A stretch of 64,000 nucleotides of DNA from positions 2,903-66,902 of the forward strand of contig CANKGV010000014.1 of assembly GCA_947481575.1 (NCBI GenBank). The letters are read 5' to 3'. The translations under genes were made by a program, and so were the position numbers. Origin of the DNA: Alphaproteobacteria bacterium. GTDB lineage: Bacteria; Pseudomonadota; Alphaproteobacteria; UBA2966; CAIVPW01. Below the pieces are notes generated by a model. It was not told where the DNA came from. It saw only the letters and a list, made by a program, of their open reading frames with translations, and did no database searches. Below are positions 1-64,000 of the stretch, piece after piece (the first letter of the stretch is position 1; every line of letters starts with the position of its first letter).

Positions 1-228
1 CGCGAGGATCATGTGATTGCCGCGATGCTGGAAGGGCTGGGTGCCACGGTCCGCAAGGTATCGGCACCATTCGATCCCGAGGGTGGTGCCTATGGCGGTC
101 ATGGCAGCGCCCCAGCGGTATTGAAGGCAACAGTGAGTGGCCTCACGCACGCCCATACTCACGACCACGAGCACGATCATGGCCACAACCACGATCACCC
201 CCATCCCCACCGCCACGTTCATGGATAG
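1..228 (+). CDS. ureE: Urease accessory protein UreE, C-terminal part (5' end lies outside the window)
   Basis: Frame 1 reads [31 protein letters not shown], the typical UreE C-terminal motif, followed by a His-rich tail. It overlaps the ureF start. Confidence 0.9.
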
Positions 229-898
229 CGGGGCGCTGTTCCGCCTGCTGGCGTGGACGTCGCCGAATTTCCCGGTCGGTGCGTTCAGCTATAGCCACGG
301 CATTGAGTATGCCGTGGAGTGTGGTGCCGTAAGCGATGCCGCTACCCTTGGCGATTGGATCGCCACCATCGTCGAGCTGGGCTCCGGCAGAAGTGACGCG
401 ATTCTGTTCTGTGCCGCGTGGCGCGCCGCTGCCACCAACGACGGCGCCGTATTGCGGGATGTGGCCGAGCGCGCGGCCGCATTGCGCGGGTCCGCCGAAC
501 TAGGACTTGAAACCACCGCCCAGGGCCGCGCCTTCACCGAGACCCAAGCTGCGGCATGGCCTGCTCCGGGGATGCCGGTGATCAGCGGCTGGAACGGGCC
601 GGTCGCCTACCCGATTGCCGTCGCCATCGCCTGCGCTGCCCACGGGATTCCGCTCGACGTCGCTCTGCCCGCCTACCTGCACGGCTTCGCCTCCAATCTC
701 ACGTCCGCCGGTGTGCGCCTAGTACCGCTCGGCCAGATGCAGGGACAGCGCGTGCTGGCCGCGCTGGAAGGCGCTCTGGGCCGCACGGCCGCTGAGGCGA
801 TCGTCGCGCCGCTTAGCGATGCCGGCTCCGCCGCATGGATGGCCGACTGGACCTCCATGCTCCATGAAACCCAACGCACGAGGCTGTTCCGCTCATGA
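221..898 (+). CDS. ureF: Urease accessory protein UreF
   Basis: [22 protein letters not shown]-terminus, [10 protein letters not shown], and C-terminal [11 protein letters not shown]. Start placed at ATG 221 (the ORF track extends it to 137). Confidence 0.95.
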
Positions 899-1533
899 CC
901 GCCGCCCTCCACGGCCCACTGCGCGTCGGCATCGGCGGTCCAGTCGGCTCCGGCAAGACTGCCCTCACCGACGCGCTGTGCAAGCGCCTGCGCGACCGTT
1001 TCGAGCTAGCCGCAATCACCAACGACATCTACACACGCGAGGACGCCGAGTTCCTGACCAAATCCGGCGCTTTGCCGCCCGAACGCATCGTAGGCGTGGA
1101 AACCGGCGGGTGTCCCCACACCGCAATCCGCGAGGATGCTTCCGCCAACTTGGCCGCAGTGGCCGACATGTGTGCGAAGTTCCCCGAGTTGGAGCTGATG
1201 CTGATCGAATCCGGCGGCGATAACCTAGCCGCGACGTTCAGCCCAGAACTCGCCGACATCACGATCTATGTCATCGACGTAGCGGCGGGCGACAAGATCC
1301 CGCGCAAGGGGGGGCCTGGTATCACCCGGTCCGACCTGCTGGTGATCAACAAGATCGACCTGGCCCCTATGGTCGGCGCCGACCTCGGCGTCATGGAGCG
1401 CGATTCGCGCCGTATGCGCGGCAACCGCCCCTTCGTGTTCACCAACGTCCGCACCGGCTTTGGCGTGGACGCCGTCATCGACTTCATCATCGCCGCGGGC
1501 GGGCTTGCCCAGCCGCGCCGCGCCACCGCCTGA
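895..1533 (+). CDS. ureG: Urease accessory GTPase UreG
   Basis: P-loop GGPVGSGKT, Ni-binding CPH motif ([11 protein letters not shown]), ESGGDNL and NKID. ATGA overlap with ureF. Confidence 0.97.
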
Positions 1534-1547
1534 CCCAGGAGAGATCC

Positions 1548-2126
1548 ATGGCTCGCTTGATCGCCACTGCCGCACTAACCGCAACTGCCGTCGCTCTTGC
1601 GCATCCCGCCTTCGCCCACACGGGCGCCGGCGCAGTTCACGGCTATGGGGCGGGCTTTCTGCACCCGCTCACCGGCCTCGATCACCAACTCACGATGGTC
1701 GCCGTCGGCCTGTGGGGAGCCCAGCGCGGCGGCAAGTTCCTCTGGGCCCTACCGGCCACCTTCGTCTCAGTCATGGCGGTGGGTGCAGGGATCGGCATGG
1801 CGGGGGTTCCTTTGCCGCTGATCGAGGAGGGCATCCTCCTGTCGGTCGTGGCACTCGGCGCCGCAGTCGGCCTCAATACCAGACTGCCGATGTGGATGAG
1901 CCTCGCCGGTGTCGCCCTATTCGCGATTTGTCATGGCTATGCCCACGGCGCCGAGATGCCCGAAGGCGCGAGCGGTTTCCAATATCTGACGGGATTTGCA
2001 ACGGCCACCGCGCTGCTGCAAACCATCGGTGTCGGCGCCGGTCTCGCGCTCGCCCGCCTGAAGGCGGTGCCGTGGCTCGGCTGGGGCATCGCTTCCGCCG
2101 GGGTCGCGCTGGCGCTTGGCGGCTAG
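1548..2126 (+). CDS. ureJ: HupE/UreJ family nickel transporter
   Basis: Signal peptide then AHTG, GFLHPLTGLDH, FAICHGYAHGAE. RBS AGGAGA upstream. Confidence 0.93.
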   Translation: MARLIATAALTATAVALAHPAFAHTGAGAVHGYGAGFLHPLTGLDHQLTMVAVGLWGAQRGGKFLWALPATFVSVMAVGAGIGMAGVPLPLIEEGILLSVVALGAAVGLNTRLPMWMSLAGVALFAICHGYAHGAEMPEGASGFQYLTGFATATALLQTIGVGAGLALARLKAVPWLGWGIASAGVALALGG

Positions 2127-2233
2127 GGCTGGTCGCAGAGAGACCGATCGCCAGCACACAAACGACCCGGAGCACCCGATCGCTGGACGCGGTGCAGGGC
2201 CCAAGCGACCGATGCGAGCGGCGCACAAACGAA

Positions 2234-2261
2234 CGGGGCCGCCGATCGCTCGGCGGCCCCG
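2234..2261. terminator. GC-rich hairpin between convergent ureJ and DUF1501 genes; probable terminator
   Basis: CGGGGCCGCCGA-tcgc-TCGGCGGCCCCG forms a perfect 12-bp stem with a 4-nt loop. There is no strong U-tract. Confidence 0.6.
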
Positions 2262-2282
2262 CAAGTCGTTGAACGAGGCTAG

Positions 2283-3533
2283 TTAGGCCCGGAACATGTT
2301 GAGCATCTTGAACTCTTGGCCGAGCACCTGCTTCGCATCGGCGCCCATCCATTCCTGGATCAGGCTGGCGTAGACGCGGCGGAAGTCCGTGGTGGCTTCC
2401 AGGTTGCCGTCCAAGATCAAGTTGGTCAGCGACGGCGGTGCGCCGTACATGCCGCCCTTCACACCATTGCCGATGACGAAGTTCACCTGGGCGGTACCGT
2501 GGTCGGTGCCGAGGCTGGTGTTCTCCGGCACGCGGCGGCCGAACTCGCTGTGCACGTACATCACGACGTCGTCGGCGCGGCCGATGCGCTTCATCTCGTT
2601 GAAGAAGCCGGCGATCGCGTCCGAGCAGTACTGCAGCTGACGGTCGTGTGGGCTGGCCTGGTTGACGTGGGTGTCGAACAGGCTGTTGCGCAACGGCACG
2701 TAGTACAGCTTCGTCGGGAAGTCCGCCTCGATCAGCGCGGCGACCTTATCGAGGTCGAGCAGACGCAGATCAGGGTTGTTCTTGCCTTCGTACTTCTGCC
2801 ACGCGGTGCGAACCAATTCCGAGGCCTGGGCGGCGCTCTTGGTCACGTCCACGAGGTACTTGTGCGTGTCGCCGACCGGAGCGGTCTGGGCGCCGAGGAC
2901 CTCGGTCACCGACTTTTCCTGGGCAAACACGTCGCGCTTGAAGCGCACGGGGTCCGAGAACACCAGCGGCACGTGCTTGTCGGCCTTCACCGACAGCGTC
3001 TGCGCATCGGCGATGTTGACGATCAGGTTCTGCTTGGTGCCCGACGGATCGAGCGCGGACGCGGTGCGGCCAATCCAGCCGTACTCGTTGCCGCTGTTCG
3101 GCGCCGCCGTGTGCCAGAACGAGATCGACGAGAAGTGTGAGAACGACGGCTGGTCGTAGCCGACGCCCTGGACGATGGCGACCTTGCCCTCGTCATACAT
3201 CTTCTTCATGCCGCCGAGGGCCTTCTGCCAGCCGAACTGGGCGTCGATCTTCAGCACGTCCTTCTCTTTGATGCCGATCGTCGGACGGTGCTTGTAGTAC
3301 ATCGGGTCCGAGTACGGGACGATGGTGTTCAAACCATCGTTGCCGCCGAACCACTCGAATACGACGAGGATCTTGCCCGAGTTGCTCGCGGCGACGGCCT
3401 CATGTGCCTTGCCGAAGATGTAGGGCACGGGACCGACGCCGCCGAACAGGCCGAGGCCCAAGCCGCCGGCACCGATCTTCATCATGTCGCGGCGCGAGAC
3501 GCCGCAATCGCAAAGTTCCTTATGGGTAGTCAT
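2283..3533 (-). CDS. DUF1501 family protein with Tat signal
   Basis: Twin-arginine SRRDMMK; family motifs GGNDGLN, QGVGY..PSFSHF, FDTH, SEFGRR, GTDHG. Lies next to DUF1800. Confidence 0.88.
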   Translation of the reverse strand: MTTHKELCDCGVSRRDMMKIGAGGLGLGLFGGVGPVPYIFGKAHEAVAASNSGKILVVFEWFGGNDGLNTIVPYSDPMYYKHRPTIGIKEKDVLKIDAQFGWQKALGGMKKMYDEGKVAIVQGVGYDQPSFSHFSSISFWHTAAPNSGNEYGWIGRTASALDPSGTKQNLIVNIADAQTLSVKADKHVPLVFSDPVRFKRDVFAQEKSVTEVLGAQTAPVGDTHKYLVDVTKSAAQASELVRTAWQKYEGKNNPDLRLLDLDKVAALIEADFPTKLYYVPLRNSLFDTHVNQASPHDRQLQYCSDAIAGFFNEMKRIGRADDVVMYVHSEFGRRVPENTSLGTDHGTAQVNFVIGNGVKGGMYGAPPSLTNLILDGNLEATTDFRRVYASLIQEWMGADAKQVLGQEFKMLNMFRA

Positions 3534-3548
3534 GGTTCCTGGCCTCCC

Positions 3549-5312
3549 CTAGACGATCTGGTATTCCGGCGTGCTCATGATCAAGTGCATGACCATGCGC
3601 AGCGGATCTTCCATGTAAGTCTTGGCGCGATCGACGTTGTCGGTGCCGAGTTCCTTGGTGAGGAACGACACGAACGTGTCGCGCGTCACCTTCGCAACCG
3701 GCACGCGCACCGTGCGCCACAACAAGTAATCGACCGCCTCACCGGTGGTCTTGGCGCCGCTGTTCAACACCATCCGGCCGAGATCGAAGTTGGCCGCATT
3801 GCGCGGGGTCGGAATGAGTTTCCGCGCAGCCTGCGTCCAGCCGATGTACCCGGAGATGCGCGTATTGAACTGCTCGTCACGCTCCAGAGCGACCATGTCG
3901 AACACGGTCATGTACTGCGGATCGTTGACGGCGGTCGCCGCGCCGACGTCGAAGCCATCCCGCAGCCGGACGCCGAGGACGTCGTCGCCGCCAGAGGTGA
4001 AGTTCCAGTCCTTGAAGCCGGTCATGTCGGGGATCAGCACGTCGCGGGCGATGTTGCCGCGAGCGATGATCAGGCCCGGCGTGACCCACGCCTTGCCACC
4101 GGCCCAACCGGCGACCGACGGCGGGTTCAGCAGGTGCTGGCCCATCGCAATGGTCGACTGGTTGAAGTCCGGCACGCCCGGAATGTTGTCGACTTCCAGG
4201 TGCTTCATCATCGCGACCATCTGCTCGACCGGGCCCTTAATGTGAGAGCCGTAGGTGGCCGCGCTGTAGAAGTCTTTCGATTGGAAGATCGCCGCGAGCA
4301 GCGGACGCAGTTCGTACTTGTTGTCGCGCAGAACGGCGCCCAACTTTGCTTGCAGATCGGCCGACAGGTCATCGCGCACGAGGTGACGGTAGACCTTCCC
4401 GGCGATGTAGTTCGCCGTGGCGGGCTGCTCGAGAATGATCTTGAGCACGTCCACACCGTCGAAGTTACCGGTCTTGCCGAGGAACGTCTTCGGACCATCG
4501 TCATGCTTCGCCGGATCGACGACGAAGTTCAGATTGTCGAAGCCCCAGCCGGTAAACGCGCGGGCAGCTTCACGGACGTCCTTCTCGGTGTAGTTGCCTA
4601 CACCCATGGTGAACAGTTCCATGACTTCGCGGCCGAAGTTCTCGTTGGCCGCGCCCTTCACGTTGAACTGGGCATCCAAGAAGTACAGCATGCCCGGAGC
4701 CTGCGCGGCGCCGATCAGCAGGTTGCCGAAATTCCCGGTGGCGTTCTTCTCGAACAAGTCGATTTCCTGCAACATCTTGCGATAGTCGCGGATCTTGTTC
4801 TCGTGGTTGGCAAAGTGACCGTGCCACAGCAGAGCCATCTTCTCTTCGACCGGGTGCGTCGTGGTGAGCATCCGGTTTGCCCACCAGTAACCAACACGGC
4901 GGGTTTCCAGGACGGTCGCGCGCAACCAGTAGAAGAAGCGATCGGAGGTCGGCTGGATCGGGCGATTGCCGCCCGGCTTGTTTTCCATGCCGATGGAGTT
5001 GCCGTCCTTGATCGCCTTATCGGTGGCGGCGGGGCGGCTGTCCGGGAAGTAGGTCAGCGTGGGATCCCACAGACCCGACTCCACGAACGGCTTCATGTTC
5101 GGGTTGGGAATGTTATCGTAATAGACCAGCGACCGGACGGCGCGCTCGAAGCCCGCGTCGGTCAGCTTTTGAATCTCGTCCGGCGTGCCGCCGAAACCTG
5201 CGTGCGCCAGCAAGTGCGCTGCGCGGTCGTAGTTCCAATCTGCGGCGGTAATCGGCGACAGGTCGCCCTTCCACGCCGACGGTCCCGGGGACCAACCTAC
5301 GCGATCAACCAT
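3549..5312 (-). CDS. DUF1800 family protein
   Basis: AAHLLAHAGFG, EKMALLWHGHFA, NENFGREVMELFTMG, YTEKDVREAARAFTGW, PPSVAGW, C-terminal STPEYQ. RBS GGAGGGAG precedes ATG 5312. Confidence 0.9.
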   Translation of the reverse strand: MVDRVGWSPGPSAWKGDLSPITAADWNYDRAAHLLAHAGFGGTPDEIQKLTDAGFERAVRSLVYYDNIPNPNMKPFVESGLWDPTLTYFPDSRPAATDKAIKDGNSIGMENKPGGNRPIQPTSDRFFYWLRATVLETRRVGYWWANRMLTTTHPVEEKMALLWHGHFANHENKIRDYRKMLQEIDLFEKNATGNFGNLLIGAAQAPGMLYFLDAQFNVKGAANENFGREVMELFTMGVGNYTEKDVREAARAFTGWGFDNLNFVVDPAKHDDGPKTFLGKTGNFDGVDVLKIILEQPATANYIAGKVYRHLVRDDLSADLQAKLGAVLRDNKYELRPLLAAIFQSKDFYSAATYGSHIKGPVEQMVAMMKHLEVDNIPGVPDFNQSTIAMGQHLLNPPSVAGWAGGKAWVTPGLIIARGNIARDVLIPDMTGFKDWNFTSGGDDVLGVRLRDGFDVGAATAVNDPQYMTVFDMVALERDEQFNTRISGYIGWTQAARKLIPTPRNAANFDLGRMVLNSGAKTTGEAVDYLLWRTVRVPVAKVTRDTFVSFLTKELGTDNVDRAKTYMEDPLRMVMHLIMSTPEYQIV

Positions 5313-5485
5313 CGTTCTCCCTCCACACCATCACGCGAGGCAGTGCCCCGCTGTTTCTCGCATCGGAATAGGCCACACGGTTGCAACCATCGGAACCTAT
5401 GGGTGCCATAGGGCGGCAGGCCTAAGGAATCCGCGGCCGGCAGGCCCGATCACGGGCTCGCGAGGAGGGCTCCGGCTAGGCCGCT

Positions 5486-6301
5486 TCAGCCCTGCGGCCT
5501 AGTCATCGGCGGGACCACCAGTTCGGGGTCGAGCCGGACATCGAACCAATTGATCTGCCAATGCAAATTGGCCCCGGTAGCGCGCCCGGTAGCGCCGACC
5601 TTGCCGATCACCTCGCCCTGGGCCACGCGCTGACCGACCTTGACGGTGCTGGACGACAGGTGGGCGTACGTGGTGGTGACGCCCTGGCCGTGGTCGAGGA
5701 TCACGGTGCCGCCCGTGTAGTAGAGATTGGGCTCGTTCAGTGCGACGACGCCGGCGGCGGCGGCCAGGATCGGCGTGCCGCCGGGGGCGGCAATGTCGAC
5801 GCCAGTGTGGGGCGACATGGGCTGGCCGTTCAGCACTCGGCGGCTACCGAACACGCCACTCAGACGGCCGGTGACCGGCCAAATGAATCCCGATGCGAAG
5901 CTGGTACCCACGGTGGTGCGGGCGAAGGCCTTGCCGATCAGCGCGTTCTCCTTGGCGATGCGGTCCAAGACTGCCTTCGGCGGGTTGACGGTTTCGGGGG
6001 CAAGGCCATCGACGCGTTCCTCCTGCCACGTGCGCTTGGTGACGGTGAGATCGCGCGCGTCTTCGGTGCCGTCGGCAAACTTCACAGTGAGGTGCGCCGT
6101 GGGTGCGGCATCGACGCCGAGGCCGAACGCGAACACGCCTTCGGGCGATACGGGCACCGTGCGCTTGTCGAGTGTGATTGCGACGGCGCCGGGGGCGGTC
6201 CCGACCAGCAACGCGCCCTGGGTGGGAGTACCGGTCAGCGTGACTTCGCCCGCCATCGCGGGGGTGGCGAGGACGAGCAGCGCGAGCGTGAGCGCGCGCA
6301 C
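5486..6301 (-). CDS. M23 family metallopeptidase
   Basis: Signal peptide from GTG 6301. Motifs HTGVDIA (HxxxD), YAHL, and GATGRATGANLHW. The ORF-track extension to 6784 overlaps other genes. Confidence 0.88.
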   Translation of the reverse strand: MRALTLALLVLATPAMAGEVTLTGTPTQGALLVGTAPGAVAITLDKRTVPVSPEGVFAFGLGVDAAPTAHLTVKFADGTEDARDLTVTKRTWQEERVDGLAPETVNPPKAVLDRIAKENALIGKAFARTTVGTSFASGFIWPVTGRLSGVFGSRRVLNGQPMSPHTGVDIAAPGGTPILAAAAGVVALNEPNLYYTGGTVILDHGQGVTTTYAHLSSSTVKVGQRVAQGEVIGKVGATGRATGANLHWQINWFDVRLDPELVVPPMTRPQG

Positions 6302-6309
6302 GGCCGGGC

Positions 6310-6537
6310 CTACTTCTTCAGCGGATGAACTTCGAGGTGGCGGCGCGTCGCGACCACCGCGTCGGCGTACGGCTCCTGCAACTCGACGCTCCAGTAGCGG
6401 AGGTCTTCGAGCGGGATCGGCACGCCGGTGACGGCGCAGCGCACGAAGGTGCCGGGCTTCACGATGTCGAATTCGGAATGGCCGTAGCGCAGTCCGGCTT
6501 CCGGCCCCTGGGGCAAAATGCGTTTGTCCATCGCCAA
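6310..6537 (-). CDS. DUF2093 family small protein
   Basis: PGTFVRCAVTGVPIPLEDLRYWSVELQEPYA matches this alphaproteobacterial family; typical position between xseA and an M23 gene. Confidence 0.85.
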   Translation of the reverse strand: MAMDKRILPQGPEAGLRYGHSEFDIVKPGTFVRCAVTGVPIPLEDLRYWSVELQEPYADAVVATRRHLEVHPLKK

Positions 6538-6566
6538 CTCTTACACCGTTGCGCGCACAGGCGCCG

Positions 6567-8075
6567 CTACCACAACGAGCCCTGGCGCCGCAGACGTTCC
6601 TGCTCGGCCTCTGACAATGTGCGCGGCTTCGGGCGGGCCGGACCGGCCGGCACGCCCGCCCCGGCCACGGCCGGGATATGGCCGTCCTTGAGTTCGATGT
6701 CCAGAACCGTACCCGGCGTGATGCCGGTGGCGGACGTGAGGGGCTGGCCATCGGCACCCGTGACCAGCGCATAACCACGCGCAAGCACGTTGTGATGGCT
6801 TAGCGCTTCGAGCCGGTTGGCGAGTGCTTCCAGGCGCTGACCTCGGGCATCGAGGCCGCGGGCGACTTCGCGGCGCAGGCGGGCACCGAGGTCGATGGCA
6901 ACGCGGTTGCCATCGCGTACGGCGCGCCCGAGCAAAGTGGGGCGCAACCGTGCCGCCGCTGCGACCAGTTGTTGGCCGCGCAGGCCGAGCAACCGGGTGT
7001 GGGCGCGCGACAGACGCGGTAACGCTTGATCGAGGCGCTGGCGGGCGCGCTGCACCATGCCGCTGCGGGCTTGTTCAAGGCGGTGGGCGGCGTGGTCGAG
7101 ACGCTGTTCGGCGCGGCCGAGCAGGTCGCGCGGACCGCGCAGGCCGCGGCCCAACGCCGATAGGGTCAGGCGGCGGCGTTCCAGCACGCGGGATTGGGCA
7201 GTGGCGAGCCGGGAACCAACCGCGGCGATCTTCGCGACGAGATCGGCGCGCATCGGCACCGCCATTTCGGCGGCGGCGGTGGGCGTGGGAGCGCGCAGGT
7301 CAGCGGCGAAATCGATCAACGTGGTGTCGGTTTCGTGGCCGACGGCGGAGATCACCGGAATCGTGCTGGCGGCGACGGCGCGCACCACGATCTCTTCGTT
7401 GAACGCCCACAAGTCTTCGATGCTGCCACCGCCGCGGGCGACGATCAGCACATCGGGACGCGGCAGCATGGCGGTATCGAACGTGTTGAAGCCGGCGATG
7501 GCGGCGGCGATTTCGGCGGCTGCGGTTTCGCCCTGCACGGAGACCGGCCACAGCAGCACGCGGCGCGGAAAGCGTTCGCGCAGGCGGTGCAGGATGTCGC
7601 GGATCACCGCGCCGGTAGGCGAGGTGATGACGCCGATCACCTCCGGCAGATACGGGATCGGGCGCTTGCGGGAGGGATCAAACAGTCCCTCGGCGGCGAG
7701 TTTCTTCTTGCGGTCTTCGAGCAGCTTGAGCAGCGCGCCGACACCGGCGAGGGCGATCGAATCGACCACCACCTGGTAGCGCGAACTGCCGGGGTAGGTG
7801 GTGAGCTTGCCGGAGACCACCACCTCCATGCCGTTTTCCGGCTGGACCTTGATCCGCGCTGCCGTGGTGCGCCAGCACACGGCGTTGAGCAGTGCGTCGG
7901 CGTCCTTCAGGTCGAAATACACGTGGCCGCTGGGGGCGCGCTTCAGGTTGGTGACTTCGCCGCGCACGCGAACCCGGCCGAACGCGCCTTCCACCATCGA
8001 GCGGATGGCGTTGGCCAGTTCGGAGACGCTGAATTCGTGCGCGCCGGGGGCGGCTTCGGTTTCGGGTACGGTCAC
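6567..8075 (-). CDS. xseA: Exodeoxyribonuclease VII large subunit
   Basis: FSVSEL, SGHVYFDLKD, GVITSPTGAVIRDI, VARGGGSIEDLWAFNEE, SAVGHETD, APTPTAAAE. Start GTG 8075 is approximate. Confidence 0.95.
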   Translation of the reverse strand: MTVPETEAAPGAHEFSVSELANAIRSMVEGAFGRVRVRGEVTNLKRAPSGHVYFDLKDADALLNAVCWRTTAARIKVQPENGMEVVVSGKLTTYPGSSRYQVVVDSIALAGVGALLKLLEDRKKKLAAEGLFDPSRKRPIPYLPEVIGVITSPTGAVIRDILHRLRERFPRRVLLWPVSVQGETAAAEIAAAIAGFNTFDTAMLPRPDVLIVARGGGSIEDLWAFNEEIVVRAVAASTIPVISAVGHETDTTLIDFAADLRAPTPTAAAEMAVPMRADLVAKIAAVGSRLATAQSRVLERRRLTLSALGRGLRGPRDLLGRAEQRLDHAAHRLEQARSGMVQRARQRLDQALPRLSRAHTRLLGLRGQQLVAAAARLRPTLLGRAVRDGNRVAIDLGARLRREVARGLDARGQRLEALANRLEALSHHNVLARGYALVTGADGQPLTSATGITPGTVLDIELKDGHIPAVAGAGVPAGPARPKPRTLSEAEQERLRRQGSLW

Positions 8076-8119
8076 GGCGCTCTCATGGTACAAGACCCGC
8101 CTTCGGTTCGGGAAATCGC

Positions 8120-9388
8120 ATGAACGTTCTGGTGGTCGGATCCGGTGGCCGCGAGCACGCCCTGTGCTGGGGCATTGCCGCGTCGCCGCTGTTGGAAAAG
8201 CTGTACTGCGCGCCGGGCAATGGCGGCATCGCCGCCGACGCGGAATGCGTGAGCCTGGATACCGCCAACAACGATGCCGTGGTGCGGTGGTGCCGTACCA
8301 ACAAGATCGAACTGGTGGTGGTGGGCCCGGAAGTGCCGTTGGTGGCGGGGCTGGTAGACGCCCTGCGCGATGCCGGGATTCCGGCGTTCGGCCCAACCGC
8401 GAAGGCGGCGATCCTGGAAGGCTCCAAGGCCTTCATGAAGGACCTGTGCGCCAAGTATGACATCCCGACGGCCGCCTATGGCCGGTTCCGCGATGCGTCG
8501 GCCGCCAAGGACTATGTGCGCAAAGCCGGGACCCGCGTGGTGGTGAAGGCCGACGGCCTGGCCGCGGGCAAGGGCGTGCGGATGTGCGAGACGGCGGCCG
8601 AGGCGGAAGCCGCGATCGACGCGATGCTGGCGGGCGAGTTCGGCGCGGCCGGGACCGAGATTGTGGTGGAGGAGTATCTGACCGGGGAAGAGGTCAGCTA
8701 CTTCGCGCTGGTGCACGGCGAGCAGGTGCTGCCCTTTGGTTCGGCCCAGGACCACAAGCGCGTGGGCGACGGCGATACGGGACCCAACACCGGCGGCATG
8801 GGCGCGTACTCCCCTGCCCCAGCGCTGACGCCCGCGCTGGAGGCCCAGGTGCTGGAGACCATCATCCGGCCCACGGCCAAAGCCATGGTGCGCGAAGGCC
8901 GGCCGTTCACCGGCGTGTTGTTCGCCGGGCTGATGCTGACGGCAACCGGCCCCAAGCTGCTGGAATACAACGTGCGGTTCGGCGACCCGGAGTGTCAGGT
9001 GCTGGTGCCGCGGCTGAAATCGGACCTGCTGACGGTGCTGATGGCGGCGCAGCAGGGCATCCTGAATAAGGTCGATATGCGCTGGTACACGGACACCGCC
9101 CTGTGCATCGTGATGGCAGCCAAGGGGTACCCCGGCGCCTACGCCAAGAGTTCGCCGATCGGTGGACTGGAGGCGGCGGCCAAACTGCCGGGCGTGACGG
9201 TGTTCCATGCCGGTACCACCAAAGACGGCGCGACGATCCGCGCCAACGGAGGTCGTGTGCTCGGCGTAACCGCCCTGGGCAAAGATGCACGCGAGGCCCA
9301 GGCACGGGCGTACGCTGCGGTCGATGCGATCCAGTGGCCGGAAGGATTTTGCCGCCGTGACATCGGCTGGCGCGCCGTTCTCGCGTAA
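8120..9388 (+). CDS. purD: Phosphoribosylamine-glycine ligase
   Basis: GSGGREHAL, APGNGG, VVGPEVPL, KADGLAAGKGV, QDHKRVGDGDTGPNTGGMGAY, EYNVRFGDPECQ, FCRRDIG. Confidence 0.98.
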   Translation: MNVLVVGSGGREHALCWGIAASPLLEKLYCAPGNGGIAADAECVSLDTANNDAVVRWCRTNKIELVVVGPEVPLVAGLVDALRDAGIPAFGPTAKAAILEGSKAFMKDLCAKYDIPTAAYGRFRDASAAKDYVRKAGTRVVVKADGLAAGKGVRMCETAAEAEAAIDAMLAGEFGAAGTEIVVEEYLTGEEVSYFALVHGEQVLPFGSAQDHKRVGDGDTGPNTGGMGAYSPAPALTPALEAQVLETIIRPTAKAMVREGRPFTGVLFAGLMLTATGPKLLEYNVRFGDPECQVLVPRLKSDLLTVLMAAQQGILNKVDMRWYTDTALCIVMAAKGYPGAYAKSSPIGGLEAAAKLPGVTVFHAGTTKDGATIRANGGRVLGVTALGKDAREAQARAYAAVDAIQWPEGFCRRDIGWRAVLA

Positions 9389-9493
9389 ATACGCGGGATT
9401 TACGCAGATCACGACTCCGTGAACTCCTCCGCCACGCCTAATCGCCCAAAGCACAATACGATACGTATCGACGATTTGTCAACACGTATCGTG

Positions 9494-9949
9494 TCAGCGG
9501 CGGGCGCGGAAAAACTCCTGGAGCAGTTCGACGGCGCGGGTTTCGCCGATGCCGCTGACCACTTCGGGCCGGTGGTGGATGGTGGGCTGGGTGAAGATGC
9601 GGGGGCCGTGGTCGACACCGCCGCCCTTGGGATCGGCGGCGCCGTAGACCACCTTGCGCACCCGGGCCAAGGCAATCGCCGCTGCGCACATGGCGCACGG
9701 CTCCAACGTTACGTAGAGGTCGCAACCATCGAGACGTTCATTGCCCAGGGCCTTGGCCGCCGTCCGCAGCACCAGCATTTCGGCGTGGGCGGTGGGATCG
9801 TGGAGTTCGATCACCCGGTTACTGTCGGCGGCGAGCACGACGCCGCCCTGCACCAGCACAGCGCCGATCGGCACTTCGCCGCGAGCCGCTGCGGCTTCCG
9901 CTTGTTCCAGAGCACGCGTCATGTGGGGCGAGGGCAACATTCCCTGCAC
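9494..9949 (-). CDS. tadA: tRNA adenosine deaminase (nucleoside deaminase family)
   Basis: GEVPIGAV, HDPTAHAE, LYVTLEPCAMC zinc motif, DPKGG. The true start may be the second Met (MTRALE). Confidence 0.9.
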   Translation of the reverse strand: MQGMLPSPHMTRALEQAEAAAARGEVPIGAVLVQGGVVLAADSNRVIELHDPTAHAEMLVLRTAAKALGNERLDGCDLYVTLEPCAMCAAAIALARVRKVVYGAADPKGGGVDHGPRIFTQPTIHHRPEVVSGIGETRAVELLQEFFRARR

Positions 9950-9966
9950 CCTGCCGGAGATTACCT

Positions 9967-10728
9967 ATGACCGACAAGAAGACATCTGCCGCACCGCCAT
10001 CGGCGGGCCCCAAGGGCGAACGCATCGCCAAACGTCTGGCGGCCCAGGGACTGTGTTCGCGGCGCGAGGCCGAACGCTGGATCGCCGACGGGCGGATCGC
10101 GGTGAACGGCACGGTGCTGACGACGCCGGCGTTTACCGTGGGGCCAAGCGACGCCATCGCGGTGGACGGGAAGCTGATCGTCGACAAGGTCGCGAAGCCC
10201 AAGCTGTGGCGCTACCACAAGCCCACCGGGCTGATCACCACCCACAGCGACCCGCGCGGCCGCCCGACGGTGTTCGCCAACCTGCCCAAGGATCTGCCGC
10301 GGGTGATTTCGGTTGGGCGCCTGGACTTCGATTCGGAGGGTTTGTTGCTGCTGACCAACTCCGGCGACCTGGCGCGCAAGCTGGAGCATCCCGACCAGGC
10401 GTGGCTGCGCCGCTACCGGGCGCGCGTGCACGGGTATCCGCAACAGGCGACCTTGGACAAGCTCGCCGCCGGGATCACGGTGGAGGGCGTGCGCTACGGC
10501 CCGATCGAGGCGCAGATCGAACGCGCCCAGAAGGGCGCCAATGCTTGGATCACCCTAAGCCTGCGCGAAGGCAAGAACCGCGAAGTACGCCGCGTGCTCG
10601 AGCACCTGGGCTTGGGCGTGATGCGCTTGATCCGCGTCGCCTATGGTCCGTTCCAGTTGGGCACGCTGGAAGCCGGCAAGGTGGAAGGCGTGGCGGAAAA
10701 AGTGCTGCGCGAGCAGGTCGGCAGCTGA
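9967..10728 (+). CDS. rluB: rRNA pseudouridine synthase, RsuA/RluB family with S4 domain
   Basis: GERIAKRLA..GLCSRREAE S4 domain, catalytic GRLDFDSEGLLLLTN, EGKNREVRR. Confidence 0.88.
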   Translation: MTDKKTSAAPPSAGPKGERIAKRLAAQGLCSRREAERWIADGRIAVNGTVLTTPAFTVGPSDAIAVDGKLIVDKVAKPKLWRYHKPTGLITTHSDPRGRPTVFANLPKDLPRVISVGRLDFDSEGLLLLTNSGDLARKLEHPDQAWLRRYRARVHGYPQQATLDKLAAGITVEGVRYGPIEAQIERAQKGANAWITLSLREGKNREVRRVLEHLGLGVMRLIRVAYGPFQLGTLEAGKVEGVAEKVLREQVGS

Positions 10729-10730
10729 CC

Positions 10731-11321
10731 ATGGCGCCGCAAAAGCTTGGCACCGTCCGCATCATTGCGGGCCGCCACCGCGGCCGCCGCATCAGCGTGC
10801 CGGAAGACAACGTGCGCCCGACCGGCGACCGGGTGCGGGAAGCGATGTTCAATGTGCTGGCCCACAACTCGTGGCGCGGCGCCACCCTGCCCGCGGGCGC
10901 CCGCGTGTTGGACGCGTTTGCCGGGACCGGCGCGCTAGGCTTTGAGGCGCTGTCGCGCGGCGCGGCGGAAGTGATGTTCCTGGAAACCGACGCCCGCACC
11001 CGCAAGGCACTGGGCCGCACCATCGACGAGCTGGACGAGGCCAAGCGGGCGTATGTGCTGCCGCGGGATGCCACGAACCCCGGGCCGCCGATCGGCAAGC
11101 AGCGCTTCGACTTGATGTTTGCCGACGCGCCCTATGGCACAGGGCTAGGCGTGATCGCGATCGATGTGTGCGCGCGGTTCGGCTGGCTGACCAATGGCGC
11201 GGTGGTGGTGCTGGAACTGGACGGCACCGACCCGTTCGAGCCGCCCCGCGACTTCACCGTGGTGGACGACCGCAGTTACGGCCGCACGCGGCTGGTGTTC
11301 CTGGAATACACCGCCACCTAG
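10731..11321 (+). CDS. rsmD: 16S rRNA m2G966 methyltransferase
   Basis: VRIIAGRHRGR, RPTGDRVREAMFN, LDAFAGTGALGFEALSRGA, RSYGRT. Start ATG 10731. Confidence 0.93.
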   Translation: MAPQKLGTVRIIAGRHRGRRISVPEDNVRPTGDRVREAMFNVLAHNSWRGATLPAGARVLDAFAGTGALGFEALSRGAAEVMFLETDARTRKALGRTIDELDEAKRAYVLPRDATNPGPPIGKQRFDLMFADAPYGTGLGVIAIDVCARFGWLTNGAVVVLELDGTDPFEPPRDFTVVDDRSYGRTRLVFLEYTAT

Positions 11322-12290
11322 CTACCGCGCGGCGGCGAACTTCTCGACCGCGTTGCGCGACGGTTGGATCGAGCGCAGGTAGTCGTAGATGGTGCCGAGA
11401 TCGAACTCGGTCATCCCGGAGAATTCCCACCACGGCATGACCGTATTGGGCTCGCCCGGCGCCACCTTCATCTTGCGATGGTCCTCTTCGGTGTTGGACC
11501 GGAAGCGGGCGATGAACTGTTCGCGCGTCCATTTGCCGATACCGGTCTCGTTGTCTGGCGTGATGTTGGCGGAGCGCACCAAGTACTGGCCCGGCTCGTT
11601 GAACTCCCTTCCGCCGGCAAACGGCACCCCAACCGGGTTGCCTTGCGCGTCCATCCTGGTATGGCAGTGGCCGCAGCCGGCGGCCGTGACCATGTACTTG
11701 CCGTAGGCGATCGCTTCCTTGGACGGCGGACGCTGCACGAACTGCGCATCGTGCGGCAACGTACGGACGAGCAGGTTGACCGGAAAATCGAGTTGGTTCG
11801 GCGGCGGCACGTTCTTGACGGTCGGGATCGTGCGCAAATAGGCGATCACCGAATACAGGTCGTCACGTTCCAGGGTGCCGTAGTCGGCATAGGGCATGAC
11901 CGGGAACAGCGCGCGGCCGTCTTTGGAAACGCCGGCGGTGATGGCGCGCAGCAACTCGCCGTCGGTCCATTCGCGCAGGGCGCCCTGGGTGATGTTGCGC
12001 GAGTAGACGACGCCCGGCACGCCATGGCCCTGGTGGAAGGCGCGGCCGCCGCCGAACTGGGTTTCTGGCACCGGCGGACCGGCAAAGGCGTCGGCCACCG
12101 GCTGCGAATGGCAACCGCGGCAGCCCATGACGTTGTTGACGAGGTAGCCCCCACGGAGAAGGCGATCGGTGGTGCGGTCGATCGCCAGCTGCGAGGGGCC
12201 CGCCACATTGGGGTAGTGCAGGAAGAAGTACCCGGTAGCGGCGCCGATCAGCACCACAACGGCCAACAAAATCAACCCGACTACCCGCAT
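11322..12290 (-). CDS. Diheme c-type cytochrome with N-terminal membrane anchor
   Basis: Two heme motifs, CRGCH and CGHCH, each followed by NIT and MP(Y/W) segments as in cytochrome c subunits of membrane dehydrogenases. Hydrophobic N-terminus. Confidence 0.88.
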   Translation of the reverse strand: MRVVGLILLAVVVLIGAATGYFFLHYPNVAGPSQLAIDRTTDRLLRGGYLVNNVMGCRGCHSQPVADAFAGPPVPETQFGGGRAFHQGHGVPGVVYSRNITQGALREWTDGELLRAITAGVSKDGRALFPVMPYADYGTLERDDLYSVIAYLRTIPTVKNVPPPNQLDFPVNLLVRTLPHDAQFVQRPPSKEAIAYGKYMVTAAGCGHCHTRMDAQGNPVGVPFAGGREFNEPGQYLVRSANITPDNETGIGKWTREQFIARFRSNTEEDHRKMKVAPGEPNTVMPWWEFSGMTEFDLGTIYDYLRSIQPSRNAVEKFAAAR

Positions 12291-12344
12291 GGCATCCCCT
12301 CAGCGCAAACGCTGGCGCACCATAATTCGGATGGGGGCGCGGGG

Positions 12345-12411
12345 CTAGCGGGCGGCGGTGTTGACGATGCAGCGAAACACCGACCGCAGCACAAAGTCGC
12401 CGCGCCAGATG
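12345..12411 (-). pseudogene. Detached copy of the 3' end of the SNase-like gene at 17123-17620
   Basis: 12352-12411 matches 17130-17189 at 56 of 60 nt. Both have an in-frame TAG at the same relative position. It translates IWRGDFVLRSVFRCIVNTAAR* versus IWRGDFVLPSVFRRIVNTAAK*. Confidence 0.85.
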
Positions 12412-12451
12412 GCGAAGGCGGCCGCCAGTTTTGCCCCGACCCTGACCAAAG

Positions 12452-13939
12452 TCAGTTTGGCTGAAATCCCGCTGGCAGGTCCGCGTCCACCCACAAGGTG
12501 CCGTCAATTGTGGTGTCGGCTAGATTGGCCGAAGTGAGCCGGGAGTACGACAGGTCGGTCCGAGTAAGGTCGGCGCCTCGCAGGTTCACCCCGAAGAGAT
12601 CGGCCCCCTGCAAATCGGCGCCGGTGAGGTTGGCGCCAGCCATGACCGCGCGCCACATCACCACATCCTCCATTTTGGCCATGGTTAGGTTGGCGCGGTC
12701 CATACGTGCGTCGTGAAACCACGAATCCGTCAGGTCGGCGCCGGTGAAGTCCGCGTCGTTCATGCGCGCCTCGCGCAGATCGACCGCCTTCAGCACGGCG
12801 CCAGTGAGCCGGGCGCCGATGAACTGAATCTTGCCTGCGGCCGCACCGGTGAGGTCCGCGCGGGTAAGGTCGGCGCCATCGAAGCGGCTCTCGAACAGCA
12901 TCGTGCCAACCAACTTAGCCGCGGACAGATTCGCGCGCTTCAGATCCGCGCGGTTGATATTGGCCCCAGAGAGATCGGCGCCAGCGAGGTTGGCACCCGA
13001 GAGAGTCGCACCATGCAAGTTGGCACCGGAAAGATCGGCACCGGCGAGGTTGGCACCGGTCAGGTCGGCGCGCTTCAGGTTTACCCCGCGCAAATCGCAC
13101 CGAGCGCAGCTGCGCGCCCTTGCGATCAATTGGTCCTTTTCAGTCTGCCCCGGCGCAGGCAACCGGGCGACACGCTCTGCCGCGTCTACAATCGGATTGG
13201 CTAGAACGAGCTCGAATCTCGTCGAACTCTCGAATTGCCCTTCGGTCGGCAGACGGGTGACCGCATCGATCGCGCCTTGCCCTGGTCTGCGGAAGTTGTG
13301 GACCTCCATGGCCAACTTCAGGCCTGCCGCCGGATCGTCCTTGCGGCATGCGCGCTTGATATAGGACGCGTGATAGTCGGCCTCGCCGGCAAGCCGGGGC
13401 AAGTCCTGGCATTGCCAGTCAAACTCGCCGTACTGGCCCAACAGATACCCAGACAGGGTCACACCGTTCTCACGAATGCTCGGCGGCAGCCGGGAATCGG
13501 TGACCATGCGAACACCCACCAAGAAGCCAGTGTCGTCGAACAGCGCCGAGGCAATGATCGGGATCGCGAAGACCGAGGTGTACTGGTACAGCGCGACCTG
13601 GGTCGGCAGGCTACGCGCCCGCGCCCAATACTCGGGTTCGTCGTCGTACCGGAAATACACTTCGTGGTAGCCGCCGCCCGGTTCGGCCGGGCACTTGCCA
13701 AATTCGGTCCAGCCTCCCAGCGGCCGAGCCGGTGGGCCGCCATTGGTGCCACAGGCAAAATCGATGAACTCATCGACCGGCAATTCTCTGGCATGGGACC
13801 CCAGCTTCAAGTCCCATAACGACGGCGCGTACAACCCTGCATCTGCCGCCACGTTCTGACCCGTTGCGGCTCCAGCCGCTACGAACGCGCCGAGTACCGT
13901 GGCAAGGCCGAGGTTGCGCAGAGGAGAGCCAAAGCCCAT
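12452..13939 (-). CDS. Secreted protein: Cys-containing N-terminal domain of unknown function fused to pentapeptide repeats
   Basis: Signal peptide from ATG 13939; N-domain with FACGTNGGPP; then CARCDL followed by a long A(D/N)LxG pentapeptide array. Confidence 0.85.
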   Translation of the reverse strand: MGFGSPLRNLGLATVLGAFVAAGAATGQNVAADAGLYAPSLWDLKLGSHARELPVDEFIDFACGTNGGPPARPLGGWTEFGKCPAEPGGGYHEVYFRYDDEPEYWARARSLPTQVALYQYTSVFAIPIIASALFDDTGFLVGVRMVTDSRLPPSIRENGVTLSGYLLGQYGEFDWQCQDLPRLAGEADYHASYIKRACRKDDPAAGLKLAMEVHNFRRPGQGAIDAVTRLPTEGQFESSTRFELVLANPIVDAAERVARLPAPGQTEKDQLIARARSCARCDLRGVNLKRADLTGANLAGADLSGANLHGATLSGANLAGADLSGANINRADLKRANLSAAKLVGTMLFESRFDGADLTRADLTGAAAGKIQFIGARLTGAVLKAVDLREARMNDADFTGADLTDSWFHDARMDRANLTMAKMEDVVMWRAVMAGANLTGADLQGADLFGVNLRGADLTRTDLSYSRLTSANLADTTIDGTLWVDADLPAGFQPN

Positions 13940-13944
13940 CGGTA

Positions 13945-14484
13945 CTATCGCCCCGCGCCCGCGGCCGGTGCGTATTCCCTGCAGCGGGTTCCATTGGCGC
14001 CCCAGAACGCCACACATTCCTCGCGTGTGGGAGGCGGCTTGCCCACAAACGTGGCGACGATGAACGCGGCCAGCGCATCCGCTTCCCGCTTGGTCAAGGT
14101 CACGCTGCCCTGCCCCGGCGCTTGCGTACCAAGCTGGGCTCGAGTCATGCCGAAGCACCGGTCGTCCTCGTATGCTCGGGCATCGAAATAGGGCATCTCG
14201 GTCGTGGGCCGCCCGCACAGAATGGTTTCCGCAAGCTGTGCCGCGTCCAGCTGGGTCTCGCGGAGATTGGCGCCCCGGGGCGCCTGCGGGTCGTCCGGAA
14301 GCCCGTTGCCGCTCCAGCCGTGACAATCCTTGCACGGCACCTTGTTGACCCACACGCTCTTGCCGAGGTTTACCGCGGCCGCGTCCTGCGCGACGGCGGG
14401 GCCTCCCCCGGCTGAAAGCACAACTACGAACAGAGAGGCGACGGCAGCGACCGCCACGCCAAGAAACAAGAACTTGCCGACCAT
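13945..14484 (-). CDS. Monoheme c-type cytochrome
   Basis: Signal peptide, CKDCH heme motif, distal EMPYF (probable axial Met), plus additional Cys residues. Confidence 0.88.
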   Translation of the reverse strand: MVGKFLFLGVAVAAVASLFVVVLSAGGGPAVAQDAAAVNLGKSVWVNKVPCKDCHGWSGNGLPDDPQAPRGANLRETQLDAAQLAETILCGRPTTEMPYFDARAYEDDRCFGMTRAQLGTQAPGQGSVTLTKREADALAAFIVATFVGKPPPTREECVAFWGANGTRCREYAPAAGAGR

Positions 14485-14524
14485 TGACCCCCCGGCTTTG
14501 GCATTACATCTCGGGCGAAACGAA

Positions 14525-14555
14525 GTGGGGGGGCCGGCGAACCGGCCCCACCCAC
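14525..14555 (-). terminator. Intrinsic terminator or stabilising hairpin between the PQQ dehydrogenase and cytochrome c genes
   Basis: 13-bp stem with one bulge. On the minus strand the loop is UUCG and it is followed by UUCGUUUC. Confidence 0.6.
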
Positions 14556-14577
14556 ATTCTGCTTTCGGTTCTGCGCC

Positions 14578-16356
14578 CTAAAGCGAGAACACGTAGAGCA
14601 TCGCAGCGGGGAGTTGATCCTTCAACTCCGGCCAATCGTCGCCGCCCGCGCCGGGTGCACCGACCATGACAGCGATGAACTGCTTGGTGCCAATGGAGTA
14701 GGCCATTGGGGGTGCCTTGATCGCGGTGCCGGTTTCGAACCGCCACATCTCCGCCAGCGTCTCATCGTTGTGCGCGGTGATGCTGCCGTCGATGTTCGCG
14801 GTGAAAACGAGCCCGCCCGCGGTGGCAAGCATGCCCGACCGGTTGGAGTGCGGAAGCGGCAGCCGCGCCTTCAATGTGCCGGTCGTCACGTCCAGGATCG
14901 TGAGCAGGCCGTGCAGCGTTCCGGCGTGCGTTGCGGTTCCCGGCTTGGAGCGGCCCTTTTCATCGATCCCCCCATTTGCCAGCGTGACCGACGGGACAAT
15001 CTGCCTGGTATTGCAGCCGTCCTCGCCACCCGAGTAGGCGAGGCGCTTGACCGGGTTGTAGGCCGGTGGTTGCCAACGCAGACCGCCTTCCAGCGGCGGG
15101 CAAGCGGTCTTGGCCACCGTGTCGGCACGAGCCCAACGCGTCGCCGGAATGTAGGTCTGGAGTGCTTTGCCCGGATCGTATTCCAATGGCTTGCCGGTCT
15201 TGGGATCGATCCCGGCCGTCCAGGTCACCTTTTCGTTGAACTGAACCGCATTCAAGAACTGACCATTGGTGCGGTCGAGCTGGTAGGCAAAGCCGTTGCG
15301 GTCGAAATGCAACACCATCTTCTTGCCGGCCTGCCCTTTGAAGTCGGCGTCGATCAGCATGTGCACGCCCTGGGCGTCGTAGTCCCAGGACTCATTCGGC
15401 GTGTACTGGAAGAACCACTTGATCTTGCCAGTATCGATATCGAATGCGACCGCGCTGTTTGAATAGAGGTTGTCGCCAGGGCGGAATTCCGGATCAAACA
15501 TCGGCACGGGCTGCGCCGTGCCCTCGATGATCACGCGCTGGGCGACGTCATACGAGCCGGTCGTCCACAGCGAGGCCCCGCCGGTCTTCCAGGCGTTGTG
15601 GTCATCCTTCCAGGTCTCGTTGCCGGGCTCGCCCGGACGAGGAACTGTATACGTGCGCCAAATCTCCTTGCCGGTGACGGCATCGATCGCCTCCAACCAG
15701 CCAATGGTGCCCGAGTCACCCTTGGCATTGGCGACGAGAATCTTGCCCTCCACCGCCAATGGTGCCTGGGTCATACCCTCCTTCTCCACATTGATATTGG
15801 AGCCCTTGGGATGGGGCACGCGTGCGATCTGCAGGTCGAACTTGATGTCGCCGGACGTGCGATCGACAGCGACGACGCGTCCGTCGGTCATGCCGAGGTA
15901 CACCGAGTTGCCCCACATCGCTTGTCCGCGGGTACGCGCCTGCTCGTCCTTCGACAACGACACGTCGGTGCGCCAGACCGGGACGAACCGATTACCCGGG
16001 CGCACGTCAATCTTGTAGAAGACGCCGCCGGCGTCGTCGAAGTACATGAACCCGTCGTCGACCATCGGCGCGTTCTCAAGCTGTACGTTCGGACGGCCAA
16101 GCAGCGCCGTGGTCAAGGGCACCGTGAAGGCAACCTTCAGATTCTTTACGTTGTTCTGGTTGATCTCACTCAGCCGCGAATAACGGTGCGAGCTGTAGTT
16201 CTGGAAGGTCGTAATCCAATTCTGCGGTTCGGCGTCAGCGTTTTCGAGACGCTGTTTGGTGACATCGGCAGCATGTGCCGGAAGCGCCAAGACGGCAGCA
16301 AGAACTCCACTCAAAATCGTGGTTGTCGCCAACCGCGATGCGAAAATTTCTCGCAT
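14578..16356 (-). CDS. PQQ-dependent dehydrogenase, methanol/ethanol (type I ADH-like) beta-propeller family, atypical clade
   Basis: RLENADAEPQNW..RYSRL.EIN..NV..L, TGKEIW Trp-docking motif, RPGDNLYSNS, YTPNESWDYD, LATAGGLVF, C-terminal YVFSL. RBS GGGAGGAAGG precedes ATG 16356. Confidence 0.9.
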   Translation of the reverse strand: MREIFASRLATTTILSGVLAAVLALPAHAADVTKQRLENADAEPQNWITTFQNYSSHRYSRLSEINQNNVKNLKVAFTVPLTTALLGRPNVQLENAPMVDDGFMYFDDAGGVFYKIDVRPGNRFVPVWRTDVSLSKDEQARTRGQAMWGNSVYLGMTDGRVVAVDRTSGDIKFDLQIARVPHPKGSNINVEKEGMTQAPLAVEGKILVANAKGDSGTIGWLEAIDAVTGKEIWRTYTVPRPGEPGNETWKDDHNAWKTGGASLWTTGSYDVAQRVIIEGTAQPVPMFDPEFRPGDNLYSNSAVAFDIDTGKIKWFFQYTPNESWDYDAQGVHMLIDADFKGQAGKKMVLHFDRNGFAYQLDRTNGQFLNAVQFNEKVTWTAGIDPKTGKPLEYDPGKALQTYIPATRWARADTVAKTACPPLEGGLRWQPPAYNPVKRLAYSGGEDGCNTRQIVPSVTLANGGIDEKGRSKPGTATHAGTLHGLLTILDVTTGTLKARLPLPHSNRSGMLATAGGLVFTANIDGSITAHNDETLAEMWRFETGTAIKAPPMAYSIGTKQFIAVMVGAPGAGGDDWPELKDQLPAAMLYVFSL

Positions 16357-16555
16357 AACCTTCCTCCCAAGGTTTGGCAGAATACCGAAGCGTTTTGGAT
16401 TCAGTGGTCCCACCAGGATGGGGCCTCCCCCATGGCGGCCCCATGAGCACAGTGGCGGGAACCGAATAAGTAAGTCAACCTACGGTCGCAGGCTCGGCGC
16501 CTTGCCGACTGTTCGCGCCTGCAACGTTAGTTTCCGTTTCCTTACAGGTGCAGCG

Positions 16556-17101
16556 ATGGATCCGTTTGACGACTCAAGGGCATTTACGGTGTTCTTGCTA
16601 CGCTTCGTGGCCGTATTTGCGCTGTTCTGCGCTGCTCTGCCGGGACCGGTCGCAGCACAGGATTTGGCGGGGCGGGCCCAGGCACTGCAGGCGGATCAGT
16701 TGATCGTAAACGGTGCACGGATCTCGCTGTTCGGCATCGACGCGCCGGACCCCGACCAGGACCGCCAGTGCACCTTGGGGACACAGAACTTCGGCTGCTA
16801 TTCCAATGCACGGCGGCAGTTACAGATCTTGCTCGACGAGGGCCCGGTCGCTTGCATCGACAGCGGCAAGCGGAACTATGTGAACTTCCCGTACATGACT
16901 TGCACCATTGCCGGGAAGGACATCGGCGAGGCGATGGTACGCACGGGCAACGCGCTGGCCTTCCTTCCCCAGAGCAACAAGTACGCGGATGCCGAGAAAG
17001 CCGCCAAGGCCGACAAGGTCGGCATCTGGCAGACCGGCATCCGGTTCAAGATTCCCTGGGAATGGCGTAACGAAAACGACCGCCCGATCTTCGGACCCTA
17101 G
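16556..17101 (+). CDS. Thermonuclease (SNase-fold) family protein, degenerate active site
   Basis: LFGIDAPDPDQ, C..G..DIGEAMVRTGNA, Y..AEKAAKADKVGIW, PWEWR. Signal-like N-terminus. Start approximate. Confidence 0.82.
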   Translation: MDPFDDSRAFTVFLLRFVAVFALFCAALPGPVAAQDLAGRAQALQADQLIVNGARISLFGIDAPDPDQDRQCTLGTQNFGCYSNARRQLQILLDEGPVACIDSGKRNYVNFPYMTCTIAGKDIGEAMVRTGNALAFLPQSNKYADAEKAAKADKVGIWQTGIRFKIPWEWRNENDRPIFGP

Positions 17102-17122
17102 CGTTGCTGACGGGCCCGGCCG

Positions 17123-17620
17123 CTACTTTGCGGCTGTGTTGACGATGCGGCGAAACACCGATGGCAGCACAAAGTCGCCGCGCCAGATGCCGGCGCGGTC
17201 CTTGGATGCCTGTTGCTCGATGGCTAGGTATTCGGGGGCCTCGGCGCGGACGGCGAGCGCCCAGCCGAACTGAACCATGACCGCCGCGAGGTCGCGGCCG
17301 TTGGCCCGGCAGCGGGCGGTGGCGTAGCCGGTGTCGTCGATGCCGGCGGGCGTGCATTCAACCGCGCGGCCGGCCGTGAGCCCGGTTAGGGCATCGCGAG
17401 CCTGGCCGCCGCACGCCCAGGGCTTTTCCAGCACCGTGCAGGTTTGATAGCGCTCCGGCGCGTCGATGCCGAACAGGCGGTAGGTGGTGCCGGAAATTTC
17501 GAGGGTATCGCCGTCGATGGCCGTGACCGCTTCCAGTGCGGAAACGCCAAAGGGGATCGCTGCAGCCGCCGCGGCCAGCATCAGAATGAGCGTTGCGACG
17601 AAGGAACGGCGCACCAGCAC
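17123..17620 (-). CDS. Thermonuclease (SNase-fold) family protein
   Basis: AIDGDTL, YRLFGIDAPE, C...PWACG, DLAAVMVQFGWA, AGIWRGDF. Confidence 0.88.
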   Translation of the reverse strand: MLVRRSFVATLILMLAAAAAAIPFGVSALEAVTAIDGDTLEISGTTYRLFGIDAPERYQTCTVLEKPWACGGQARDALTGLTAGRAVECTPAGIDDTGYATARCRANGRDLAAVMVQFGWALAVRAEAPEYLAIEQQASKDRAGIWRGDFVLPSVFRRIVNTAAK

Positions 17621-17776
17621 TCCTTATTGCTGAGATCGATTCTAACCCTTTGAGATTCCTAGGAAAGCAGTAACTCGAAACTGCACAGTTCGTAGGCACG
17701 GGGACTCGCTTGCACACCGAACGTGCAGTTTAGGGTGCTTTGGGGTTGTGCAGGATTGCGGCGGCAATCCCGGCGG

Positions 17777-19579
17777 CTAGCGCCGGCCGAACAGCCGCTC
17801 GATATCGGCGAGCTTGAGTTCGACGTAGGTGGGGCGGCCGTGGCCGCACTGGCCGGAGTGCGGGGTGGCTTCCATCTCGCGCAACAGCGCGTTCATCTCG
17901 GTGCCGGTGAGCTGGCGGCCGGCCCGCACGCTGGAGTGGCACGCCATCGTGGCACACACCTCGGACAGCCGATCCTTAAGCGACTGGGCGGCGTCCAAGG
18001 TGCCGAAGTCGTCGGCGAGGTCGCGCACCAGGGCGGGAACGTCGGTCTTCCCGAGCAGCGCCGGGACTTCCCGCACCACCACGGCGCCGGGGCCGAACGG
18101 CTCCACCAGCAGGCCTAACTCGCCGAGTTCTTCGGCGCGCGCGAGGATGCGTTCGGCCTCCAGGGTGCCGAGTTCCACCACTTCGGGAACCAGCAGGAGC
18201 TGGCGGGCGATGCCATTGGCGGCGAGCTGGTTCTTGATGCGCTCGAACACCAGGCGTTCGTGGGCCGCGTGCTGGTCGACAATGACGATGCCGTCGCCGG
18301 TTTCGGCCACCACATACGTGCCGTGGAGCTGCGCGCGGGCGGCCCCCAGGGGGCTGGCGATGGAGTCCGATTCCGCCTCGGCGATGCGGGCGGCAGGGGC
18401 TTCGAGCACCGCATAGCCCGCTTGCGTGGGCGCCGCAAAGCCGGAGGACGGTGCTTGGAACGCGGCGGCTTCGGCCAGGCGGTAGGGCGACGGCGCGGCG
18501 CGCAGGGTGAACTGGGGCGGCGGCAGGTTGGCGCGGGCAACGCCCAGCGCAGCCGTGCCGACCGTGGACGCGGCGCGGTGGCCGGCGCCCGCCAGCGCGT
18601 GGCGCAGTGCACCAACGATCAGGCCGCGCACGAGGCCCGAATCGCGGAAGCGGACTTCGGCCTTGGCAGGGTGGACGTTCACGTCCACCAATTCGGCGGG
18701 CAGATCGAGGTAGAGCGCCAGCACCGGGTGGCGGTCGCGGGCGACGAGGTCTTGGTAGGCGCCGCGCACCACGCCCAGCAGCAGGCGGTCGCGCACCGGG
18801 CGGCCGTTGACGAACAGGTACTGCGACGCCGCCGAGGGCCGGTGCAGCGTGGGCAGACCGATGTAGCCGGTGAGCCGCACGCCATCGCGCTCGGCCTCGA
18901 TCTTCAGCGCATTGTCGGGGAACTCGCGGCCGAGGACGCGGCCTAAACGCTCCAAGCGCCGGTCCGCCACATCGCCCAGCACCACCGGCATGTTCAGCAC
19001 GTTGCGCCCGGCGTCGTCGACGGTGAAGGCGACATGGTCGGCCACCATCGCCAAGCGGCGTACGGCGTCGACGACGTGGCCGGCTTCGGTGCGCTCCTGC
19101 TTCAGGAACTTGAGCCGCGCGGGCACCGGATAGAACAGATCGCGCACTTCGATGCGGGTGCCCCCGGGGAGCGCGGCCGGGACCGGGGCGGAGACGCGGC
19201 CGGCATCGACTTCGACGGACCAGGCTTCGGCAGCGCCCTTGGGGCGGGACGCGATGGTCATGCGGCTGACGGCGCCGATGCTCGGCAGCGCCTCGCCGCG
19301 AAAGCCGAGGGTGGCGATGTGGACCAGGTCGTCGTCGGGCAACTTGGAGGTGGCGTGGCGCTCGACGGCGAGCAGCAGGTCGGCCGGGCTCATGCCGGAG
19401 CCGTCGTCGGCCACCACGATGGCGCGCTGGCCGCCGCCTTCCAACCGCACGTCGATGCGGCGGGCGCCGGCATCGAGGGAGTTTTCGACCAGTTCCTTCA
19501 CGGCCGCAGCGGGGCGCTCGATCACCTCACCGGCGGCGATCTGGCTGACGAGCGTGTCGGGTAAGCGGCGGATGGTCAT
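17777..19579 (-). CDS. mutL: DNA mismatch repair endonuclease MutL
   Basis: [62 protein letters not shown]. Confidence 0.98.
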
Positions 19580-19754
19580 GTGAGGCGAAGTATACACCGG
19601 AGGCCACGCCATTCTCCGCCGTCATGCGCGGGCTTGGCCCGCGTATCCACGACTTGCCCGCGTCACGCGTCACGCGGCACGGTGGCGGGGATGGCGGGAC
19701 TCGTTTGCGTGGCGCGCTGGCCGCGCGACGCCCGGCCATGACGTCGAAACAAAC

Positions 19755-21113
19755 TCAGTTGGCCTTGTCGAACCCGGTGGGGTTGCCGGAGATGGCAGTG
19801 ATCAGGCGGACGGTGCCTTCGGTGGCGTTGGGGTCGCCCCAGAACAGGCGGCGGGCGACGCGCTTGATGTCGTCCAGCGTAACCTTGCCGTAGAAGTCGG
19901 CGCGGCGGTCGATGTAGTCCGGGCCTAGTTGCGCGATTTGGATTGAGGCCAGCACCCCGGCGAGGCGGCGGTTGGTGTCCATCGACATGGCGAAGCTGCC
20001 GAGCACGTAGCTGCGCGCGTCGTCCAATTCCTTTTGGGTAACGCCTTCGCGGGCCACGCGGTCGATTTCGCTGCGGATCAGGTCGTAGGACAGCTTCACC
20101 TGGTCATTGTTGGTGCCGACCTGCCCCATGAAGTACGACGAGTGCTGCATCGGGTTTATGAACGTCGCGACCGAATAGGCCAAGCCGCGCTGGGCGCGCA
20201 CCGCGTCCCACAGCCGCGACATGAAGCTGGAGCCACCGAGCACATTGTTCAGCAGCGCGGCGGCGTAGTAGTCGGGGTCGTCGCGCTTCAGGCCACGGGT
20301 GCCGAAGATCACCGTCGACTGCGGAATGTTCTGGCGCACGATGGTGATGTCGTCGCGGTCGGTGGGCGGCGTCACGACGAGTTCGGGCGGGTCGAGGCGC
20401 GGGCCGGTGGCGGGCAGGCCGCCGTAGGCGAGATCGATCAGGCGCGAAATTTCCGCCGCATCGACATCGCCGACCGCGCCGATCACCAGCTTGTCGCGGG
20501 TGAAGCGGGTGGCAACGAAGTCGCGCAGGTCGGCCACCGTGAACTTTTCCACCGTACCTGGATTGCCGCGGATGTTGCGGCCATAGGGATGGTCGCCAAA
20601 CGCCGCCTTGGCCCACGCGCGGTTCAGCATATCGCCGGCGCTGGCTTGGCGGCGGTTCAGGTCGTCGAGCTGGTTTTCGCGCATGCGCTCGACCGCTTCG
20701 GCGTCGAAGCGCGGCTGGGTGAGCGCCAAGCCCACCAGCTTGAACGCGTTGTCCCGCTCGGACGACAGCGTGCGGAAACCAACGTCGAAGTTGTCGGTGC
20801 CCGCATTGAAGTCCATGTCGATGTTGATCTCGTCGGCGTAGGCCTGGAACTTTGCCGACACCATGTCGCCGGCGCCTTCGTCGAGCAGGATCGAGACGAG
20901 GTAGGCGAGGCCTTCCTTGTCGAGCGGCAGCGTGGCGGCGCCGGCGTTCACGAACGTGGCCGAGACCGCGACGATCGGCAGGTCGGCCTGACGCTCGTAC
21001 CAAAATTTGATGCCCTTGGGCGACGTGAGCTGCTGGATCTCGACGGCGGATGCCGGGCCCGCGAAGAACACCGCGGCGGCGAACACGGCGGTGAGGACCG
21101 GACGGAACAACAT
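19755..21113 (-). CDS. M16B (pitrilysin) family peptidase, non-catalytic subunit
   Basis: Signal peptide, LLDEGAG, PRFDAEAVER, LGGSSFMSRL..VR..RGLAYS. No HxxEH motif. Confidence 0.88.
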   Translation of the reverse strand: MLFRPVLTAVFAAAVFFAGPASAVEIQQLTSPKGIKFWYERQADLPIVAVSATFVNAGAATLPLDKEGLAYLVSILLDEGAGDMVSAKFQAYADEINIDMDFNAGTDNFDVGFRTLSSERDNAFKLVGLALTQPRFDAEAVERMRENQLDDLNRRQASAGDMLNRAWAKAAFGDHPYGRNIRGNPGTVEKFTVADLRDFVATRFTRDKLVIGAVGDVDAAEISRLIDLAYGGLPATGPRLDPPELVVTPPTDRDDITIVRQNIPQSTVIFGTRGLKRDDPDYYAAALLNNVLGGSSFMSRLWDAVRAQRGLAYSVATFINPMQHSSYFMGQVGTNNDQVKLSYDLIRSEIDRVAREGVTQKELDDARSYVLGSFAMSMDTNRRLAGVLASIQIAQLGPDYIDRRADFYGKVTLDDIKRVARRLFWGDPNATEGTVRLITAISGNPTGFDKAN

Positions 21114-21133
21114 GGCGTACCCCATGGGATGGC

Positions 21134-22504
21134 CTATCGCACAGTGGCGAAGTCGGCGGTGTCGGGCAGCAGCAGGCCGGTGACCGCGTGGGGGCGCACC
21201 AGCACGGCGCGCGCCGCTTTGTTCACGTCGTCCACCGTGACGCGCTTGAGTTCTTCTGGCCAGCTTTGCACTTCCGCCATGGTGAGACCGATGGCGAGGC
21301 CACCGCCGACCAGGCGGGCCAGCGACTGCACCTGATCGCGGCCGTAGGTGTAGCTGGCGTCGATGCCGTTCTTCACCCGGTCGAGTTCTTCCTGGGTTAC
21401 GCCGTCTTTCAGCAGCTTGGCGATTTCGGCGTCGAGCGCCGTTTCCAGCGCCGCGATATCGCCGTTGCGGCCGACCGACGCCGAGAACGTGAAGGTGCTG
21501 GGGTCCATGCTGCCGGCGCCGTACCCGGCTCCGGCGCCCGCCGCGATCTTTTGGCCGATCACCAGCGACTGGTTGAGGCGGCCGGTTCCGCCGGACAGAA
21601 TCTGCGCCAGCATCGAGAGCGGCGCGGCCATGCCGTCGCGTGCGTTGCGGGTGGGGGCGATGTAGCTGCGGGTGATGGACGGCTGGCGCACGCGGCTGTC
21701 GCGGAAGATCACCCGGCGTTCGGCGAGCTGCGGTGGTTCTTGGGCGCGGATGCGCGGCGGCGTGGCGCGCGACGGCACCGGGCCGTAGTAGCGCTGCACC
21801 AGCGGCAGGACTTCCGCCAGCGTCGTGTCGCCCGCGAACACCAAGACCGCGTTGTTGGGCACGTACCAAGTCGTGTACCAGGCGACGGCGTCTTCGCGGG
21901 TGTAGCGCTCGATGTCGCCCATCCAGCCGATGGTGGGCAGGCCGTAGGGGTGCGCCAGATACTGCGCCGCACCGAACTGTTCGGAGAACAGGCCGCCGGG
22001 CGTGTTTTCCGTGCGCATGCGGCGTTCTTCTTCCACCACCTGGAGTTCGGAGCGGAACGCCGTCTCGGAGATGGTGAGATTGTGCATGCGGTCGGATTCG
22101 AGCTGGATGACCAGTTCCAACGCTTCCTTGCCGACGGTCTGGTGGTAGGCGGTCACGTCGTTTTGGGTGAACGCGTTTTCGTCGCCGCCGTGGATCGCGA
22201 CCGCGGAGTGGAACACCGAGCCGGGCGTGGTGCTGGTGCCCTGGAACATCATGTGTTCCAGCATGTGGGCGAGGCCAGACAGGCCGACCGGTGAATCCGA
22301 CGAGCCGATCTTGTAGTAGATGATCTGCGTGACGATCGGCGCGCGGTGATCGGGAATCACCACCACCTGCAGGCCATTGGGCAGGGTGGCGGTTTCGACC
22401 GGGAAGGTATCGGCACGGGCGATCTGCCACGGCGCCAGCGCCAACAGCACAACCGCAAATCCTGCGCCCGCTAAGCGGCTACGCCCGAACCTACTACCGA
22501 ACAT
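21134..22504 (-). CDS. M16B (pitrilysin) family zinc peptidase, catalytic subunit
   Basis: TLPNGLQVVV, GLAHMLEHMMFQG (HxxEH), NAFT, ESDRM, VVEEERRMR, HPYG..IG. Confidence 0.92.
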   Translation of the reverse strand: MFGSRFGRSRLAGAGFAVVLLALAPWQIARADTFPVETATLPNGLQVVVIPDHRAPIVTQIIYYKIGSSDSPVGLSGLAHMLEHMMFQGTSTTPGSVFHSAVAIHGGDENAFTQNDVTAYHQTVGKEALELVIQLESDRMHNLTISETAFRSELQVVEEERRMRTENTPGGLFSEQFGAAQYLAHPYGLPTIGWMGDIERYTREDAVAWYTTWYVPNNAVLVFAGDTTLAEVLPLVQRYYGPVPSRATPPRIRAQEPPQLAERRVIFRDSRVRQPSITRSYIAPTRNARDGMAAPLSMLAQILSGGTGRLNQSLVIGQKIAAGAGAGYGAGSMDPSTFTFSASVGRNGDIAALETALDAEIAKLLKDGVTQEELDRVKNGIDASYTYGRDQVQSLARLVGGGLAIGLTMAEVQSWPEELKRVTVDDVNKAARAVLVRPHAVTGLLLPDTADFATVR

Positions 22505-22592
22505 GCACCCAACCTCCGGACCGATACGCACCGGCGCACGCTGGTGCCGGGGTGTGGCGAGAATAGGGCAACCGCTCGTGCCATCAAACGAA

Positions 22593-22618
22593 GCGGCCCG
22601 GCGTTTCCGCCGGGCCGC
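22593..22618 (-). terminator. Intrinsic terminator downstream of the lipoprotein gene
   Basis: GCGGCCCGGCG-GAAA-CGCCGGGCCGC on the minus strand: an 11-bp stem with a GNRA loop, followed by UUCGUUU. Confidence 0.7.
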
Positions 22619-22647
22619 GTTCACTCTTCCGGGATAGCGGAGCTGCG

Positions 22648-23040
22648 CTAGCGGGGCGTTCCAGCTTTGGCGGCCTTTACGTAGCCGCCGTCGACGTTGA
22701 CCACGGCAAAGCCGTCGTCGAGCGCCTTGAAACAGTCGTCCCACTTCGCTTCCTTGGCGCGGGCATCGGCGCCGTCGCGGGTTTGCTCGGCCAACAGGAT
22801 CTTGGCCGGCGTGCCGGTGGTGTTGAATTCGGCGATCGACTGGGTGAGGCGGAGAATGCCTTTGCGGCATTCCGCTTCCGGATCAAACTTGGGCGGAGAG
22901 TACGCAGCGGCCTTAGGCGCGGCGGCTGCGGCCGGGGTGGCCTGGCCGCCCTGCGCCGCGTCGTCCTTCTTGCCGCATGCGGTCAGAACCGTTGCCACGA
23001 CCAACGCGCACACACAAACGAAAATGCCACGAGCCTGCAT
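22648..23040 (-). CDS. Hypothetical lipoprotein
   Basis: MQARG... signal ending in a lipobox (LTAC), an Ala/Pro linker, and a small helical domain with two Cys. RBS GGAG upstream. Confidence 0.75.
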   Translation of the reverse strand: MQARGIFVCVCALVVATVLTACGKKDDAAQGGQATPAAAAAPKAAAYSPPKFDPEAECRKGILRLTQSIAEFNTTGTPAKILLAEQTRDGADARAKEAKWDDCFKALDDGFAVVNVDGGYVKAAKAGTPR

Positions 23041-23056
23041 GACCTGCTCCTTGTTC

Positions 23057-23650
23057 TTAGAACGCAATGCCGCCTTCGCGCTTGGCGGTCGGGGGCGCGA
23101 CGACGACTTTGGGGGCGTTGTCGGCAGTACGCAGCCGCGCGGCTTCGGCGCCGGGGTTGATCGTGGCTTCCTTGTCATGCTGCCAGAACAAGAGGCGGCG
23201 GATGAACGTGTTGTCGCGGTCGGCAGTGCGCGCAACTTCGAGGTCGATCACCGCGCGAATGTTGGGATCCGGGTTCACGGCCTTGGCGCGCGTCAGCAGC
23301 GCTTGTTCGCCAGCGGTGCGGGCGCCGGCAACAGGTGCCGCCGCAGCAGCGGCAGGCGCCGCCCCGAGCAGGCCCGCCCCGCCAACGGTGGGAGCGCCTG
23401 GCGTTGCTGGACGGGCGGCGGGTGCGGCTGGCGACAGGGCGGCCTGGGCCTGGGCGGCCGGCGCCAAGTTCTGCACCGAGGGCGCGCCGGGCGCGGGCGG
23501 CCGCAGACCGTAATCCGGCGGGACCACCAGGGGTGCCTTGGTGACCACGGTGAATTCATCGGGGACCGGGCGCGTGACCAAGCCGCATCCAGTAACGCCT
23601 AGGGCTGCGGCCAGAGCCGCGCCGGCAAGCACGATCGTTGCGTTCTTCAT
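23057..23650 (-). CDS. DUF3035 family lipoprotein
   Basis: Lipobox VTGC, PDEFTVVTKAPLVVPPDYGLRPPAPG, GEQALL, DPNIRAVID. Downstream of lspA. Confidence 0.88.
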   Translation of the reverse strand: MKNATIVLAGAALAAALGVTGCGLVTRPVPDEFTVVTKAPLVVPPDYGLRPPAPGAPSVQNLAPAAQAQAALSPAAPAARPATPGAPTVGGAGLLGAAPAAAAAAPVAGARTAGEQALLTRAKAVNPDPNIRAVIDLEVARTADRDNTFIRRLLFWQHDKEATINPGAEAARLRTADNAPKVVVAPPTAKREGGIAF

Positions 23651-23702
23651 CGGTACCTTGATAGCGCCCTCCGCCGGGGCCAGCAAGGAATCTCCTGGCA
23701 GG

Positions 23703-24200
23703 CTAGGGGGTGCCAGGGCCGGCCGGGCCAGCGGGCGCACGGCGTTTGGTGACGAAGCCGTCGAGGACGATCAACGCAAACCCCGCGACGATCGCCGCAT
23801 CGGCAACATTGAACACCGGCCAGTGCCACGTGCCCCGGTGCAGGTCGAGGAAGTCGGCGACGCGGCCCCACAGCACGCGGTCAAGGGCGTTGCCGAGGGC
23901 GCCGCCGATGACGAAGCCCAGGGCCACCCCGAGCAGCACCGAGCGGGTACGGGTGAGCCACACAGCCAAGGCCGCCGAGACCGCCACCGCGAAGCCCACC
24001 AAGAGCCACGCCGCGGCGCTGGAATTGCTTTGGAACATGCCGAAGCTGACCCCGGAGTTCCACGTCATCCACAGGTTGAAGAACGGCGTGATCCGGATCG
24101 GGCTGCGGGCAGGCAGATCCCATACTTCCAGCGCCAGCCACTTGGTGGCGCGGTCGGCGGCGAAGGTCAGCACCGCGATCTGGAACCCCAGGCGCACCAT
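23703..24200 (-). CDS. lspA: Lipoprotein signal peptidase II
   Basis: DRATK, WNSGVSFG, GGALGNALDR, VADF, WPVFNVADAAI. Confidence 0.96.
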   Translation of the reverse strand: MVRLGFQIAVLTFAADRATKWLALEVWDLPARSPIRITPFFNLWMTWNSGVSFGMFQSNSSAAAWLLVGFAVAVSAALAVWLTRTRSVLLGVALGFVIGGALGNALDRVLWGRVADFLDLHRGTWHWPVFNVADAAIVAGFALIVLDGFVTKRRAPAGPAGPGTP

Positions 24201-24214
24201 GGCGCGCTAGCACC

Positions 24215-27016
24215 TCACGCGGGGGCCACGGCTTCGGTGCAGCGGTGGCACAGGTCCGGATGGTCGCGCCCGACTTCCGGCAACACGCGCCAACAGCGCT
24301 CGCACTTGGCGCCAATGGCGCCCGGCGCGCGCACGGCAACGCCCGGCACGTCGAGCAGGGTAAACATGGTTTCGCCTTCCGGTGCCGGGCCGTCGTGCAG
24401 CGTGATGCCGGACGTGATGCACAGCTCGGCAAAGTCGATCGCGCCTAGGGCCGCGCGATACGGAGCCACGCCCCACACCGAGGGGTGCGCCTGCAAGGAT
24501 GCGCCGATGCGCTTTTCACGGCGCTCGACTTCGAGTGCGCCGTTCACTACGCGGCGCAGCTCCCGCACCTTGTCCATGCGCGCGCCCAATGCATCGTCGC
24601 GCCACCCACTTGGGATCGCCGGAAACTGGCGCAGGTGGACGCTGTTGGCATCGCCGGGGTTGCGGGCGAGCCACGCTTCCTCGGCGGTGAACACCAGGAT
24701 CGGCGCGAGCCATGCGGTGAGGCAGGAATAGATTTCCGCCATCACGGTGCGGGCGGCACGGCGGCGGGCGGCGGTGGGGGCATCGCAGTACAGCGAATCC
24801 TTGCGCACGTCGAAGTAGAACGAAGAGAGGTCCACCGTGCAGAACGTGTGCAGGGCGGTGTACATGTCGTGGAAGTCGAAGTTCTCGCACGCGTTGCGCA
24901 CGAGCACGTCCAACTCGGCCAAGCGGTGCAACACCCAGCGGTCGGGTTCCGGCATCGCCGCGGGGGCCACGCGCTCGGCCTCCGTGAAGCCGTCCAGCGC
25001 ACCCATGATGTAGCGCAGGGTGTTGCGGAGCTTGCGGTAGCTTTCGACCTGGGCCTGGACGATGTTGGCGCCGATGCGCAGATCTTCGGTGTAGTCGGAC
25101 GACACCACCCACAGGCGCAGAATGTCGGCGCCGTATTTCTGGATGATCTCTTGCGGCGCGACCACGTTGCCGAGGGACTTCGACATCTTGCGGCCTTCGC
25201 CGTCGAGCACGAAGCCGTGGGTGAGCACGGATTTATACGGCGCGCGGCCGCGGGTGCCGCACGATTCCAGCAGCGACGATTGGAACCAGCCGCGGTGCTG
25301 GTCGGACCCTTCAAGGTACAGAGACGCCGGCCACTCCAAGTCCTTGTTCGGTTCCAGCACGAACGAGTGGGTGGTGCCGGAATCGAACCAGACGTCGAGC
25401 GTGTCTTTCGACGCCTCATAGTCATCCGGGTTGTAGTCGGGCGCCAAGAACCGCGTGGGCGGGCCCATGAACCAGCAATCGCCGCCGTGTTCTTCGAACG
25501 CTTTGACGATGCGGGCGTTGACCGCCTCGTCGCGCAACGGCTGGCCGGTGTGTTTGTTCAGGAACACGGTGATCGGCACGCCCCACTGGCGCTGGCGCGA
25601 GACGACCCAGGCCGGGCGCGATTCCACCATCGAGTAGATGCGGTTGCGGCCCTGGGCCGGGACCCAGCGGACTTGATCGATCGCAGCGAGCGCCTTTTGC
25701 CGCAAGTCGTTGGTGTCCATGCTGATGAACCACTGCGGCGTGGTGCGGAAAATCAGCGGCGCTTTGGCGCGCCAGGAATGCGGGTACGAGTGGACGATCT
25801 TGCCGCGGCCCAGCAACGTGCCGTTGGCGATCAGCGCCTCGCACACCGGGTCGTCGGCCTTGTAAACGTGCAAGCCCGCGAACAGCGGCACGTTCGGGTA
25901 GTAGCGACCGTCTTCCATGACCGTCGCCGGTACCTCGATACCGTGCTGCTGGCCGAGGATGAAGTCGTCCTCGCCATGGCCAGGGGCGATGTGAACAAAG
26001 CCCGTGCCGGTTTCCATGTCGACGAAGCCGGCGGACAGCAGCGGCACTTCGAAGTCGTAGCCCTTGCCGAACAGCGGGTGGGCCAACTCGGTGCCGTGCA
26101 TCTCAACGCCCGGGAACTCGGCAAGCACCTCGCACGCTTCGATGCCCGCGGCGGCCTTGACCGATTCCAGCAGCGGCTTGGCGACGATGATTTCCTCACC
26201 GGCGCGGGCGAGGCTGCCGGACTTCACGGCGGTGAGCTTCACCCGCACGTAGTGCTGGTCCGCCGCGTAGGCGACGGCGCGGTTGCCCGGAAGAGTCCAT
26301 GGCGTGGTGGTCCAGATCACCACCGATGCGCCGGAGACCGCCGCGGGGCCGGTGACAACCCGAAACCGCACGAACACCGTGGTGGATTCGTGGTCGTGGT
26401 ATTCGACTTCGGCTTCCGCGAGCGCCGTCTTTTCCACCGGCGACCACATCACCGGCTTCAGGCCCTTGTAGAGGCCGCCGTTCATTAGAAACCGCAGCAG
26501 CTCGCGCACGATCTGCGCTTCGGCCGCGTTGGCCATGGTCGTGTAGGGATGCGCCCAATCGCCTTCGATGCCGAGGCGCTGGAATTCCTCGCTTTGGACG
26601 GCGATCCACTTCTGCGCGAACTTGCGGCACTCGTCGCGGAATTCCAGGATCGGCACTTGATCCTTGTCGCGTCCCGCCTTGCGGTAGTCCTGCTCGACCT
26701 GCCACTCGATCGGCAGACCGTGGCAATCCCAACCCGGCACGTAGGCCGAGTCGTGGCCGGTCATCGCCTTGGAGCGATTGATGACGTCCTTCAGGATCTT
26801 GTTGAGCGCGTGGCCGATGTGGATGTGGCCGTTCGCGTAAGGCGGCCCGTCGTGCAGGATGAACTTGGGCTTGCCCTTGGCGTCATCGCGCAGGCGCTGG
26901 CGCAGCCCCATGCGTTGCCAACGGGCGAGCATGTCGGGCTCGCGCTCGGGCAGCGACGCCTTCATCGGGAAGTCGGTCTTGGGCAGGAATACGGTCGGGC
27001 GGTAGTCTTCGGCCAT
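24215..27016 (-). CDS. ileS: Isoleucine-tRNA ligase (bacterial type 1)
   Basis: LHDGPPYANG, HIGH, PGWDCHGLPIE, WTTTPWT, GTGFVHIAPGHG, KMSKS, C-terminal CERCW..CHRC. Start ATG 27016. Confidence 0.98.
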   Translation of the reverse strand: MAEDYRPTVFLPKTDFPMKASLPEREPDMLARWQRMGLRQRLRDDAKGKPKFILHDGPPYANGHIHIGHALNKILKDVINRSKAMTGHDSAYVPGWDCHGLPIEWQVEQDYRKAGRDKDQVPILEFRDECRKFAQKWIAVQSEEFQRLGIEGDWAHPYTTMANAAEAQIVRELLRFLMNGGLYKGLKPVMWSPVEKTALAEAEVEYHDHESTTVFVRFRVVTGPAAVSGASVVIWTTTPWTLPGNRAVAYAADQHYVRVKLTAVKSGSLARAGEEIIVAKPLLESVKAAAGIEACEVLAEFPGVEMHGTELAHPLFGKGYDFEVPLLSAGFVDMETGTGFVHIAPGHGEDDFILGQQHGIEVPATVMEDGRYYPNVPLFAGLHVYKADDPVCEALIANGTLLGRGKIVHSYPHSWRAKAPLIFRTTPQWFISMDTNDLRQKALAAIDQVRWVPAQGRNRIYSMVESRPAWVVSRQRQWGVPITVFLNKHTGQPLRDEAVNARIVKAFEEHGGDCWFMGPPTRFLAPDYNPDDYEASKDTLDVWFDSGTTHSFVLEPNKDLEWPASLYLEGSDQHRGWFQSSLLESCGTRGRAPYKSVLTHGFVLDGEGRKMSKSLGNVVAPQEIIQKYGADILRLWVVSSDYTEDLRIGANIVQAQVESYRKLRNTLRYIMGALDGFTEAERVAPAAMPEPDRWVLHRLAELDVLVRNACENFDFHDMYTALHTFCTVDLSSFYFDVRKDSLYCDAPTAARRRAARTVMAEIYSCLTAWLAPILVFTAEEAWLARNPGDANSVHLRQFPAIPSGWRDDALGARMDKVRELRRVVNGALEVERREKRIGASLQAHPSVWGVAPYRAALGAIDFAELCITSGITLHDGPAPEGETMFTLLDVPGVAVRAPGAIGAKCERCWRVLPEVGRDHPDLCHRCTEAVAPA

Positions 27017-27171
27017 GGGTACGCTCAGGCTTGTGGATGTTTCGGGGACGACGGAACCCCGGCCCTCGCCTAGAGGGCCGGGCCGATAATTCGCATCCCC
27101 GCGAATGCCGAGCGCTGCGCCATGGGGCGCGTTGTAACAACTCGGCCGGAACGTGTCGAGAAATGACGCGG

Positions 27172-28116
27172 CTAGAGCGTCGCCGGAGTCACGGCCAAGA
27201 TGCCGCGCGCGGCGGTCGAATCGGCGTCCATCGCCTGGGTGAGTTCGGCCAGACCCGGGAACTTCATCTCGGGCCGCAGGAACGCGACCATCTGGACGCA
27301 TACGCGGCGGCCATAGAGATCGCCGGTGTAATCGAACAGGTGCGCCTCCAGCAGCGGTGCGCCGGCATCGAACATGGGGCGGATGCCGAGGCTGGCCACG
27401 GCGGGGCGCCAGTGCGGTTCATCGCCGACGCGGACGCGAACGGCATAGACGCCGAAGCGCGCTCGCAGGATCGGTCCCAGCGGCACATTGGCGGTGGGGT
27501 AGCCGAGGGTGCGGCCGCGGGCAGCACCGTGGCGGACGATGCCGGTGATTTCCCACCAGCGGCCGAGCTGCTGGGCGGCGGCGGCGGGATCGCCCGCTTC
27601 CAGCAGCGCGCGGATGCGGCGCGAGGCATAGGCTTCGCGCTCTGGTGAAGCCACCGGCGCCACCACGCTGAGGCCGAAGCCGTGGGTGCGGGCAAAGCGA
27701 TCCAGCACGGCGGTGTTGCCGCTGCGGCCGCGGCCGAAAACAAAATCGTGGCCGACGGCAACATGGGCGGCGCTGAGACCGTTCACCAGCACCCGGGTGG
27801 CAAATTCGTCCGCATCCAACCGCGAGAACGCGGGGGTGAAGTGGGCGACGAATAGGACATCGACTCCCGCTTCGGCGAGGTAGCGCGCCTTGAGGCGGAA
27901 CGGGGTAATGCGGAATGGGGCACCGGGGCGCAGAACGCCGCGCGGGTGCGGTTCAAACGTGAGTACGGCGGTGGGAGCATCCATGCGGCCGGCAGCTTCG
28001 CGCGCGGCGGCGATGACTTCGCGATGGCCCAAGTGGACACCGTCGAAGTTGCCGATGGCAACCGCGGCGCCGCGGGTGGCAGCGGGGGGCTGCAGGATGG
28101 TACGGACAATGCGCAT
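27172..28116 (-). CDS. ribF: Bifunctional riboflavin kinase/FAD synthetase
   Basis: IGNFDGVHLGH, TFEPHP, GHDFVFG, GRTLGYPTAN, LLEAHLFD, LRPEMKF. Upstream of ileS-lspA. Confidence 0.97.
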   Translation of the reverse strand: MRIVRTILQPPAATRGAAVAIGNFDGVHLGHREVIAAAREAAGRMDAPTAVLTFEPHPRGVLRPGAPFRITPFRLKARYLAEAGVDVLFVAHFTPAFSRLDADEFATRVLVNGLSAAHVAVGHDFVFGRGRSGNTAVLDRFARTHGFGLSVVAPVASPEREAYASRRIRALLEAGDPAAAAQQLGRWWEITGIVRHGAARGRTLGYPTANVPLGPILRARFGVYAVRVRVGDEPHWRPAVASLGIRPMFDAGAPLLEAHLFDYTGDLYGRRVCVQMVAFLRPEMKFPGLAELTQAMDADSTAARGILAVTPATL

Positions 28117-28171
28117 CGGCGCGGGCCATATAATGGCAGCGGTGAAGGCGGCGCAACCCGGGAGCCCGGAA

Positions 28172-29140
28172 ATGCCCAAAGCGATCGTGCAGCAAGCGGC
28201 GGGCGGGCCGGAAGTGCTGACCTACCAGGACGTGCCGATGCCGCGCCCTGGGCCCGGCGAGGTATTGGTGCGCCACACCGCCATCGGCGTGAACTTTGTC
28301 GATATCTACCGCCGCCGCGACACGACCGCGAAGTACCCGCTGATCCCCGGCGCGGAAGGCGTGGGCGTGGTGGAAGCGGCGGGGCCGGGCGTGAGATTGG
28401 TCAAGACCGGCGACCGGGTCGGCTATGCGACCCGCACGGGAGGCGCCTATGCCGAGTACCGGGCGTTGCCGGAGGGAGCCCTGATCCGCCTGCCGCCCGA
28501 TATCGCCGACGATGCGGCCGCTACCATTCTGCTCAAGGGGTTCACCGCCGAATACCTGCTGCACCGCACGCATGCGGTGCGGGCGGGCGAGACGATCCTG
28601 GTGCACGCGGCGGCGGGCGGCATGGGGCTGACCCTGTGCCGGTGGGCACGCGCGATCGGCGCGCGGGTGCTGGGCACGGTCTCAACGCCAGAGAAAGCTG
28701 CGGCGGCAACGGCTGCCGGCTGCGAATCGCCGATCCTGTACACGCGCGAGGACTTTGCCGCGCGGGCCAAGGAACTGACCGGCGGACGTTGCGTGGATGT
28801 GGTGTATGACGGGATTGGGCGCGCGACGTTTCTGCAATCACTCGACGCGCTGGCCGCGTTGGGACACCTGATTTCGTATGGGCAAGCATCGGGGCACCCG
28901 GACCCGTTCACCTTGACCCAACTGGCCGCGAAGTCGCTGACGGTGTCGCGCCCGACCCTGTTCGACTACACCGCCGATCGCGCGCGCTACGACGACATGG
29001 CGGTGCGGGTGTTCGACGCGGTACGGCGCGGGTGGGTCCAACCAACCGTGCAGCGGCGCATCGCGCTAAGCGATGCGGCCGAAGCCCACCGGGCGCTCGA
29101 AGCGCGCGAGACGATCGGCGCGACGGTGCTGATCCCGTAA
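28172..29140 (+). CDS. NADPH:quinone oxidoreductase (zeta-crystallin/Qor family)
   Basis: GGPEVL, AIGVNFVD..R, PGAEGVG, HAAAGGMG, VVYDGIG, HRALEAR.T.G. Confidence 0.92.
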   Translation: MPKAIVQQAAGGPEVLTYQDVPMPRPGPGEVLVRHTAIGVNFVDIYRRRDTTAKYPLIPGAEGVGVVEAAGPGVRLVKTGDRVGYATRTGGAYAEYRALPEGALIRLPPDIADDAAATILLKGFTAEYLLHRTHAVRAGETILVHAAAGGMGLTLCRWARAIGARVLGTVSTPEKAAAATAAGCESPILYTREDFAARAKELTGGRCVDVVYDGIGRATFLQSLDALAALGHLISYGQASGHPDPFTLTQLAAKSLTVSRPTLFDYTADRARYDDMAVRVFDAVRRGWVQPTVQRRIALSDAAEAHRALEARETIGATVLIP

Positions 29141-29143
29141 CGC

Positions 29144-30283
29144 TTAGATGTGGTGCGGCACCGGCGCGGGGGCGCGGAATCGCACCCACATGGCGTGGAA
29201 CACCGCCCCGGTGGCGATGGTGTAGGCGATCCAGACCAGAAGGTCACCGGCCCACGGCACCCACGTAATGAAGCCGATGACCAGGAAGCCGACCTTGGTC
29301 CAAAAGACGCGACCCCAGAATGCGGGTTCCTGCAGGGACACCGTCGTGAACCCGCGGAAGCGCAGGCCGATCCAGTACGCGGCAACAGCACTCCCAAGTG
29401 CCGACAAGATTACGCCGAAGAACCACAACAGGAGCGCTACTGGGATGCCGATCAGGGTGATCAGCAGCAGGACACCCGCGAGCGGGAGGCCAATGGTGAG
29501 GCCGAGGCCCAGGCCGAACGAGGCCACCGGCCGCACCGAGAACTGATCGGCGCCGGACGACAGCAGGCCCGGCACCGCGAGGTGCAGGACCCCCGCCAGG
29601 ACCGTGAACGCGACCACCCAGGCGACGAGCCGCACTAGGCGGTTGACGATGGTCGTCGTGGCATCGATTGGGGCGACGGTCGGCGCCGGTAGCACTTCCA
29701 CCGCGCCGATGATGGCGGTGGGGCTGATTTCGGCGGGACGGTCGGCCGAATAGCGCAGGGTGCCGGTGATGCGGGCCCGCGGCCCGATGCGCAGCGTGCC
29801 GGCCCGCACGGTTACGTCGCCGGCGACGGTGCCCTCGATGGTGACGGCGCTGGCGGCGGTGCGCAGGCTGCCGCCCACCGCGCCGGCAACATCGACGGTG
29901 GCGCCGGCCAGGTAAGCGTTGCCGGTGACTTCAGCGCCCTCTTGGATCGTTACGCTGCGGCCGGCGGCGTAGAGATCATGCCCAACCTTGCCTTCGACGC
30001 TGACGAAGTTGCCACCCAAATAGGTGTTGCGGACCACCGTACCGGTGACGATGACATCGCCACCCGCCAGGAACACGTTCTGCGCGTAGGTGCCGAGGAT
30101 ATTGACGCGGCTGCCCGCGACGAACGCATCGTCGGCAGCGCCATCCACCACCCGGACGTCGCCACCGGCGGCGAATAGGCGGCCAGCATCGACGGTGCGC
30201 CCCGCGCGGGTTTGGTCTTGGGCCGCAACCGGTAGCGCGACCGCGACCACAGCGGCAATCGCCGCGAGCTTGAACCAGCGCAT
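29144..30283 (-). CDS. Membrane protein with polymer-forming (bactofilin-like) beta-helix repeats and a C-terminal multi-TM domain
   Basis: Signal peptide, repeated G-x-V-x-I-x-G-x-V-x-G-(N/D) units, then about five hydrophobic helices. Confidence 0.75.
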   Translation of the reverse strand: MRWFKLAAIAAVVAVALPVAAQDQTRAGRTVDAGRLFAAGGDVRVVDGAADDAFVAGSRVNILGTYAQNVFLAGGDVIVTGTVVRNTYLGGNFVSVEGKVGHDLYAAGRSVTIQEGAEVTGNAYLAGATVDVAGAVGGSLRTAASAVTIEGTVAGDVTVRAGTLRIGPRARITGTLRYSADRPAEISPTAIIGAVEVLPAPTVAPIDATTTIVNRLVRLVAWVVAFTVLAGVLHLAVPGLLSSGADQFSVRPVASFGLGLGLTIGLPLAGVLLLITLIGIPVALLLWFFGVILSALGSAVAAYWIGLRFRGFTTVSLQEPAFWGRVFWTKVGFLVIGFITWVPWAGDLLVWIAYTIATGAVFHAMWVRFRAPAPVPHHI

Positions 30284-30287
30284 CGGA

Positions 30288-32216
30288 CTAGGCCCTCCCT
30301 GCTTCCGCCGCGGCGCGCAGAACCGCGGGGTGCTGCGAACGGTATTCCGGCACGAGTTCGGACAGGATGGCCAGGGTTTCCACGGCGTGACGCTGCAGCG
30401 CCGCGCGCTCCAGGCGCTCTAGCCGCGGGCGCAGCAGTTCGTAATCCATGGCGCGGGCGGTGCCGAACTGGATTCCGGGGTAGCGCGACGCGCGCAGGTT
30501 CTCGGCGGCGTGGAACAGCTCTTCGGCGAGCTTCTCGCCCGGGCGCAGGCCGGTGAATTCGATGGCAATGTCGACGCCGGGGCGCTTGCCGGACAGGCGG
30601 ATCATTTGGCGCGCCAGATCCTGGATGCGCACCGGTTCGCCCATATCGAGCACGAAGATCGTGTCGGACCCGGCTTCCTCGGCTGGGATCGCGGTAGCTT
30701 GCAACACCAGTTCGACCGCTTCGCGCACCGTCATGAAGTAGCGAGTGACGTCCGGATGAGTGACCTTGAGCGGACCGCCGGTGGCGAGCTGGCGTTCGAA
30801 CAGCGGAATCACCGAGCCGGTGGAGCCGAGTACGTTGCCGAACCGCACGGTGACGAAACGGGTAGGCGAAGCGCCACGGCTGAGCGCCTGCAGCACGATC
30901 TCGGCGGCGCGCTTTGTGGCGCCCATGACCGACGAGGCGTTGACTGCCTTGTCGGTGGAGATGAGCACCATCGCCGCGGTGCCGGCGGCGCGGCAAGCTT
31001 CGGCCACGTTGCGGGTGCCGATAGCGTTGGTCAGCACCGCTTCGTCCGGGTTCAACTCGGACAGCGGCACGTGCTTGAACGCCGCAGCGTGGAACACGAG
31101 TTCGGGGCGCTCGGTCTGGAACAGCGCCGATAGGCACTTGGGGTCGCGGACGTCGCCCAGGATCGCCGCACGCGGGATCGCTGGGAAGCGCTCGCCCACG
31201 TCCATGTCGATGGTGAACAGGTTGAACTCGCCGTTGTCGAACAGCACAAGGCGGGCTGGGCCGAACGCCGCCACCTGGCGCGCGAGTTCCGAACCGATGG
31301 TGCCACCGGCGCCGGTGACCAGGACGCGGCGGCCGGCGATCAGGCGCTGCATCGATTCGCGGTCCAACACTTTTTGCGGCCGGCCCAGGAGGTCTTCGAC
31401 ATCGACCTTGCGCACCTCGACAGCACCTTCGCGGAAATCGGTGAGCTTGGGCACGCGCGCGACGGTGAGGCCGAGCGCCTCGGCGGTTTCGATGAGCGCG
31501 CCGATGGTGGCGCGGTCGAGGTCGGCGGCAAACACCATGCGGTGCGGGCGGCGGCCACGGGCGGCGAGTTGTTCCACCACCGCGGGGATATCGCCGATCG
31601 CGCCCAGCACGCGGATGCCGCGAATGTCGCGGCCGATACGGCCGGGGCGGTCGTCGACGATGCCGACGACTTGGTAGGGCGCGGTGCGGGAGCGCGACAT
31701 TTCGCGGATGAACGCTTCCGCCGAGTCACCCGCACCGACCACCAACACCGGCACGCGCTGGCGGTCGAGGCGCTCGAAGCTCGTCCGCAGGTTGCCATCC
31801 TTCAGCGCGCGGTAGAGGAACCGCGGCACGGTTAGGAAAGCGATCAGGAGCGCCCAGGTGATGGGCAACGACGAGCGCGGGAAGGCTTCCAGGCGGTTGA
31901 CGACGAACAGTGCCGGCAGGAACAGCACTACGGCGATGGTGGTGGCGCGCACGATCGCGACCAGGTCGTTGAACGACGCGTAGTGCCAGATGCCGCGGTA
32001 CAGGCCTTGGGTCCAGAACACGACGCCGCACACCGCAGCAAACACGACGGTGCCCTGCCACAGGAAGCCGAATGCCTGGGGGGTGCCTTCGAGCAGGTAG
32101 CGGACTTGCAGCGCAGCCTCGAACGCGAGCGCCGCCATGACCAGGTCGTGCAACGCCACCGCGCCGATGCGGGCGTTGAGCTTGTATTTCATCTTGGCCT
32201 GGGGCCCAGAAGTCAT
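30288..32216 (-). CDS. Membrane-bound UDP-GlcNAc 4,6-dehydratase (CapD/WbpM/PglF family)
   Basis: N-terminal TM helices, VTGAGGTIGSEL, HAAAFKHVP, STDKAVN, MGATK, RFGNVLGSTGSV, MTVREAVELV, GLRPGEKL. Confidence 0.93.
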   Translation of the reverse strand: MTSGPQAKMKYKLNARIGAVALHDLVMAALAFEAALQVRYLLEGTPQAFGFLWQGTVVFAAVCGVVFWTQGLYRGIWHYASFNDLVAIVRATTIAVVLFLPALFVVNRLEAFPRSSLPITWALLIAFLTVPRFLYRALKDGNLRTSFERLDRQRVPVLVVGAGDSAEAFIREMSRSRTAPYQVVGIVDDRPGRIGRDIRGIRVLGAIGDIPAVVEQLAARGRRPHRMVFAADLDRATIGALIETAEALGLTVARVPKLTDFREGAVEVRKVDVEDLLGRPQKVLDRESMQRLIAGRRVLVTGAGGTIGSELARQVAAFGPARLVLFDNGEFNLFTIDMDVGERFPAIPRAAILGDVRDPKCLSALFQTERPELVFHAAAFKHVPLSELNPDEAVLTNAIGTRNVAEACRAAGTAAMVLISTDKAVNASSVMGATKRAAEIVLQALSRGASPTRFVTVRFGNVLGSTGSVIPLFERQLATGGPLKVTHPDVTRYFMTVREAVELVLQATAIPAEEAGSDTIFVLDMGEPVRIQDLARQMIRLSGKRPGVDIAIEFTGLRPGEKLAEELFHAAENLRASRYPGIQFGTARAMDYELLRPRLERLERAALQRHAVETLAILSELVPEYRSQHPAVLRAAAEAGRA

Positions 32217-33265
32217 GCGAACGGCGCGTCCTCGGGGCGAGTGGCGGTGGCGCGGCGCCCAAGGTACCACAACAGACCGGCGGTTAGGACCGCACCGACG
32301 CCCACGGCGGGCCATGCCAGGGCCGGGATCACGGTGGCCGCCAGCGCCAGCACGATCAGGAACGCATCGAGGTAGACCATCAGCAGCACCACGGCCGCGT
32401 GGTCGCCCATCGACGCGGCGGCGCGCTGGTAGAAGTGCTCGCGGTGAGCCCGCCACGGCGCCTGGCCGCGCAGCACGCGGCGCAGCAGAGTGATGCTCGC
32501 ATCCGCCACGAAGAACAGCGGCAGCAGGATGGCGGCGGCCCAGCCACCATGGGCGGCCAATTGCAGCAATAGCCAGCCCAGCAGGTAACCGAGCGGGATG
32601 CTGCCGACATCGCCCAAGAACACCCGCGCCGGGCGCCAGTTCCACAGTAGGAAGCCGAGCGCGGCGGCGGCGGCGGTGAGACCGTAGAGCGCATGGATCG
32701 GCGCCGCACCGAGCAGAACAGCGACGACGGCGATGCCGAAGCCGACGGCGATGGTTTGGGTGCCGGCAATACCGTCGATCCCGTCCATGAAGTTGAACAG
32801 GTTGATGAACCAAACCCAGATCACCGCCGCGAGCGTGAGTTCCGCCCAGGCCGGCAGGCCCAGAAAAAGCCCCGGCGGAATTGTGGCGAGGCCCCCAACC
32901 ACCGCCAGCACCTGCGCGGCGAGACGCACGAGGGGCGAGAGATTGCGGCGCAGGTCATCGATCCACGAGATCGCGCCCAGCGCGGCGGCGATCACCAAGA
33001 TGCGGTCGGGGGCGGCGGTGCCGGCGCCGAACGCGGCCGGGGCCGACAGCGCGGCGACACTCCACGTGAGCAGCAGGGCGACCACCGGACCGACGCCGCC
33101 GCCGTTGGGCGTCGGCACGGTGTGGCTGGAGCGGTGGTTGGGGCTTTCCAGCGCCCCGATCAAGCGCAGGAACCGCAACGTGAGGCCGGTGCCGAGCCAC
33201 GAAATCACGAACGCAGCGACGGTCAGGCCACCGAGCCATAGAGCGAGGTTGGCTTCCAGACTCAC
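32213..33265 (-). CDS. Polyprenyl-phosphate HexNAc-1-phosphate transferase (WecA/WbpL, MraY-like family)
   Basis: RSSHTVPTPNGGG, WIDD, NLFNFMDGIDG, VFLGDVGS, AHREHFYQR. Start GTG 33265. Confidence 0.92.
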   Translation of the reverse strand: MSLEANLALWLGGLTVAAFVISWLGTGLTLRFLRLIGALESPNHRSSHTVPTPNGGGVGPVVALLLTWSVAALSAPAAFGAGTAAPDRILVIAAALGAISWIDDLRRNLSPLVRLAAQVLAVVGGLATIPPGLFLGLPAWAELTLAAVIWVWFINLFNFMDGIDGIAGTQTIAVGFGIAVVAVLLGAAPIHALYGLTAAAAALGFLLWNWRPARVFLGDVGSIPLGYLLGWLLLQLAAHGGWAAAILLPLFFVADASITLLRRVLRGQAPWRAHREHFYQRAAASMGDHAAVVLLMVYLDAFLIVLALAATVIPALAWPAVGVGAVLTAGLLWYLGRRATATRPEDAPFA

Positions 33266-34437
33266 GGTTCGTCGGCCGGAGTGAGGGCGCGGGCGAGCAC
33301 GGCGGCGAGGCCGAGGCTGGCGAGCCACCAGTTCTGCCATAGGCCGTACGACGCCGCGCCGAAGCTGAGCGCGGTGGCCAACACTGCCGCAGCGGGCATG
33401 CGCGGGCGCGCCGGAAGCTTGGCGATGCCGATGCCGACGAGGGCGATCACTGCGGCCAACGCGAGGCCGCCGGGCAGGCCGAGTTCGAGCCACGCCTGCA
33501 GTGCGACGTCATGGGGATGCAGGGACAACGCTGGGCCGCCTTTGAATACCGGCACGTCACCGCCGGGGATGCTGCGGGACGCATCGAGGCCCCAGCCGAG
33601 CAGCGGCTTCTCGGCGATGCGCGCGGCCGCGAAGTCCCAGATATAGAGGCGGTGCAGGATCGACGAACGCTCCTCGGCCAGCGCCGAGCCGAACCGCTCC
33701 GGCGCAATGCTGCCCGCGACCAACGGCGCCACCAGCACGGCAACCATCGCCGCCAACGTGACGGCCACGACGGCGCGGCGGCCGCCCCACCACGCCAGCG
33801 CAAATGCAGCGCCGCCGGCGACGAGGGCGACACGGGCGGTGACACTTTCGCCAAGCGCCACGAGCGCGAAGGCGGCGAGCACCGCGGCGAGCGCGGCGAT
33901 CCGTGACGAGGGCCACAGCCGCGCCGCCAGGGGCCACACCATCAGGGTGAGCACGGTGAGGCCGGGGTTGAGCACGGTCAGTTCAAGGTGTTCGTCACCG
34001 GGCTTGGTCCCCCGGGCGAAGTTCGCGATCGGCAGGTCGCCCAGAATCTCGACGGCGAGCAGGATGCAGCCAAGGACGTAGCCGGCGACTGCGGCGCGCA
34101 GCACGATGGCCGCCCCGGACGCGTCGGGCCGGGCGGCGCCCCAGGCCACCAGGGCCGTCGCGAACAGGACCGCAAGCGACAGCGCCAAATGCAGTGCATC
34201 GGCGGGGACCACGGCCAACGGCGCAGTGACGGCCGCCCAGACGATCAGCGCCGCGAGTACCCACGCCACCGGCAGGCGCCCGAGGGCGGCGATGCCGCCA
34301 CGGAGCGCGGTCCACGCCAGCAGCGGCACGGCGGCGAGCAACAGCAGCGCGGTTTCGCCCTGGGAGGCGACGGCGCCGAGGGGCAGGAACATCAGTGCAG
34401 CAAACGCCACGGCATAGGTGCGGACGCGATCGCTCAT
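33262..34437 (-). CDS. O-antigen ligase (Wzy_C) family protein
   Basis: Multi-TM protein with RLYIW, PLLGWG and a C-terminal HPHDVALQAWLELG segment. Confidence 0.85.
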   Translation of the reverse strand: MSDRVRTYAVAFAALMFLPLGAVASQGETALLLLAAVPLLAWTALRGGIAALGRLPVAWVLAALIVWAAVTAPLAVVPADALHLALSLAVLFATALVAWGAARPDASGAAIVLRAAVAGYVLGCILLAVEILGDLPIANFARGTKPGDEHLELTVLNPGLTVLTLMVWPLAARLWPSSRIAALAAVLAAFALVALGESVTARVALVAGGAAFALAWWGGRRAVVAVTLAAMVAVLVAPLVAGSIAPERFGSALAEERSSILHRLYIWDFAAARIAEKPLLGWGLDASRSIPGGDVPVFKGGPALSLHPHDVALQAWLELGLPGGLALAAVIALVGIGIAKLPARPRMPAAAVLATALSFGAASYGLWQNWWLASLGLAAVLARALTPADEP

Positions 34438-35582
34438 GCGGCTTCCGGCCAAGCGCGGCCGGCCACCGCGCGGTACGCGGCGAGCGAGTCCGCGACGAAC
34501 GCGCCGACGGAAAACTCCGCCACCGCCCGTTCCCGGCCGCGCCGGGCCATCGCCGCGCGGAGCGCCGGGTCGGTGAGCAAGCGGCGGAGCGCGGCGGCCA
34601 GCGCGACGCCATCGCGCGCAGAAACCAGCAGGCCGTTGTCGCCGTCCTTCACCACTTCGCGGCACCCGGGCACGTCGGTGGTGACGATGGCGCGGCCACA
34701 TGCGGCCGCTTCGATCAGCACGCGCGGCAGGCCCTCGCGGTAGGACGGCATGCACACTACGTGACAGCGCGCGAACTCGGCTGGCATGTCGGTGGCGAAC
34801 CCGCGCCATTCGACCACCCCTTCCCGCTCCCACCCGCGGATCGCGGCCTCGCCGATGTCGGTGGGATTGTCGGGGTCGGTGCGGCCCGCCAGGCGGAAGG
34901 TGGCAGCGATGCCTTCGGACTTCAGAATACGCGCCGCTTGGACGAACTCGCGCGCGCCTTTGTCGCCAATCACCCGCGCCGGAAACAGCACGACCGGCGG
35001 GCCCGCGGGTTCGGGCATGGGGGCGAATTGCGCCATGTCGACGCCGCAGCCGCGGATCATCACAACGGTGCCGGGATCGACCAGACGGCCGCGGAGAAAC
35101 AGGTTCAGGTCGTCCGGGTTCTGGAAGATCACCCGCGCGTTGGGGTGGCCGAGGGCGAACCCGTATAGGCGCTTTACCAGGGCGCGCTGCAGGCTGGCGA
35201 TGCCGCCCTGGATCAGAAACAGGTAGCCCAATCCGGTGATCGCGTGGACCACGCCGGGCACGCGGCGCAGGCGCGCGATGGCGCCGCCATACAGCACTGG
35301 CTTCATCGTGACCGCATGCACGATGCCGGGGCGCAGTTCGCCAACGAGCGCCCAGATGCGAGCGATCAGCTTGAGTTCACCGAGCACGGCGCGCGCGCCG
35401 CGGCGGAGCGGGATTTCGTGCAGCGTGACGCCGGCGGCGCCAATGATCTCCCAAGCAGCCGCATCGAACGGAAGTGCGACATGGACATCGCACCCCGCGG
35501 CCCGCGCTGCCTTTGCAACGGCGAGCCGGTGGGTGACGAAGAACGGCGCATCGTTCAGGAGGAACAAAAGCCGCAGCGTCAC
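34434..35582 (-). CDS. GT4 family glycosyltransferase (WbpU/CapM-like)
   Basis: FFVTHRL, VTMKPVLYG, ITGLG, IFQNPDD, GCGVD, PSYREGLPRVLIEA, TTDVPGCRE. Confidence 0.92.
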   Translation of the reverse strand: MTLRLLFLLNDAPFFVTHRLAVAKAARAAGCDVHVALPFDAAAWEIIGAAGVTLHEIPLRRGARAVLGELKLIARIWALVGELRPGIVHAVTMKPVLYGGAIARLRRVPGVVHAITGLGYLFLIQGGIASLQRALVKRLYGFALGHPNARVIFQNPDDLNLFLRGRLVDPGTVVMIRGCGVDMAQFAPMPEPAGPPVVLFPARVIGDKGAREFVQAARILKSEGIAATFRLAGRTDPDNPTDIGEAAIRGWEREGVVEWRGFATDMPAEFARCHVVCMPSYREGLPRVLIEAAACGRAIVTTDVPGCREVVKDGDNGLLVSARDGVALAAALRRLLTDPALRAAMARRGRERAVAEFSVGAFVADSLAAYRAVAGRAWPEAA

Positions 35583-36427
35583 CGCCGCACTCCGACGTAG
35601 TTGTAATAGAGGAACAGCGGCAGGATGGCGGCGGTGCCGGGCGCGGTTTCGAAGGCGCTAAAGCGGTCGAACACCGGGCGGTTCGGGAACATGCGGAAGT
35701 GCCGAATGCTCTCGCACACGACACCCGCATCTGCGAACAGGCGGCGCAAATTGGCCGCGGTAGTGACGCGCTCCACGCCGTAGGGGTGGGCACGGCCATC
35801 GTCGCCGGTGAGTTGGATCACGCGGGGCAGACCGCGGCGGATCAGCAGCTCCAGTTGCAACGCCGGGTTCCAGGCGTTGGCTTCCGAGATCACCAGGTGA
35901 CCGCCGGGAGCGAGCAGCGAGGCGATCTTACGCACGATCTGTTCGCGCGGCTCGAGATGGTGGAACGTTTGCTCCATCCAGATCAGGTCGTACTGCGCCC
36001 CGGCCGGCAGGTCGAATACCGAGGCGAACTGGAACCGGCACCGCTGGGCGTGGCCGAGCCGCTGCATCACCGCGAGACGTGCCTGCGCGCCGGCCACGCG
36101 GTCGGCGCGCAGGTCGATGCCGGTAACATCGCCACCTTGAAGCGCCAGCCACAACGATTCGGTGCCGAGGCCGCAGCCAACTTCCAGCACCCGCGCGCCG
36201 GGCTGGGCACGCAACAGGGCTTCGGCTTCGGCGATCTGGGACGCGTAGTAGCGCCGGGTGCGGCCGGTGAACGAGCGCTGGAAGCTGCCGTAGTAGTGCC
36301 GGAACGTCTCCGCGGCGGCGCCGTCCAACAGGCCGCCCTCCAACCACACCGACAGGAACGCAGCGATGTCCGGCGCGCCGGCGAGCCGGGCGGCAGCATC
36401 GGTGGGTGCGGGCACCGGCACCGTCAC
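35579..36427 (-). CDS. Class I SAM-dependent methyltransferase
   Basis: VLEVGCGLG motif I, YDLIW, TFHHL, PGGHL. Start GTG 36427 approximate. Confidence 0.85.
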   Translation of the reverse strand: MTVPVPAPTDAAARLAGAPDIAAFLSVWLEGGLLDGAAAETFRHYYGSFQRSFTGRTRRYYASQIAEAEALLRAQPGARVLEVGCGLGTESLWLALQGGDVTGIDLRADRVAGAQARLAVMQRLGHAQRCRFQFASVFDLPAGAQYDLIWMEQTFHHLEPREQIVRKIASLLAPGGHLVISEANAWNPALQLELLIRRGLPRVIQLTGDDGRAHPYGVERVTTAANLRRLFADAGVVCESIRHFRMFPNRPVFDRFSAFETAPGTAAILPLFLYYNYVGVRR

Positions 36428-37794
36428 GGCGCTGCGGTGATACGGAAGCACGAGCGCGCCGTCATACGCTCGGCACGCACGGACCCGAACCGGCCGGTGG
36501 CGCGGCGGAACTGGGCCAGCGCTTCGCGCACCTCGCCCACCGCGATGCCGGGGAACTTTTGCCGCGCGTAGGCATCCGCACGTGGGCCGACGCGGATGCG
36601 GCGCGTCAGCGGGGCAAGGGTTGCGGTGAACCGGTCGCCAAGCAAGCGCGCGGCGTCGCCTGGGCCGGGGCGATAGTTGGTTGGCTCGACCCCTAGTTCG
36701 ACGAGGCCATCGGCGACCCGTTCGGCGGCGAGCCGGCCGTCCACGGCGGTGATGTAGCGCGCGGCTTCTCCCGGTGCCCGAGGCGCGGGCGCGAGGATGC
36801 CATCGATGCCCTGGTGCAGCAGGGCAACCAATTCGTCTTCGGTGAACGCCTCGCGGCTGACGGCGTGGGGCAAATGGGAATCCAGCACATCGTCGGTGGC
36901 CGGCCGGTAGGCGATGACGGGGCGTCCCAACAGGTACGCCTCGACGCCGGTGGTGCAGCTGTTGTGCACGAGCACATCGGCGCCGGCGATCCAGGGGACC
37001 ACCGAGTCTTCGAACGCTACCGTTACGTTCGCGACGCCGGCCGTCTCGCGGCGCCATTCGTCGTGATTCTCCGACGGGTGCGGACGCACGACGATGTGGT
37101 GATCGGGGAAGGCGCGGCTCAGCACCGGTACCGCTGCAACGAACCCGCGGTACAGGACTTCGAGGTAGTCACGCCAGCGGCGGAAGAACGTGAGTTCCGC
37201 TTCGGAGGCGATAGTGCCGCGCTTCTGGAGCGCTTCGATCCAGAAGTTGTAGCCCATGAAATGGTTGTAGCGGCTGAAGTTGGTAGCGACCAACACGTAG
37301 CGGCCGAAGCGGCGTTGCAGTGCCGCCACCTCGGGCGCGAACACGCCCCGCAATTCCGGGCGCAGCACATCGAAGCGAGGGTTGCCGGTGACGCGAATCT
37401 TGCTCGCTGCTTCGGGCGCCTTGCGGAGTACGTCCGCCGCTTGGACCCCACCCCAAGCGAAGAAGCGTTCGGCGACCGCCAGCGAGTCGTTCGAAATGCG
37501 CTCATGGAGATAGGTATCGGCATCGCGGTAGACGAGGCCTTCTTCGCAGCACGCCACAACATGATTTCCCATGGCGCGGAGTTGGCCGAAGCCCTTGGTC
37601 TTGGTGCGCGAGACGCTTTTGTCGAGGTACACGCCGCGCGGCAGGCGGGCGACATTCTTGACCATGCTGTTCTGGTCGCCGAGCACGACGTCATAGCCGC
37701 GCTCGGCCATTACCGCCGCTTGCAGCACCTTGGCGTGGAACTCCCTCGCCTTGGTTTCAATCGGCAGCAGGAGCCAGGGACGGACCTTGGACAT
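36424..37794 (-). CDS. Surface carbohydrate biosynthesis protein (TIGR04396-like, predicted GT-B fold)
   Basis: LPIETKAREFHAK, CEEGLV, FAWG, TGNPRFDVL, VVRPHPSE, HNSCTTGVEAYLLGRPV. Confidence 0.75.
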   Translation of the reverse strand: MSKVRPWLLLPIETKAREFHAKVLQAAVMAERGYDVVLGDQNSMVKNVARLPRGVYLDKSVSRTKTKGFGQLRAMGNHVVACCEEGLVYRDADTYLHERISNDSLAVAERFFAWGGVQAADVLRKAPEAASKIRVTGNPRFDVLRPELRGVFAPEVAALQRRFGRYVLVATNFSRYNHFMGYNFWIEALQKRGTIASEAELTFFRRWRDYLEVLYRGFVAAVPVLSRAFPDHHIVVRPHPSENHDEWRRETAGVANVTVAFEDSVVPWIAGADVLVHNSCTTGVEAYLLGRPVIAYRPATDDVLDSHLPHAVSREAFTEDELVALLHQGIDGILAPAPRAPGEAARYITAVDGRLAAERVADGLVELGVEPTNYRPGPGDAARLLGDRFTATLAPLTRRIRVGPRADAYARQKFPGIAVGEVREALAQFRRATGRFGSVRAERMTARSCFRITAAP

Positions 37795-37857
37795 GGTCGG
37801 CGCAACCTAACAGCAACGGCGGATGGCCGCGAGAATTCCTGCTAGGTTCCCGCCACC

Positions 37858-39354
37858 GTGTTGTTCAACTCCTACGAGTTCCTGCTCGCCTTCCTGCCGC
37901 TGACGCTGGCCGGGTACTTTCTCTTGGCAGGCCGCGCGGGACGGCGCGGACAAGTTCTGTGGCTGATTGCCGCGTCCCTGTTCTATTACGCCTGGGGTAA
38001 CCCCTGGCTGCTGGCGCTGCTGGGCACGTCCACCGCAGGCAACTACCTGATCGCAGGGTGGATCGCGCGGCTGCGGGACGGGTCCCCAACCGGCGCCCGG
38101 CTGGTGACGGCTGCAGGCGTCAGCCTCAACCTCGCCGTGCTGGGGTACTTCAAGTACTCGAACTTTCTGGTGACCAACGTAGCAGAGATGACCGGCCTGC
38201 CGCTGACGATGAGCACCGTGGTGTTGCCGCTGGGCATTTCGTTCATCACGTTTCAGAAGATCGCCTATCTGGTGGACGTATACCGGCGCGTGACCGTGGA
38301 GCGCGATTTTCTGAACTTTGCGCTGTTCGTGTCGTTCTTCCCCCAACTGATTGCCGGGCCCATCGTGCACCACAGCGAGGTGATGCCGCAGTTCGCTGCC
38401 CGCACCCGCGACAAATGGGACGGCTTGGCGGTCGGCGGCATGATGTTCGTCCTGGGGCTGTTCAAGAAAGTGGCAATCGCCGACCCGCTGGGACTGGAGG
38501 CTTCGACGATCTTCAACGCCGTGGCCCACGATGGCCTGGAACCGATGGTGCTACAGGCCTGGGCGGGCGTGGCTTGCTACACCTTCCAGATTTACTTCGA
38601 CTTCTCCGGCTATTCCGACATGGCAGTCGGCATCGCCCGCATGTTCGGCATCCGCTTGCCGATGAACTTCGCCTCCCCCTACCAAGCGGCGTCGATCGTC
38701 GACTTCTGGCGGCGCTGGCACATCAGCCTGTCGCGGTTCCTGCGCGACTATTTGTATGTACCGCTGGGCGGCAACCGCCGCGGGCCGGCGCGCCGCTATC
38801 GGAACGTGTTTCTCACGATGGTGTTGGGCGGACTGTGGCACGGCGCGGCGTGGACGTTTGTGCTGTGGGGTGCTTTGCACGGGCTGCTGATCCTGATCAA
38901 CCAGGCGTGGACCGACCAGGTGACGCGGCGGTGGGGCATCGTGCTGCCGCGGGCCGTGGCATGGCCACTGACATTTGCGCTGGTGGCGGCGTGCTGGGTG
39001 CCGTTTCGCGCCGACACCGTCGCTGCGGCCGGAACCATGTACGCCGGAATGATCGGGTTGAACGGGATCGAACTCTCGAAGGCCGCGGTGGGCCTGCTGG
39101 ACCCCCGCAGTTCCCTGGCCCTGCTGGTGTTCGCCGGCGCGGTCGCGTGGTTCGCGCCCAACACCTATCAAGTGCTTGGAGAGTTTAACCCGGCGCTGCC
39201 GACCCGGGGCTATCCGGCGACCGCCATCACGGCCGCTCCGCGCTGGCTGCGGTGGTCGCCGCGCTGGTGGACTGCCGTGGTGGGCGGAGCGCTGTTCACC
39301 GTGTGCATTCTTAGGCTCACCGATGTCTCCGAATTCATCTACTTCCATTTCTGA
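37858..39354 (+). CDS. MBOAT family O-acyltransferase (AlgI/PatA/DltB-like)
   Basis: MLFNSYEF, LPLGISFITFQ, FFPQLIAGPI, YFDFSGYSDMA, FWRRWHISLS, GLWHG. Confidence 0.95.
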   Translation: MLFNSYEFLLAFLPLTLAGYFLLAGRAGRRGQVLWLIAASLFYYAWGNPWLLALLGTSTAGNYLIAGWIARLRDGSPTGARLVTAAGVSLNLAVLGYFKYSNFLVTNVAEMTGLPLTMSTVVLPLGISFITFQKIAYLVDVYRRVTVERDFLNFALFVSFFPQLIAGPIVHHSEVMPQFAARTRDKWDGLAVGGMMFVLGLFKKVAIADPLGLEASTIFNAVAHDGLEPMVLQAWAGVACYTFQIYFDFSGYSDMAVGIARMFGIRLPMNFASPYQAASIVDFWRRWHISLSRFLRDYLYVPLGGNRRGPARRYRNVFLTMVLGGLWHGAAWTFVLWGALHGLLILINQAWTDQVTRRWGIVLPRAVAWPLTFALVAACWVPFRADTVAAAGTMYAGMIGLNGIELSKAAVGLLDPRSSLALLVFAGAVAWFAPNTYQVLGEFNPALPTRGYPATAITAAPRWLRWSPRWWTAVVGGALFTVCILRLTDVSEFIYFHF

Positions 39355-39361
39355 GGCGCGG

Positions 39362-40276
39362 ATGCGCACGTGGTGGCTGGTGCTGCTGGCGTGCTGTCTG
39401 CTGCCCGCCGCTGCCGCGGGCACGTTGACGGCGTGGGGTGTGCTGTCGGGCCAAGCGCAATTGCGCGTATCCGAATTGCGCACGCTGCAGATGGGCAAGC
39501 TGAACGATCCCACCCACGCCATGGAGTTCGTATTTGTGGGGGATAGTTCGCTCGGCAACGCCATCGACGCCGCAACCTGGGAGCGGCTGAGTGGACGACC
39601 CACGGCCAATCTGGCGCTGACCGGCGCATTCGGCCTGGCGGGTTCGTACAACATGATCCGCAGGGCGGTGCGCGCCCACGGCACGCGCTACGTAGTGATC
39701 ATGCAGGCCGCCGATATGATGGCGCGCGACGTGAGCTATCAGGGGTTCGCTCTCACGTTCAGCGCACGCGACTGGTACCAAGTATCGCCGGTCGACCTGG
39801 TAGCGTCGTTCCTAAATTGGACGCTGCTGGAGCAGTCGCTGGAGGGCTTGCTCGGCACCGCCGACCGGCCCGAAGCGGTGACCGGCGATTACATCGCCCA
39901 AGGGCCCCACGCCGCCCCGGAAGACATCGTCGCGGAGCCACTGACACCTTCCAGCATCAATCCGCGCCAGGAGTACTTCCTGCGAAAGATCGCGGAATAC
40001 TGCGCCAGCGCGGGTGTGACGTGCATCTATGCTCATGGGCCGGTATACGAAGGGACGTGCATTGCCGCAGCCGGATACTTGACGGAGGTCAACGCCCGCA
40101 TCGGTGCTGCGGGACTAACGTTGGCGGAGGGCACGCCTCTGTGCATGCCCGCCGGCGATGTTGGAGACGGAACCGACCATGTGCGGCCGGAACTAAAGCA
40201 GGCTTACACCGAACGGCTATTCGGGCTGATTGCGCCGCTTGCGTTCGGGACCGCACGGGCCGTTCGACGGGATTGA
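39362..40276 (+). CDS. Periplasmic SGNH-like partner of the MBOAT (AlgJ/PatB-like)
   Basis: N-terminal TM, FVGDSSLG (GDS block), and a C-terminal DGTDH. Immediately follows the MBOAT. Confidence 0.65.
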   Translation: MRTWWLVLLACCLLPAAAAGTLTAWGVLSGQAQLRVSELRTLQMGKLNDPTHAMEFVFVGDSSLGNAIDAATWERLSGRPTANLALTGAFGLAGSYNMIRRAVRAHGTRYVVIMQAADMMARDVSYQGFALTFSARDWYQVSPVDLVASFLNWTLLEQSLEGLLGTADRPEAVTGDYIAQGPHAAPEDIVAEPLTPSSINPRQEYFLRKIAEYCASAGVTCIYAHGPVYEGTCIAAAGYLTEVNARIGAAGLTLAEGTPLCMPAGDVGDGTDHVRPELKQAYTERLFGLIAPLAFGTARAVRRD

Positions 40277-40291
40277 AGGGGTACGCAACCG

Positions 40292-41281
40292 ATGTCTGCC
40301 GCAGCGATCGCTAAGAAGGTCGTGCCAACCCGGATCTACCGCAAGCTGTCGAAGCTGCGGCACTATCCGGCACACCTAGGGGCGTGGCTGTTCGACGACA
40401 CGATGGATGGTGCGCATTCTTCGATGCGGCTGTCGCAGCGCATGAACCCGCGCGACTTTGCCCGGCGCCGCGCCGCGATGCTCGAAGTTGGGGCCAAGAG
40501 CCCCGACCGGATCAGCTTTGCGGCGGGGCATTTGATCGCCAACTGGGGCGCTAAGCCCGTGGTTGCCGCGGCCGTGGCGCGCGGCCAGGCGTTTGCCGAG
40601 ACGCTCGACTTCCCGGCCATGGCGGCCAAGGCCAGCAAGCCGTTCCTGTTGTCGGCGCCGATCGACCCAAACGACCCCGCCAACGCGCCGATCTACGACT
40701 TGGCCGCCGATCCGCTGTTGTTGGCACCGATCGCGAGCTACTTGGGTTCCTATCCGGTCCTGAATGGCGCCCGCATTTGGTATTCGCCGAACACCTACCT
40801 GGAGGCGAACCGCAGCCAATTCTTCCACCTCGACGACGAGGACTACCGGCAGATCAAGTGCTACGTGCTGCTGGACGAGGTCGACTCCGACACCGGCCCG
40901 TTCACGCTGATTCCGGCCGACGCCAGCCGCGCCATCTATGGCGTGCTGGGCAACCTGGGCCTGAGCCAGAAGCGCAATCAGAAGTTCACCGACGAGAAGT
41001 TCGCCGAAGCCAAGGCGCTGGCCGGGCAAGGCACGGTGCGGCCGGTGGAGATCGTCGGCCCGACCGGGACCGTCGGCATGGTGGACACCAACAACTGCTA
41101 CCACTTCGGCAGCCGCCCAGGGAAACGCCGCCGACTGTTGTTGTTCTTGCACTACTACAGCGCATTTTCGCGCGAGCTGCCGTTTTGGAACCGCCGCTAC
41201 CGCAAAGTTCCCGGCGGCCCCGAAGCGCAACTGCTGAACGGGCTATCGCACCTGTCGATCGACGGTATGCGCGGCTACTAG
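40292..41281 (+). CDS. PhyH-like Fe(II)/2-oxoglutarate-dependent oxygenase
   Basis: FHLD (HxD), GPFTLIP, GTVGMVDT..CYHFG (distal His), RRLL. Confidence 0.75.
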   Translation: MSAAAIAKKVVPTRIYRKLSKLRHYPAHLGAWLFDDTMDGAHSSMRLSQRMNPRDFARRRAAMLEVGAKSPDRISFAAGHLIANWGAKPVVAAAVARGQAFAETLDFPAMAAKASKPFLLSAPIDPNDPANAPIYDLAADPLLLAPIASYLGSYPVLNGARIWYSPNTYLEANRSQFFHLDDEDYRQIKCYVLLDEVDSDTGPFTLIPADASRAIYGVLGNLGLSQKRNQKFTDEKFAEAKALAGQGTVRPVEIVGPTGTVGMVDTNNCYHFGSRPGKRRRLLLFLHYYSAFSRELPFWNRRYRKVPGGPEAQLLNGLSHLSIDGMRGY

Positions 41282-41285
41282 CCGT

Positions 41286-42563
41286 CTAGCGCCGCGCTTC
41301 TAACTCCGCCAGCACAGCCGCAGCCACGCGAGCGCCCGACTTGCCGTCGGGGTTGCCGGCCCAATGGGTCAGCAGGCGAGCGCGTTCCGGCGGCAACTCC
41401 GCGGTGACGGGTTGCGGGTTGCGCACCCCGTGCAGCAAGCGGGCGTATAGGTCGTCCTCGGAGTCGGCGTGGTCGACCGCACCGGCGAGATCGAGGAAGT
41501 ACGGCGCGGTGCGTTCTTCGACCGCTTCGAAGAAGCGCGGCACGATCACGCGCTTGCCTGCCGCCATCGCTTCCAGCAACGCCGTGGTGGTGAAGCCGCA
41601 GATCACGGTGGCACCCATGATCAGATCCTGGGGATCGCCGCCGACCATGACCCGGAGGTTCGGCCCGGGGCGCAGGGCACCCTCGGCGCCGGTGAGCTTC
41701 AGCCACTTCAGCAGGTCGCCCTTGCCCTTCACGACGACGTCGATGTCGGGGTTGTCCATGGCAAGGCGGGTGACGGCACGGTGGCTGGCCGCTACGAGGC
41801 GGTTCCACGAGAGCTCGTCGAGACCTTCGCCCAAGTGCTCCAGGCGGCCTTCGGGCGCGCCCGGCTTGCGGGGCAGCGAAGGCAGGCCGGTCTTCGGATG
41901 GAACGAGAAGAACAACACGCGCGGCCGGGCGGGCTGTCCTTGCGGGCGCGCAGCAGCCGCGACCCGCCAATGGTGGATGCGGTCCAAGCGGGGCATGCCG
42001 GAAACAGTGATGCGCGATTCCGGCACGATGCCGGCGTAGAGTTGGATGTCGCGCTCGATGTTGTTGTAGACGCACACGCGCGCGCCGGGGAACGGCTGGC
42101 GGCGGGTTTCGTAGAGATAGCGGAAGAACCCATCGAGCCCGGGCGTCTTCAGCGCCTCTTTGTGCATCGCGATCACCGGCGTGCCGCTCGCCTGCACCGC
42201 CGCCGCGAACTCCTGTTCGGCGTGGTACGCGAAGTTGCCGGTGAGTACTGCCTGGGCGCGCGCAACGCGCTGCACCGGGCGCCAAGCATCCGCCCAGAAC
42301 TTGCGCAGCTCCAGCTTGGCCGCATCAAGGCTGGCGGGCGCCGACTTGTAGTTGTTGTCATCCACCCACGGCGGCAGGAATGCCGGGTACGGGGCTTTGA
42401 CGAAATCGCGGCCAAAGCCGTACAGCGCGAAGCGCGGGTCGCCGCCGAACGCGGCCAGCAGATCCTCGGTGAACCCCGCCTTCGGCAGGCCGAGCAGGCG
42501 ATAGGTTCCTGCGGACTGGTGGGCGATGGGTTCGACCATCGTGGCCATGACACGGCCCGCCAT
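41286..42563 (-). CDS. Hypothetical glycan biosynthesis protein, predicted GT-B fold
   Basis: HKEAL, VSGMPRLD, FTTTALLEAMAAGKRV resemble GT-B capsule/epimerase-like proteins. Start uncertain (42563 or a nearby Met). Confidence 0.6.
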   Translation of the reverse strand: MAGRVMATMVEPIAHQSAGTYRLLGLPKAGFTEDLLAAFGGDPRFALYGFGRDFVKAPYPAFLPPWVDDNNYKSAPASLDAAKLELRKFWADAWRPVQRVARAQAVLTGNFAYHAEQEFAAAVQASGTPVIAMHKEALKTPGLDGFFRYLYETRRQPFPGARVCVYNNIERDIQLYAGIVPESRITVSGMPRLDRIHHWRVAAAARPQGQPARPRVLFFSFHPKTGLPSLPRKPGAPEGRLEHLGEGLDELSWNRLVAASHRAVTRLAMDNPDIDVVVKGKGDLLKWLKLTGAEGALRPGPNLRVMVGGDPQDLIMGATVICGFTTTALLEAMAAGKRVIVPRFFEAVEERTAPYFLDLAGAVDHADSEDDLYARLLHGVRNPQPVTAELPPERARLLTHWAGNPDGKSGARVAAAVLAELEARR

Positions 42564-42669
42564 CGTGGCGCTGCGGCGGCGCGCGAGCGCGCCCAACAAC
42601 GGTGGCAACAAGCGTATCCCAGCGCCCTGACGAAAGGTGGAGAACGGGCCGCGGGTTTCGGGCTCGGCA

Positions 42670-43329
42670 TCAAGCGTCAAGTTCGAACACCGTACGTTTG
42701 AGGAATCGGTCGCCGGTACGCCGCCAGGTGCGGCGGAAATGCCCGGCCAAGAAATCGCAGTTCCGCCCGCGGCCATCGACGATCACGCGCGTGCCCGGCG
42801 CGAGGCGGCTCTCCAAGTCGAGGACGTCCACCGCCACCTTGCGATCGGGGGTAAATTCGGGCCCGTCGAGATACACCAGTTCCGGCGCCACCGGCGGCAC
42901 GTCACGGTAGCGCCAGGCGCGGGTGCCGTCGTAGTCGACCGGAATGGCCGCACTGGCGACGATGCTGACATAAGGGCGCAGGGCCGCCGGGACATCCCGC
43001 GCCGCCACATCGGCCCACCGCGCATCGGATTCCAGGGAAACGATGCGCCCGGGCGCACCGCCATCGCGGGCGTTGTCGGCCAGCGCGCGCGCCATTACCA
43101 GCGTGGAGCACCCAGACCCGAATTCGAGCACCATGGCGGGGTGCTTGGCGCGCACCGCGGAATACAGGAACCACAGGTCGGCCCACACGGGCGGGATGGC
43201 ATCGCGGGGCCGCCCGGCGAACAAGTCTGTCAGACCGAGTTCCCGCATGCGCCGGTGCGCGCGCCAGTTTAGCACGGCGCGGCCGGCGCCCGCGTAGACA
43301 CGCGAGGCTGCGTTCCGCACAGGGTTCAT
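42670..43329 (-). CDS. Class I SAM-dependent methyltransferase (Methyltransf_24-like)
   Basis: VLEFGSGCST, IVSLESD, LVYLDGP, IVDGR. Confidence 0.78.
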   Translation of the reverse strand: MNPVRNAASRVYAGAGRAVLNWRAHRRMRELGLTDLFAGRPRDAIPPVWADLWFLYSAVRAKHPAMVLEFGSGCSTLVMARALADNARDGGAPGRIVSLESDARWADVAARDVPAALRPYVSIVASAAIPVDYDGTRAWRYRDVPPVAPELVYLDGPEFTPDRKVAVDVLDLESRLAPGTRVIVDGRGRNCDFLAGHFRRTWRRTGDRFLKRTVFELDA

Positions 43330-43338
43330 GGCACGATC

Positions 43339-44310
43339 CTAGGCGGCCGCGGCAATCTCGTTCACCTCGTTGGTGTTGATGCGCAGCAACCGGAAGCGTG
43401 ACTGCCCGGGGCGGTTCCAGCCAGTGGCGAGCGTGATACCCGCGCCGAACCCAAAGCGGCGGCAGAACCCTTCGGCGTCTTCAGGCACCGCCCAATCGCG
43501 GCCGTAGGGGTACGACACCCAATACGGATCGGTGCCGGTGAGGTCGCGGAGGAACGCGCGATTGGCGTTCACGTCGCGGTCAAGGTCTTCGCCGGACAGG
43601 CGCGAGAACGCGGTGTGGCTGTGACCGTGGGCGCCGACGACATGCCCGGCCTTGTTCAGACGGCGCAAGGCGGCGCTATCGAGATACGTGCGAGCGCAGA
43701 ACTGCGCCTCGTCAATGCCACCCACCGCAAGCAGCTCACTGGCGACGCGATCGACCACACCCTGGGGCAGCGTGAAGTTGATGCGGTATTTCAGGACCGC
43801 GTCGGCGCCGGAATCGTATGGATAGATCCGCCGCGCGGCAGCCTCGCCCTTGGCGTCGCCGCCCCTGCGCCAGATCGGCGGCAGCAGGGCATCGAACGCT
43901 GCCGGGAACTTCGGGCCCAGCGTCGCGCGCAGCCAGTGCACTTTGTGTACCGCGAGCGCCCGGCGTTCGACCGCAGGTTTGCTCGGCACGAAGAACCAGC
44001 CGCGGATCCCGGCCGGCTCCAGCACATCCGCGGCAACGCGGGCGTGTTCGGCCAGGCCGTCGTCGAACGTGAGCGCGACACTCGGGCCCGGCAGCGCATC
44101 AGCGTCCCCTTCGACAAAGGCGCGCGCCTCGGCTGGGGAAGCCATGTGGAATTGGTCGGCGAGCATGCGGACCTGCGCGGCGAACTCGGCGGGGAGCATC
44201 GGGTGAATGCCGGCAAAGCGCACCTCACCCGGATCACGCACCGAGAATTCGCCGGGCCCACGAATGTAGTGGTAGTTGACCAGCAATAGCTGGCCCGCGC
44301 GCGCACTCAT
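43339..44310 (-). CDS. Polysaccharide deacetylase (NodB/CE4) family protein
   Basis: VNYHY, LTFDDG, GAHGHSH, SYPYG. Confidence 0.88.
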   Translation of the reverse strand: MSARAGQLLLVNYHYIRGPGEFSVRDPGEVRFAGIHPMLPAEFAAQVRMLADQFHMASPAEARAFVEGDADALPGPSVALTFDDGLAEHARVAADVLEPAGIRGWFFVPSKPAVERRALAVHKVHWLRATLGPKFPAAFDALLPPIWRRGGDAKGEAAARRIYPYDSGADAVLKYRINFTLPQGVVDRVASELLAVGGIDEAQFCARTYLDSAALRRLNKAGHVVGAHGHSHTAFSRLSGEDLDRDVNANRAFLRDLTGTDPYWVSYPYGRDWAVPEDAEGFCRRFGFGAGITLATGWNRPGQSRFRLLRINTNEVNEIAAAA

Positions 44311-45185
44311 CGCAGCTTTTGCGTCCACAGGTCGATGGCGAGGGTTTCGCCAAGGACCTTCATGTACGCGGTACCGAGGCCGCGCGAGGTGATGTAAGCC
44401 CGCAGGTCATCGGCCTCGATCGAGGACAACACACCGCGGATGCCGACCCGATCGCGGTGCAGTGGCTTGGCGAGCGCTGCAAGCGTAGTGCTGTCCTTGC
44501 CAGTGGCGGCGAGGACGCGCTGGTGATCGTCGGGTTGGCCCTGGAACTGGGCGACCACCGGGTCCCACTCTTCGCCCAAGAACGCGAGCAACGGCCGCAT
44601 CACCGATTCGGGCTGCGCCACCAGCGCTTCGTAGCGGACCTCGAGGGTGTTCGCGGGGGTTACGATACCGGCGGTGCGGAACCGTTCCAGCGCGCCGAAC
44701 ACTGCCATCCAGCGATCGCCGAACGCGTCGATGGTGCCCCACTTGCCGGCCTGCCGCAGCGACACGAAGGTATCGCGCGGATCGCGCACGACGTGCACCA
44801 ATTTCGCATTCGGCCAGCGCGCAAAGATGCGGTCGGCGACGGTAGCGTTGCCGGGCGTCTTTTCGGCCCAGCGGCGCTTGCCGACGCGGGGAGTGTGGGC
44901 GGCCATGAACAGGTCGAGGAACTCTTCGGCACTGCGGCGCCCGGCCATGGCGGCTGCGGCCGCGGGGTCCTCGCCGTAGAACCCGGCCAACTGCGCCACA
45001 AGGGACTCGATGGATGCGCCGCCGTGTCCGGTGCCGGTGGCAAAATCCAACTCAAACCAGTTGGTTTCCAGACCGCTGGCAATTGCCGGGTGCTGACCCA
45101 ACATCGCCCGCACCAGACTGGTTCCGGACTTGAACATCCCGCCGATGAAGATCGGATCGGTCGATGCGGGAGCGGGCGCGTTCAT
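44307..45185 (-). CDS. Sulfotransferase family protein
   Basis: 5'-PSB loop IGGMFKSGTSL, WAEKTP, 3'-PB VRDPRDTFVS, RYEALV..PE. Confidence 0.88.
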   Translation of the reverse strand: MNAPAPASTDPIFIGGMFKSGTSLVRAMLGQHPAIASGLETNWFELDFATGTGHGGASIESLVAQLAGFYGEDPAAAAAMAGRRSAEEFLDLFMAAHTPRVGKRRWAEKTPGNATVADRIFARWPNAKLVHVVRDPRDTFVSLRQAGKWGTIDAFGDRWMAVFGALERFRTAGIVTPANTLEVRYEALVAQPESVMRPLLAFLGEEWDPVVAQFQGQPDDHQRVLAATGKDSTTLAALAKPLHRDRVGIRGVLSSIEADDLRAYITSRGLGTAYMKVLGETLAIDLWTQKLR

Positions 45186-46081
45186 CGTTTTACCCGGGCC
45201 AGGACCAAACCAACGCCCATCGCGAGCTTGGTCGGCATGTTCGCTATCACCAGTTCCGGCTCCATTCCGTAGGCGGCAAGGTCGGCGATCGAAGCGGCAA
45301 AGTACTCCTTGCCGACGATCAGCGCGCGGCGGGCACCATCGGCGTTCCAGTCGCGGAACGGCTCAACCATGGCAACATGCCCAGACGAGACCCGGGCGAC
45401 CTCGGCGAGCGCGCGAGCCCGGATCGATTCGACCTGCTCCAACGCCAATGCGGTAAACACCAAGTCGAACGAGGCGTCGGCGAACGGCATCTTGGCCGCG
45501 TCCGCTTCCACCCACTCAATGGCGCGGACGGCGTCGGGCGCGGTGAGCGGCTCAGGCGCGAACTCGAACAGCGCCGGCGGCAGCGGTGCGGCGCAGGCCG
45601 CGCGCGCGGCGGCGACACCGGCGGCGGTGAGTTCGAGGCCGGTGAAGTGAATCTCGGGGAAGCGTGGCGCCAATGCCAGCAGGTTGAAGCCGACACCGGA
45701 GCCAACTTCGAGAACCCGGCGCGGACGCAGCGCGGCGATCACCCGCATCAGCGCGAGCAAATGGATGCGCTTGGTCGCCATGTCGCCGGCCAAGAACGTG
45801 CGGTTGCCCCAAACCAGCGGCACCGCATCGCCCTTGGGGCGCAGGCGGTTGGCGAGGTCGTATTCGGGCCAGATAGTCTTGTCGTATTCGTTGCGCACTT
45901 GGGTGGTGGCCCGGCGGAACCCGAGCAGGGCGCGCCAGCCCCGCTTGCGCTTTTGCCGCCCGGCCTTCGCATCCAACAGGCGCACCTGTTCACGCCAACG
46001 GTCGCCGGTGGGGGGCAGTTCTTCGTGGACCCACGGCGTCAGTAGGCGCTCGATCTCGGCGTCGGGCAAAACGAGTTCCAT
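45182..46081 (-). CDS. Class I SAM-dependent methyltransferase
   Basis: VLEVGSGVG, TGLEL, EADAAKMPFADASFDLVFT, LEQ, EP. Confidence 0.85.
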   Translation of the reverse strand: MELVLPDAEIERLLTPWVHEELPPTGDRWREQVRLLDAKAGRQKRKRGWRALLGFRRATTQVRNEYDKTIWPEYDLANRLRPKGDAVPLVWGNRTFLAGDMATKRIHLLALMRVIAALRPRRVLEVGSGVGFNLLALAPRFPEIHFTGLELTAAGVAAARAACAAPLPPALFEFAPEPLTAPDAVRAIEWVEADAAKMPFADASFDLVFTALALEQVESIRARALAEVARVSSGHVAMVEPFRDWNADGARRALIVGKEYFAASIADLAAYGMEPELVIANMPTKLAMGVGLVLARVKR

Positions 46082-46084
46082 CGG

Positions 46085-46807
46085 CTAGGCCCGGCCCGCG
46101 GATTCGCGCCGCAGCAGGAACTCCGCCAGTTCCAGTTCGAACGGCTCGTCGATGTTGACCACGTGACGATCGATCACGACGGCGGCGCAGTCCTCTTCCA
46201 GAATGTGGCCGCGGTCCACCAGAGCCGCGCGGGTCAACGCGTAGCACAATCCGTTGCGGTGAAAGTAGCTGGGGATCGACTGCCGCAGACTGTGCCGCGC
46301 GCCTTCCGCCAGATAGAAGCCGATCACGCCTTCCGGGCTAACGGTCAGGGTCTTGTGGGGCGTGAAGTGGGCAGGGGTGCGGCTCACGGTGGCGGCCGCC
46401 AAATGACCACCATCGACCACGGCCGCAACCGTGCGCTCCACGTCTTCCGGGCGGCGCAGGGGGCTGGTGGGTTCGAGCAGCACCGAAATGTCGAAGCGGC
46501 GCTGGTAGTGTTCCTCGGCGGAGAGCCACGCGTGTTTCCACATGGCCGCCGAGCCCGCGGTGTCGCCCGAGTGCTCGGGCGGCCGGGTGAACGGAGCATC
46601 GAGACCGTGGGCTACCGCTTCGGCCATGATCTCGTCGGAGTCGGTGGAGATCAGGCCCTCATCGATCCACGGCAAGGCGGCGACGACGGCCGCGGCGCGC
46701 GCAACCAGGCTTAGCCCGCCGACCAGGGCGAGGTTCTTGCGCGGGATCGACTTCGACCCGCCGCGTGCCGGCACGACCGCCAATACTGAGCGTCCCTTGA
46801 AGCTCAC
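46085..46807 (-). CDS. neuA: Acylneuraminate (nonulosonate) cytidylyltransferase
   Basis: VVPARGGSKSIPRKN, ISTDSDEI, PFTRP, LEPTSPLR, RNG..Y, NIDEPFE. Confidence 0.92.
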   Translation of the reverse strand: MSFKGRSVLAVVPARGGSKSIPRKNLALVGGLSLVARAAAVVAALPWIDEGLISTDSDEIMAEAVAHGLDAPFTRPPEHSGDTAGSAAMWKHAWLSAEEHYQRRFDISVLLEPTSPLRRPEDVERTVAAVVDGGHLAAATVSRTPAHFTPHKTLTVSPEGVIGFYLAEGARHSLRQSIPSYFHRNGLCYALTRAALVDRGHILEEDCAAVVIDRHVVNIDEPFELELAEFLLRRESAGRA

Positions 46808-47823
46808 CCTGCCCTCGCTTTGGTCAGGCGCACGGTGCGGCCCTCGGCGCTACTCGTGCGGGCGGCTTCGAGGACACGCAGCACGGCGGTGCCGTCGGCC
46901 AGCGTGCAACTCGCTTTGCGCTTGCCGGCGGCCACGCGCAGGAATTCCTGCGCCACCGCGATGAACATATCGTTGCGCCCGCACGTGTAGTTGGTTTCCT
47001 GCCACGGACCCGCGGCGTCGTGGGCGACCGACACGCGGTTGGGATCGGCCGTCCACAGGATCGTGCCCTGGTCGCCGCTGAAGCGGATGGTCTTGTCGTG
47101 CGGGCGGCCGTAGAGGTCGAGGTGCAGGCTGATGCGCAGGCCGTTGTCGTAGCCGAGCAGCATGTCGACGTTGTCGTCGGTCTCGATTTCCAGGTCGCTG
47201 ATCTTTTCCACCCGGGCGGTAACCGAGGTGGGGCTGCCGAAGAACATCAGCGCCAGATCGACCCAGTGGCTTTCGTCGAGCAACGCGCCGCCGCCTTGTT
47301 CACGGCTTGCCATGAAGAAGTCTTGGTAACGCTCCCACGGATGCCAATCGGCGAGGTGCGCCGACATGACGAAGCGCACGTGGCGCACCGTGCCGATGGT
47401 CTTGGCCGCCAGCAAACGCTTCACGTCGGCGATCGGTGGCCACCACCGCCACGTGTAGCCGAGCAGGACCGGCGCGCTGGCGGTGCGGGCGGCGCGCTCC
47501 AGCTTGCGGCAGGATTCAAGATCGGGCGACACCGGCTTTTCCAGCAACACGGGCAGGCCCGCCTTCAGCGCCAGCAGGGCTTGGTCCACATGGACCCGCG
47601 GCGGCGAGGCGATCACCACCGCGGTGAGCGATCGGCGGTCGACGTGGAACGCTTCCTCGACGGTCTCGTAGCAGCCAACGACGGCCACCTCGGACGAGGC
47701 TTCGCGTAGCCGGTCCGCGCGCGGGTCGACGGCGGAGATGGTGCACCCCAACGCGGCAAGGTTGCGGGCGTGGCGGCGGCCCACCGACCCGGCGCCGACG
47801 ATGAGAACGTGCGGAGTAGCCAT
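46804..47823 (-). CDS. Gfo/Idh/MocA family oxidoreductase
   Basis: GAGSVGRRH, IASPP..H, LLEKP, GGGALLDESHWVD. Confidence 0.9.
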   Translation of the reverse strand: MATPHVLIVGAGSVGRRHARNLAALGCTISAVDPRADRLREASSEVAVVGCYETVEEAFHVDRRSLTAVVIASPPRVHVDQALLALKAGLPVLLEKPVSPDLESCRKLERAARTASAPVLLGYTWRWWPPIADVKRLLAAKTIGTVRHVRFVMSAHLADWHPWERYQDFFMASREQGGGALLDESHWVDLALMFFGSPTSVTARVEKISDLEIETDDNVDMLLGYDNGLRISLHLDLYGRPHDKTIRFSGDQGTILWTADPNRVSVAHDAAGPWQETNYTCGRNDMFIAVAQEFLRVAAGKRKASCTLADGTAVLRVLEAARTSSAEGRTVRLTKARAG

Positions 47824-47825
47824 CG

Positions 47826-49349
47826 CTAGCGGATCCCCAGAACCATGTCTTGGTACGCCATGGGGTCGAACGGCACTTCGATGTAGGCGGGGCCGGCGTG
47901 CCAATCCCATTGGCCGAGTGCATCGTTGAAGCCGCGGGCGGAGTCCGCACGCATCGCCGGAATCTTCATGGAGGCGAGGATATCGCCCCACGACGGCTGG
48001 TCCATCAGCAGCGGCTTCTGCGTGAGGCCATCCTTCATCGCCTTGGTGCGCACGGAGCCGAAGCCGCCGTCGGTGAGCAGCACCACGAGCAGTGGCAGGC
48101 GCTTTTGCACCGCAAGGCGGAGTTCGCCGACGTGGGTGCCGATGCCGCCGTCGCCCAGGAACACGACGGTGGGCACGTCGCGATCGTGCAACGCAGCGCC
48201 GAGGGCCATGGGAATGCCGGTGCCCATGTAGCGGCCCTGGCCCGACATCAGGCACCAATCGGCGCGGCGCGCGCGCCACGCGTGCTCGGCGATGGTGCAG
48301 AAGTAGCCGGTATCGAATACCGCGCGGACGCGGCCGCGGAAGTGACGGTCTACGGTTTCATAGACGTAGGCCGGCAGGAATGGCCCGCCGAGCATGGCGA
48401 CGCGCAGCGTGCCTGTGGCGAGCTGGACTTCCGTAAGCCCCCATTCCTTGCCCGACAGCGCGGCGAACACGTTGGCCGCATCGGCGGTGTTGGTCGCCGC
48501 GGCAAAGCCAAACGCGGGCGACGACGGCAGCGTGTCGATGTTGACGGACGGCGCCTTGAACGGCTTGGTCGCCAGCACCTCACTCGGGCGCAAGCCGAGG
48601 CACACGACGAGATCGGCAGCGGCGACGATCTTTGTCTCGGGCACGCGCTCAAGGCCGACGCCGGTGTAAACGCCCGCGGCCTGCGGCAGGGTTTCATCGA
48701 GCACGCCCTTGGCGGATGCGGTGGTGAACACCGGCACCTGCAGGGCAGCGAGGTACGGACCCCAGCCTTGGCGGATGGCAAGGGTGCCAGCGATCACCAC
48801 CGGGCGCTGGGCCCTCGCAATGACATCGGCGACGCGCGGCTCGCTGGGTGCGAACTGCGGCACGGGCATCGCCGTTTCGCCGCCGATCAGTTCGACCACG
48901 ACGGGGCCCGGCGCTTCGGCGGCAGCAAAACCAGCGATGGCCCCGGCATCCGGATTGGCACCGACCGACAGGCGCGCCTTGGCGACTGCGCGGATCAGGG
49001 ACTCTTGATCCATGCCTTTGTGGCGCACACGCCAGTCGCTGTTGGCTGGGTGCGCTTCCACGCCAGCGACCAACGGGAGCCCTTCGAACCAACAGGCGGC
49101 GAGGCCCGGCACCATGTTGGCGAGACCCGGTCCCTTGATCGCCAGCGCCAGGCCCGGAATGCCTGACTGACGGCCGATGGTGCCGGCCATCAGCGCGGCA
49201 GCGCCTTCGAAGTAGGTCGTGTGAAATTCGACGCCACGCTTTTCCAGCGCATCGACGATTTCGAGCGTAGGCCCGCTACCGGGCACACCGAAAGCATGGC
49301 GCAACCCGGTGGCGGCGAGGCCGTCGGCGAGGGCGACGAGAGCACTCAC
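47826..49349 (-). CDS. Thiamine diphosphate-dependent enzyme (acetolactate synthase-like fold)
   Basis: FGVPGSG, E..AA.MA, GPGLANM, MGTGIPMALGA, GDGG. Start GTG 49349. Confidence 0.88.
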   Translation of the reverse strand: MSALVALADGLAATGLRHAFGVPGSGPTLEIVDALEKRGVEFHTTYFEGAAALMAGTIGRQSGIPGLALAIKGPGLANMVPGLAACWFEGLPLVAGVEAHPANSDWRVRHKGMDQESLIRAVAKARLSVGANPDAGAIAGFAAAEAPGPVVVELIGGETAMPVPQFAPSEPRVADVIARAQRPVVIAGTLAIRQGWGPYLAALQVPVFTTASAKGVLDETLPQAAGVYTGVGLERVPETKIVAAADLVVCLGLRPSEVLATKPFKAPSVNIDTLPSSPAFGFAAATNTADAANVFAALSGKEWGLTEVQLATGTLRVAMLGGPFLPAYVYETVDRHFRGRVRAVFDTGYFCTIAEHAWRARRADWCLMSGQGRYMGTGIPMALGAALHDRDVPTVVFLGDGGIGTHVGELRLAVQKRLPLLVVLLTDGGFGSVRTKAMKDGLTQKPLLMDQPSWGDILASMKIPAMRADSARGFNDALGQWDWHAGPAYIEVPFDPMAYQDMVLGIR

Positions 49350-50287
49350 AGCTGCAATTGCTCCAGGATCTTTTCCGCGGCGCGGCGGCACACCAGCTTC
49401 ACCGCATCGGGACTGAACCCGCCCATGTGTGGCGTGATCAGCAGGTTATCGTGGGTGCGGGCGTAGGCCACGAGCGGGTGGGCATCGATCGCGGGTTCGC
49501 CTTCCAGCACGTCGAGCCCTGCGCCGCCGAGCCGGCCCGAGGTAAGGGCGGCCAGCAGCGCGGCCTCGTCCACCACCGCACCGCGGGAGGTGTTGAGCAG
49601 CACCGCACCCGGCTTAACACCGGCGAGCAATGGGGCAGAGACGAGCCCGCGCGTTTCGTCGGTCAGATGCACATGGACCGAAATGAAGTCGCTGGTGCGG
49701 AATAGTTCCGGCAGGTCGACACGGCGAATGGCCTCGGGCCACTTCGCTTGGTGCGGGTCGTAACCGACTACGTTCATGCCGAATGCCTGCGCATAGCGGG
49801 CCATCCACCCGCCGATGCGGCCGACGCCAACGACGCCTAGTTGGCGGCCATTGAGCATGATGCCGGGGAAGTCTTCGCGGACCCAGCGGCCCGACTTCAC
49901 GTGGTCCAGCGCCGACGGCAGCTTGCGCGCGCAGGCCATCAGCAGCGCCCAGGTGAGCTCGGCGGCGGGCGTGAGGTTGGCCAGCAGGCCGGGATCTTCG
50001 CGCAAGGTCCGTACCGGAATGCCGCGCTTGGCAAGCTCGCCGCGGGCGATGTGATCGGAACCGGTGGTCGCGCAACTGATGATGCGGAGATTGGGCGCCG
50101 CCGCGATCATGGCATCGGTAACCGGCGTGCGCATCGACGCATCGAGCAGCCCGGCGGCGGTCTTCAGCGCGGCACCCACCGCGTCCGGGGTGGGATCAAC
50201 GTTGACGGCCTCGGCCTTGGCGCCCACAGCCTCGCGCAACGCGGCGAAGCCTTCGGGAGCGCCGAGATAAGCAATAATCGGTTTCAT
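49346..50287 (-). CDS. D-isomer-specific 2-hydroxyacid dehydrogenase (SerA-like, no ACT domain)
   Basis: TGSDHI, AELTW.L, GVVGVGRIG, YDP, LNTSRG.VVDE, LDV..EP, TPHMGG. Confidence 0.9.
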   Translation of the reverse strand: MKPIIAYLGAPEGFAALREAVGAKAEAVNVDPTPDAVGAALKTAAGLLDASMRTPVTDAMIAAAPNLRIISCATTGSDHIARGELAKRGIPVRTLREDPGLLANLTPAAELTWALLMACARKLPSALDHVKSGRWVREDFPGIMLNGRQLGVVGVGRIGGWMARYAQAFGMNVVGYDPHQAKWPEAIRRVDLPELFRTSDFISVHVHLTDETRGLVSAPLLAGVKPGAVLLNTSRGAVVDEAALLAALTSGRLGGAGLDVLEGEPAIDAHPLVAYARTHDNLLITPHMGGFSPDAVKLVCRRAAEKILEQLQL

Positions 50288-51216
50288 GCTTTCACCAGAA
50301 CTGCGTAGAGGCGGTCGGCCAGGCCGCGCAACTCGAGCGAGCGGCGCCACGCCGCATCGAGGGCGGGATCGTGGAGGGCGGGCAACGGGGTGAACCCGGA
50401 CGGACGGCCTTCGCGCACCCAGGTGAACGCGTTGGCCAGGCCGTAGCGCTGCACGTAGAGCACGGCGCCGACGCGCAGGCCCGCAGCGGCGGCGCACTTG
50501 CCCAACGCCTTCCCGTCGAAGTACCAGCGGTGCGCGGCACGATAGAAGAAGCGCGGGTAGTCCGGCGCGAGTTCCATCATCGCGTCATCCCGGTTGGGCG
50601 TAGACACCAAGACGCAGCCCTTCGGCGCCAGCAGCGCGGCGGTATCGGCCAGCAGCGCGCGCGGATCGGGCACGTGTTCGATCACGTTGAAGCAGAATGC
50701 GATGTCGACGCGGCCCAGATAGGCCTGTGCGTCGCCCGCAAAGGGAAACACGGCGTAGCCGCGAGCGGCCAGGCCGGGCTGGAGCGCTTGGGCGGGCTCG
50801 ATGGCGACAATTGCTTTCGGCGTGGCGGGGCGGCCGGTGAGCTGATCGAGAAAGCCGCCGGCGCCACAGCCGATTTCGGCCACCGTGGCGCCGGACACGC
50901 GCTCGGACCACGTTGCGTACAGCGTCGGGTCAGCGAACATCTCGTGGGAGTTCGAGAACCCAGAGGTGTCGGACCCCGCTACCGACTGCCAATATTCCGG
51001 ACCCGCGTAGAAGTCTTCGCCGCGGCACGAGGCCTCGGCGAGGCGGTCCACGCCGCAACCGCCGCAGTGCGACACAACCGTGTCGCCGGTGAGATTGCCG
51101 AACGCGCCATCCCGTACCGGGCCGGCGTAACGCTCGGTCCACTTGGATGCGCCGCACACCTCGCACGGGGCGAACGCCGCATGGTCGTCCGCCGTGGCTG
51201 CGGGTTTGGCGTTCAC
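50284..51216 (-). CDS. Class I SAM-dependent methyltransferase with an N-terminal zinc-ribbon
   Basis: CEVC...CGGC, EIGCGAGGF, NVIEHVPDP, STPN, H..YF. Confidence 0.85.
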   Translation of the reverse strand: MNAKPAATADDHAAFAPCEVCGASKWTERYAGPVRDGAFGNLTGDTVVSHCGGCGVDRLAEASCRGEDFYAGPEYWQSVAGSDTSGFSNSHEMFADPTLYATWSERVSGATVAEIGCGAGGFLDQLTGRPATPKAIVAIEPAQALQPGLAARGYAVFPFAGDAQAYLGRVDIAFCFNVIEHVPDPRALLADTAALLAPKGCVLVSTPNRDDAMMELAPDYPRFFYRAAHRWYFDGKALGKCAAAAGLRVGAVLYVQRYGLANAFTWVREGRPSGFTPLPALHDPALDAAWRRSLELRGLADRLYAVLVKA

Positions 51217-52382
51217 GTGTAGGACAGGCGCTTCTGGATGCGGAACTTGGCGGTCGCCAGATGGTCGGCGATGCGCACGCCGGCGTTGCCGTCGCCGAAC
51301 AGGTGCGACGACGGATAGCGGCCGTGAGCGATCTGCGAACGGATGGCAGCGGCAATCTCCGCCGCGTGGTAGCCGACGGTGACCAGATTGGGCCCGTGTT
51401 CGCGGCCCTGCTGGCGGCTGCCGACATTCACTGTAGGTACGCCGAGGTACGCGCCCTCGCGCAGGCCCGACGACGAATTGCCGACAACACACGCGGCGCT
51501 GTTGATCAGGCGCGCGTAATCCTCGGGCCCGAAGTTCCGGTACATGTGCAGCCAGTCGGGGTTGTGGCGCTCGCGGTACATGCGCAAGCCCTTGGACACA
51601 TCATCGGACCCAGCATCGACATTCGGCCACAACCATGCGGTTTGCATCTTGAGGCTGGCGACTGCCTGCAGGGTTTCATTCACCTGCGCGAAGCCCTGGC
51701 CGTATTCGGTGGTCACCGGGTGCTGCAGCACCACAAGGTACGGCTTACTCGGATCGAGATCGGCGCCGACCCCGCGGTAGCGCGAGAAGATATCGGGCGG
51801 CAGGGTGAGATCGGTTTCCGCGACCAGATCGATGGCCGGGCAGCCGGTGAAGTGCACCGTGTCCGGGTTCTCGCCCATGCGCACCAAGAAATCGGCGGCG
51901 CGGAGCGTCGCGGGGAAATGGATGTGCGCGAGCTTGGTGACCGCGTGGCGCACGCTTTCGTCGATATTGCCGGTGACTTCGCCACCCTGGGTGTGGGCGA
52001 GCGCGATGTTCATGTAGCTGGCGGCGACGGCAGTCGCCATGGTCTCAAAGCGGTCGGCGACGGTGACCACGACATCAGGCTTCAGGTTCTCGAACTGGGT
52101 CGCGAGTTCCAGGATGGCGAGGCCAGTGGACTTGGCCATGGTCGTCGGCGTTTCGCCTTCCACGATCGAATGTACCGTTGCCATCGCACGGAAGCCGTCG
52201 GCGGCGATGCTTTCCTGAACGTTGCCGAACCGCGCCAGCAAAGCGCTGGCACCCACAATCAGTTGCAGTTCCAGGCGCGGATGATTCTTGACCGCGCGCA
52301 TGACGGATTTGATGCGGCCGTAGTTGGCGCGGCTGTTGACCACAACGCACACCTTGCGGCGCTGGGACACGGACTGCGTCAT
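51213..52382 (-). CDS. neuC: UDP-N-acetylglucosamine 2-epimerase (hydrolysing), NeuC family
   Basis: SRANYG, DRFE, HTQGGE..GNIDESVRHAVTKLAHIHF, LQHPVT, PNVDAG, GNSSSG.RE, NVGSRQ.GRE. Confidence 0.93.
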   Translation of the reverse strand: MTQSVSQRRKVCVVVNSRANYGRIKSVMRAVKNHPRLELQLIVGASALLARFGNVQESIAADGFRAMATVHSIVEGETPTTMAKSTGLAILELATQFENLKPDVVVTVADRFETMATAVAASYMNIALAHTQGGEVTGNIDESVRHAVTKLAHIHFPATLRAADFLVRMGENPDTVHFTGCPAIDLVAETDLTLPPDIFSRYRGVGADLDPSKPYLVVLQHPVTTEYGQGFAQVNETLQAVASLKMQTAWLWPNVDAGSDDVSKGLRMYRERHNPDWLHMYRNFGPEDYARLINSAACVVGNSSSGLREGAYLGVPTVNVGSRQQGREHGPNLVTVGYHAAEIAAAIRSQIAHGRYPSSHLFGDGNAGVRIADHLATAKFRIQKRLSYT

Positions 52383-53431
52383 TCCAGGTCCTCCGGCCAC
52401 AACAGACGATCGGATGCGACATCGCAGGCCAAACGCCGTCCGATCAAGCGCGGCAGTTCAGCGGCAGCGATTCCCGTGCCAGGCTTCTTGGTGGTGAGCA
52501 TCTCTGCAGTCAACGTAGTTCCCTTGGGCTGCGCCCGTACCAGGGCGACGCTCTTATTGAAGAGCGCCCGCATGGGTGCCAATTCTTTGGCCGCCGCGTC
52601 CTTGTCGACCGGATTGGCATCCAACAGCGCGAACGCATCGATCGCCTCGCGCAGCAAGCGGAACTGCGGCGGAGTGAGCGACACGGCGACATCCGGCCCG
52701 AACATGCGGCGATCGAGAGCAAAATGGACTTCGACCAGATCGACCCCACGGGCGATGGAAGCTAGGGCTGGGTACAGACTACCCGAATGATCGGATAGCC
52801 CCACCGGGCAGCCGAACCTGTAGCGCAGTTCGCCGATCACGTTGAGGCCGACGTGCTCCAGGCCAGTGGGGTACTTGCTGGTGCACTGGAATAAGGCCAA
52901 CGGGGACCTTGCCTGGCGCACCAGCGCGACCGTATTGCCGATGTCGGCGTAGCTGCTCATGCCGGTACTGAGCAGCACCGGCCCGCCGGCGGCGGCCATG
53001 GCGCGGATCAGGTCGTGGCTGCCGACCTCGCCCGATCCGACCTTCCACGCGGCCATGCCGACCTGCCGGAGCATTTCCACGGCGGCGACGGAAAACGCCG
53101 ACGAGAGGAACGCGATGCCCTTGTCGTGCGCGTGCTTAGCCAGCCCTGCCCACTGATCGGCGGTGAACTCCATGCGGCGCCAATAGGCGTAGCGTGTGTC
53201 GTCCTGCTGGCTGAATTTGACGCGGAACTGCTCATCCAGCGTCGACTCGGCGGCGGCGATGTGAGTCTGGAACTTCACCGCATCGGCGCCAGCGTTGGCC
53301 GCTTCTTCCACGAACGCGTGAGCGAGGCCAAGGGAGCCATCGTGATTTTGCGCTACTTCAGCGATCAGGAATGCCGGGCGCCCGGGACCGATTTCGCGCG
53401 TGCCGATGCGAATGGTGGCGGGGCCGGTCAT
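52379..53431 (-). CDS. neuB: N-acetylneuraminate/nonulosonate synthase with C-terminal SAF domain
   Basis: IAEVAQNHDG, ADAVKFQTH, KVGSGE, LSTGMS, CTSKYP, GLSDHS, EVHF, GPD, KKPGTGI. Confidence 0.94.
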   Translation of the reverse strand: MTGPATIRIGTREIGPGRPAFLIAEVAQNHDGSLGLAHAFVEEAANAGADAVKFQTHIAAAESTLDEQFRVKFSQQDDTRYAYWRRMEFTADQWAGLAKHAHDKGIAFLSSAFSVAAVEMLRQVGMAAWKVGSGEVGSHDLIRAMAAAGGPVLLSTGMSSYADIGNTVALVRQARSPLALFQCTSKYPTGLEHVGLNVIGELRYRFGCPVGLSDHSGSLYPALASIARGVDLVEVHFALDRRMFGPDVAVSLTPPQFRLLREAIDAFALLDANPVDKDAAAKELAPMRALFNKSVALVRAQPKGTTLTAEMLTTKKPGTGIAAAELPRLIGRRLACDVASDRLLWPEDLE

Positions 53432-55194
53432 TCGGCCACTCCGGCGAGCGGCACACCCGGATCCGCCAAGCTGACGCGGCGCGCACCATCGGCGCCGATC
53501 CGGTACACGACGTCGGCCTTGGCAACCGCGGACGCGCGGTGCGCAATGACCAATACCGTGGCGTTGCCCGACAGGCGCGCGATGGCATCGCGCACCAAAG
53601 TTTCGGAAGCGCCGTCCAGGGCACTGGTGGCTTCGTCGAACACGTACAGGTCGGGCCGGCAAAGTACCGCACGGGCGATGGCGACCCGCTGGCGTTCGCC
53701 GCCGGACAGCGACTTGCCGCGATCACCGATCGGCGTGTCGTACCCTTGGGGCAACCCGCGAATAAACGCATCGGCATTGGCGATGCGCGCCGCCTCGACG
53801 ACGTCTGCTTCCGGCGCATCGGGACGGCCGAAGCGAATGTTGTCGCGCACACTGGCGTTGAAGATCACAGGGTGCTGGCTGACGTAGCCAACGTGCCGCC
53901 GCAGCGATGCCACGTTGTATTCGGCGATATCGGCGGAACCGTACCGGATGGTGCCCGCCTGCGGTGTCAGCAGCGCCAGCAGCAAGTCGGCGACGGTGGA
54001 CTTGCCCGCGCCGGAGGAACCGATCAACGCAGTGGTTTTGCCGCGCGGGATCACCAGATTCAGGCCGCTGAATACGTCGTGACCCGGCACATAGGCGAAC
54101 CGCACGCCGCGCAGTTCGATGTCGCCGTCGAGGCCGGTGAACTCGCGGCCCGCGGTGAGCGGTTCCGGGTCCGGCGCCTGGACCAACAGGTCGTGCACCA
54201 GGTCGAACGACGGCAGGTACGCGGCGATCTTCATACGTCCGGCGATCAGGAAGTTCACGTTCACCAACAGGCGTTGCGCGAGCATCAGAAAGAACACCAA
54301 CGGGGCGATGTAGTCGCCCGGATCGACACCCATCACCCGCTTGGCGACGATCAGCGTTGCGCCAAGCAGAAACACCACGAGGAAGTCGGTGGACTGCACG
54401 GGGACTTCCTTGATCGCGCGAAACCACGTTTCGGCGACGGTGTGGCGGCGCAGGCGTTCCACCACCTCGGCACGGATGCGGCGATAGGCGTTGTACAGCT
54501 TCACTTCGGTCGCACCGGCAATCGCCTCGGTGACGATCGCCGAAACCTCCTGGTGCAACTGGATGTGCAGCTTGCCGTTCTTGATCGAATAGCGAAGCGT
54601 GGGACGCCGCGCCGCATAGAACAGCAGCGCACCGAGCGCGCCGACCGCCAGCGTGGTCTGGTAGTTGGCCGTGAGCAGCACCGCCACCAGCACAACCGAC
54701 ATCAGGGAGCGGTTGGCAAAATCGAGCAGCACGGTCATGCCGCGAGCGGCACGGTAGGTTTCGACCGTGACGTTGTGGACAATGGTGCCCTGCTTGTCGT
54801 GGGCGATGGTGTCGCGCGGCGCCGCCAAATAGTGATCCAGGATCGACGCACACCAGTCATCGCGCAGCAGCAGCGCAAAATAGTCCGACAGGGCGTTGGT
54901 CAGGACCAGCACCGCGCCTTTGAGAAAGAAGATGCCGATCAACGCAACCAGGAGTGTTTCCAGCTCCCAGCCGTGCGGCAGGTGGGAGGTGAGCAACGCC
55001 GCGTACGCGGCGAGTTTGCCGGTGCCTTGGGCGCCATCGCCGATCAGGCCGTACACAATCGGCAACACGAGCGAGATACCGAAGCTCTCCATGGCCGCCG
55101 CTGCCAACATGAGCCCGAACAGGCCGATGGTCAGCCGGCGGCGCTTGCCGATCAGGCGGTCGAAGATTCGGAAGCGTGCCGACCAGGACGCCAC
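53428..55194 (-). CDS. ABC transporter, fused permease/ATPase (MsbA/PglK-type, probable lipid-linked glycan flippase)
   Basis: N-terminal TM domain, Walker A GSSGAGKST, signature LSGGERQR, DEATSALD, IAHR. Located at the head of the glycan operon. Confidence 0.88.
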   Translation of the reverse strand: MASWSARFRIFDRLIGKRRRLTIGLFGLMLAAAAMESFGISLVLPIVYGLIGDGAQGTGKLAAYAALLTSHLPHGWELETLLVALIGIFFLKGAVLVLTNALSDYFALLLRDDWCASILDHYLAAPRDTIAHDKQGTIVHNVTVETYRAARGMTVLLDFANRSLMSVVLVAVLLTANYQTTLAVGALGALLFYAARRPTLRYSIKNGKLHIQLHQEVSAIVTEAIAGATEVKLYNAYRRIRAEVVERLRRHTVAETWFRAIKEVPVQSTDFLVVFLLGATLIVAKRVMGVDPGDYIAPLVFFLMLAQRLLVNVNFLIAGRMKIAAYLPSFDLVHDLLVQAPDPEPLTAGREFTGLDGDIELRGVRFAYVPGHDVFSGLNLVIPRGKTTALIGSSGAGKSTVADLLLALLTPQAGTIRYGSADIAEYNVASLRRHVGYVSQHPVIFNASVRDNIRFGRPDAPEADVVEAARIANADAFIRGLPQGYDTPIGDRGKSLSGGERQRVAIARAVLCRPDLYVFDEATSALDGASETLVRDAIARLSGNATVLVIAHRASAVAKADVVYRIGADGARRVSLADPGVPLAGVAE

Positions 55195-55201
55195 GGTCCG
55201 G

Positions 55202-55714
55202 CTACTCGGCGCGCGCCAGCGCGTCGGCGGCGACGCGCACCGGCGTCTGCCGTCCGAGCAGATCGAGCAGAATGATCACTCGCTCGCGGTCGAGGCGGCG
55301 CTGGAACAGGCCGACGCTATCCAACAACGCGCCCTCGGCGATGCGGACACGGTCGCCGCGCTGGTAGCGGGACGAAGCACCCTTACGGTCATCGAGATCG
55401 ATCAGGCCGCCCTCGCCTTCCCGCGCCTGCAGCTCGGCGATGACGCGATCCGGCACGGGTGTGGGGCCCGATCCGAAACCGACCAGGGCGCTCACGCCAC
55501 GGGCGAAACTGATCGCCCGGGCACCGGTGACGCTGAGGTCGGCACGGACGAACAAGTAGCGCGGGAACAGCGGCGCTGGGCCGACGACGAGACCGCGTGC
55601 ATGGCGCCGGCGCTTATTGTAGAGGGGCAGATAGACCTCGAGCCCGCGCTCCCACAGGTTGGTGCGCGCCCACAACTCGCCTTCCGGCTTGGTGAAAACG
55701 CAGTACCAGCGCAT
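55202..55714 (-). CDS. NusG-family transcription antiterminator paralog (RfaH/UpxY-like)
   Basis: WYCVFTKP..E, YLP, PLFPRYLFV NGN domain, TRGV-like ARGVSALV, KOW GDRVRI.EG. TGATG overlap with the upstream regulator. Confidence 0.88.
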   Translation of the reverse strand: MRWYCVFTKPEGELWARTNLWERGLEVYLPLYNKRRRHARGLVVGPAPLFPRYLFVRADLSVTGARAISFARGVSALVGFGSGPTPVPDRVIAELQAREGEGGLIDLDDRKGASSRYQRGDRVRIAEGALLDSVGLFQRRLDRERVIILLDLLGRQTPVRVAADALARAE

Positions 55715-56427
55715 CACGCCGAGACCGCTTTGGCCGCGCCGCGCCGCACCCGCGTACGCGACACCTTGAGCAACTGCGGTACCAGAATCCGCGCCGGGCT
55801 GATCGACTCCGCAAGCGTGTCGTAGCTGGCCTGGGATGCGCGGAATTCGGTCAGGATGACGGCGTCGACAGGGCCCAGGCCTGCGAGCTGCGGCGCGACC
55901 GTCACGGTCACGAAGCGGCCCGACTCCGGATCGGGGTCCACCACGCCGGCGATTTCGACGGGGTGTACCATCGCGCACAGCATGGCGATCTCGGCGAGGT
56001 CACCCATCCCGTACAGCGCGACGCGGCGCCAGCCCTGGTGGACGCACTCTTCGAACAGTTCGTCGCACTGGGCCCGAGCGCGCCGATAAAAGCCGAACGA
56101 GGACGTCAGATAACGCGCGGTAAGGCGGCTCTTCTCGGCGAACCCCTTGGGGGTTAGATAGTATATGTAGCGGTTGGCCGGAGCCTCGCTGACCTTAACC
56201 CAGCCGCGCCGCACGCAGCGGCGCAGGTAGGCGTTGGTAAGGCCGAGGGCAATCCCGAGTTCGCTGGCGAGCGAGCGCTGCGAGATCGCGCTGTTTTCGT
56301 GCACGGCGTCCAGGAGGCCAAGCGTGATCGCCGCTTCGCCATCCACGCCGTCGCCGGATTCGGCCGCCAACGTCGCCGGGTTGGCCCCGCGGCGGCGGTT
56401 GTCGGCATCGCCTTTGTTCGCAGCCAT
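55714..56427 (-). CDS. Winged-helix transcriptional regulator, EPS-associated MarR-like, with a C-terminal Rossmann-like domain
   Basis: SQRSLASELGIALGLTNAYLRRCVRRGWVK, RYIYYLTPKGFAEKSRL, then VALYGMGDLAEI. Confidence 0.85.
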   Translation of the reverse strand: MAANKGDADNRRRGANPATLAAESGDGVDGEAAITLGLLDAVHENSAISQRSLASELGIALGLTNAYLRRCVRRGWVKVSEAPANRYIYYLTPKGFAEKSRLTARYLTSSFGFYRRARAQCDELFEECVHQGWRRVALYGMGDLAEIAMLCAMVHPVEIAGVVDPDPESGRFVTVTVAPQLAGLGPVDAVILTEFRASQASYDTLAESISPARILVPQLLKVSRTRVRRGAAKAVSA

Positions 56428-56449
56428 CGAGCCCTTGCGCCCACCGCGC

Positions 56450-56487
56450 GTTCGCGGCGTGAACACTAAGACGTTCACGCGGTGAAC
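56450..56487. promoter_or_regulatory. Candidate tandem operator (two GTTC-N7-GAAC palindromic units)
   Basis: GTTCGCGGCGTGAAC and GTTCACGCGGTGAAC repeat with a 23-bp period, starting 23 bp upstream of the regulator start codon. Confidence 0.5.
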
Positions 56488-56551
56488 GTCAAGGCGGCCG
56501 CCCGGGGACACGCGCCCTGGGAACGGGGTAGAGTAGCCTGGGGAGGCAGCA

Positions 56552-58729
56552 ATGCTGCGGTTGGGTTTTGCCGCGCTGGCACTGTGTATATCGCTGGCGC
56601 CGGCTGCATTTGGTGCGAATCTGGACGCCAGCTTCGACGCTATGCAGCGCGAGGAATGGCCCCGTGCGCTTCGCGAGTTCCTGCCCGCGGCCGAAGCGGG
56701 CGAAGCCGAAGCCCAAACCGCGATGGGCATCCTCTACCAGCAAGGCAGCGGGGTTAAGCAGGACTACGCCGAGGCGGCGCGTTGGTACCGCATGGCCGCC
56801 GACCAAGGCCAAGTAGATGCGCAGGTGTTCCTGGCGTTCCTCTATCAGGACGGTCGAGGGGTGCCCAAAGACATGGGCCTGGCGGCTCGGTGGTACCGGG
56901 CCGCCGCCGACCAGGGGGACGCGACCGCGCAATTGGAATTGGGCCTGCTGTACCAGAACGGCGATGGAGTTCCGCGCGACCTGGTGGCCGCCGCGCAATG
57001 GCTGGAGCGGTCCGCGGTTCAGGACGACCCGGTGGCTCAGTATTACACCGGTCTCAACTACTATTTCGGCCGCGGCGTGGACCAGGATTTCGACCAGGCG
57101 GTGGGTTGGTTCATTTCTGCCGCAGATCAAGGCCACGACGGCGCGGAATACCAACTGGGCCAGTGCTACGAGTTCGGCGACGGCGTCCCCCAGGACTACG
57201 CCGAAGCGGCGTTCTGGTACGAACTTGCGGCCGAACAAGGGCATGCCCGGGCGCAGTTGGCGCTGGGCTATCTTTACGCGGACGGGGTAGGCGTAGCGCA
57301 GGACGATGCCAAGGCCGCCGCGTACTACCAGATGGCGGCGGACGGCGGCCTGGCCGATGCCCAGTACGAACTGGGGCGCGCGTTCGACACGGGGACCGGG
57401 GTGCCGGAGGACGTGGCGCTCGCGTTCCGCTGGTACCTGCGCGCGGCCGAACAGGATCATGCCGACGCCGAGTACCAGGTCGCGGTGATGTTCGACGAGG
57501 GCTACGGCACTCCCGAGGACAATTCCAAGGCGGCCAACTGGTACCTGAAGGCGGCCCGCCAAGGGGTTCGCGGCGCCGCCAACAACCTCGGGGTGATGTT
57601 TGAGTTCGGCGAAGGCGTGCCGCTCGACTTGGTGCAGGCGTACTTCTGGTACCAAGTCGCCAACACCGACCGCGACTACGATCTGGCTGAGCGCAACGCC
57701 AAGGACCTAGAGCCGCAACTGGGCACTGCCGACCTGACCCGCGCACGCGGCTTGGTGGCCGGCTTCGCTGCCGGAACGTACGAGCCGCAGATCGCCGCCG
57801 CGCCTGCGGCACCGCGCGCGGCCGCACCGGCGCCCCAGGCCGCCGCCGCCCGCGACGACCTCAAACGCATGCAGACCAGTTTGGCGGCGTTGGGCTACGA
57901 CCCCGGCCCGGCGGACGGCGTGGCGGGCGAGCGTACCAAGACCGCGATCCGCACCTTCCAGCAGGACTTCGGGCTGCCCGTAACAGGCGCCATCGACGAC
58001 GATTTGCGCCTTGCGCTCAACGTCGCACGCGCCGCCGAGGCGCGCCGGACCAAAGCGGTTGGCGCGGGTCAGGGTCCGGGGGCGCTGTATGGTACCGGGA
58101 CCGGCTTTGTCGTGAGCACGACCGGCCAGATCGTGACCAACAACCATGTCATCCAGGGCTGCGCAGCGGTGCGCGTGCGCTCGGCAGCGCAGCAGACCGT
58201 GGATGCGCGCGTGATGGCGGCGGAAGCGGATGTGGATCTGGCGTTGTTGTCGGCTCCGGACCTGCGGGTGACCCAGGTCGCGAGCTTCCGCACCGGGCGC
58301 GGCGTGCGGCCCGGTGATGATGTTGTGGTGCTGGGGTTCCCGCTGTTCGGCGCCGGGATCGTGGCCGAAGCCGACGCCATCGTGACAACCGGCACCGTGA
58401 GTGCGCTCGCCGGCCCGCGCGACGACCGCCGCATTCTGCAAATGACGGCGCCGGTGCAGCCGGGCAATTCCGGCGGGCCCCTGCTGGACGCCGCCGGCAA
58501 CATCATTGGCGTGGTGGTGGCCAAGTTGGATGCGCTGGTGGTGGCGGACGCCATCGGCGACATCCCGCAGAATGTGAATTTCGCGATCCACGCGTCGAGC
58601 GCACAGGTATTTTTGGACGCCCACGGAGTCGACTACCGCACTGCCGACTCCGGCACGCGCATGGCGGGCGCCGCCGCGGTAGCCGCCAACGCGCGCAGCT
58701 TCACGGTGCTGGTCGAGTGCTTCAAGTAG
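56552..58729 (+). CDS. Secreted Sel1-repeat / peptidoglycan-binding / trypsin-like serine protease
   Basis: Signal peptide; nine 36-aa Sel1 repeats; PG_binding_1-like MQTSLAALGYDPGPADG..G..T..AI..FQ; protease triad TNNHV, D-LALL, GNSGGP. Confidence 0.9.
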   Translation: MLRLGFAALALCISLAPAAFGANLDASFDAMQREEWPRALREFLPAAEAGEAEAQTAMGILYQQGSGVKQDYAEAARWYRMAADQGQVDAQVFLAFLYQDGRGVPKDMGLAARWYRAAADQGDATAQLELGLLYQNGDGVPRDLVAAAQWLERSAVQDDPVAQYYTGLNYYFGRGVDQDFDQAVGWFISAADQGHDGAEYQLGQCYEFGDGVPQDYAEAAFWYELAAEQGHARAQLALGYLYADGVGVAQDDAKAAAYYQMAADGGLADAQYELGRAFDTGTGVPEDVALAFRWYLRAAEQDHADAEYQVAVMFDEGYGTPEDNSKAANWYLKAARQGVRGAANNLGVMFEFGEGVPLDLVQAYFWYQVANTDRDYDLAERNAKDLEPQLGTADLTRARGLVAGFAAGTYEPQIAAAPAAPRAAAPAPQAAAARDDLKRMQTSLAALGYDPGPADGVAGERTKTAIRTFQQDFGLPVTGAIDDDLRLALNVARAAEARRTKAVGAGQGPGALYGTGTGFVVSTTGQIVTNNHVIQGCAAVRVRSAAQQTVDARVMAAEADVDLALLSAPDLRVTQVASFRTGRGVRPGDDVVVLGFPLFGAGIVAEADAIVTTGTVSALAGPRDDRRILQMTAPVQPGNSGGPLLDAAGNIIGVVVAKLDALVVADAIGDIPQNVNFAIHASSAQVFLDAHGVDYRTADSGTRMAGAAAVAANARSFTVLVECFK

Positions 58730-58739
58730 GCGGAGCCGC

Positions 58740-59996
58740 CTAGCTCGGCTGGCCCGCTTCGAGCCGCGCGATCCCGGCGCGCTGCCGCCACAAGGCCAGC
58801 GCCGCGAGGAAGCACAGGACTCCCCCCACCGCGAGCGGGATGCGCAAGCCGGTTACGTCCGACGCCCAGCCCATGAGCAGAGCGCCCAACGCCGGGGCCC
58901 CGCGTACGACGACGCCCCACATGCTGAGGACGCGGCCACGCATGTGCGCGGGCACGCCGGTCTGGATCAGCGTTTGCGTGCATACCCCGAGTACGGCGAT
59001 CGAGCATCCGCATACCACCATGGCGCAGGCCGCCACCCAGATGTTGCTGGCGGCAGTGAACAGCGCGACCGAGGCGGCCGATGCGACCCCGGCGTAGAAC
59101 GAGATCGCAGTGAAGCCGGCGGCGGACGCGCGCTGGGCGAGCCACAAGCCCGCGGCGAGCGCGCCGAGGCCGATCGCCGAGGTGAGCATCGCCAGGCCCG
59201 TGGGGCCGGCGGCGAACACCGCATCGGCGAATCCCGGCAACAACTCAAACGCAGGCCGCACCAGCAGCGACGATGCGGTGGTGAGCAACAGCACCGGCGC
59301 AACGCCGGTGTGGGTGAACGCATATTCCAGCCCGCTCCATACGTCGCCCAACACGCTGGCACCGCGCCGCCCTGGATCGGTGCCAAGGGGAACCCGCAAC
59401 GCATGCAGGGCGATGATCAGGGCTAGGTAGGTGAGTGCGTTGAAGCCGAACGCGTAGCCGACACCGATGCTGGTGATGATCACGCCGGCGATGGCGGGAC
59501 CGACGAACCGCGCGATGTTGAAGATCACCGCATTGATCGCCACCGCCCCGCCGATGTCTTCCTGGCGCACCAGACTGGGCACGAAGGCGAGCCGCGCCGG
59601 CTGAATCCCGGCAGTGACAGTGCCCATGATCAAGCTGAGGACGAACAGCATGTGGATCGAGATCACGCCGGTGACGGTGAGCAGCCACAGTGCAGTGGCC
59701 TGGGTCAGAGACAGCCATTGGCCCGTGAGCATGATGGTGCGGCGCTCGTGGCGGTCGGCCAGCACGCCGCCGAACAATCCCACGGCCAGGGCCGGGAACA
59801 GGTCGGCGAAAGCGACGGCGCCGAGCCAGAATCCGGAGTGGGTAAGGTCCCAGGCCAGCCAGCCGACCCCCAGCCGCTGCACCCACGTGCCGATCAGCGA
59901 GAGCGTGTTGCCGGATGCGTAGATCGCGTAGTTGCGGTTGGCGAACACACGCCGGATGCCGTGCATCCCTAGCATCTGCCGCGCGCGCGCAATCAT
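58740..59996 (-). CDS. MFS transporter (EntS/MFS_3-like)
   Basis: 12-TM pattern, S..GTWVQR, GGVLADRHERR, FNIARFVGPAIAG, RGRVLS. Start may be Met 59975. Confidence 0.88.
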   Translation of the reverse strand: MIARARQMLGMHGIRRVFANRNYAIYASGNTLSLIGTWVQRLGVGWLAWDLTHSGFWLGAVAFADLFPALAVGLFGGVLADRHERRTIMLTGQWLSLTQATALWLLTVTGVISIHMLFVLSLIMGTVTAGIQPARLAFVPSLVRQEDIGGAVAINAVIFNIARFVGPAIAGVIITSIGVGYAFGFNALTYLALIIALHALRVPLGTDPGRRGASVLGDVWSGLEYAFTHTGVAPVLLLTTASSLLVRPAFELLPGFADAVFAAGPTGLAMLTSAIGLGALAAGLWLAQRASAAGFTAISFYAGVASAASVALFTAASNIWVAACAMVVCGCSIAVLGVCTQTLIQTGVPAHMRGRVLSMWGVVVRGAPALGALLMGWASDVTGLRIPLAVGGVLCFLAALALWRQRAGIARLEAGQPS

Positions 59997-60061
59997 GCGT
60001 GTATACTCGGCGCCCGTTTGCCGGTGTGGTTCGGGTGCGAGGTAGCGTGGGCGTTCACGGA

Positions 60062-60658
60062 ATGCGATTCGTCCGGATGGTGCTGGCGGTGGTGGCGCTG
60101 ACCGCTATGTGCGGCTGCTACCTGCCGACCAAGTTCAAGGCCGAGATCAACATCTCGGACAACGGCGACTATACGATGAATTTCAGCGGCACTCTTGCCG
60201 CGCCGGGGATCGCCCCTGGCCTGACCTTCGATCACCCGGACGCAGCGACCCTGGCCGAGCGTGTGGAAAACGTGCGCCGGGACCTGATCCGCGACCCGGG
60301 CTTCCAGGACCTGCGCTACCTCGGCGGCGGCATCTACCAGATCGATTACCGGCGGGCCGGCAACGTGCGGACCGAAAAGACCGTCACGTTTGTCCGCACC
60401 GACAGCAAGATTCTGACCATCGCGTTTGTGAAGACGAGCGGCGAAATCCAGGTTCGCGGCGTAACGATCCCCAGCGCCCAGCGCAAGTGGATCCTGGACG
60501 CCGGCCTGAACATGATCGGCGAACTGCGGATCACCACCACCAGCGCCGTGAAGAACCACAACGCCACCACGGTCATCGACGGCGACAAGGGCGCCAAGAC
60601 CTACGTTTGGGTCATTAACGGGGTCGACGCCAAGGCCCCGAGCTTCACCCTGGGGTAG
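60062..60658 (+). CDS. Hypothetical lipoprotein
   Basis: MRFVRMVLAVVALTAMCGC lipobox-type signal followed by a beta-rich mature domain. Confidence 0.7.
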   Translation: MRFVRMVLAVVALTAMCGCYLPTKFKAEINISDNGDYTMNFSGTLAAPGIAPGLTFDHPDAATLAERVENVRRDLIRDPGFQDLRYLGGGIYQIDYRRAGNVRTEKTVTFVRTDSKILTIAFVKTSGEIQVRGVTIPSAQRKWILDAGLNMIGELRITTTSAVKNHNATTVIDGDKGAKTYVWVINGVDAKAPSFTLG

Positions 60659-60750
60659 CCCCGCCGGCCTAGGGCGGGTCTTGCGCCGCCCCCGAATCTT
60701 GCTACGTTTCGCCTCTTCCGACCCCCTCCAGCCCTGCCTAAGGACACTCC

Positions 60751-61932
60751 ATGCCCTCCTTCAATCCGCCGCTCCGCGTGCTGATGGGCCCCGGCCCCTC
60801 CGACGTTCACCCGCGCGTGCTGGCCGCCATGGCGCGGCCGACCATCGGTCACCTGGACCCGGCGTTCCAGGCGCTGATGGAGGACATGAAGGACATGCTG
60901 CGCTACGCGTTCCGCACCAAGAACCGGCTGACGATGCCTGCCTCCGGCCCCGGCTCCGTCGGCATGGAGACGTGCTTCGTGAACCTGGTTGAGCCCGGCG
61001 ACACGGTCATCGTGTGCCAGAACGGCGTGTTCGGCGGCCGCATGAAGGAGAACGTCGAGCGTTGCGGCGCCACTGCCGTGATGGTGATCGACGACTTCGG
61101 CAAGACCGTCGACCTCGACAAGGTGAAGAAGGCGATCGCCGACAACCCCAAGGCCAAAGTGCTGGCGTTCGTTCATGCCGAGACCTCCACGGGCGCCCGC
61201 GCCGATGCGGAAACGCTGTGCAAGATGGCGCAGGCCGCCGGCATGCTCACGATCGTCGATGCGGTTACCTCGCTCGGCGGCATCCCGCTCGAGGTCGACG
61301 CGTGGGGCATCGACGCGATCTATTCCGGTTCGCAGAAGTGCCTGTCGTGCACGCCGGGCCTGTCGCCGATCAGCTTCAGCGCGCGCGCGGAACAAGTGAT
61401 CAAGTCGCGCAACCGCAAGGTCCAGAGCTGGTTCATGGATATGTCGTTGATCATGAACTACTGGGAGGCCCAAGGCGGCGCACGCACCTACCACCACACG
61501 GCGCCGATCAATTCGCTGTACGGCCTGCACGAGTCCCTGGTGATGCTCAAGGAGGAAGGCCTGGAGGCCGCCTGGGCACGCCACAAGAAGAACCACATGG
61601 CCCTGCGCGACGGCCTTGTGGCCATGGGCCTGGAAATGCTCGTGGCGGAAAAGGACCGCCTGCCGCAGCTTAACGCCATCAAGATTCCCGCGGGCGTCGA
61701 CGAAGCGGCGGCGCGCAAGCGTCTGCTCACCGACTACAACCTCGAGATCGGCGCCGGCCTCGGCGCGCTCGCAGGCAAAGTCTGGCGCATCGGTTTGATG
61801 GGTGCGTCGAGCACCCCGAACCACGTCACTCTGTGCTTGGCCGCGCTGGAAGGCACCCTTGCCGCCGCAGGCGCCAAGATCAACCGCGGCGTGGCACAAG
61901 ACGCGGCGCGAAAGGTGCTGTTCGCGAGTTGA
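60751..61932 (+). CDS. Alanine-glyoxylate aminotransferase family (class V PLP enzyme)
   Basis: LMGPGPS, HLDP, VHAETSTG, VDAVTSLGG, SGSQKCLS (PLP Lys), YHHTAP, IGAGLG, WRIGLMG. Confidence 0.94.
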   Translation: MPSFNPPLRVLMGPGPSDVHPRVLAAMARPTIGHLDPAFQALMEDMKDMLRYAFRTKNRLTMPASGPGSVGMETCFVNLVEPGDTVIVCQNGVFGGRMKENVERCGATAVMVIDDFGKTVDLDKVKKAIADNPKAKVLAFVHAETSTGARADAETLCKMAQAAGMLTIVDAVTSLGGIPLEVDAWGIDAIYSGSQKCLSCTPGLSPISFSARAEQVIKSRNRKVQSWFMDMSLIMNYWEAQGGARTYHHTAPINSLYGLHESLVMLKEEGLEAAWARHKKNHMALRDGLVAMGLEMLVAEKDRLPQLNAIKIPAGVDEAAARKRLLTDYNLEIGAGLGALAGKVWRIGLMGASSTPNHVTLCLAALEGTLAAAGAKINRGVAQDAARKVLFAS

Positions 61933-62072
61933 GTTGCGGGCGGCGCACCGGCGCCTAGCCGCACACAACCGGAGCACATCCGCGCCCGCATGGACGCGGG
62001 CGCCACGGTGGCGCAGCGGCTATCTGCGGAACTGGGCGCCCGTCGCGCCGACACGCCGACCGGCGACGGCGC

Positions 62073-62813
62073 TTAGCGCGCCACCCTTGCCGTCGCTTGC
62101 TGCCGCGCGGGGGGATTGGCCGGCGGACCGGCGGGTGATTTGGCGCCAACCGCGGCTTTGGGCTTTGGCTGCGGCTTGGGCACGCCCATCTGCTCCAACA
62201 CCCACCGCCACAATGCCGCGATTTCCTGGGCGGGGCGCCCGTCCGGGAACATTTCTATGTAGGTGCGGCCGTTCGGCATCGGGTGCGACAGCGTCGGCCG
62301 GTCGGTAATCGCGATCGGCGCGATTGGCAGGTTGTAGCGGGCGAGCACACGGCGCGCTTGCTTCACCACCGGCATCTCATTGTCGCCGCGGCTGGCCGGC
62401 GCCGCGTTGATGACAATGCCGGCGGGCGCATTGATCTGCTGCAGCACGTCGACGGTGCGGCCGATGGCGCGCAGATCGTGCGGGCTCGGGCGGCAGGGTA
62501 CTAGGTTGAAATCCACCTGCTCGGCGATCACGTATGCGGCACGGTCGGCGCGCGGCGGCGTGTCGATGATGACCAGATTGAAGCCACGGCCTTCCGCTGC
62601 TTTCAGTGCCGCCGCCAAGTTCTTGGGGTGACAGGTGGCGAGCGCCGGAGTCTTGAGCCCGCGTGCGCGCCACCAGTCGGCAGCGGAGCGCTGTGGGTCG
62701 GTGTCGATCAGGGCGACCTTGACCCCGCGCATGGCGGCATACACTGCCAAGTGAGCGGCGAGCGTGGTCTTCCCGGCCCCGCCCTTTTGCGACAGAAGGC
62801 TGAACGACCTCAT
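62073..62813 (-). CDS. ParA-family ATPase (short, no N-terminal HTH)
   Basis: Deviant Walker A QKGGAGKTT, DTDPQRS, IIDTPP, plus a Pro/Lys/Ala-rich C-terminal tail. Confidence 0.88.
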   Translation of the reverse strand: MRSFSLLSQKGGAGKTTLAAHLAVYAAMRGVKVALIDTDPQRSAADWWRARGLKTPALATCHPKNLAAALKAAEGRGFNLVIIDTPPRADRAAYVIAEQVDFNLVPCRPSPHDLRAIGRTVDVLQQINAPAGIVINAAPASRGDNEMPVVKQARRVLARYNLPIAPIAITDRPTLSHPMPNGRTYIEMFPDGRPAQEIAALWRWVLEQMGVPKPQPKPKAAVGAKSPAGPPANPPARQQATARVAR

Positions 62814-63259
62814 TGGGCGTCGGATGACCCGATACGGCCGGCATCATCCCGATGGGCGAACCGAAAGACCCTTTGCATCGGTCTGATTCTAAACGCGAAT
62901 GGCGTCGTTATCCACCGCGCATCTCCAAGCCGGTCCAACAGTCGCATGCGTCTTCCGCGGCTCTGCCGCGTTAATTGGCAGGGGACAATGGCAGAGGCAG
63001 TTCTGCACGGCTGCGGCCCACACTCCACCCAACGGCTTTGCACGCACGGTCGCAGTCCTAGCGGCCGCCATCCGGCGCCAGTTAGCGGGCGGCATGACTC
63101 AAAGCCGCCGGCCACCGCGCCATGGGGTTGCTCGACCGCAAGGCACTATGGCTCGGACTGCCTGACAATCGGCTGACAAGCCGTGTCAACCGGCCATCAC
63201 GGCCCGCCCGCCAACGTGGCCGGGCTCCCTAACAGTTGCATACGAGTAGGGCCGCCGAC

Positions 63260-64000
63260 TTGGAACACCAAACGATCCCGCTCGCAGCCCAGGGCAGCGG
63301 AACCAGCCTGCAACGAGTCCGCGTCTGGGACCGGTTCGTGCGCGCGTTTCACTGGAGCCTAGTTGGCGCGATGGCGGTCGCGTTCGCCACCAGTCTCTTG
63401 CTCCCCAAGGAATGGGCCCTTATCCACGTCATCGACGGAACCGCGTGTGTCGCGCTGGTGGCCGCCCGTTTGGTGTGGGGATGGCTTGGCCCGGAGTACG
63501 CGCGGTTCGCGGCCTTCGTTCGCGGCCCGGCCGCCGTGATTGCCCACCTTCGCGACATTGCCGCCGGCCGGGTCCATCGGCACCGCGGTCACAATCCGCT
63601 GGGCGCGGCGATGATCGTGGCACTCTTGGCAGGCGTGGTCGTCCTGGGCGTTACCGGCACGGCGACACTTGGCGGTACGTTGAAATCGGGACCGCTGGCG
63701 TTTGCCCTATCGTTCGCCACCGGAAGCGCTGCGCGCGAAGTTCATGAACTGGTTGCCTACGCCGTGCTGGGCCTGATCGCTGCACACGTAGCCGGTGCGA
63801 TCTTCGAGAGCCGCCGCACGCGCGAAAATCTCGCCCTTAGCATGGTGACAGGGCTCAAAGAGGCGCGTTCCGGCGACGAAGTCCCGGCTGCCGTTCCTGC
63901 CCATGCTGTTCTGGCCGCAATTCTGTCCGTCACGCTGTTCGCCGCGTCCGGCTTCGCGGTGGCCACGTTGATGAAACGTCCGGCATTGGGAGCGCCGGTC
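63260..64000 (+). CDS. Cytochrome b/b6 domain membrane protein (3' end runs beyond the window)
   Basis: Absent from the ORF track. From TTG 63260 it reads ...VRVWDRFVRAFHWSL, IH, RLVWG..GPEYARF, GHNPLG, EVHE, AHVAG, ENL..SMVTG with no stop before 64000. Confidence 0.88.
   Translation, partial: MEHQTIPLAAQGSGTSLQRVRVWDRFVRAFHWSLVGAMAVAFATSLLLPKEWALIHVIDGTACVALVAARLVWGWLGPEYARFAAFVRGPAAVIAHLRDIAAGRVHRHRGHNPLGAAMIVALLAGVVVLGVTGTATLGGTLKSGPLAFALSFATGSAAREVHELVAYAVLGLIAAHVAGAIFESRRTRENLALSMVTGLKEARSGDEVPAAVPAHAVLAAILSVTLFAASGFAVATLMKRPALGAPV

Follow-up and report, generated by a model that had tools for sequence, protein, structure and literature searches.

An orphaned SNase-family gene tail flanks a small PQQ dehydrogenase module in an uncultured alphaproteobacterial lineage

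Introduction

How does a block of metabolic genes come to lie between an intact gene and a second, isolated copy of that gene's 3' end? This question is raised by a locus in the 64-kb stretch of alphaproteobacterial DNA that we analyzed (the window), where a PQQ dehydrogenase module sits between the gene of an SNase-family protein (SNase-2) and an orphan copy of its tail. The same layout, with an intact target gene at one end, a displaced 3' copy at the other, and direct repeats that terminate at the gene end, is shared by islands and prophages in the 3' end of tRNA or tmRNA genes and by elements that target the 3' end of a protein-coding gene, such as SGI1, whose site is the final 18 bp of thdF/trmE (PMC2297512). 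Another precedent comes from rhs, cdiA, and T6SS effector-immunity loci, in which C-terminal displacement and orphan 3' ends have been attributed to homology-facilitated illegitimate recombination (HFIR; PMC5361080). A preliminary description had read the locus as the scar of an integration event and named tandem duplication followed by decay as the alternative.

Results

The repeat and its two copies

The features of the locus are listed below by their coordinates in the window, their strand, and the basis of their assignment.

11322..12290, minus strand: resident diheme cytochrome c gene (CRGCH and CGHCH motifs), the downstream flank; domain search, motifs, and relatives
12345..12414, minus strand: orphan second copy of the SNase-2 3' end (22 codons and the TAG), with the repeat proper at 12352-12414; repeat search and alignment
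12415..12451, minus strand: junction of 37 nt from the stop of the pentapeptide gene to the start of the repeat; local alignment boundaries
12452..13939, minus strand: exported pentapeptide-repeat protein (PedD-like), 495 aa; Pfam PF00805, E 1.4e-48
13945..14484, minus strand: monoheme c-type cytochrome, 179 aa, with CKDCH motif; motif and domain search
14578..16356, minus strand: PQQ-dependent dehydrogenase, probably of the methanol/ethanol family, 592 aa; Pfam PF01011, E 2.7e-48
16556..17101, plus strand: SNase-1, divergent SNase-family protein, 181 aa; Pfam SNase, E 1.5e-7
17123..17614, minus strand: SNase-2, intact SNase-family protein, 163 aa; Pfam SNase, E 2.4e-10
17615..17776, minus strand: spacer of 162 nt between mutL and SNase-2; not in relatives
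17777..19579, minus strand: mutL, the upstream flank of a lineage-specific insertion; homology and gene calls

A repeat search across the window returned direct repeats at 12352-12414 and 17130-17192 that are identical at 58 of 63 positions, lie 4778 nt apart from start to start, and form both the longest and the best repeat pair anywhere in the window. The 60-nt version given in the preliminary description, with 56 identical positions, was accurate and is extended here to 63 nt. In ungapped local alignment, the boundaries are sharp on both sides (12352/17130 and 12414/17192), and a stretch of 26 nt inside the repeat is perfectly identical. On the minus strand, both copies keep an open frame up to a TAG that has the same position relative to each (12345-12347 and 17123-17125), and the in-frame extension of the repeat to this common stop comprises 22 codons with 57 of 66 nt identical. 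The right copy represents the last 22 codons of SNase-2 (17123-17192), whose intact gene with its SNase domain bears out the earlier assignment of this copy to the 3' end of an SNase-like gene; the left copy was likewise correctly described as an orphan with an in-frame stop. The tail peptides, each followed by the stop, read AIWRGDFVLRSVFRCIVNTAAR in the orphan and GIWRGDFVLPSVFRRIVNTAAK in SNase-2. Past the stop codon, 8 of 21 positions match between the copies when the sequences are read by eye, and similarity is confined to 66 nt with the stop codon and codon ~143 as its limits.

Matches to a 54-nt core of the repeat with up to 3 mismatches comprise the two copies only, with 0 expected from 100 shuffles, and neither 185,579 species genomes nor 2.9 million viral contigs contain a match to the tail motif, so that the repeat is not a generic one. 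At least 9 independent assemblies from NCBI MAGs, ENA, and Logan show the two junctions at 100% identity, and the block is complete on four contigs, which excludes misassembly and establishes the left copy as real. Chance similarity, a generic dispersed repeat, and an assembly artefact are already refuted by these data. A structured RNA behind the repeat was rejected as well (fold z-scores of -1.0 and -2.0, no credible Rfam matches), as was a terminator as its cause, given that no terminator-like site lies inside either repeat.

The orphan tail

The orphan sits in the gap of 161 nt that separates the pentapeptide gene from the diheme cytochrome gene, 54 nt from its stop to the start of the latter, and no assembly has a gene call over it. 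Similarity to SNase-2 breaks off abruptly at the 37-nt junction. The orphan does not code for a protein, and two residues that are invariant in the family have been replaced in it, a Pro by Arg and an Arg by Cys. Four differences between the copies fall in the proximal 54 nt, all of them in radical replacements of the orphan (G>A, P>R, and R>C) at conserved positions, and five fall in the last 15 nt, where every one is synonymous or a K/R exchange; the last residue of the orphan is R, as in the sole close homologue of SNase-2 (P0002, see below), and that of SNase-2 is K. This uneven spread (4/54 versus 5/15; Fisher p = 0.019 in a post hoc comparison of 9 differences in total) hints that two functional tails, diverged beforehand, may have met and that decay of the orphan came later. 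The mismatches between the copies also fit an old event, in agreement with the earlier view that it is not recent.

The genes between the copies

The repeat brackets four genes, all for exported proteins, and their earlier naming as pentapeptide, cytochrome c, PQQ dehydrogenase, and SNase-1 genes was correct. The PedD-like protein combines an N-terminal domain of unknown function (~275 aa) with pentapeptide repeats. The PQQ dehydrogenase carries a WDYDA motif (15373-15387) and reaches 388.6 bits with the NCBIfam model TIGR03075, under the cut-off of 480; the 179-aa cytochrome is likely its electron acceptor. The trio of PQQ dehydrogenase, cytochrome, and pentapeptide genes is kept in ~20 other alphaproteobacterial loci with other contexts, and in most of these related loci the cytochrome gene adjoins that of the dehydrogenase.

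SNase-1 is convergent with SNase-2 at a distance of 21 nt, and the two proteins are 32% identical. The closest PQQ module (L098) contains an orthologue of SNase-1 (58%). An SNase as a regular partner of PQQ modules was rejected, because the combination is confined to L098 and the window and other SNase-1 orthologues are found elsewhere. Tandem pairs of SNase-family genes occur in related MAGs (L264, L266, and L267), all of the SNase-1 subfamily.

The GC3 of the cargo (0.75-0.80 versus a crude window background of 0.82 +/- 0.04) lies inside the range of the window's genes, and composition is a weak sign of foreign origin. Lateral acquisition is the best explanation for the 4.7-kb block of PQQ alcohol dehydrogenase, cytochrome, pentapeptide, and SNase-1 genes.

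The locus in relatives and in the population

In the nearest relatives (MutL 70-72% identical; 6 contigs), mutL is followed by the diheme cytochrome gene at a distance of 13-47 nt and an SNase gene is absent. Since these relatives have the mutL-diheme arrangement without any SNase gene, SNase-2 itself belongs to a lineage-specific insertion of 5.4 kb between the two genes, which comprises the cargo and SNase-2. The empty site that had been predicted, with SNase-2 leading directly to the diheme gene, was not found, and what relatives have in its place is mutL leading to the diheme gene. Across Alphaproteobacteria, the mutL-diheme junction is variable. An SNase gene as the ancestral 3' neighbor of mutL was rejected, with none in 80 GTDB mutL loci and none in seven closer metagenomic loci. 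The spacer between mutL and SNase-2 contains a 7-bp hairpin directly after the mutL stop (17753-17770).

The sole close homologue of SNase-2 (P0002, 67%) has the same tail. Its stop is followed after 62 nt by the start of a same-strand gene, with no convergent SNase-1 there, and because this gene occupies the 3' side in place of the cargo, a gene of the SNase-2 type that is not followed by this cargo does exist. A search of JGI metagenomes with an SNase-2/P0002 profile returned SNases of at most 50% identity, none of them with the characteristic tail, and an SNase of 48% identity from the samples of the relatives (P0004) has an unrelated genomic context. When the first 50 aa of the diheme cytochrome were compared exhaustively with representatives, the result was one weak, irrelevant match, and its first 71 aa gave no candidate for the gene beside P0002.

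For each anchor gene, 17-21 contigs were read; all of them are filled, with neither an empty nor a variant allele, and the population sampled is fixed for this arrangement.

Search for a mobile element

Searches of all ORFs in the block with Pfam and NCBIfam returned pentapeptide, cytochrome c, PQQ, and SNase domains only, with no integrase, recombinase, or transposase domain, in keeping with the earlier statement that no integrase is retained. The intergenic gaps measure 5, 21, 93, 161, 162, and 199 nt, and with non-coding DNA this short there is no space for an integrase remnant. Terminal inverted repeats were not found at the block by repeat search. The window has no tRNA gene, on which ground tRNA-linked integration was rejected. 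The preliminary description had proposed a search for the same cargo flanked by SNase 3' ends elsewhere; none of the ~20 related PQQ modules shows this, and 3.6 Mb of related loci contain no SNase-tail-like fragment. The locus looks like an ordinary, old recombination scar that has become fixed, and nothing points to a dedicated mobile element. Transfer in a fragment of gene-transfer-agent size was considered in view of the 4778-nt unit, and there is no evidence for it.

Discussion

Insertion by homology-anchored recombination

The history that we favor, tentatively, is insertion by homology-anchored recombination in the tail of SNase-2 with displacement of the resident tail. At the start, the SNase-2 gene would already have lain between mutL and the diheme gene, and the incoming DNA would have carried the PQQ module adjoining a homologous SNase-2 tail, for which a related donor would be the simplest source. 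At one end, this DNA would have recombined with the resident SNase-2 gene through their common coding sequence, and at the other it would have been joined without homology near codon 143, as in HFIR; a single crossover with a circularised fragment would be an equivalent route. The outcome would be an intact SNase-2 gene followed by the cargo, with the resident tail moved 4.8 kb downstream and left to decay. Host recombination functions suffice for such a process, so that an element-encoded integrase is not required.

Both copies and their surroundings have the layout of an insertion scar, with an intact gene, the cargo, and a displaced 3' fragment in the same orientation beside the old downstream neighbor. 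Homology-anchored insertion is favored by sharp boundaries and the end of homology at the stop codon, where the contexts of donor and recipient would differ, by nearest relatives that are without the whole block, by P0002 with its like tail and other 3' neighbor, and by the uneven differences between the copies. It is favored further by orthologous modules that lie in other contexts in ~20 loci, of which L098 also has SNase-1, and by a block that has neither a recombinase nor space for one. In experiments on HFIR, illegitimate joins usually delete recipient DNA, whereas here 66 nt were duplicated, and this difference weakens the case. A donor arrangement, with an SNase-2-type gene or tail beside a PQQ module, was not seen among ~20 related modules or in 3.6 Mb. 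The earlier reading as an integration scar is accordingly upheld in part: its geometry, the lack of the cargo in the nearest relatives, and the modules in other contexts elsewhere speak for it, while the predicted empty site was not found, and an integrase, a variant allele, and recurrence at SNase tails were not seen.

Alternative histories

Unlikely, yet the best placed of the alternatives, is a remnant of a tandem paralogue: SNase-2 would have been duplicated in tandem upstream of the diheme gene, and the PQQ module would later have replaced the spacer together with the first ~143 codons of the downstream copy, of which the tail alone was left. Such a history dispenses with a donor that carries an SNase-2 tail, of which none was found, and the radical changes of the orphan at invariant positions resemble those of a decaying pseudogene. 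The SNase-family tandem pairs of related MAGs also lend something to the duplication and decay proposed earlier, but they belong to the SNase-1 and not the SNase-2 subfamily. Two separate events would be needed, including a replacement that spared the upstream copy exactly, and similarity confined to 66 nt, with no more than the 8/21 matches in flanking non-coding DNA past the stop, speaks against a duplicated segment. That synonymous or conservative differences are overrepresented among the last five codons would be better explained by two diverged functional tails than by one decaying duplicate.

Improbable, too, is the version of the preliminary description, integration of a site-specific element. 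Such an element would have entered through an attP that mimics the 3' end of SNase-2, and its tyrosine or serine recombinase would later have been lost or would have acted in trans. Repeats that are made up of the 3' end of the target gene and terminate with it are also displayed by tRNA-targeting islands and SGI1, and the 26 nt of perfect identity could contain a crossover core. Yet none of the 4 cargo genes encodes a recombinase domain, the intergenic DNA of less than 500 nt in total leaves no pseudogene remnant, and terminal inverted repeats are missing. All contigs read for each anchor gene are in the filled state, and recurrence at SNase tails is seen neither in the related loci nor in the collections of species genomes and viral contigs. 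Integrases beside the att site, circular excision, and recurrence at the same target distinguish the tRNA and tmRNA islands and SGI1 from the locus described here, where none of these was seen, and the 63-66 nt of repeat are far longer than the 18 bp of SGI1.

We give little credence to a long target-site duplication, that is, insertion at a break near the end of SNase-2 with a stagger of ~66 nt followed by gap repair. It would account for two copies with sharp boundaries on both sides and would not call for an SNase tail on the incoming DNA. Known transposition systems, however, produce target duplications of ~2-15 bp as opposed to 63-66 nt here, and the block has no transposase and no terminal inverted repeats. 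Copies that start out identical are also a poor fit to 5 synonymous or conservative differences within the last 15 nt.

A similarly long shot is that the SNase-2 tail serves as the attachment site of an unrecognised integrase-free metabolic cassette that would insert through ~60 nt of homology to SNase-family genes or be mobilised in trans by an unlinked recombinase. If this were true, SNase-fold genes would repeatedly serve as landing sites for PQQ-dehydrogenase modules among freshwater Alphaproteobacteria.

Comparison with known systems

If the module entered by homology-anchored recombination, its history would parallel that of the rhs, cdiA, and T6SS loci, in that incoming DNA recombines with a conserved segment of a protein-coding gene of the recipient without an integrase, the gene stays intact with the new DNA behind it, and its former 3' end is orphaned downstream. 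What is displaced at those loci is a variable toxin domain, unlike the current one, together with its immunity gene, and arrays grow repeatedly, whereas here the two tails are near-identical, the cargo is a metabolic module, and a single event is seen. The locus is a single occurrence in one uncultured lineage and reveals no new mobility mechanism. Its value is that it shows cleanly, in nature, how a small metabolic module became fixed at a chromosomal hot spot and left a displaced gene tail behind, at a site other than the toxin loci from which such displacement is usually described. The event is dated as old, and the locus would appear to have been built in layers, first the diheme cytochrome gene, then SNase-2, and then the PQQ module.

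The biology of the cargo matches a gene-cluster type that is already known. The ped/exa cluster of Pseudomonas encodes the pentapeptide protein PedD, the PQQ alcohol dehydrogenase PedE/ExaA, and the cytochrome c550 PedF/ExaB (PMC12997753), and the cargo resembles it in its three-part make-up, with a PQQ dehydrogenase that is probably of the methanol/ethanol family, a c-type cytochrome of small size, and a pentapeptide-repeat protein that is exported. Unlike ped/exa, the cargo has a dehydrogenase that stays below the NCBIfam cut-off (388.6 versus 480 bits), a pentapeptide protein with the extra N-terminal domain of ~275 aa, and an SNase-family gene embedded in the module.

Duplication of the SNase-2 tail across a PQQ module

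The region from rsmD to mutL holds the following features:

10731-11321, plus strand: rsmD
11322-12290, minus strand: diheme cytochrome c (CRGCH, CGHCH)
12345-12414, minus strand: orphan tail
12452-13939, minus strand: pentapeptide-repeat protein, 495 aa
13945-14484, minus strand: monoheme cytochrome c, 179 aa
14578-16356, minus strand: PQQ dehydrogenase, 592 aa
16556-17101, plus strand: SNase-1, 181 aa
17123-17614, minus strand: SNase-2, 163 aa
17777-19579, minus strand: mutL

SNase-2 and all four proteins encoded between the two tails (the cargo) have signal-peptide-like N-termini. A repeat search of the window confirmed the 60-nt direct repeat of the preliminary description (56/60 identical), extended it to 12352-12414 and 17130-17192 (58/63 identical, spacing 4778 nt) and ranked this pair above repeats of any other kind in the 64 kb. 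Its 54-nt core, at up to 3 mismatches, matches these two copies only (0 expected in shuffled sequence), and local alignment showed similarity ending sharply at both flanks. On the minus strand, both copies run in frame to a TAG at equal offset (57/66 nt), so that the stop codon of the orphan is indeed preserved and the duplicated unit is the gene’s last 22 codons: AIWRGDFVLRSVFRCIVNTAAR in the orphan and GIWRGDFVLPSVFRRIVNTAAK in SNase-2, each followed by the stop. The repeat is not a generic one, since the degenerate tail pattern WRGDFVxxxVFR had no match in 185,579 species (one genome each) and 2.9 million viral contigs. Public assemblies contain no gene call across the orphan tail. The window was placed in MAG GCA_947475915.1, contig CANJMB010000011.1. 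The left copy is real rather than misassembled: At least 9 assemblies carry both junctions at 100% identity, 4 contigs span the whole block, and many sequencing runs, assembled independently (NCBI, ENA, and Logan), yield the same architecture.

Among 5.8 billion proteins, the only close homologue of SNase-2 is P0002 (67% identical), encoded on an 865-nt contig. It ends in GLWRGDFVQPWVFRRIVDTAAR before the stop and thus carries the same tail, which therefore counts as real protein-coding sequence in a small clade. A same-strand gene follows P0002 after 62 nt, whereas in the window the convergent SNase-1 lies 21 nt after SNase-2 and the orphan stop 54 nt before the diheme cytochrome start; this suggests that P0002 may represent an uninterrupted site.

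The two tails differ at 9 of 66 positions. Four of these fall in the proximal 54 nt, where they belong to 3 radical replacements that the orphan has undergone (G>A, P>R, and R>C). SNase-1, SNase-2, and remoter homologues show no variation at the P>R and R>C columns, and the orphan is therefore decaying. The 5 differences in the last 15 nt are synonymous or K/R only, and the final residue of the orphan is R, as in P0002. This uneven distribution (Fisher p = 0.019, nominal, post hoc, and based on few sites) hints that the tails may already have been diverged functional sequences when they were brought together.

Cargo and its relatives

The PQQ dehydrogenase, 179-aa cytochrome, and pentapeptide protein form a three-gene module found in varying order at around 20 alphaproteobacterial MAG loci, and a single MAG can hold many of them (binchicken_co179_114 has at least 8 such loci and Bauldia sp. 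STL-PRO26 has 5). In the window and at the module loci L098-L116 and L121, the pentapeptide protein has an N-terminal domain of unknown function of ca. 275 aa. The make-up of the trio matches Pseudomonas pedD-pedE-pedF / exaA-exaB (PMC12997753). The closest module, L098 from a Lake Baikal MAG (dehydrogenase 66-70% and SNase-1 orthologue 58% identical), has a different genomic context and no SNase-2-like flank; the remaining SNase-1 orthologues lie away from PQQ modules, often as tandem pairs. A sensitive search of 3.6 Mb of fetched loci found no tail-like fragments adjoining PQQ modules and no cargo flanked by SNase 3' ends elsewhere. Identical dehydrogenases share the same context in 17/17 contigs, giving no sign of current mobility. 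Cargo composition is mildly atypical (GC3 0.75-0.80 vs 0.81-0.89 in flanking housekeeping genes; crude window background 0.82 +/- 0.04).

The dehydrogenase scores 388.6 bits against the NCBIfam methanol/ethanol family (below the cut-off of 480), with a further match to the “acido-empty-quinoprotein group A” model. It contains a WDYDA motif (15373-15387); the second Asp of D-Y-D is a mark of lanthanide-dependent XoxF/PedH-type enzymes. The SNase-1 subfamily (window 16556-17101; L098 4865-5410; L264-L267) has its own C-terminal tail (PWEWR...RPxxGP) and reads ISLFGIDAPD in place of the RLFGIDAPE found in SNase-2 and other homologues, so that the expected nuclease active-site Arg and Glu positions are changed across the subfamily. 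A 32-nt inverted repeat between SNase-1 and SNase-2 (16727-16758 and 17445-17476, 88% complementary) is the shared LFGIDAP(E/D) active-site motif read on opposite strands rather than a structural element.

The mutL-rsmD junction

In many Alphaproteobacteria, mutL is directly followed by rsmD, rluB, and tadA, with mutL and rsmD tens of nucleotides apart (e.g., L004, L010, L026, L036, L073), while elsewhere 1-5 kb of variable, unrelated genes separate the two (e.g., L001, L002, L033, L067, L074). Across these fetched loci (L001-L080, L177-L183), insertions recur at the junction. In the window’s clade it is occupied by the diheme cytochrome c gene: The closest available relatives, L177-L182 from ENA lake metagenomes (MutL 70-72% identical), have mutL, a 13-47-nt spacer, diheme cytochrome c (51-56% identical; 322 aa in L177-L181), and rsmD. 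Neither an SNase gene nor a PQQ module lies at this site in L177-L182, and in L183 (MutL 69%) rsmD directly follows mutL; 12291-17776 is therefore lineage-specific, SNase-2 included. The predicted empty site, with SNase-2 directly before the diheme gene, was not found.

For L177-L181, diheme cytochrome identity to these positional orthologues is 53-56%, below the 58-79% of neighbouring genes (MutL 71-72%, PurD 68-70%, TadA 73-79%), and its best species-genome matches are in Neomarinimicrobiota, Bacteroidota, and Parvibaculaceae (44-49%). In L182 (7770-8629; MutL 70%), the orthologue is broken into a pair of overlapping ORFs, which points either to a pseudogene with a frameshift or to an indel error in a long-read assembly.

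Origin of the scar

The structure is an insertion scar, and the reading in the preliminary description is supported in part: Its empty site was not found, and only the geometry fits an integrase element. Tentatively, we favour recombination through the SNase-2 coding sequence as its possible cause. Incoming DNA with a PQQ module beside a homologous SNase-2 tail would have paired at one end with the resident gene and joined without homology at around codon 143 at the other; the same outcome would follow from one crossover with a circularised fragment. Either way, intact SNase-2 would be restored and the resident tail displaced. This mechanism, which needs no integrase, has been put forward to explain the displaced 3' ends of rhs and T6SS effector loci (PMC5361080). 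Weak points of the model are its hypothetical intermediate and the lack of any donor arrangement (SNase-2-type tail beside a PQQ module) in the 3.6 Mb of fetched loci.

It is rather unlikely that the orphan is instead what remains of a second, tandem SNase-2 copy that decayed after cargo had taken the place of its 5' part; tandem SNase pairs elsewhere speak for this, the confinement of similarity to the coding tail against it. Integration by a later lost integrase seems improbable: The geometry resembles SGI1 at thdF (PMC2297512), but no other defining feature was found. Pfam and NCBIfam searches of the block came back without recombinase, transposase, or phage domains, and it is integrase-free as first described; its non-coding gaps span 5 to 199 nt, it has no terminal inverted repeats, the window contains no tRNA and no credible Rfam match, and neither repeat copy has an unusually stable fold. 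A long target-site duplication is very doubtful, and chance or artefact can practically be dismissed. Recombination through SNase-2 is, tentatively, our preferred reading. The scar itself belongs to a kind already known; it is old and has become fixed in a single uncultured lineage of freshwater Alphaproteobacteria.

Directly after the mutL stop, a perfect 7-bp hairpin (17753-17770, GGATTGC-CGCC-GCAATCC) opens a relatively AT-rich 162-nt spacer that is absent from relatives; it could be a terminator or a piece of inserted DNA.

Follow-up and report, generated by a model that had tools for sequence, protein, structure and literature searches.

A PQQ-dependent dehydrogenase homologue from a large uncharacterised clade with a D-x-D motif, a remodelled metal site and no vicinal disulfide

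The locus and its genes

The window (the whole 64-kb stretch of DNA that was analysed) includes a gene for a homologue of the PQQ-dependent dehydrogenases. The features at and around this gene are as follows.

11322-12290, minus strand: membrane-anchored dihaem cytochrome c, 322 aa, with CRGCH and CGHCH (sequence, and a faint Pfam cytochrome match)
12320-16150, no strand: divergent tract of about 3.8 kb (sliding-window identity against the sister contig L089)
12452-13939, minus strand: secreted pentapeptide-repeat protein, 495 aa (PF00805, 1.5e-48)
13945-14484, minus strand: monohaem c-type cytochrome, 179 aa, with C51-K-D-C-H55 and a CG.PG..MP Met ligand (weak Pfam cytochrome matches)
14578-16356, minus strand: PQQ-dependent dehydrogenase homologue, 592 aa, an eight-bladed beta-propeller of the 'RW' subclade (open reading frame, Pfam, AF2, Foldseek)
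16270-16356, minus strand: Sec-type signal peptide, residues 1-29, with inferred cleavage between LALPAHA and AD (sequence)
16359-16368, minus strand: strong Shine-Dalgarno sequence GGGAGGAAGG, whose end is 2 nt short of ATG 16356 (direct reading of the sequence)
16556-17101, plus strand: secreted SNase-like protein of 181 aa in which the catalytic motifs are degenerate, QADQL and ISLFGIDAPD (PF00565, alignment)
17123-17620, minus strand: SNase-like secreted protein, 165 aa, which keeps the IDGDT and YRLFGIDAPE motifs (PF00565, alignment)

The open reading frame of the dehydrogenase is real and its frame is intact. We prefer ATG 16356 to GTG 16413 as the start because of the Shine-Dalgarno sequence at 16359-16368. 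The signal peptide, in which there is no twin-arginine motif, predicts export by Sec and thus a periplasmic enzyme, and AF2 models residues 3-23 as a low-confidence helix. In a Pfam scan the protein matches PF01011 (2e-48, 165.7 bits, cut-off 26.7). The AF2 model has a pLDDT of 88 and a pTM of 0.89, with confidence of 72-85 in the 10-residue blocks that hold the metal-site residues; used as a Foldseek query it matches 30 PQQ-dehydrogenase structures with probability 1.00, the best being PedH, ADH IIB and XoxF at a TM of about 0.8. A scan for promoters and terminators around the gene gave no usable element, and the single match in an Rfam scan was at chance level.

The 179-aa cytochrome is presumably the electron acceptor of the dehydrogenase. 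It has further conserved Cys residues and its Met ligand is conserved, but there is no PDB relative at an E value better than 0.05 and no significant NCBIfam match, so that it has no detectable tie to any solved cytochrome c. In 58 of 80 other loci a homologue is encoded no more than 6 kb from the dehydrogenase gene. The pentapeptide gene starts 5 nt past the cytochrome stop, and its product has an N-terminal domain of about 270 aa of no assigned family, followed by the repeats. Pentapeptide partners are present in 36 of the 80 loci, in a long form beside RW-clade enzymes and in a shorter form beside other alphaproteobacterial members; by analogy the protein may be called PedD-like, and PedD of the ped cluster is the precedent (PMC12997753). 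The conserved module is the dehydrogenase, a distinct monohaem cytochrome c and a pentapeptide protein, joined in some lineages by SNase-like proteins, homologues of the 181-aa protein recurring within the module in 9 other loci. In this comparison neighbour clusters were kept only if they neither overlapped nor lay antisense to the dehydrogenase gene (shadow ORFs in high-GC DNA). The dihaem cytochrome gene, downstream on the same strand, is outside the conserved module, being found only in this locus and its sister, and its product is a possible onward electron carrier. Pfam and called-gene scans of the 64-kb window found no genes for PQQ biosynthesis (pqq), lanthanide uptake, XoxJ/PedG or regulators, and among the called genes of the locus there is none for a periplasmic binding protein of the xoxJ/pedG type. 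A Bauldia as the source organism was considered and dropped, since its MutL has no more than 64% identity to that of any species representative, and the matches are spread over several orders of alphaproteobacteria.

Comparison with the sister contig L089 shows 57-87% nucleotide identity within the divergent tract and 96-100% in the flanks; dS is 0.8-2.4 for genes inside it and 0.035-0.098 for those on its flanks. Within the tract are the dehydrogenase gene, from about codon 70 onward, and the genes for the monohaem cytochrome c and the pentapeptide protein; the dihaem cytochrome gene lies outside it. Because all three lie in the one tract, they look as if they had been exchanged together.

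Residues at the metal and PQQ sites

Residue equivalences were taken from phmmer against PedH (6zcv), from a comparison of PDB chains with a 47-sequence profile, and from a MAFFT alignment that took in PedH, ADH IIB, XoxF2, XoxF5, MxaF and E. coli mGDH. All three reproduced the alignment that had been made by eye in the original prediction. Conservation was counted over 121 sequences, the query and its 120 closest database relatives. The sites are listed below.

15067-15087, minus strand: G-G-L-R427-W428-Q-P, where Arg replaces MDH Asn394 and the PedH Asn; 'RW' subclade marker (MAFFT alignment)
15376-15387, minus strand: W324-D325-Y326-D327, the catalytic Asp and then the +2 Asp characteristic of lanthanide-type enzymes (three alignments)
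15508-15522, minus strand: G-T-A-Q282-P, residues 279-283, where Gln replaces the metal-binding Asn (three alignments)
15709-15723, minus strand: K-G-D214-S-G, residues 212-216, where Asp replaces the metal-binding Glu (three alignments)
15925-15948, minus strand: D-E-Q-A-R-T-R-G loop, residues 137-144, from which the Cys-Cys ring is gone (alignments to PedH, XoxF and MxaF)

W-D-Y-D is exactly where the original prediction had placed it, and the KGDSG, GTAQP and DEQARTRG that it had named are also in the reading frame. In all three alignments D325 and D327 are equivalent to D323 and D325 of PedH (D-F-D) and to the D-Y-D of XoxF; D325 also aligns with MDH D303. D325 is present in 120 of the 121 sequences and D327 in every one (100, 100 and 97% in three subclades), so the +2 Asp that had been put forward as the lanthanide mark is nearly invariant across the clade.

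D214 aligns with PedH E199 and MDH E177, and is Asp in 118 of the 121 close relatives and in 100, 93 and 92% across the three subclades. Q282 aligns with PedH N281 and MDH N261, a position at which 88 of the 121 have Gln and 31 have Asn. Opposite P-C-C-D of PedH a 4-residue deletion takes out the vicinal Cys-Cys ring and leaves no CC in the aligned loop, 4CVB, 7WMD, 9M2C and 4MH1 being outside the PDB alignments used for this comparison. The change from Glu to Asp and the missing ring are thus genuine, as claimed, and are found clade-wide. The conservation of D-x-D, Asp214 and the state at 282 across 121 close relatives indicates that they are not due to chance.

The residues expected to hold PQQ are in part retained. 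By alignment R143, in the loop that has lost the ring, corresponds to MDH R109, the conserved Arg that binds PQQ, and W264 and R353 are equivalent to MDH W243 and R331; each of the three is present in 121 of 121. Together with T196, D325 and the metal carboxylates they are invariant or nearly so in the clade sequences. The remodelling of the site is nevertheless wider than had been proposed, as Arg427, the equivalent of MDH Asn394, is also in 121 of 121, and in the MAFFT alignment two PQQ-pocket Trp residues are lost, the equivalent of MDH W476 being Arg and the Trp of GWGG/GGW being Ala.

A clade without the Cys-Cys ring

That the protein belongs to a divergent clade of PQQ dehydrogenases was part of the original prediction, and the clade proves to be real and large. 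About 215 relatives form a superclade (NJ bootstrap 99) with Asp at 214 and D-x-D nearly without exception, and with the CC pair in none of its members. It is found in alphaproteobacteria, Vicinamibacterales and Polynucleobacter, and genomes from lakes and soils have it in abundance, often as several tandem copies. Complete genomes with clade members include Vicinamibacterales OZ241978.1 and Polynucleobacter rarus NZ_NTGB01000001.1, and Alsobacter ponti is a carrier in culture. The query falls in the 'RW' subclade (NJ bootstrap 90). The sequences without Cys-Cys share only 41-59% identity, and since the +2 Asp is kept in 97-100% of some 215 sequences that have diverged so far, we argue that it is functionally required. 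Identity of the clade, including the query, to all solved structures is 20-28%.

With regard to existing protein families, the dehydrogenase scores 388.6 bits with the NCBIfam model TIGR03075, for PQQ-dependent dehydrogenases of the methanol/ethanol family, below the cut-off of 480.05, and seven other sequences without Cys-Cys score 333-465 bits, all also below it, whereas two relatives with Cys-Cys scanned in the same way score 534 and 571. It is far from the cut-offs of TIGR03074, for membrane glucose/quinate dehydrogenases (111.3 bits, cut-off 832.65), and TIGR04528, for acido-empty-quinoprotein group A (316.6 bits, cut-off 650). NCBI names clade members only as 'PQQ-binding-like beta-propeller repeat protein', and a list from 2025 of PQQ dehydrogenases that have been characterised includes no clade member. 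Literature searches on PQQ enzymes without the disulfide, on type labels and on the ligand residues of mGDH gave nothing relevant. By its sequence we place the dehydrogenase in a large uncharacterised branch of the superfamily of eight-bladed PQQ alcohol dehydrogenases.

The original prediction had treated the changes from Glu to Asp and from Asn to Gln as a pair, and this is half right. Gln282 is restricted to sequences with Asp214, the sole exception being P0091, which has Glu214 with Gln282. However in the wider clade Asp214 is found more often with Asn282 (112 sequences) than with Gln282 (96 sequences). It is thus Gln282 that depends on Asp214 and not the reverse. The distribution of Gln282 is patchy, in at least two sublineages, and on these sequences it is best seen as an optional and later change within the clade. 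The nearest relatives that have the Cys-Cys ring carry Glu, Asn and D-x-D, so the clade appears to descend from lanthanide-type ancestors.

Comparison with characterised and related enzymes

PedH/ExaF (ADH type 2b, 6ZCV/6ZCW) is the best match, with E values of 3e-66 by phmmer and 4e-97 by profile and a Foldseek TM of 0.78-0.82. PedH/ExaF and the query have in common a soluble propeller exported by Sec (predicted for the query), the PQQ-binding Arg/Trp/Arg, and the catalytic Asp with the +2 Asp, in D-F-D and D-Y-D respectively, and the cytochrome c and pentapeptide-repeat genes alongside recall pedF and pedD. However identity to PedH is only 28%, and unlike PedH the query has no Cys-Cys ring, has Asp for Glu199, Gln for Asn281 and Arg for the Asn of GAKNW, and has lost the Trp of GWGG. 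In contrast to PedH/ExaF, its locus lacks a PedG/XoxJ-type binding protein and SoxYZ, SoxH and rhodanese accessory genes.

In the case of XoxF (XoxF1-5; 4MAE, 6DAM, 6OC5, 7O6Z) the fold, D-Y-D and the PQQ-binding Arg/Trp/Arg are shared, as is a distal pair of Cys residues, C419/C448 in the query, that matches the ICP...C pair of MDH. Both have a dedicated c-type cytochrome gene adjacent, but that of the query does not appear XoxG-like: M. tundrae XoxG matches the HMM of the cytochrome family weakly at 17.8 bits, against 169 bits for the Skermanella partner discussed below. Identity to XoxF is 25-28% (Foldseek), the NJ tree places the query apart from the XoxF/MxaF clade, and the query lacks CCDxVNRG, the Glu of GGEFG, the Asn of GT/SxNP and xoxJ.

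The closest proteins with canonical chemistry, at 44-45% identity, are the Skermanella sp. TT6 plasmid enzyme WP_201082443.1 (L085) and its relatives, which are uncharacterised and are placed inside or next to the superclade with bootstrap 99. Like the query, L085 has D-x-D and a gene of the same cytochrome c family directly downstream, so this family partners enzymes both with and without Cys-Cys. Unlike the query, L085 and L076 keep ACCG...NRG, Glu and Asn, and L085, the one of the two that was scanned with TIGR03075, exceeds its cut-off with 571 bits.

Among the characterised enzymes examined, E. coli mGDH (Gcd) is the only one with D-x-D, no Cys-Cys and ligand positions that are neither Glu nor Asn. 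In the MAFFT alignment it has D-M-D, HVTC--RG in place of the Cys-Cys loop, D/N for the Glu and T for the Asn, substitutions that differ from the Asp and Gln of the query. It also has an N-terminal membrane domain, whereas the query has only a predicted cleavable signal peptide, and its electron acceptor is ubiquinone and not a cytochrome c.

Metal, cofactor and electron transfer

The +2 Asp is reported to be essential for lanthanide coordination (PMC8546591; PMC11996626), and known lineages of the Ca type have A, S or T at this position (PMC11996626). Judged by the D-x-D motif alone, use of a lanthanide by the query enzyme is plausible. We propose, at about even chances, that it is a working periplasmic quinoprotein, most likely with a lanthanide, that acts on an alcohol-type substrate and has the adjacent cytochrome as its acceptor.

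For the cofactor, the metal, the path of electrons and the class of substrate our inferences are as follows. After export by Sec the enzyme would hold PQQ by the retained Arg143, Trp264 and Arg353, with Asp325 as the putative catalytic base. The ion held by Asp214, Gln282, Asp325, Asp327 and PQQ would be a hard cation and most probably a lanthanide in the 3+ state, and the site would retain the three-carboxylate charge of XoxF and PedH on a different scaffold. The substrate would be of alcohol type and, because two pocket Trp residues are lost, probably bulkier than methanol. Electrons would go to the dedicated monohaem cytochrome c (13945-14484) without a Cys-Cys ring, the dihaem cytochrome (11322-12290) being a possible next carrier, and the pentapeptide-repeat protein may be a PedD-like accessory. 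Several points count against the proposal. In ExaA, as cited in PMC12997753 and PMC8546591, the disulfide ring is reported as necessary for efficient electron transfer to the cytochrome; there is the precedent of mGDH; the pqq, lanthanide-uptake, xoxJ/pedG and regulator genes are missing from the window; and AF2 confidence is only 72-85 around the metal-site residues.

The mGDH precedent leads to an alternative that we consider possible but somewhat unlikely, that this is the same working PQQ dehydrogenase with its cytochrome but with Ca2+ or Mg2+ as its physiological metal, or with no strict choice of metal, D-x-D being inherited or structural. E. coli mGDH is given as a calcium/magnesium enzyme (PMC11996626 Table S1) in spite of D-M-D, the absent Cys-Cys and the altered Glu and Asn positions; the query is without the canonical bidentate Glu that all solved lanthanide enzymes have, and the 64-kb window has no lanthanide-uptake genes. 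However across some 215 divergent members the +2 Asp essentially never drifts to A, S or T, the three-carboxylate charge that suits a 3+ ion is retained, and the nearest canonical relatives are of the lanthanide type. Furthermore the authors who compiled the mGDH data suspect that mGDH too uses lanthanides (PMC11996626).

The protein could also be a PQQ-like propeller that has lost its PQQ/metal redox role and become a binding protein or taken another cofactor, as might be thought from its low TIGR03075 score, shared by the seven other sequences without Cys-Cys, from the noncommittal NCBI name, and from the changed PQQ contacts (Asn394 and the W476 equivalent to Arg, the GWGG Trp to Ala). We regard this as improbable, as R143, T196, W264, D325, R353 and the metal carboxylates are retained, and the c-type cytochrome gene is conserved alongside in most loci; a dedicated neighbouring cytochrome makes sense only for a redox enzyme. 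Purifying selection is also strong, with dN/dS of 0.064 against an allele of 91.6% identity. The same figure and the intact frame tell against the query copy being a decaying or relaxed paralogue with odd residues that are mere noise. F195M, W278E and E328A are indeed unique to the query lineage, at positions 84-98% conserved among relatives, and GC3 is 0.78, below the 0.85-0.90 of the neighbours. However the query deviates at 11 of 202 conserved columns where the clade median is 10, the identical protein is carried by at least 17 contigs, from at least four different samples, and every flagged feature of the site is clade-wide, so that decay is largely refuted and in our view very improbable.

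Beyond the lanthanide proposal there is a broader reading, speculative and on present evidence unlikely, in which the clade without Cys-Cys is a distinct active-site class with its own metal selectivity, ring-free electron transfer and a portable, recombining cassette. The Asp/(Asn or Gln)/Asp/Asp site would then select unlike both XoxF/PedH and the Ca enzymes, for another part of the lanthanide series, for another hard trivalent ion, or with true promiscuity. The cassette of dehydrogenase, cytochrome and pentapeptide protein would be exchanged among populations by recombination, and the SNase-like periplasmic proteins of some lineages would be possible Ca/Ln-binding accessories.

Significance for the family

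Metagenomic surveys tally lanthanide-dependent enzymes by D-x-D alone (PMC11996626; bioRxiv 10.64898/2026.07.10.737718). The clade would enter such tallies, yet it is without the Glu ligand of every solved lanthanide enzyme. Should its members use lanthanides, the notion of a lanthanide site broadens and the Asp/Gln variants are natural tuning experiments; if they do not, the surveys count too many such enzymes. Whether electron transfer to a cytochrome needs the Cys-Cys ring is a second question for which the clade offers a natural test, one cytochrome family being the partner of relatives with and without it. The query enzyme is thus useful for testing both metal choice and electron hand-over in PQQ dehydrogenases.

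The query gene and its metal site

The query dehydrogenase is encoded by an intact reading frame, with GGGAGGAAGG immediately 5' of its start ATG at 16356 (minus strand, by direct reading), and begins with a Sec-type signal peptide (…LALPAHA/AD). It matches the Pfam PQQ propeller model (2e-48), and its top solved relative by phmmer is the lanthanide enzyme PedH (E 3e-66). Residue equivalences were taken from three independent alignments, namely phmmer against PedH, a 47-sequence profile against the PDB, and MAFFT with PedH, ADH IIB, XoxF2, XoxF5, MxaF and E. coli mGDH as references, and the three were concordant.

14578-16356, minus: query dehydrogenase
15376-15387, minus: W-D325-Y-D327, equivalent to PedH W-D323-F-D325
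KGDSG: Asp214, equivalent to the metal-binding PedH Glu199
GTAQP: Gln282, equivalent to the metal-binding PedH Asn281
DEQ----ARTRG: 4-residue gap opposite PedH P-C-C-D

Given this concordance, every sequence detail listed in the original prediction is correct, coordinates included: the D-x-D assignment, the Asp and Gln at the metal-binding Glu and Asn positions, and the absence of the vicinal disulfide from DEQARTRG.

A clade without the vicinal disulfide

A search of a large protein collection gave more than 120 cluster representatives with 51-98% identity to the query, almost all from metagenomes and several from single genomes, and a scan of species-representative genomes gave at least 485 relatives. 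Among 121 sequences (the query and 120 relatives) Asp327, the +2 Asp of D-x-D, and the PQQ-contact residues Arg143, Trp264 and Arg353 are each found in 121/121, catalytic Asp325 in 120 and Asp214 in 118; at position 282, 88 sequences have Gln and 31 have Asn.

Homologues from 80 loci were aligned and a neighbour-joining tree was built with references. All sequences with Asp214 and without Cys-Cys lie within a single superclade (n=125, bootstrap 99), and XoxF, MxaF, PedH and ADH IIB fall outside it. The divergent clade that had been predicted is thus borne out, with the query apart from MxaF, XoxF and PedH and with Cys-Cys loss and Asp214 as shared characters. Three subclades are distinguished by residues 427/428, and Cys-Cys is found in no member of any of them.

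RW (bootstrap 90; holds the query): alphaproteobacteria including Bauldia and Hyphomicrobiales MAGs; Asp214 100%, Asp327 100%
AH: Vicinamibacterales, Xanthobacteraceae and Polynucleobacter rarus; Asp214 93%, Asp327 100%
NF/NY: other alphaproteobacteria; Asp214 92%, Asp327 97%

The flagged site features are therefore a property of the clade and not peculiar to the query gene. D-Y-D-E is shared by most of the clade; in the query and its two closest relatives residue 328 is Ala, accompanied by F195M and W278E. The query is otherwise a typical member, with 11 deviations at 202 conserved columns (clade median 10).

The remodelling of the metal site that had been predicted is real, and its extent was understated. 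Arg427, invariant in the RW clade, is at the equivalent of MDH Asn394, and two pocket tryptophans are replaced: the MDH Trp476 equivalent is not Trp in the query, and there is Ala in place of the Trp of GWGG (type I/II ADH) or GGW (MDH). With regard to the proposed paired E-to-D and N-to-Q swaps, both changes are real, but the pairing is not general, as in the three subclades Asp214 is found more often with Asn282 (112) than with Gln282 (96), and Glu214/Gln282 was seen once, in the relative P0091. Gln282 is patchy within the RW clade and is also found in two small, separately placed NF/NY groups (bootstrap 100 each). From these combinations and this patchiness, Cys-Cys loss and Glu-to-Asp are old, clade-wide events and Asn-to-Gln a later, repeatable one, tolerated on the Asp background.

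Two further groups were seen in Vicinamibacterales loci. A small group, above the TIGR03075 cut-off, has the Cys-Cys ring together with Asp at the Glu position, so Glu-to-Asp is possible without ring loss. Other loci encode, as a second PQQ-like propeller without Cys-Cys, a more divergent protein with about 31% identity to the query. D-x-D is kept in it, but the residues aligned with the Glu and the Asn are non-ligand ones and the Arg353 equivalent is Lys, which could be further site remodelling or loss.

CC + D/N/D-x-D group, all minus: L063 4185-6158, L047 3099-5726, L048 3119-4822, L062 4188-6143
Second propeller, all minus: L030 1523-3334, L034 1485-3374, L038 1345-3138, L043 1685-3460

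Place among known PQQ dehydrogenases

On TIGR03075, the NCBIfam model of the methanol/ethanol family (cut-off 480), the query scores 388.6 bits and seven other Cys-Cys-less sequences 333-465 (five clade representatives 417-457, two more divergent sequences 333 and 465), while Cys-Cys-containing relatives score 534 and 571. These scores below cut-off explain the NCBI name of clade members, which is no more specific than 'PQQ-binding-like beta-propeller repeat protein'. The query is 20-28% identical to every solved structure (Foldseek). The 30 biochemically confirmed PQQ dehydrogenases compiled in 2025 comprise only MxaF, XoxF1/2/4/5, ADH types 2a, 2b and 4, sorbose dehydrogenases and mGDH (PMC11996626 Table S1). 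Those with a reference in our tree (MxaF, XoxF, PedH/type 2b, ADH IIB/type 4) are all outside the superclade, sorbose dehydrogenases are only 20-22% identical to the query (Foldseek), and the query is far below the TIGR03074 cut-off for mGDH.

The closest proteins with canonical chemistry are a Skermanella sp. TT6 plasmid protein and one MAG protein, both uncharacterised and 44-45% identical. They carry Cys-Cys, Glu and Asn along with D-x-D, and for this reason the clade seems to have branched off from lanthanide-type ancestors.

The accessory module

The neighbouring genes are as follows.

11322-12290, minus: membrane-anchored dihaem cytochrome c, 322 aa (CRGCH, CGHCH), after a 161-nt gap from the pentapeptide gene
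12452-13939, minus: secreted pentapeptide-repeat protein, 495 aa, starting 5 nt past the cytochrome stop
13945-14484, minus: monohaem cytochrome c, 179 aa, downstream of the dehydrogenase on the same strand
16556-17101, plus: SNase-like secreted protein (PF00565), 181 aa, upstream of the dehydrogenase
17123-17620, minus: SNase-like secreted protein (PF00565), 165 aa, upstream of the dehydrogenase

The 179-aa cytochrome has C51-K-D-C-H55, a conserved CG.PG..MP and three or more other conserved cysteines. Its family has no relative in the PDB with an E better than 0.05, and its best NCBIfam match, at E 3e-4, reaches 20 bits where 200 would be needed; the family HMM gives 17.8 bits for Methylocella XoxG. 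A member lies within 6 kb in 58 of 80 other loci, and the family partners dehydrogenases both with and without Cys-Cys: the Skermanella enzyme (WP_201082443.1, locus L085) is followed by one at 10799-11269 (34% identity, 169 bits by family HMM), which indicates that the partnership is probably older than loss of the ring.

Pentapeptide-repeat genes occur in 36 of 80 other loci; every one of these is proteobacterial, and almost every one alphaproteobacterial. The long form, with 450-500 aa aligned, is confined to loci of RW-clade dehydrogenases. In the other subclades there are one or two proteins of about 220-250 aa that consist of repeats alone, with their genes often forming a convergent pair. 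The N-terminal ~270 aa of the 495-aa protein gave no Pfam match. A known case of such a gene adjoining a PQQ alcohol dehydrogenase and cytochrome is pedD-pedE-pedF, in which PedD is uncharacterised but growth on alcohols is impaired when it is truncated (PMC12997753).

SNase-like genes are present in 9 other loci (L013, L015, L018, L031, L053, L058, L066, L071 and L080; 10 genes, two being in L013), and in L053 and L071 lie between the cytochrome and pentapeptide genes. This recurrence in the module is far above chance, and we know of no description of the association. The proteins have two conserved Cys pairs, and most have lost the catalytic Arg and DGDT motif; the 165-aa copy retains both and the 181-aa copy does not. 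That they may bind metal in the periplasm is pure speculation.

In the sister contig L089 gene order is as in the window and the flanks are 96-100% identical, but a tract with sharp edges, from ~16150 (dehydrogenase codon ~70) to ~12320 (shortly before the dihaem cytochrome gene begins), has only 57-87% nucleotide identity. It spans most of the dehydrogenase gene and the 179-aa cytochrome and pentapeptide genes, for which dS is 0.81, 2.4 and 1.6 respectively, against 0.035-0.098 for flanking genes; dN/dS within the tract is 0.06-0.09, and the lower GC3 of its genes agrees with this. The simplest reading is replacement, by homologous recombination, of a three-gene cassette by a divergent allele, which would make these three genes one functional unit with the dihaem cytochrome outside it. 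The latter is 99% identical in L089 and absent from all other loci examined, and so probably does not belong to the conserved module.

Nowhere in the 64-kb window is there a pqq, lanthanide-uptake, xoxJ-type or regulator gene. Elsewhere in it are a surface-polysaccharide cluster at 33262-52400 (O-antigen ligase-like Wzy_C, MBOAT acyltransferase, polysaccharide deacetylase, sulfotransferase, methyltransferase, cytidylyltransferase, TPP enzyme and UDP-GlcNAc 2-epimerase) and a 725-aa protein (56552-58729, plus) with eight Sel1 repeats and peptidoglycan-binding and trypsin-like peptidase domains. For MutL (17777-19612, minus), identity does not exceed 64% in any of the 80 best species-representative genomes, drawn from Rhodospirillales, Sneathiella, Reyranella and Rhizomicrobium, so the host is an alphaproteobacterium without close sequenced relatives in that collection.

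Metal, substrate and function

The query has kept the fold and the PQQ-binding and catalytic residues, is under strong purifying selection and has a conserved dedicated cytochrome; at the metal position there is a conserved set of three carboxylates and one amide. We infer a periplasmic quinoprotein dehydrogenase that would hold PQQ and a hard cation, oxidise an alcohol-type substrate and reduce the adjacent cytochrome c.

Lanthanide use, as originally predicted, is a hypothesis. We would name a lanthanide as the most likely metal, with about an even chance, as the +2 Asp hardly varies in a clade that is otherwise very divergent, the closest relatives with canonical chemistry are of lanthanide type, and lanthanide coordination is reported to require this Asp (PMC8546591; PMC11996626). 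However, in the MAFFT alignment E. coli mGDH likewise combines D-x-D with altered ligands and the lack of Cys-Cys, and it has been characterised with Ca/Mg (PMC11996626 Table S1).

Many alphaproteobacterial genomes have two or three Cys-Cys-less dehydrogenase paralogues side by side (L017, L049, L061 and L074; also L021, L054, L056, L059, L065 and L082), and a genome can also hold several unlinked copies, as with the four on a single 3.17-Mb contig. The reshaped substrate range of the original prediction is likewise a hypothesis; that both pocket tryptophans are gone and that tandem paralogues are frequent (as in L017, L049, L061 and L074) suggests substrates that are diversified and larger than methanol.

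The clade is a branch of PQQ dehydrogenases without the disulfide, abundant but uncharacterised, in which the metal site is altered and an accessory module of its own is present. It is of mechanistic interest in that the ring has been lost yet the cytochrome kept.

Follow-up and report, generated by a model that had tools for sequence, protein, structure and literature searches.

A TIGR04396-family protein as a candidate CMP-nonulosonate glycosyltransferase in an alphaproteobacterial glycan locus

Which protein transfers the sugar at a locus that makes a CMP-activated nonulosonic acid (NulO) but encodes no recognisable sialyltransferase? To our knowledge, transfer is the least understood step in the assembly of bacterial sialic-acid-like glycans, the biosynthetic genes being easy to recognise, and only a handful of transferases for legionaminic (Leg), pseudaminic (Pse) and other nonulosonic acids are known, namely Maf and FlmG for flagellins, KpsS1 (GT118) and the enzymes of Tannerella forsythia. 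The question arises in a 64,000-nucleotide stretch of DNA from an alphaproteobacterium (the window), where the first-pass annotation had described a neuABC locus lacking a sialyltransferase and had proposed a protein of an uncharacterised family as the missing enzyme. The description of the locus was sound: the NeuC-type match exceeds its cut-off, the NeuB-type and PseF/NeuA-type matches fall below theirs, and no sialyltransferase or Capsule_synth model matched any ORF scanned between 29 and 56 kb. The genes concerned are as follows.

30288-35582, minus strand: GT4 glycosyltransferase, Wzy_C-domain protein (ligase/polymerase type), WecA/MraY-type initiating phosphotransferase and PglF/WbpM-type 4,6-dehydratase, the rest of the target operon
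35579-36430, minus strand: SAM-dependent methyltransferase, directly downstream of the target in the same operon
36424-37794, minus strand: candidate CMP-nonulosonate glycosyltransferase of the TIGR04396 family (the target), 456 aa, soluble, predicted GT-B fold
37858-41281, plus (opposite) strand: MBOAT acyltransferase and two unannotated ORFs
41286-42569, minus strand: paralogous GT-B protein, second candidate transferase, no Pfam or NCBIfam family
46085-46807, minus strand: CMP-nonulosonate synthetase of PseF/NeuA type (95.7 bits, below cut-off), which would make the presumed donor
46804-50497, minus strand: Gfo/Idh/MocA oxidoreductase, TPP-dependent enzyme and D-2-hydroxyacid dehydrogenase
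51213-52400, minus strand: NeuC-type hydrolysing UDP-GlcNAc 2-epimerase (372.8 bits, above cut-off)
52379-53662, minus strand: NeuB-type nonulosonate synthase (280.6 bits, below the NeuB cut-off of 399.65)
53428-55194, minus strand: MsbA/PglK/HepA-type ABC exporter

The oxidoreductase, TPP enzyme and dehydrogenase module is kept beside neuA in many related loci and probably modifies the nonulosonate, and an ABC exporter is often found about 2 kb from TIGR04396 genes in such loci. The plus-strand ORFs part the target from its paralogue here; most related loci are arranged differently.

The target ORF begins with ATG, has a coding-type GC3 of 0.82 and encodes a protein with no transmembrane segments. 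Its assignment to TIGR04396 by the first-pass annotation was correct, with 366.5 bits (E 2.2e-109) over profile positions 1-426 of 427, the curated cut-off for the whole profile being 125 bits; the model is named "surface carbohydrate biosynthesis protein". The family comprises 7315 clusters at 50% identity, and a literature search for TIGR04396 returned no matches. Neither phmmer with the single sequence nor a search with the family profile found a meaningful match among PDB chains, and the best 150 family representatives contained no informative domain fusion; because the extra domain of the sole long protein among them (P0313, 945 aa) is an FG-GAP beta-propeller, it is uninformative on the donor.

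The family is nevertheless not the orphan it had been taken for. As judged by NCBIfam HMM scores, the target matches NF046086 (BFO_1060 family glycosyltransferase) with 85.2 bits (E 4.8e-24) over residues 9-307, corresponding to profile positions 3-300 of 365, and 58 of 58 TIGR04396 members tested match it as well (best E 7.8e-36). Because 85 bits is below the curated cut-off of 200, the target is a relative rather than a member of NF046086, and the same is true of all 58 of these relatives. In T. forsythia, Tanf_01245 and TFUB4_00887 of this family are, by knock-out, the transferases for Pse5Am7Gra and a Leg derivative, respectively, of the protein O-glycan; in the mutants the terminal Pse or Leg residue alone is missing, the CMP-Pse and CMP-Leg pools persist, and complementation brings the sugar back (PMC5420450). 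Because TIGR04396 thus has functional relatives, "new" was an overstatement.

Conservation was assessed across 58 homologues (30-75% identity) drawn from 10 or more phyla, and four segments of the target stand out.

37537-37548, minus strand: C83-E84-E85-G86, a D/E-D/E-G-type motif directly after an N-domain beta-strand
37069-37092, minus strand: V235-V-R237-P238-H239-P240-S-E242 (VVRPHPSE), a (K/R)XHP motif where the first beta-strand of the C-domain ends
36916-36966, minus strand: H277-N-S-C280-T281-T282-G-V-E285...P292-V (HNSCTTGVEAYLLGRPV), residues 277-293, at a C-domain strand-to-helix turn
36547-36570, minus strand: Y409-A-R-Q-K413-F-P-G, conserved, within the helical extension at the C-terminus (residues ~370-456)

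Both VVRPHPSE and HNSCTTGVEAYLLGRPV, to which attention had already been drawn, are present, at residues 235-242 and 277-293 of the 456-aa ORF. E84 and E85 are invariant (58/58), as are R237, P238 and P240; H239 is kept in 53 of 58 homologues and is A, C or S in the other five. The earlier emphasis on the HP motif is therefore borne out for the (K/R)XHP signature as a whole and not for strict retention of its histidine. T282 and K413 are also invariant, and C280 and E285 are kept in 57 and 56 of the 58, respectively. The R237-P238-H239-P240 segment matches (K/R)XHP, through which sialyl- and Kdo-transferases bind CMP at its cytosine (PMC12887879), and E84-E85-G86 matches the D/E-D/E-G motif of bacterial sialyltransferases. 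We propose that the former is a cytosine/phosphate binding site for CMP, that the HNSCTTGVEAYLLGRPV turn may bind phosphate and ribose, and that C83-E84-E85-G86 may provide a general base or acceptor site. An isolated HP dipeptide would be expected by chance; its conservation is not. Because SpsB of Bacillus subtilis carries DEG and HP motifs and is yet dispensable for Leg transfer (PMC7439481), motifs alone are weak evidence. The suggested resemblance of HNSCTTGVEAYLLGRPV to a segment of KpsS and KpsC found no counterpart in a sequence-level link to either protein.

The AF2 model (pLDDT 92.8) has a GT-B fold with a full-size N-terminal Rossmann domain (strands 7-12, 35-40, 55-58, 78-82, 110-113 and 133-135). 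Comparison with GT38, GT52, GT80, GT99 and GT107 structures, which had been suggested as a check, gave no support, none of them appearing among the best 50 Foldseek matches in the PDB. Those 50 are UDP-GlcNAc 2-epimerases, TagF and HepE, led by the 2-epimerases (E 5e-9, TM about 0.5), with TagF at E 2e-7 and TM 0.50-0.52.

Gene neighbourhoods were examined in flanks of up to 10 kb. Full flanks, of at least 9 kb to either side, were available for 51 species, and in 39 of these NeuA, NeuB or NeuC homologues lie within 10 kb. All 48 NeuA-like matches fit the PseF model and all 33 NeuB-like matches fit NeuB/PseI models. In nine loci from several phyla, the target-family gene comes immediately after neuA, neuB or neuC in the same orientation, and on a plasmid of Azospirillum thermophilum it lies inside a legionaminic acid operon, with a start/stop overlap with neuB. 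The expected co-occurrence with neuAB was thus found in most loci and not in all: in 12 of the 51 the 10-kb flanks contain no NulO gene, and re-searching the loci without such genes with HMMs built from the 33 NeuB-like and 48 NeuA-like sequences still found none. One TIGR04396 locus is flanked by housekeeping genes with no NulO genes nearby, and a homologue with 63% identity has aroA, cmk, rpsA and lpt genes around it. Frequent occurrence apart from a CMP-ulosonate pathway had been named as grounds for abandoning the proposal, and these loci go part of the way toward it.

Such loci are one reason to consider that the protein is a GT-B transferase for another cytidine-activated donor, either CMP-Kdo (from the housekeeping KdsB) or, as with TagB/TagF, a CDP-polyol in a phosphotransferase reaction. 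Loci without nearby NulO genes keep the trio of TIGR04396 gene, paralogue and ABC exporter, and a close homologue lies near lptC/lptA/lptB and a KdsD-like SIS gene; moreover, (K/R)XHP is shared with Kdo transferases, TagF is among the structural matches, and the T. forsythia relatives have been noted to have a TagB-type domain. However, neither Glyphos_transf (PF04464, the TagB/TagF model) nor Capsule_synth matches the target in Pfam even at E up to 10, and the likeness to TagF is structural only. The target-family gene also sits directly within neuA/neuB/neuC operons in many phyla, the validated relatives transfer Pse or Leg, and the locus in the window itself makes a CMP-nonulosonate. On balance we consider another cytidine-activated donor unlikely, although it is the strongest of the alternatives.

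The paralogue raises a different possibility. This second related GT-B gene (41286-42776 if its start lies as far upstream as it may) was overlooked in the first-pass annotation, and because it is a second candidate at the locus, the target is not necessarily "the" missing transferase. The paralogue could be the true nonulosonate transferase, with the TIGR04396 protein adding another residue or working alongside it as partner or polymerase. HHalign finds the two families homologous (95%, E 2.4e-8), the paralogue lies right next to the TIGR04396 gene in 29 related loci, sometimes in two copies, and it too matches NF046086 weakly (E 4.6e-6). That match is far weaker than the target's, however, and the paralogue lacks the HP and E-E-G residues, having K-x-K in place of R-P-H-P and H-K-E in place of E-E-G. 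It is also much rarer (69 matches in a word-indexed search vs more than 1100 for the target) and is missing from distant loci in which TIGR04396 is fused to neuA operons, so this exchange of roles appears slightly less probable still than a different donor.

That the protein is no transferase at all, but a nucleotide-sugar 2-epimerase or hydrolase-like enzyme of sugar biosynthesis, is very improbable: the leading Foldseek matches, a weak Pfam Epimerase_2 match over residues 118-169 (E 0.025), a precomputed PF02350 label on the homologue P0063 and a TGNPRFD segment in which, from the HHalign output, we see a resemblance to TGN..D of the epimerases speak for it, but the Epimerase_2 (PF02350) score of 13.9 bits is below the gathering score of 30.6, a genuine NeuC accompanies the target-family gene in 31 loci rather than being replaced by it, the related T. 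forsythia knock-outs keep a complete CMP-sugar pool, and the invariant Arg and Pro of the cytosine-binding motif favour CMP over UDP. We dropped it as the main reading because profile-profile alignment with the NeuC family (HHalign, default and greedy) gave a probability of only 15-16% and no supported alignment of the N-domain. WecB-type epimerases, sought in 80 loci for a better epimerase profile, were not found.

A GT-B enzyme acting on a CMP-activated nonulosonate is therefore the best-supported reading, given the BFO_1060-family homology, the R-P-x-P within (K/R)XHP, E-E-G, the GT-B fold and the linkage to neuA/B/C, and the product of 36424-37794 is probably such a glycosyltransferase on the combined strength of homology, motifs, predicted fold and gene linkage. 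The earlier proposal of a missing transferase survives to this extent, without its novelty and with a rival candidate at the same locus. From the family membership, T. forsythia homology, fold, conservation and linkage described above, we infer the donor, acceptor, residue roles and stereochemistry. The protein would be a soluble glycosyltransferase of two Rossmann domains (GT-B), with a CMP-activated nonulosonic acid from the NeuC, NeuB and cytidylyltransferase of the locus as its donor, and would transfer that sugar to a lipid-linked oligosaccharide. This acceptor would be built by the products of 30288-35582, a WecA-like enzyme starting it and the GT4 enzyme of the same operon extending it, and the cell-surface glycan, once complete, would leave through the ABC transporter, with the Wzy_C protein handling it. 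Within the enzyme, CMP would be bound in the C-domain, with R237 reading the cytosine against which P240 stacks, the phosphate held by H239 and the S/T-rich turn (279-282) and the ribose by E285, while E84/E85 of the N-domain, facing the cleft, may activate the acceptor hydroxyl.

More tentatively, TIGR04396 and BFO_1060 proteins may together form a large glycosyltransferase family that uses CMP-nonulosonates through a full-size GT-B fold and an R-P-x-P cytosine clamp, the "catalytic" His being dispensable; in alphaproteobacteria the enzyme might form an obligate pair with the degenerate paralogue (H-K-E/K-x-K) to make a nonulosonate-containing repeat, and loci without NulO genes might use CMP-Kdo. 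We know of no CAZy family that yet includes the TIGR04396 and BFO_1060 proteins. If TIGR04396 were given a function, thousands of proteins now called "hypothetical" or "surface carbohydrate biosynthesis" in bacteria and some archaea would gain a name, and it would offer new glyco-engineering enzymes for attaching rare nonulosonates and a sequence marker predicting which environmental and host-associated microbes display them.

Among known systems, the closest solved folds are those of the UDP-GlcNAc 2-epimerases (Epimerase_2) and TagF, whose conserved loops are placed similarly; the sequence relationship to them is not significant, however, a different nucleotide is expected, and the genuine NeuC is in the same locus. 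With the retaining GT99 WbbB, GT107 KpsC, GT118 KpsS1 pseudaminyltransferase and GT140 KrkA, the target would share a CMP-activated keto-acid donor and does share (K/R)XHP, but in retaining ulosonic-acid transferases the GT-B fold is strongly modified and its N-domain reduced (PMC12887879). The target falls outside this group (Capsule_synth and related models; reduced N-domain), since its modelled N-domain is full-size and it has neither a Capsule_synth match nor evidence for an Asp nucleophile. The inverting GT38 polysialyltransferase, GT52 Lst/NST and GT80 PmST1 resemble it in the GT-B fold, the expected CMP-sugar donor, the topologically equivalent D/E-D/E-G and (K/R)XHP motifs (E84-E85-G86 and R237-P238-H239-P240) and an S/T-rich turn that follows a strand of the C-domain; they differ in showing no detectable sequence homology (PDB sequence and profile searches; Pfam at E up to 10, where the sub-threshold Epimerase_2 was the only match), in their absence from the best 50 structural matches and in that the His of the TIGR04396 family is not strictly conserved. 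Tanf_01245 and TFUB4_00887 are nearer: they show significant homology over ~300 residues across both Rossmann domains (58 of 58 members), a similar size (442-445 vs 456 aa), no transmembrane segment and a gene that adjoins both a methyltransferase and the CMP-NulO pathway. Unlike them, the target belongs to a sister family below the BFO_1060 cut-off and to another phylum and glycan system (an Und-P-type locus that includes WecA, Wzy_C and an ABC exporter), its last ~90 residues, which carry the Y-x3-K motif, occur in TIGR04396 only, the NF046086 match stopping at 307, and its donor is probably a Neu/Leg-type sugar with other modifications. Because TIGR04396 is a distant relative of these Pse and Leg transferases, we regard this as a useful assignment and not as a new kind of enzyme.

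The product of the TIGR04396-family gene at 36424-37794 (-) is probably a CMP-nonulosonate transferase, a reading that rests mainly on HMM-level homology to a knock-out-validated family and on operon linkage rather than on motifs. The ORF begins with ATG and encodes 456 aa, and its GC by codon position (0.70/0.49/0.82) is that of real genes of the window (67% GC). Both peptides quoted in the first-pass annotation are present, VVRPHPSE as residues 235-242 and HNSCTTGVEAYLLGRPV as residues 277-293. The TIGR04396 profile is covered in full at 366.5 bits (cut-off 125), and no hydrophobic stretch of the protein is of sufficient length to cross a membrane (highest 19-residue Kyte-Doolittle mean 1.19). 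Many spurious long ORFs caused by high GC overlap this gene, such as a 492-aa ORF at 35579-37057 (-) whose 3' part is a real methyltransferase and whose 5' part overlaps the target in another reading frame; ORF lists made mechanically in the window need codon-position GC for sorting.

The BFO_1060 family profile, NF046086 ("BFO_1060 family glycosyltransferase"), matches target residues 9-307, covering both Rossmann domains, with an E of 4.8e-24 and 85 bits, under the model cut-off of 200. Each of the 58 homologues taken from the 80 fetched species loci matches TIGR04396 as well as NF046086 (best NF046086 E 7.8e-36); judged by these profile matches, the homology extends across the family and is not peculiar to the target. 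BFO_1060 is the orthologue, in Tannerella forsythia strain 92A2, of Tanf_01245/TFUB4_00887 (PMC5420450). Deletion of these two T. forsythia genes removes the terminal Pse5Am7Gra or legionaminic acid (Leg) derivative alone from the protein O-glycan, while the mutants retain the fully modified CMP-sugar and the sugar returns on complementation (PMC5420450). Because these homologous genes were tested by knock-out, TIGR04396 has a functional anchor, albeit a genetic one only. Our literature search found no mention of TIGR04396; a Herbaspirillum genome paper notes a gene of this kind downstream of neuABC, speculating without tests on a role in Neu5Ac transfer.

NCBIfam and Pfam scans of the ORFs neighbouring the target outline a surface-glycan locus at ∼30 to 56 kb of the window. 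The target opens a minus-strand operon, which continues with genes for a SAM methyltransferase, a GT4 glycosyltransferase, a Wzy_C-domain protein, a WecA/MraY-type initiating transferase, and a PglF/WbpM-type dehydratase. The features bearing on the argument are as follows.

35579-36430, (-), SAM methyltransferase, direct neighbour of the target
41286-42776, (-), second GT-B-like gene, unannotated
within 41-55 kb, (-), methyltransferases, polysaccharide deacetylase, sulfotransferase
46085-46807, (-), PseF/NeuA-type cytidylyltransferase
within 41-55 kb, (-), Gfo/Idh/MocA oxidoreductase, TPP enzyme, D-2-hydroxyacid dehydrogenase
51213-52400, (-), NeuC (372.8 bits, exceeding the cut-off)
52379-53662, (-), NeuB-type synthase
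within 41-55 kb, (-), MsbA/PglK-type ABC exporter
55714-56733, MarR-type EPS-associated regulator ORF, after the exporter

No scanned ORF of the glycan locus matched sialyltransferase or KpsC/KpsS models, which bears out the starting premise of the first-pass annotation that the locus has a CMP-nonulosonate pathway but no recognisable transferase.

The minus-strand module at 46085-53662 (cytidylyltransferase, Gfo/Idh/MocA oxidoreductase, acetolactate-synthase-like TPP-dependent enzyme, D-2-hydroxyacid dehydrogenase, methyltransferase, NeuC, and NeuB) is conserved in ∼20 loci of Alphaproteobacteria, Desulfobacterota, and Acidobacteriota, usually with a sulfotransferase; no aminotransferase was seen. 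The module suggests an unusual modified nonulosonate. A plus-strand cassette of an MBOAT (DltB/AlgI-like) acyltransferase and two ORFs (37858-41281) begins just 63 bp from the target start codon and separates the target from its paralogue, the second GT-B gene; the cassette ORFs at 39176-40276 and 40292-41281 have no Pfam or NCBIfam match. The locus is flanked by housekeeping genes (17777-29140: mutL, M16-type peptidase, lspA, ileS, quinone oxidoreductase), so the window is chromosomal; the closest relatives come from freshwater alphaproteobacterial MAGs (76% identity in one fetched locus, L001).

A scan of species-representative genomes yielded 80 TIGR04396 loci, 51 of them with ≥9 kb on either side. 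As for the neuAB co-occurrence proposed as a check, 39 of these 51 full-flank loci (76%) carry a NeuA-, NeuB- or NeuC-like ORF within 10 kb, and in the other 12 no nonulosonic acid (NulO) gene was found within 10 kb even with family HMMs. The neighbours are true nonulosonate genes and not merely KdsB, because all NeuA-like ORFs match the PseF model (48/48) and all NeuB-like ORFs match NeuB/PseI models (33/33). A NulO gene lies ≤3 kb from the TIGR04396 gene in 27 of 80 loci, and in nine (Desulfobacterota, Bacillota, Lentisphaerae, Verrucomicrobiota, Kiritimatiellia) the TIGR04396 gene comes directly after neuA (7), neuB (1) or neuC (1) on the same strand. On an Azospirillum thermophilum plasmid it sits within a legionaminic acid operon (LegB, LegC, NeuC, acetyltransferase, nucleotidyltransferase, cytidylyltransferase, SDR, methyltransferase, TIGR04396, NeuB), its stop overlapping the neuB start. 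The 10-kb radius underestimates linkage, since the window's own neuB and neuA lie 15 kb and 8.3 kb from the target.

CMP-Kdo synthesis is a housekeeping function in Gram-negative bacteria, and the alternative that some TIGR04396 members use CMP-Kdo as donor is kept alive by the exceptions, among them the 12 loci lacking NulO genes in the 10-kb range. In L081, a marine Rhodospirillaceae contig with a 48%-identical homologue (10001-11359), a compact glycan locus between housekeeping genes holds sulfotransferases, methyltransferases, an ABC exporter, AsnB, GT4, and Wzy_C, with no NulO genes. In L082, from freshwater MAGs, a 63%-identical homologue (10001-11368) is flanked by aroA-cmk-rpsA on one side and methyltransferase, spermidine synthase, and lpt genes on the other, nonulosonate genes being absent within 10 kb.

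Residue conservation was assessed in 58 TIGR04396 sequences of 30-75% identity (Alpha-, Gamma-, and Deltaproteobacteria/Desulfobacterota, Acidobacteriota, Bacillota, Planctomycetota, Lentisphaerae, Verrucomicrobiota, Actinomycetota, Chloroflexota, Patescibacteria, and one Methanoregulaceae archaeon). Invariant positions include E13, K15, R17, E18, E84, E85, R140, D142, R237, P238, P240, T282, and K413; G86, C280, T281, E242, and E285 are nearly invariant. A 945-aa protein from the representative search (P0313) is a family member with a ∼500-aa C-terminal FG-GAP beta-propeller, either a real fusion or a mis-called one. Target R237-P238-H239-P240 conforms to the (K/R)XHP motif common to sialyltransferases and retaining Kdo transferases, in which Lys/Arg hydrogen-bonds cytosine and Pro packs against the ring (2026 structural paper, PMC12887879). 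Because the Arg and Pro positions are invariant, this motif supports a CMP donor better than the bare "HP" originally invoked, whose His is apparently dispensable: five members (L052, L055, L064, L075, L076), all beside neuA/neuB genes, have A, C or S there. These five come from Lentisphaerae, Verrucomicrobiota/Opitutia, and related MAGs, with TIGR04396 genes at about 10001-11350. Similarly, E84-E85-G86 conforms to the D/E-D/E-G motif of bacterial sialyltransferases. Motif matches alone are nevertheless weak evidence, as Bacillus subtilis SpsB has a TagB domain with DEG and HP motifs, yet Leg transfer to the spore surface does not need it (PMC7439481).

The paralogue (41286-42569, start possibly upstream, to 42776) falls in no Pfam or NCBIfam family and weakly matches NF046086 (E 4.6e-6); HHalign finds it homologous to the target family (95%, E 2.4e-8, 272 columns). 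Its AlphaFold2 model is a confident GT-B fold (pLDDT 92.2) with epimerase-type top matches, as for the target. It directly adjoins a TIGR04396 gene in 29 instances, at times in two copies, and its homologues are all labelled "hypothetical". In the alignment an invariant H-K-E replaces the target's E-E-G and K-x-K replaces R-P-H-P, and the paralogue is not present in distant loci where the TIGR04396 gene is fused to neuA operons. We consider it improbable that the paralogue, and not the target, is the nonulosonate transferase of this locus; the two may add two residues or work jointly.

The target model (AlphaFold2, 39-sequence alignment; pLDDT 92.8, pTM 0.91) comprises two Rossmann-like domains followed by a helical extension at the C-terminus, which closes with a beta-hairpin. 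C-E-E-G directly follows N-domain strand 78-82, R-P-H-P ends the first C-domain strand (233-238), and N-S-C-T-T-G forms the turn from strand 274-277 to helix 281-288; by analogy with other GT-B enzymes these are presumed to be cleft-facing donor/acceptor positions. Foldseek against the PDB confirmed the GT-B fold without pointing to sialyltransferases in particular: UDP-GlcNAc 2-epimerases fill almost all of ranks 1-39 (E 5e-9 to 2e-7, TM ∼0.5), TagF appears from rank 40 onward (E 2e-7), and GT38/52/80/99/107, the anticipated relatives, are not among the best 50 PDB matches listed. Those leading matches would favour a 2-epimerase-like enzyme instead of a transferase, which we rank low because 31 loci carry a genuine NeuC as well and CMP-sugar persists in the T. 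forsythia mutants; moreover, Pfam Epimerase_2 reaches 13.9 bits on the target versus a gathering score of 30.6, and a profile-profile comparison against 21 aligned NeuC sequences gave a probability of 15-16%, in the C-domain only.

The observed family relations, residue conservation, and gene linkage, together with the modelled GT-B fold, lead us to infer a cytoplasmic transferase that would bind CMP-nonulosonate in its C-domain, with R237 touching and P240 stacking on cytosine, H239 and the 279-282 turn holding the phosphate, and E285 holding the ribose. E84/E85 would act on a hydroxyl group of the acceptor, an undecaprenyl-linked oligosaccharide presumably made by the WecA-like and GT4 enzymes of the locus, and methylation, ABC-transporter export, and handling by the Wzy_C protein would follow.

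A SAM methyltransferase repeatedly adjoins TIGR04396 genes, as it does the T. forsythia Leg transferase gene; it is directly adjacent in seven loci (phmmer) and on the Azospirillum plasmid. Such neighbours lie at:

L082, 11390-12268, SAM methyltransferase
L083 (a further fetched locus), 10553-11527, SAM methyltransferase

At 50% identity the family comprises 7315 clusters (E up to 1e-3) or 2736 (E up to 1e-30), with no annotation beyond "surface carbohydrate biosynthesis protein" or "hypothetical". A nonulosonate-transferase assignment is useful and, as far as our literature search shows, unpublished. The first-pass annotation saw in this "uncharacterised family" the missing transferase; the CMP-NulO transferase reading is supported, but the related T. 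forsythia transferases were already known genetically and the paralogue is a second candidate. The assignment adds to a known kind, the T. forsythia-type NulO transferases, and does not establish a separate one.
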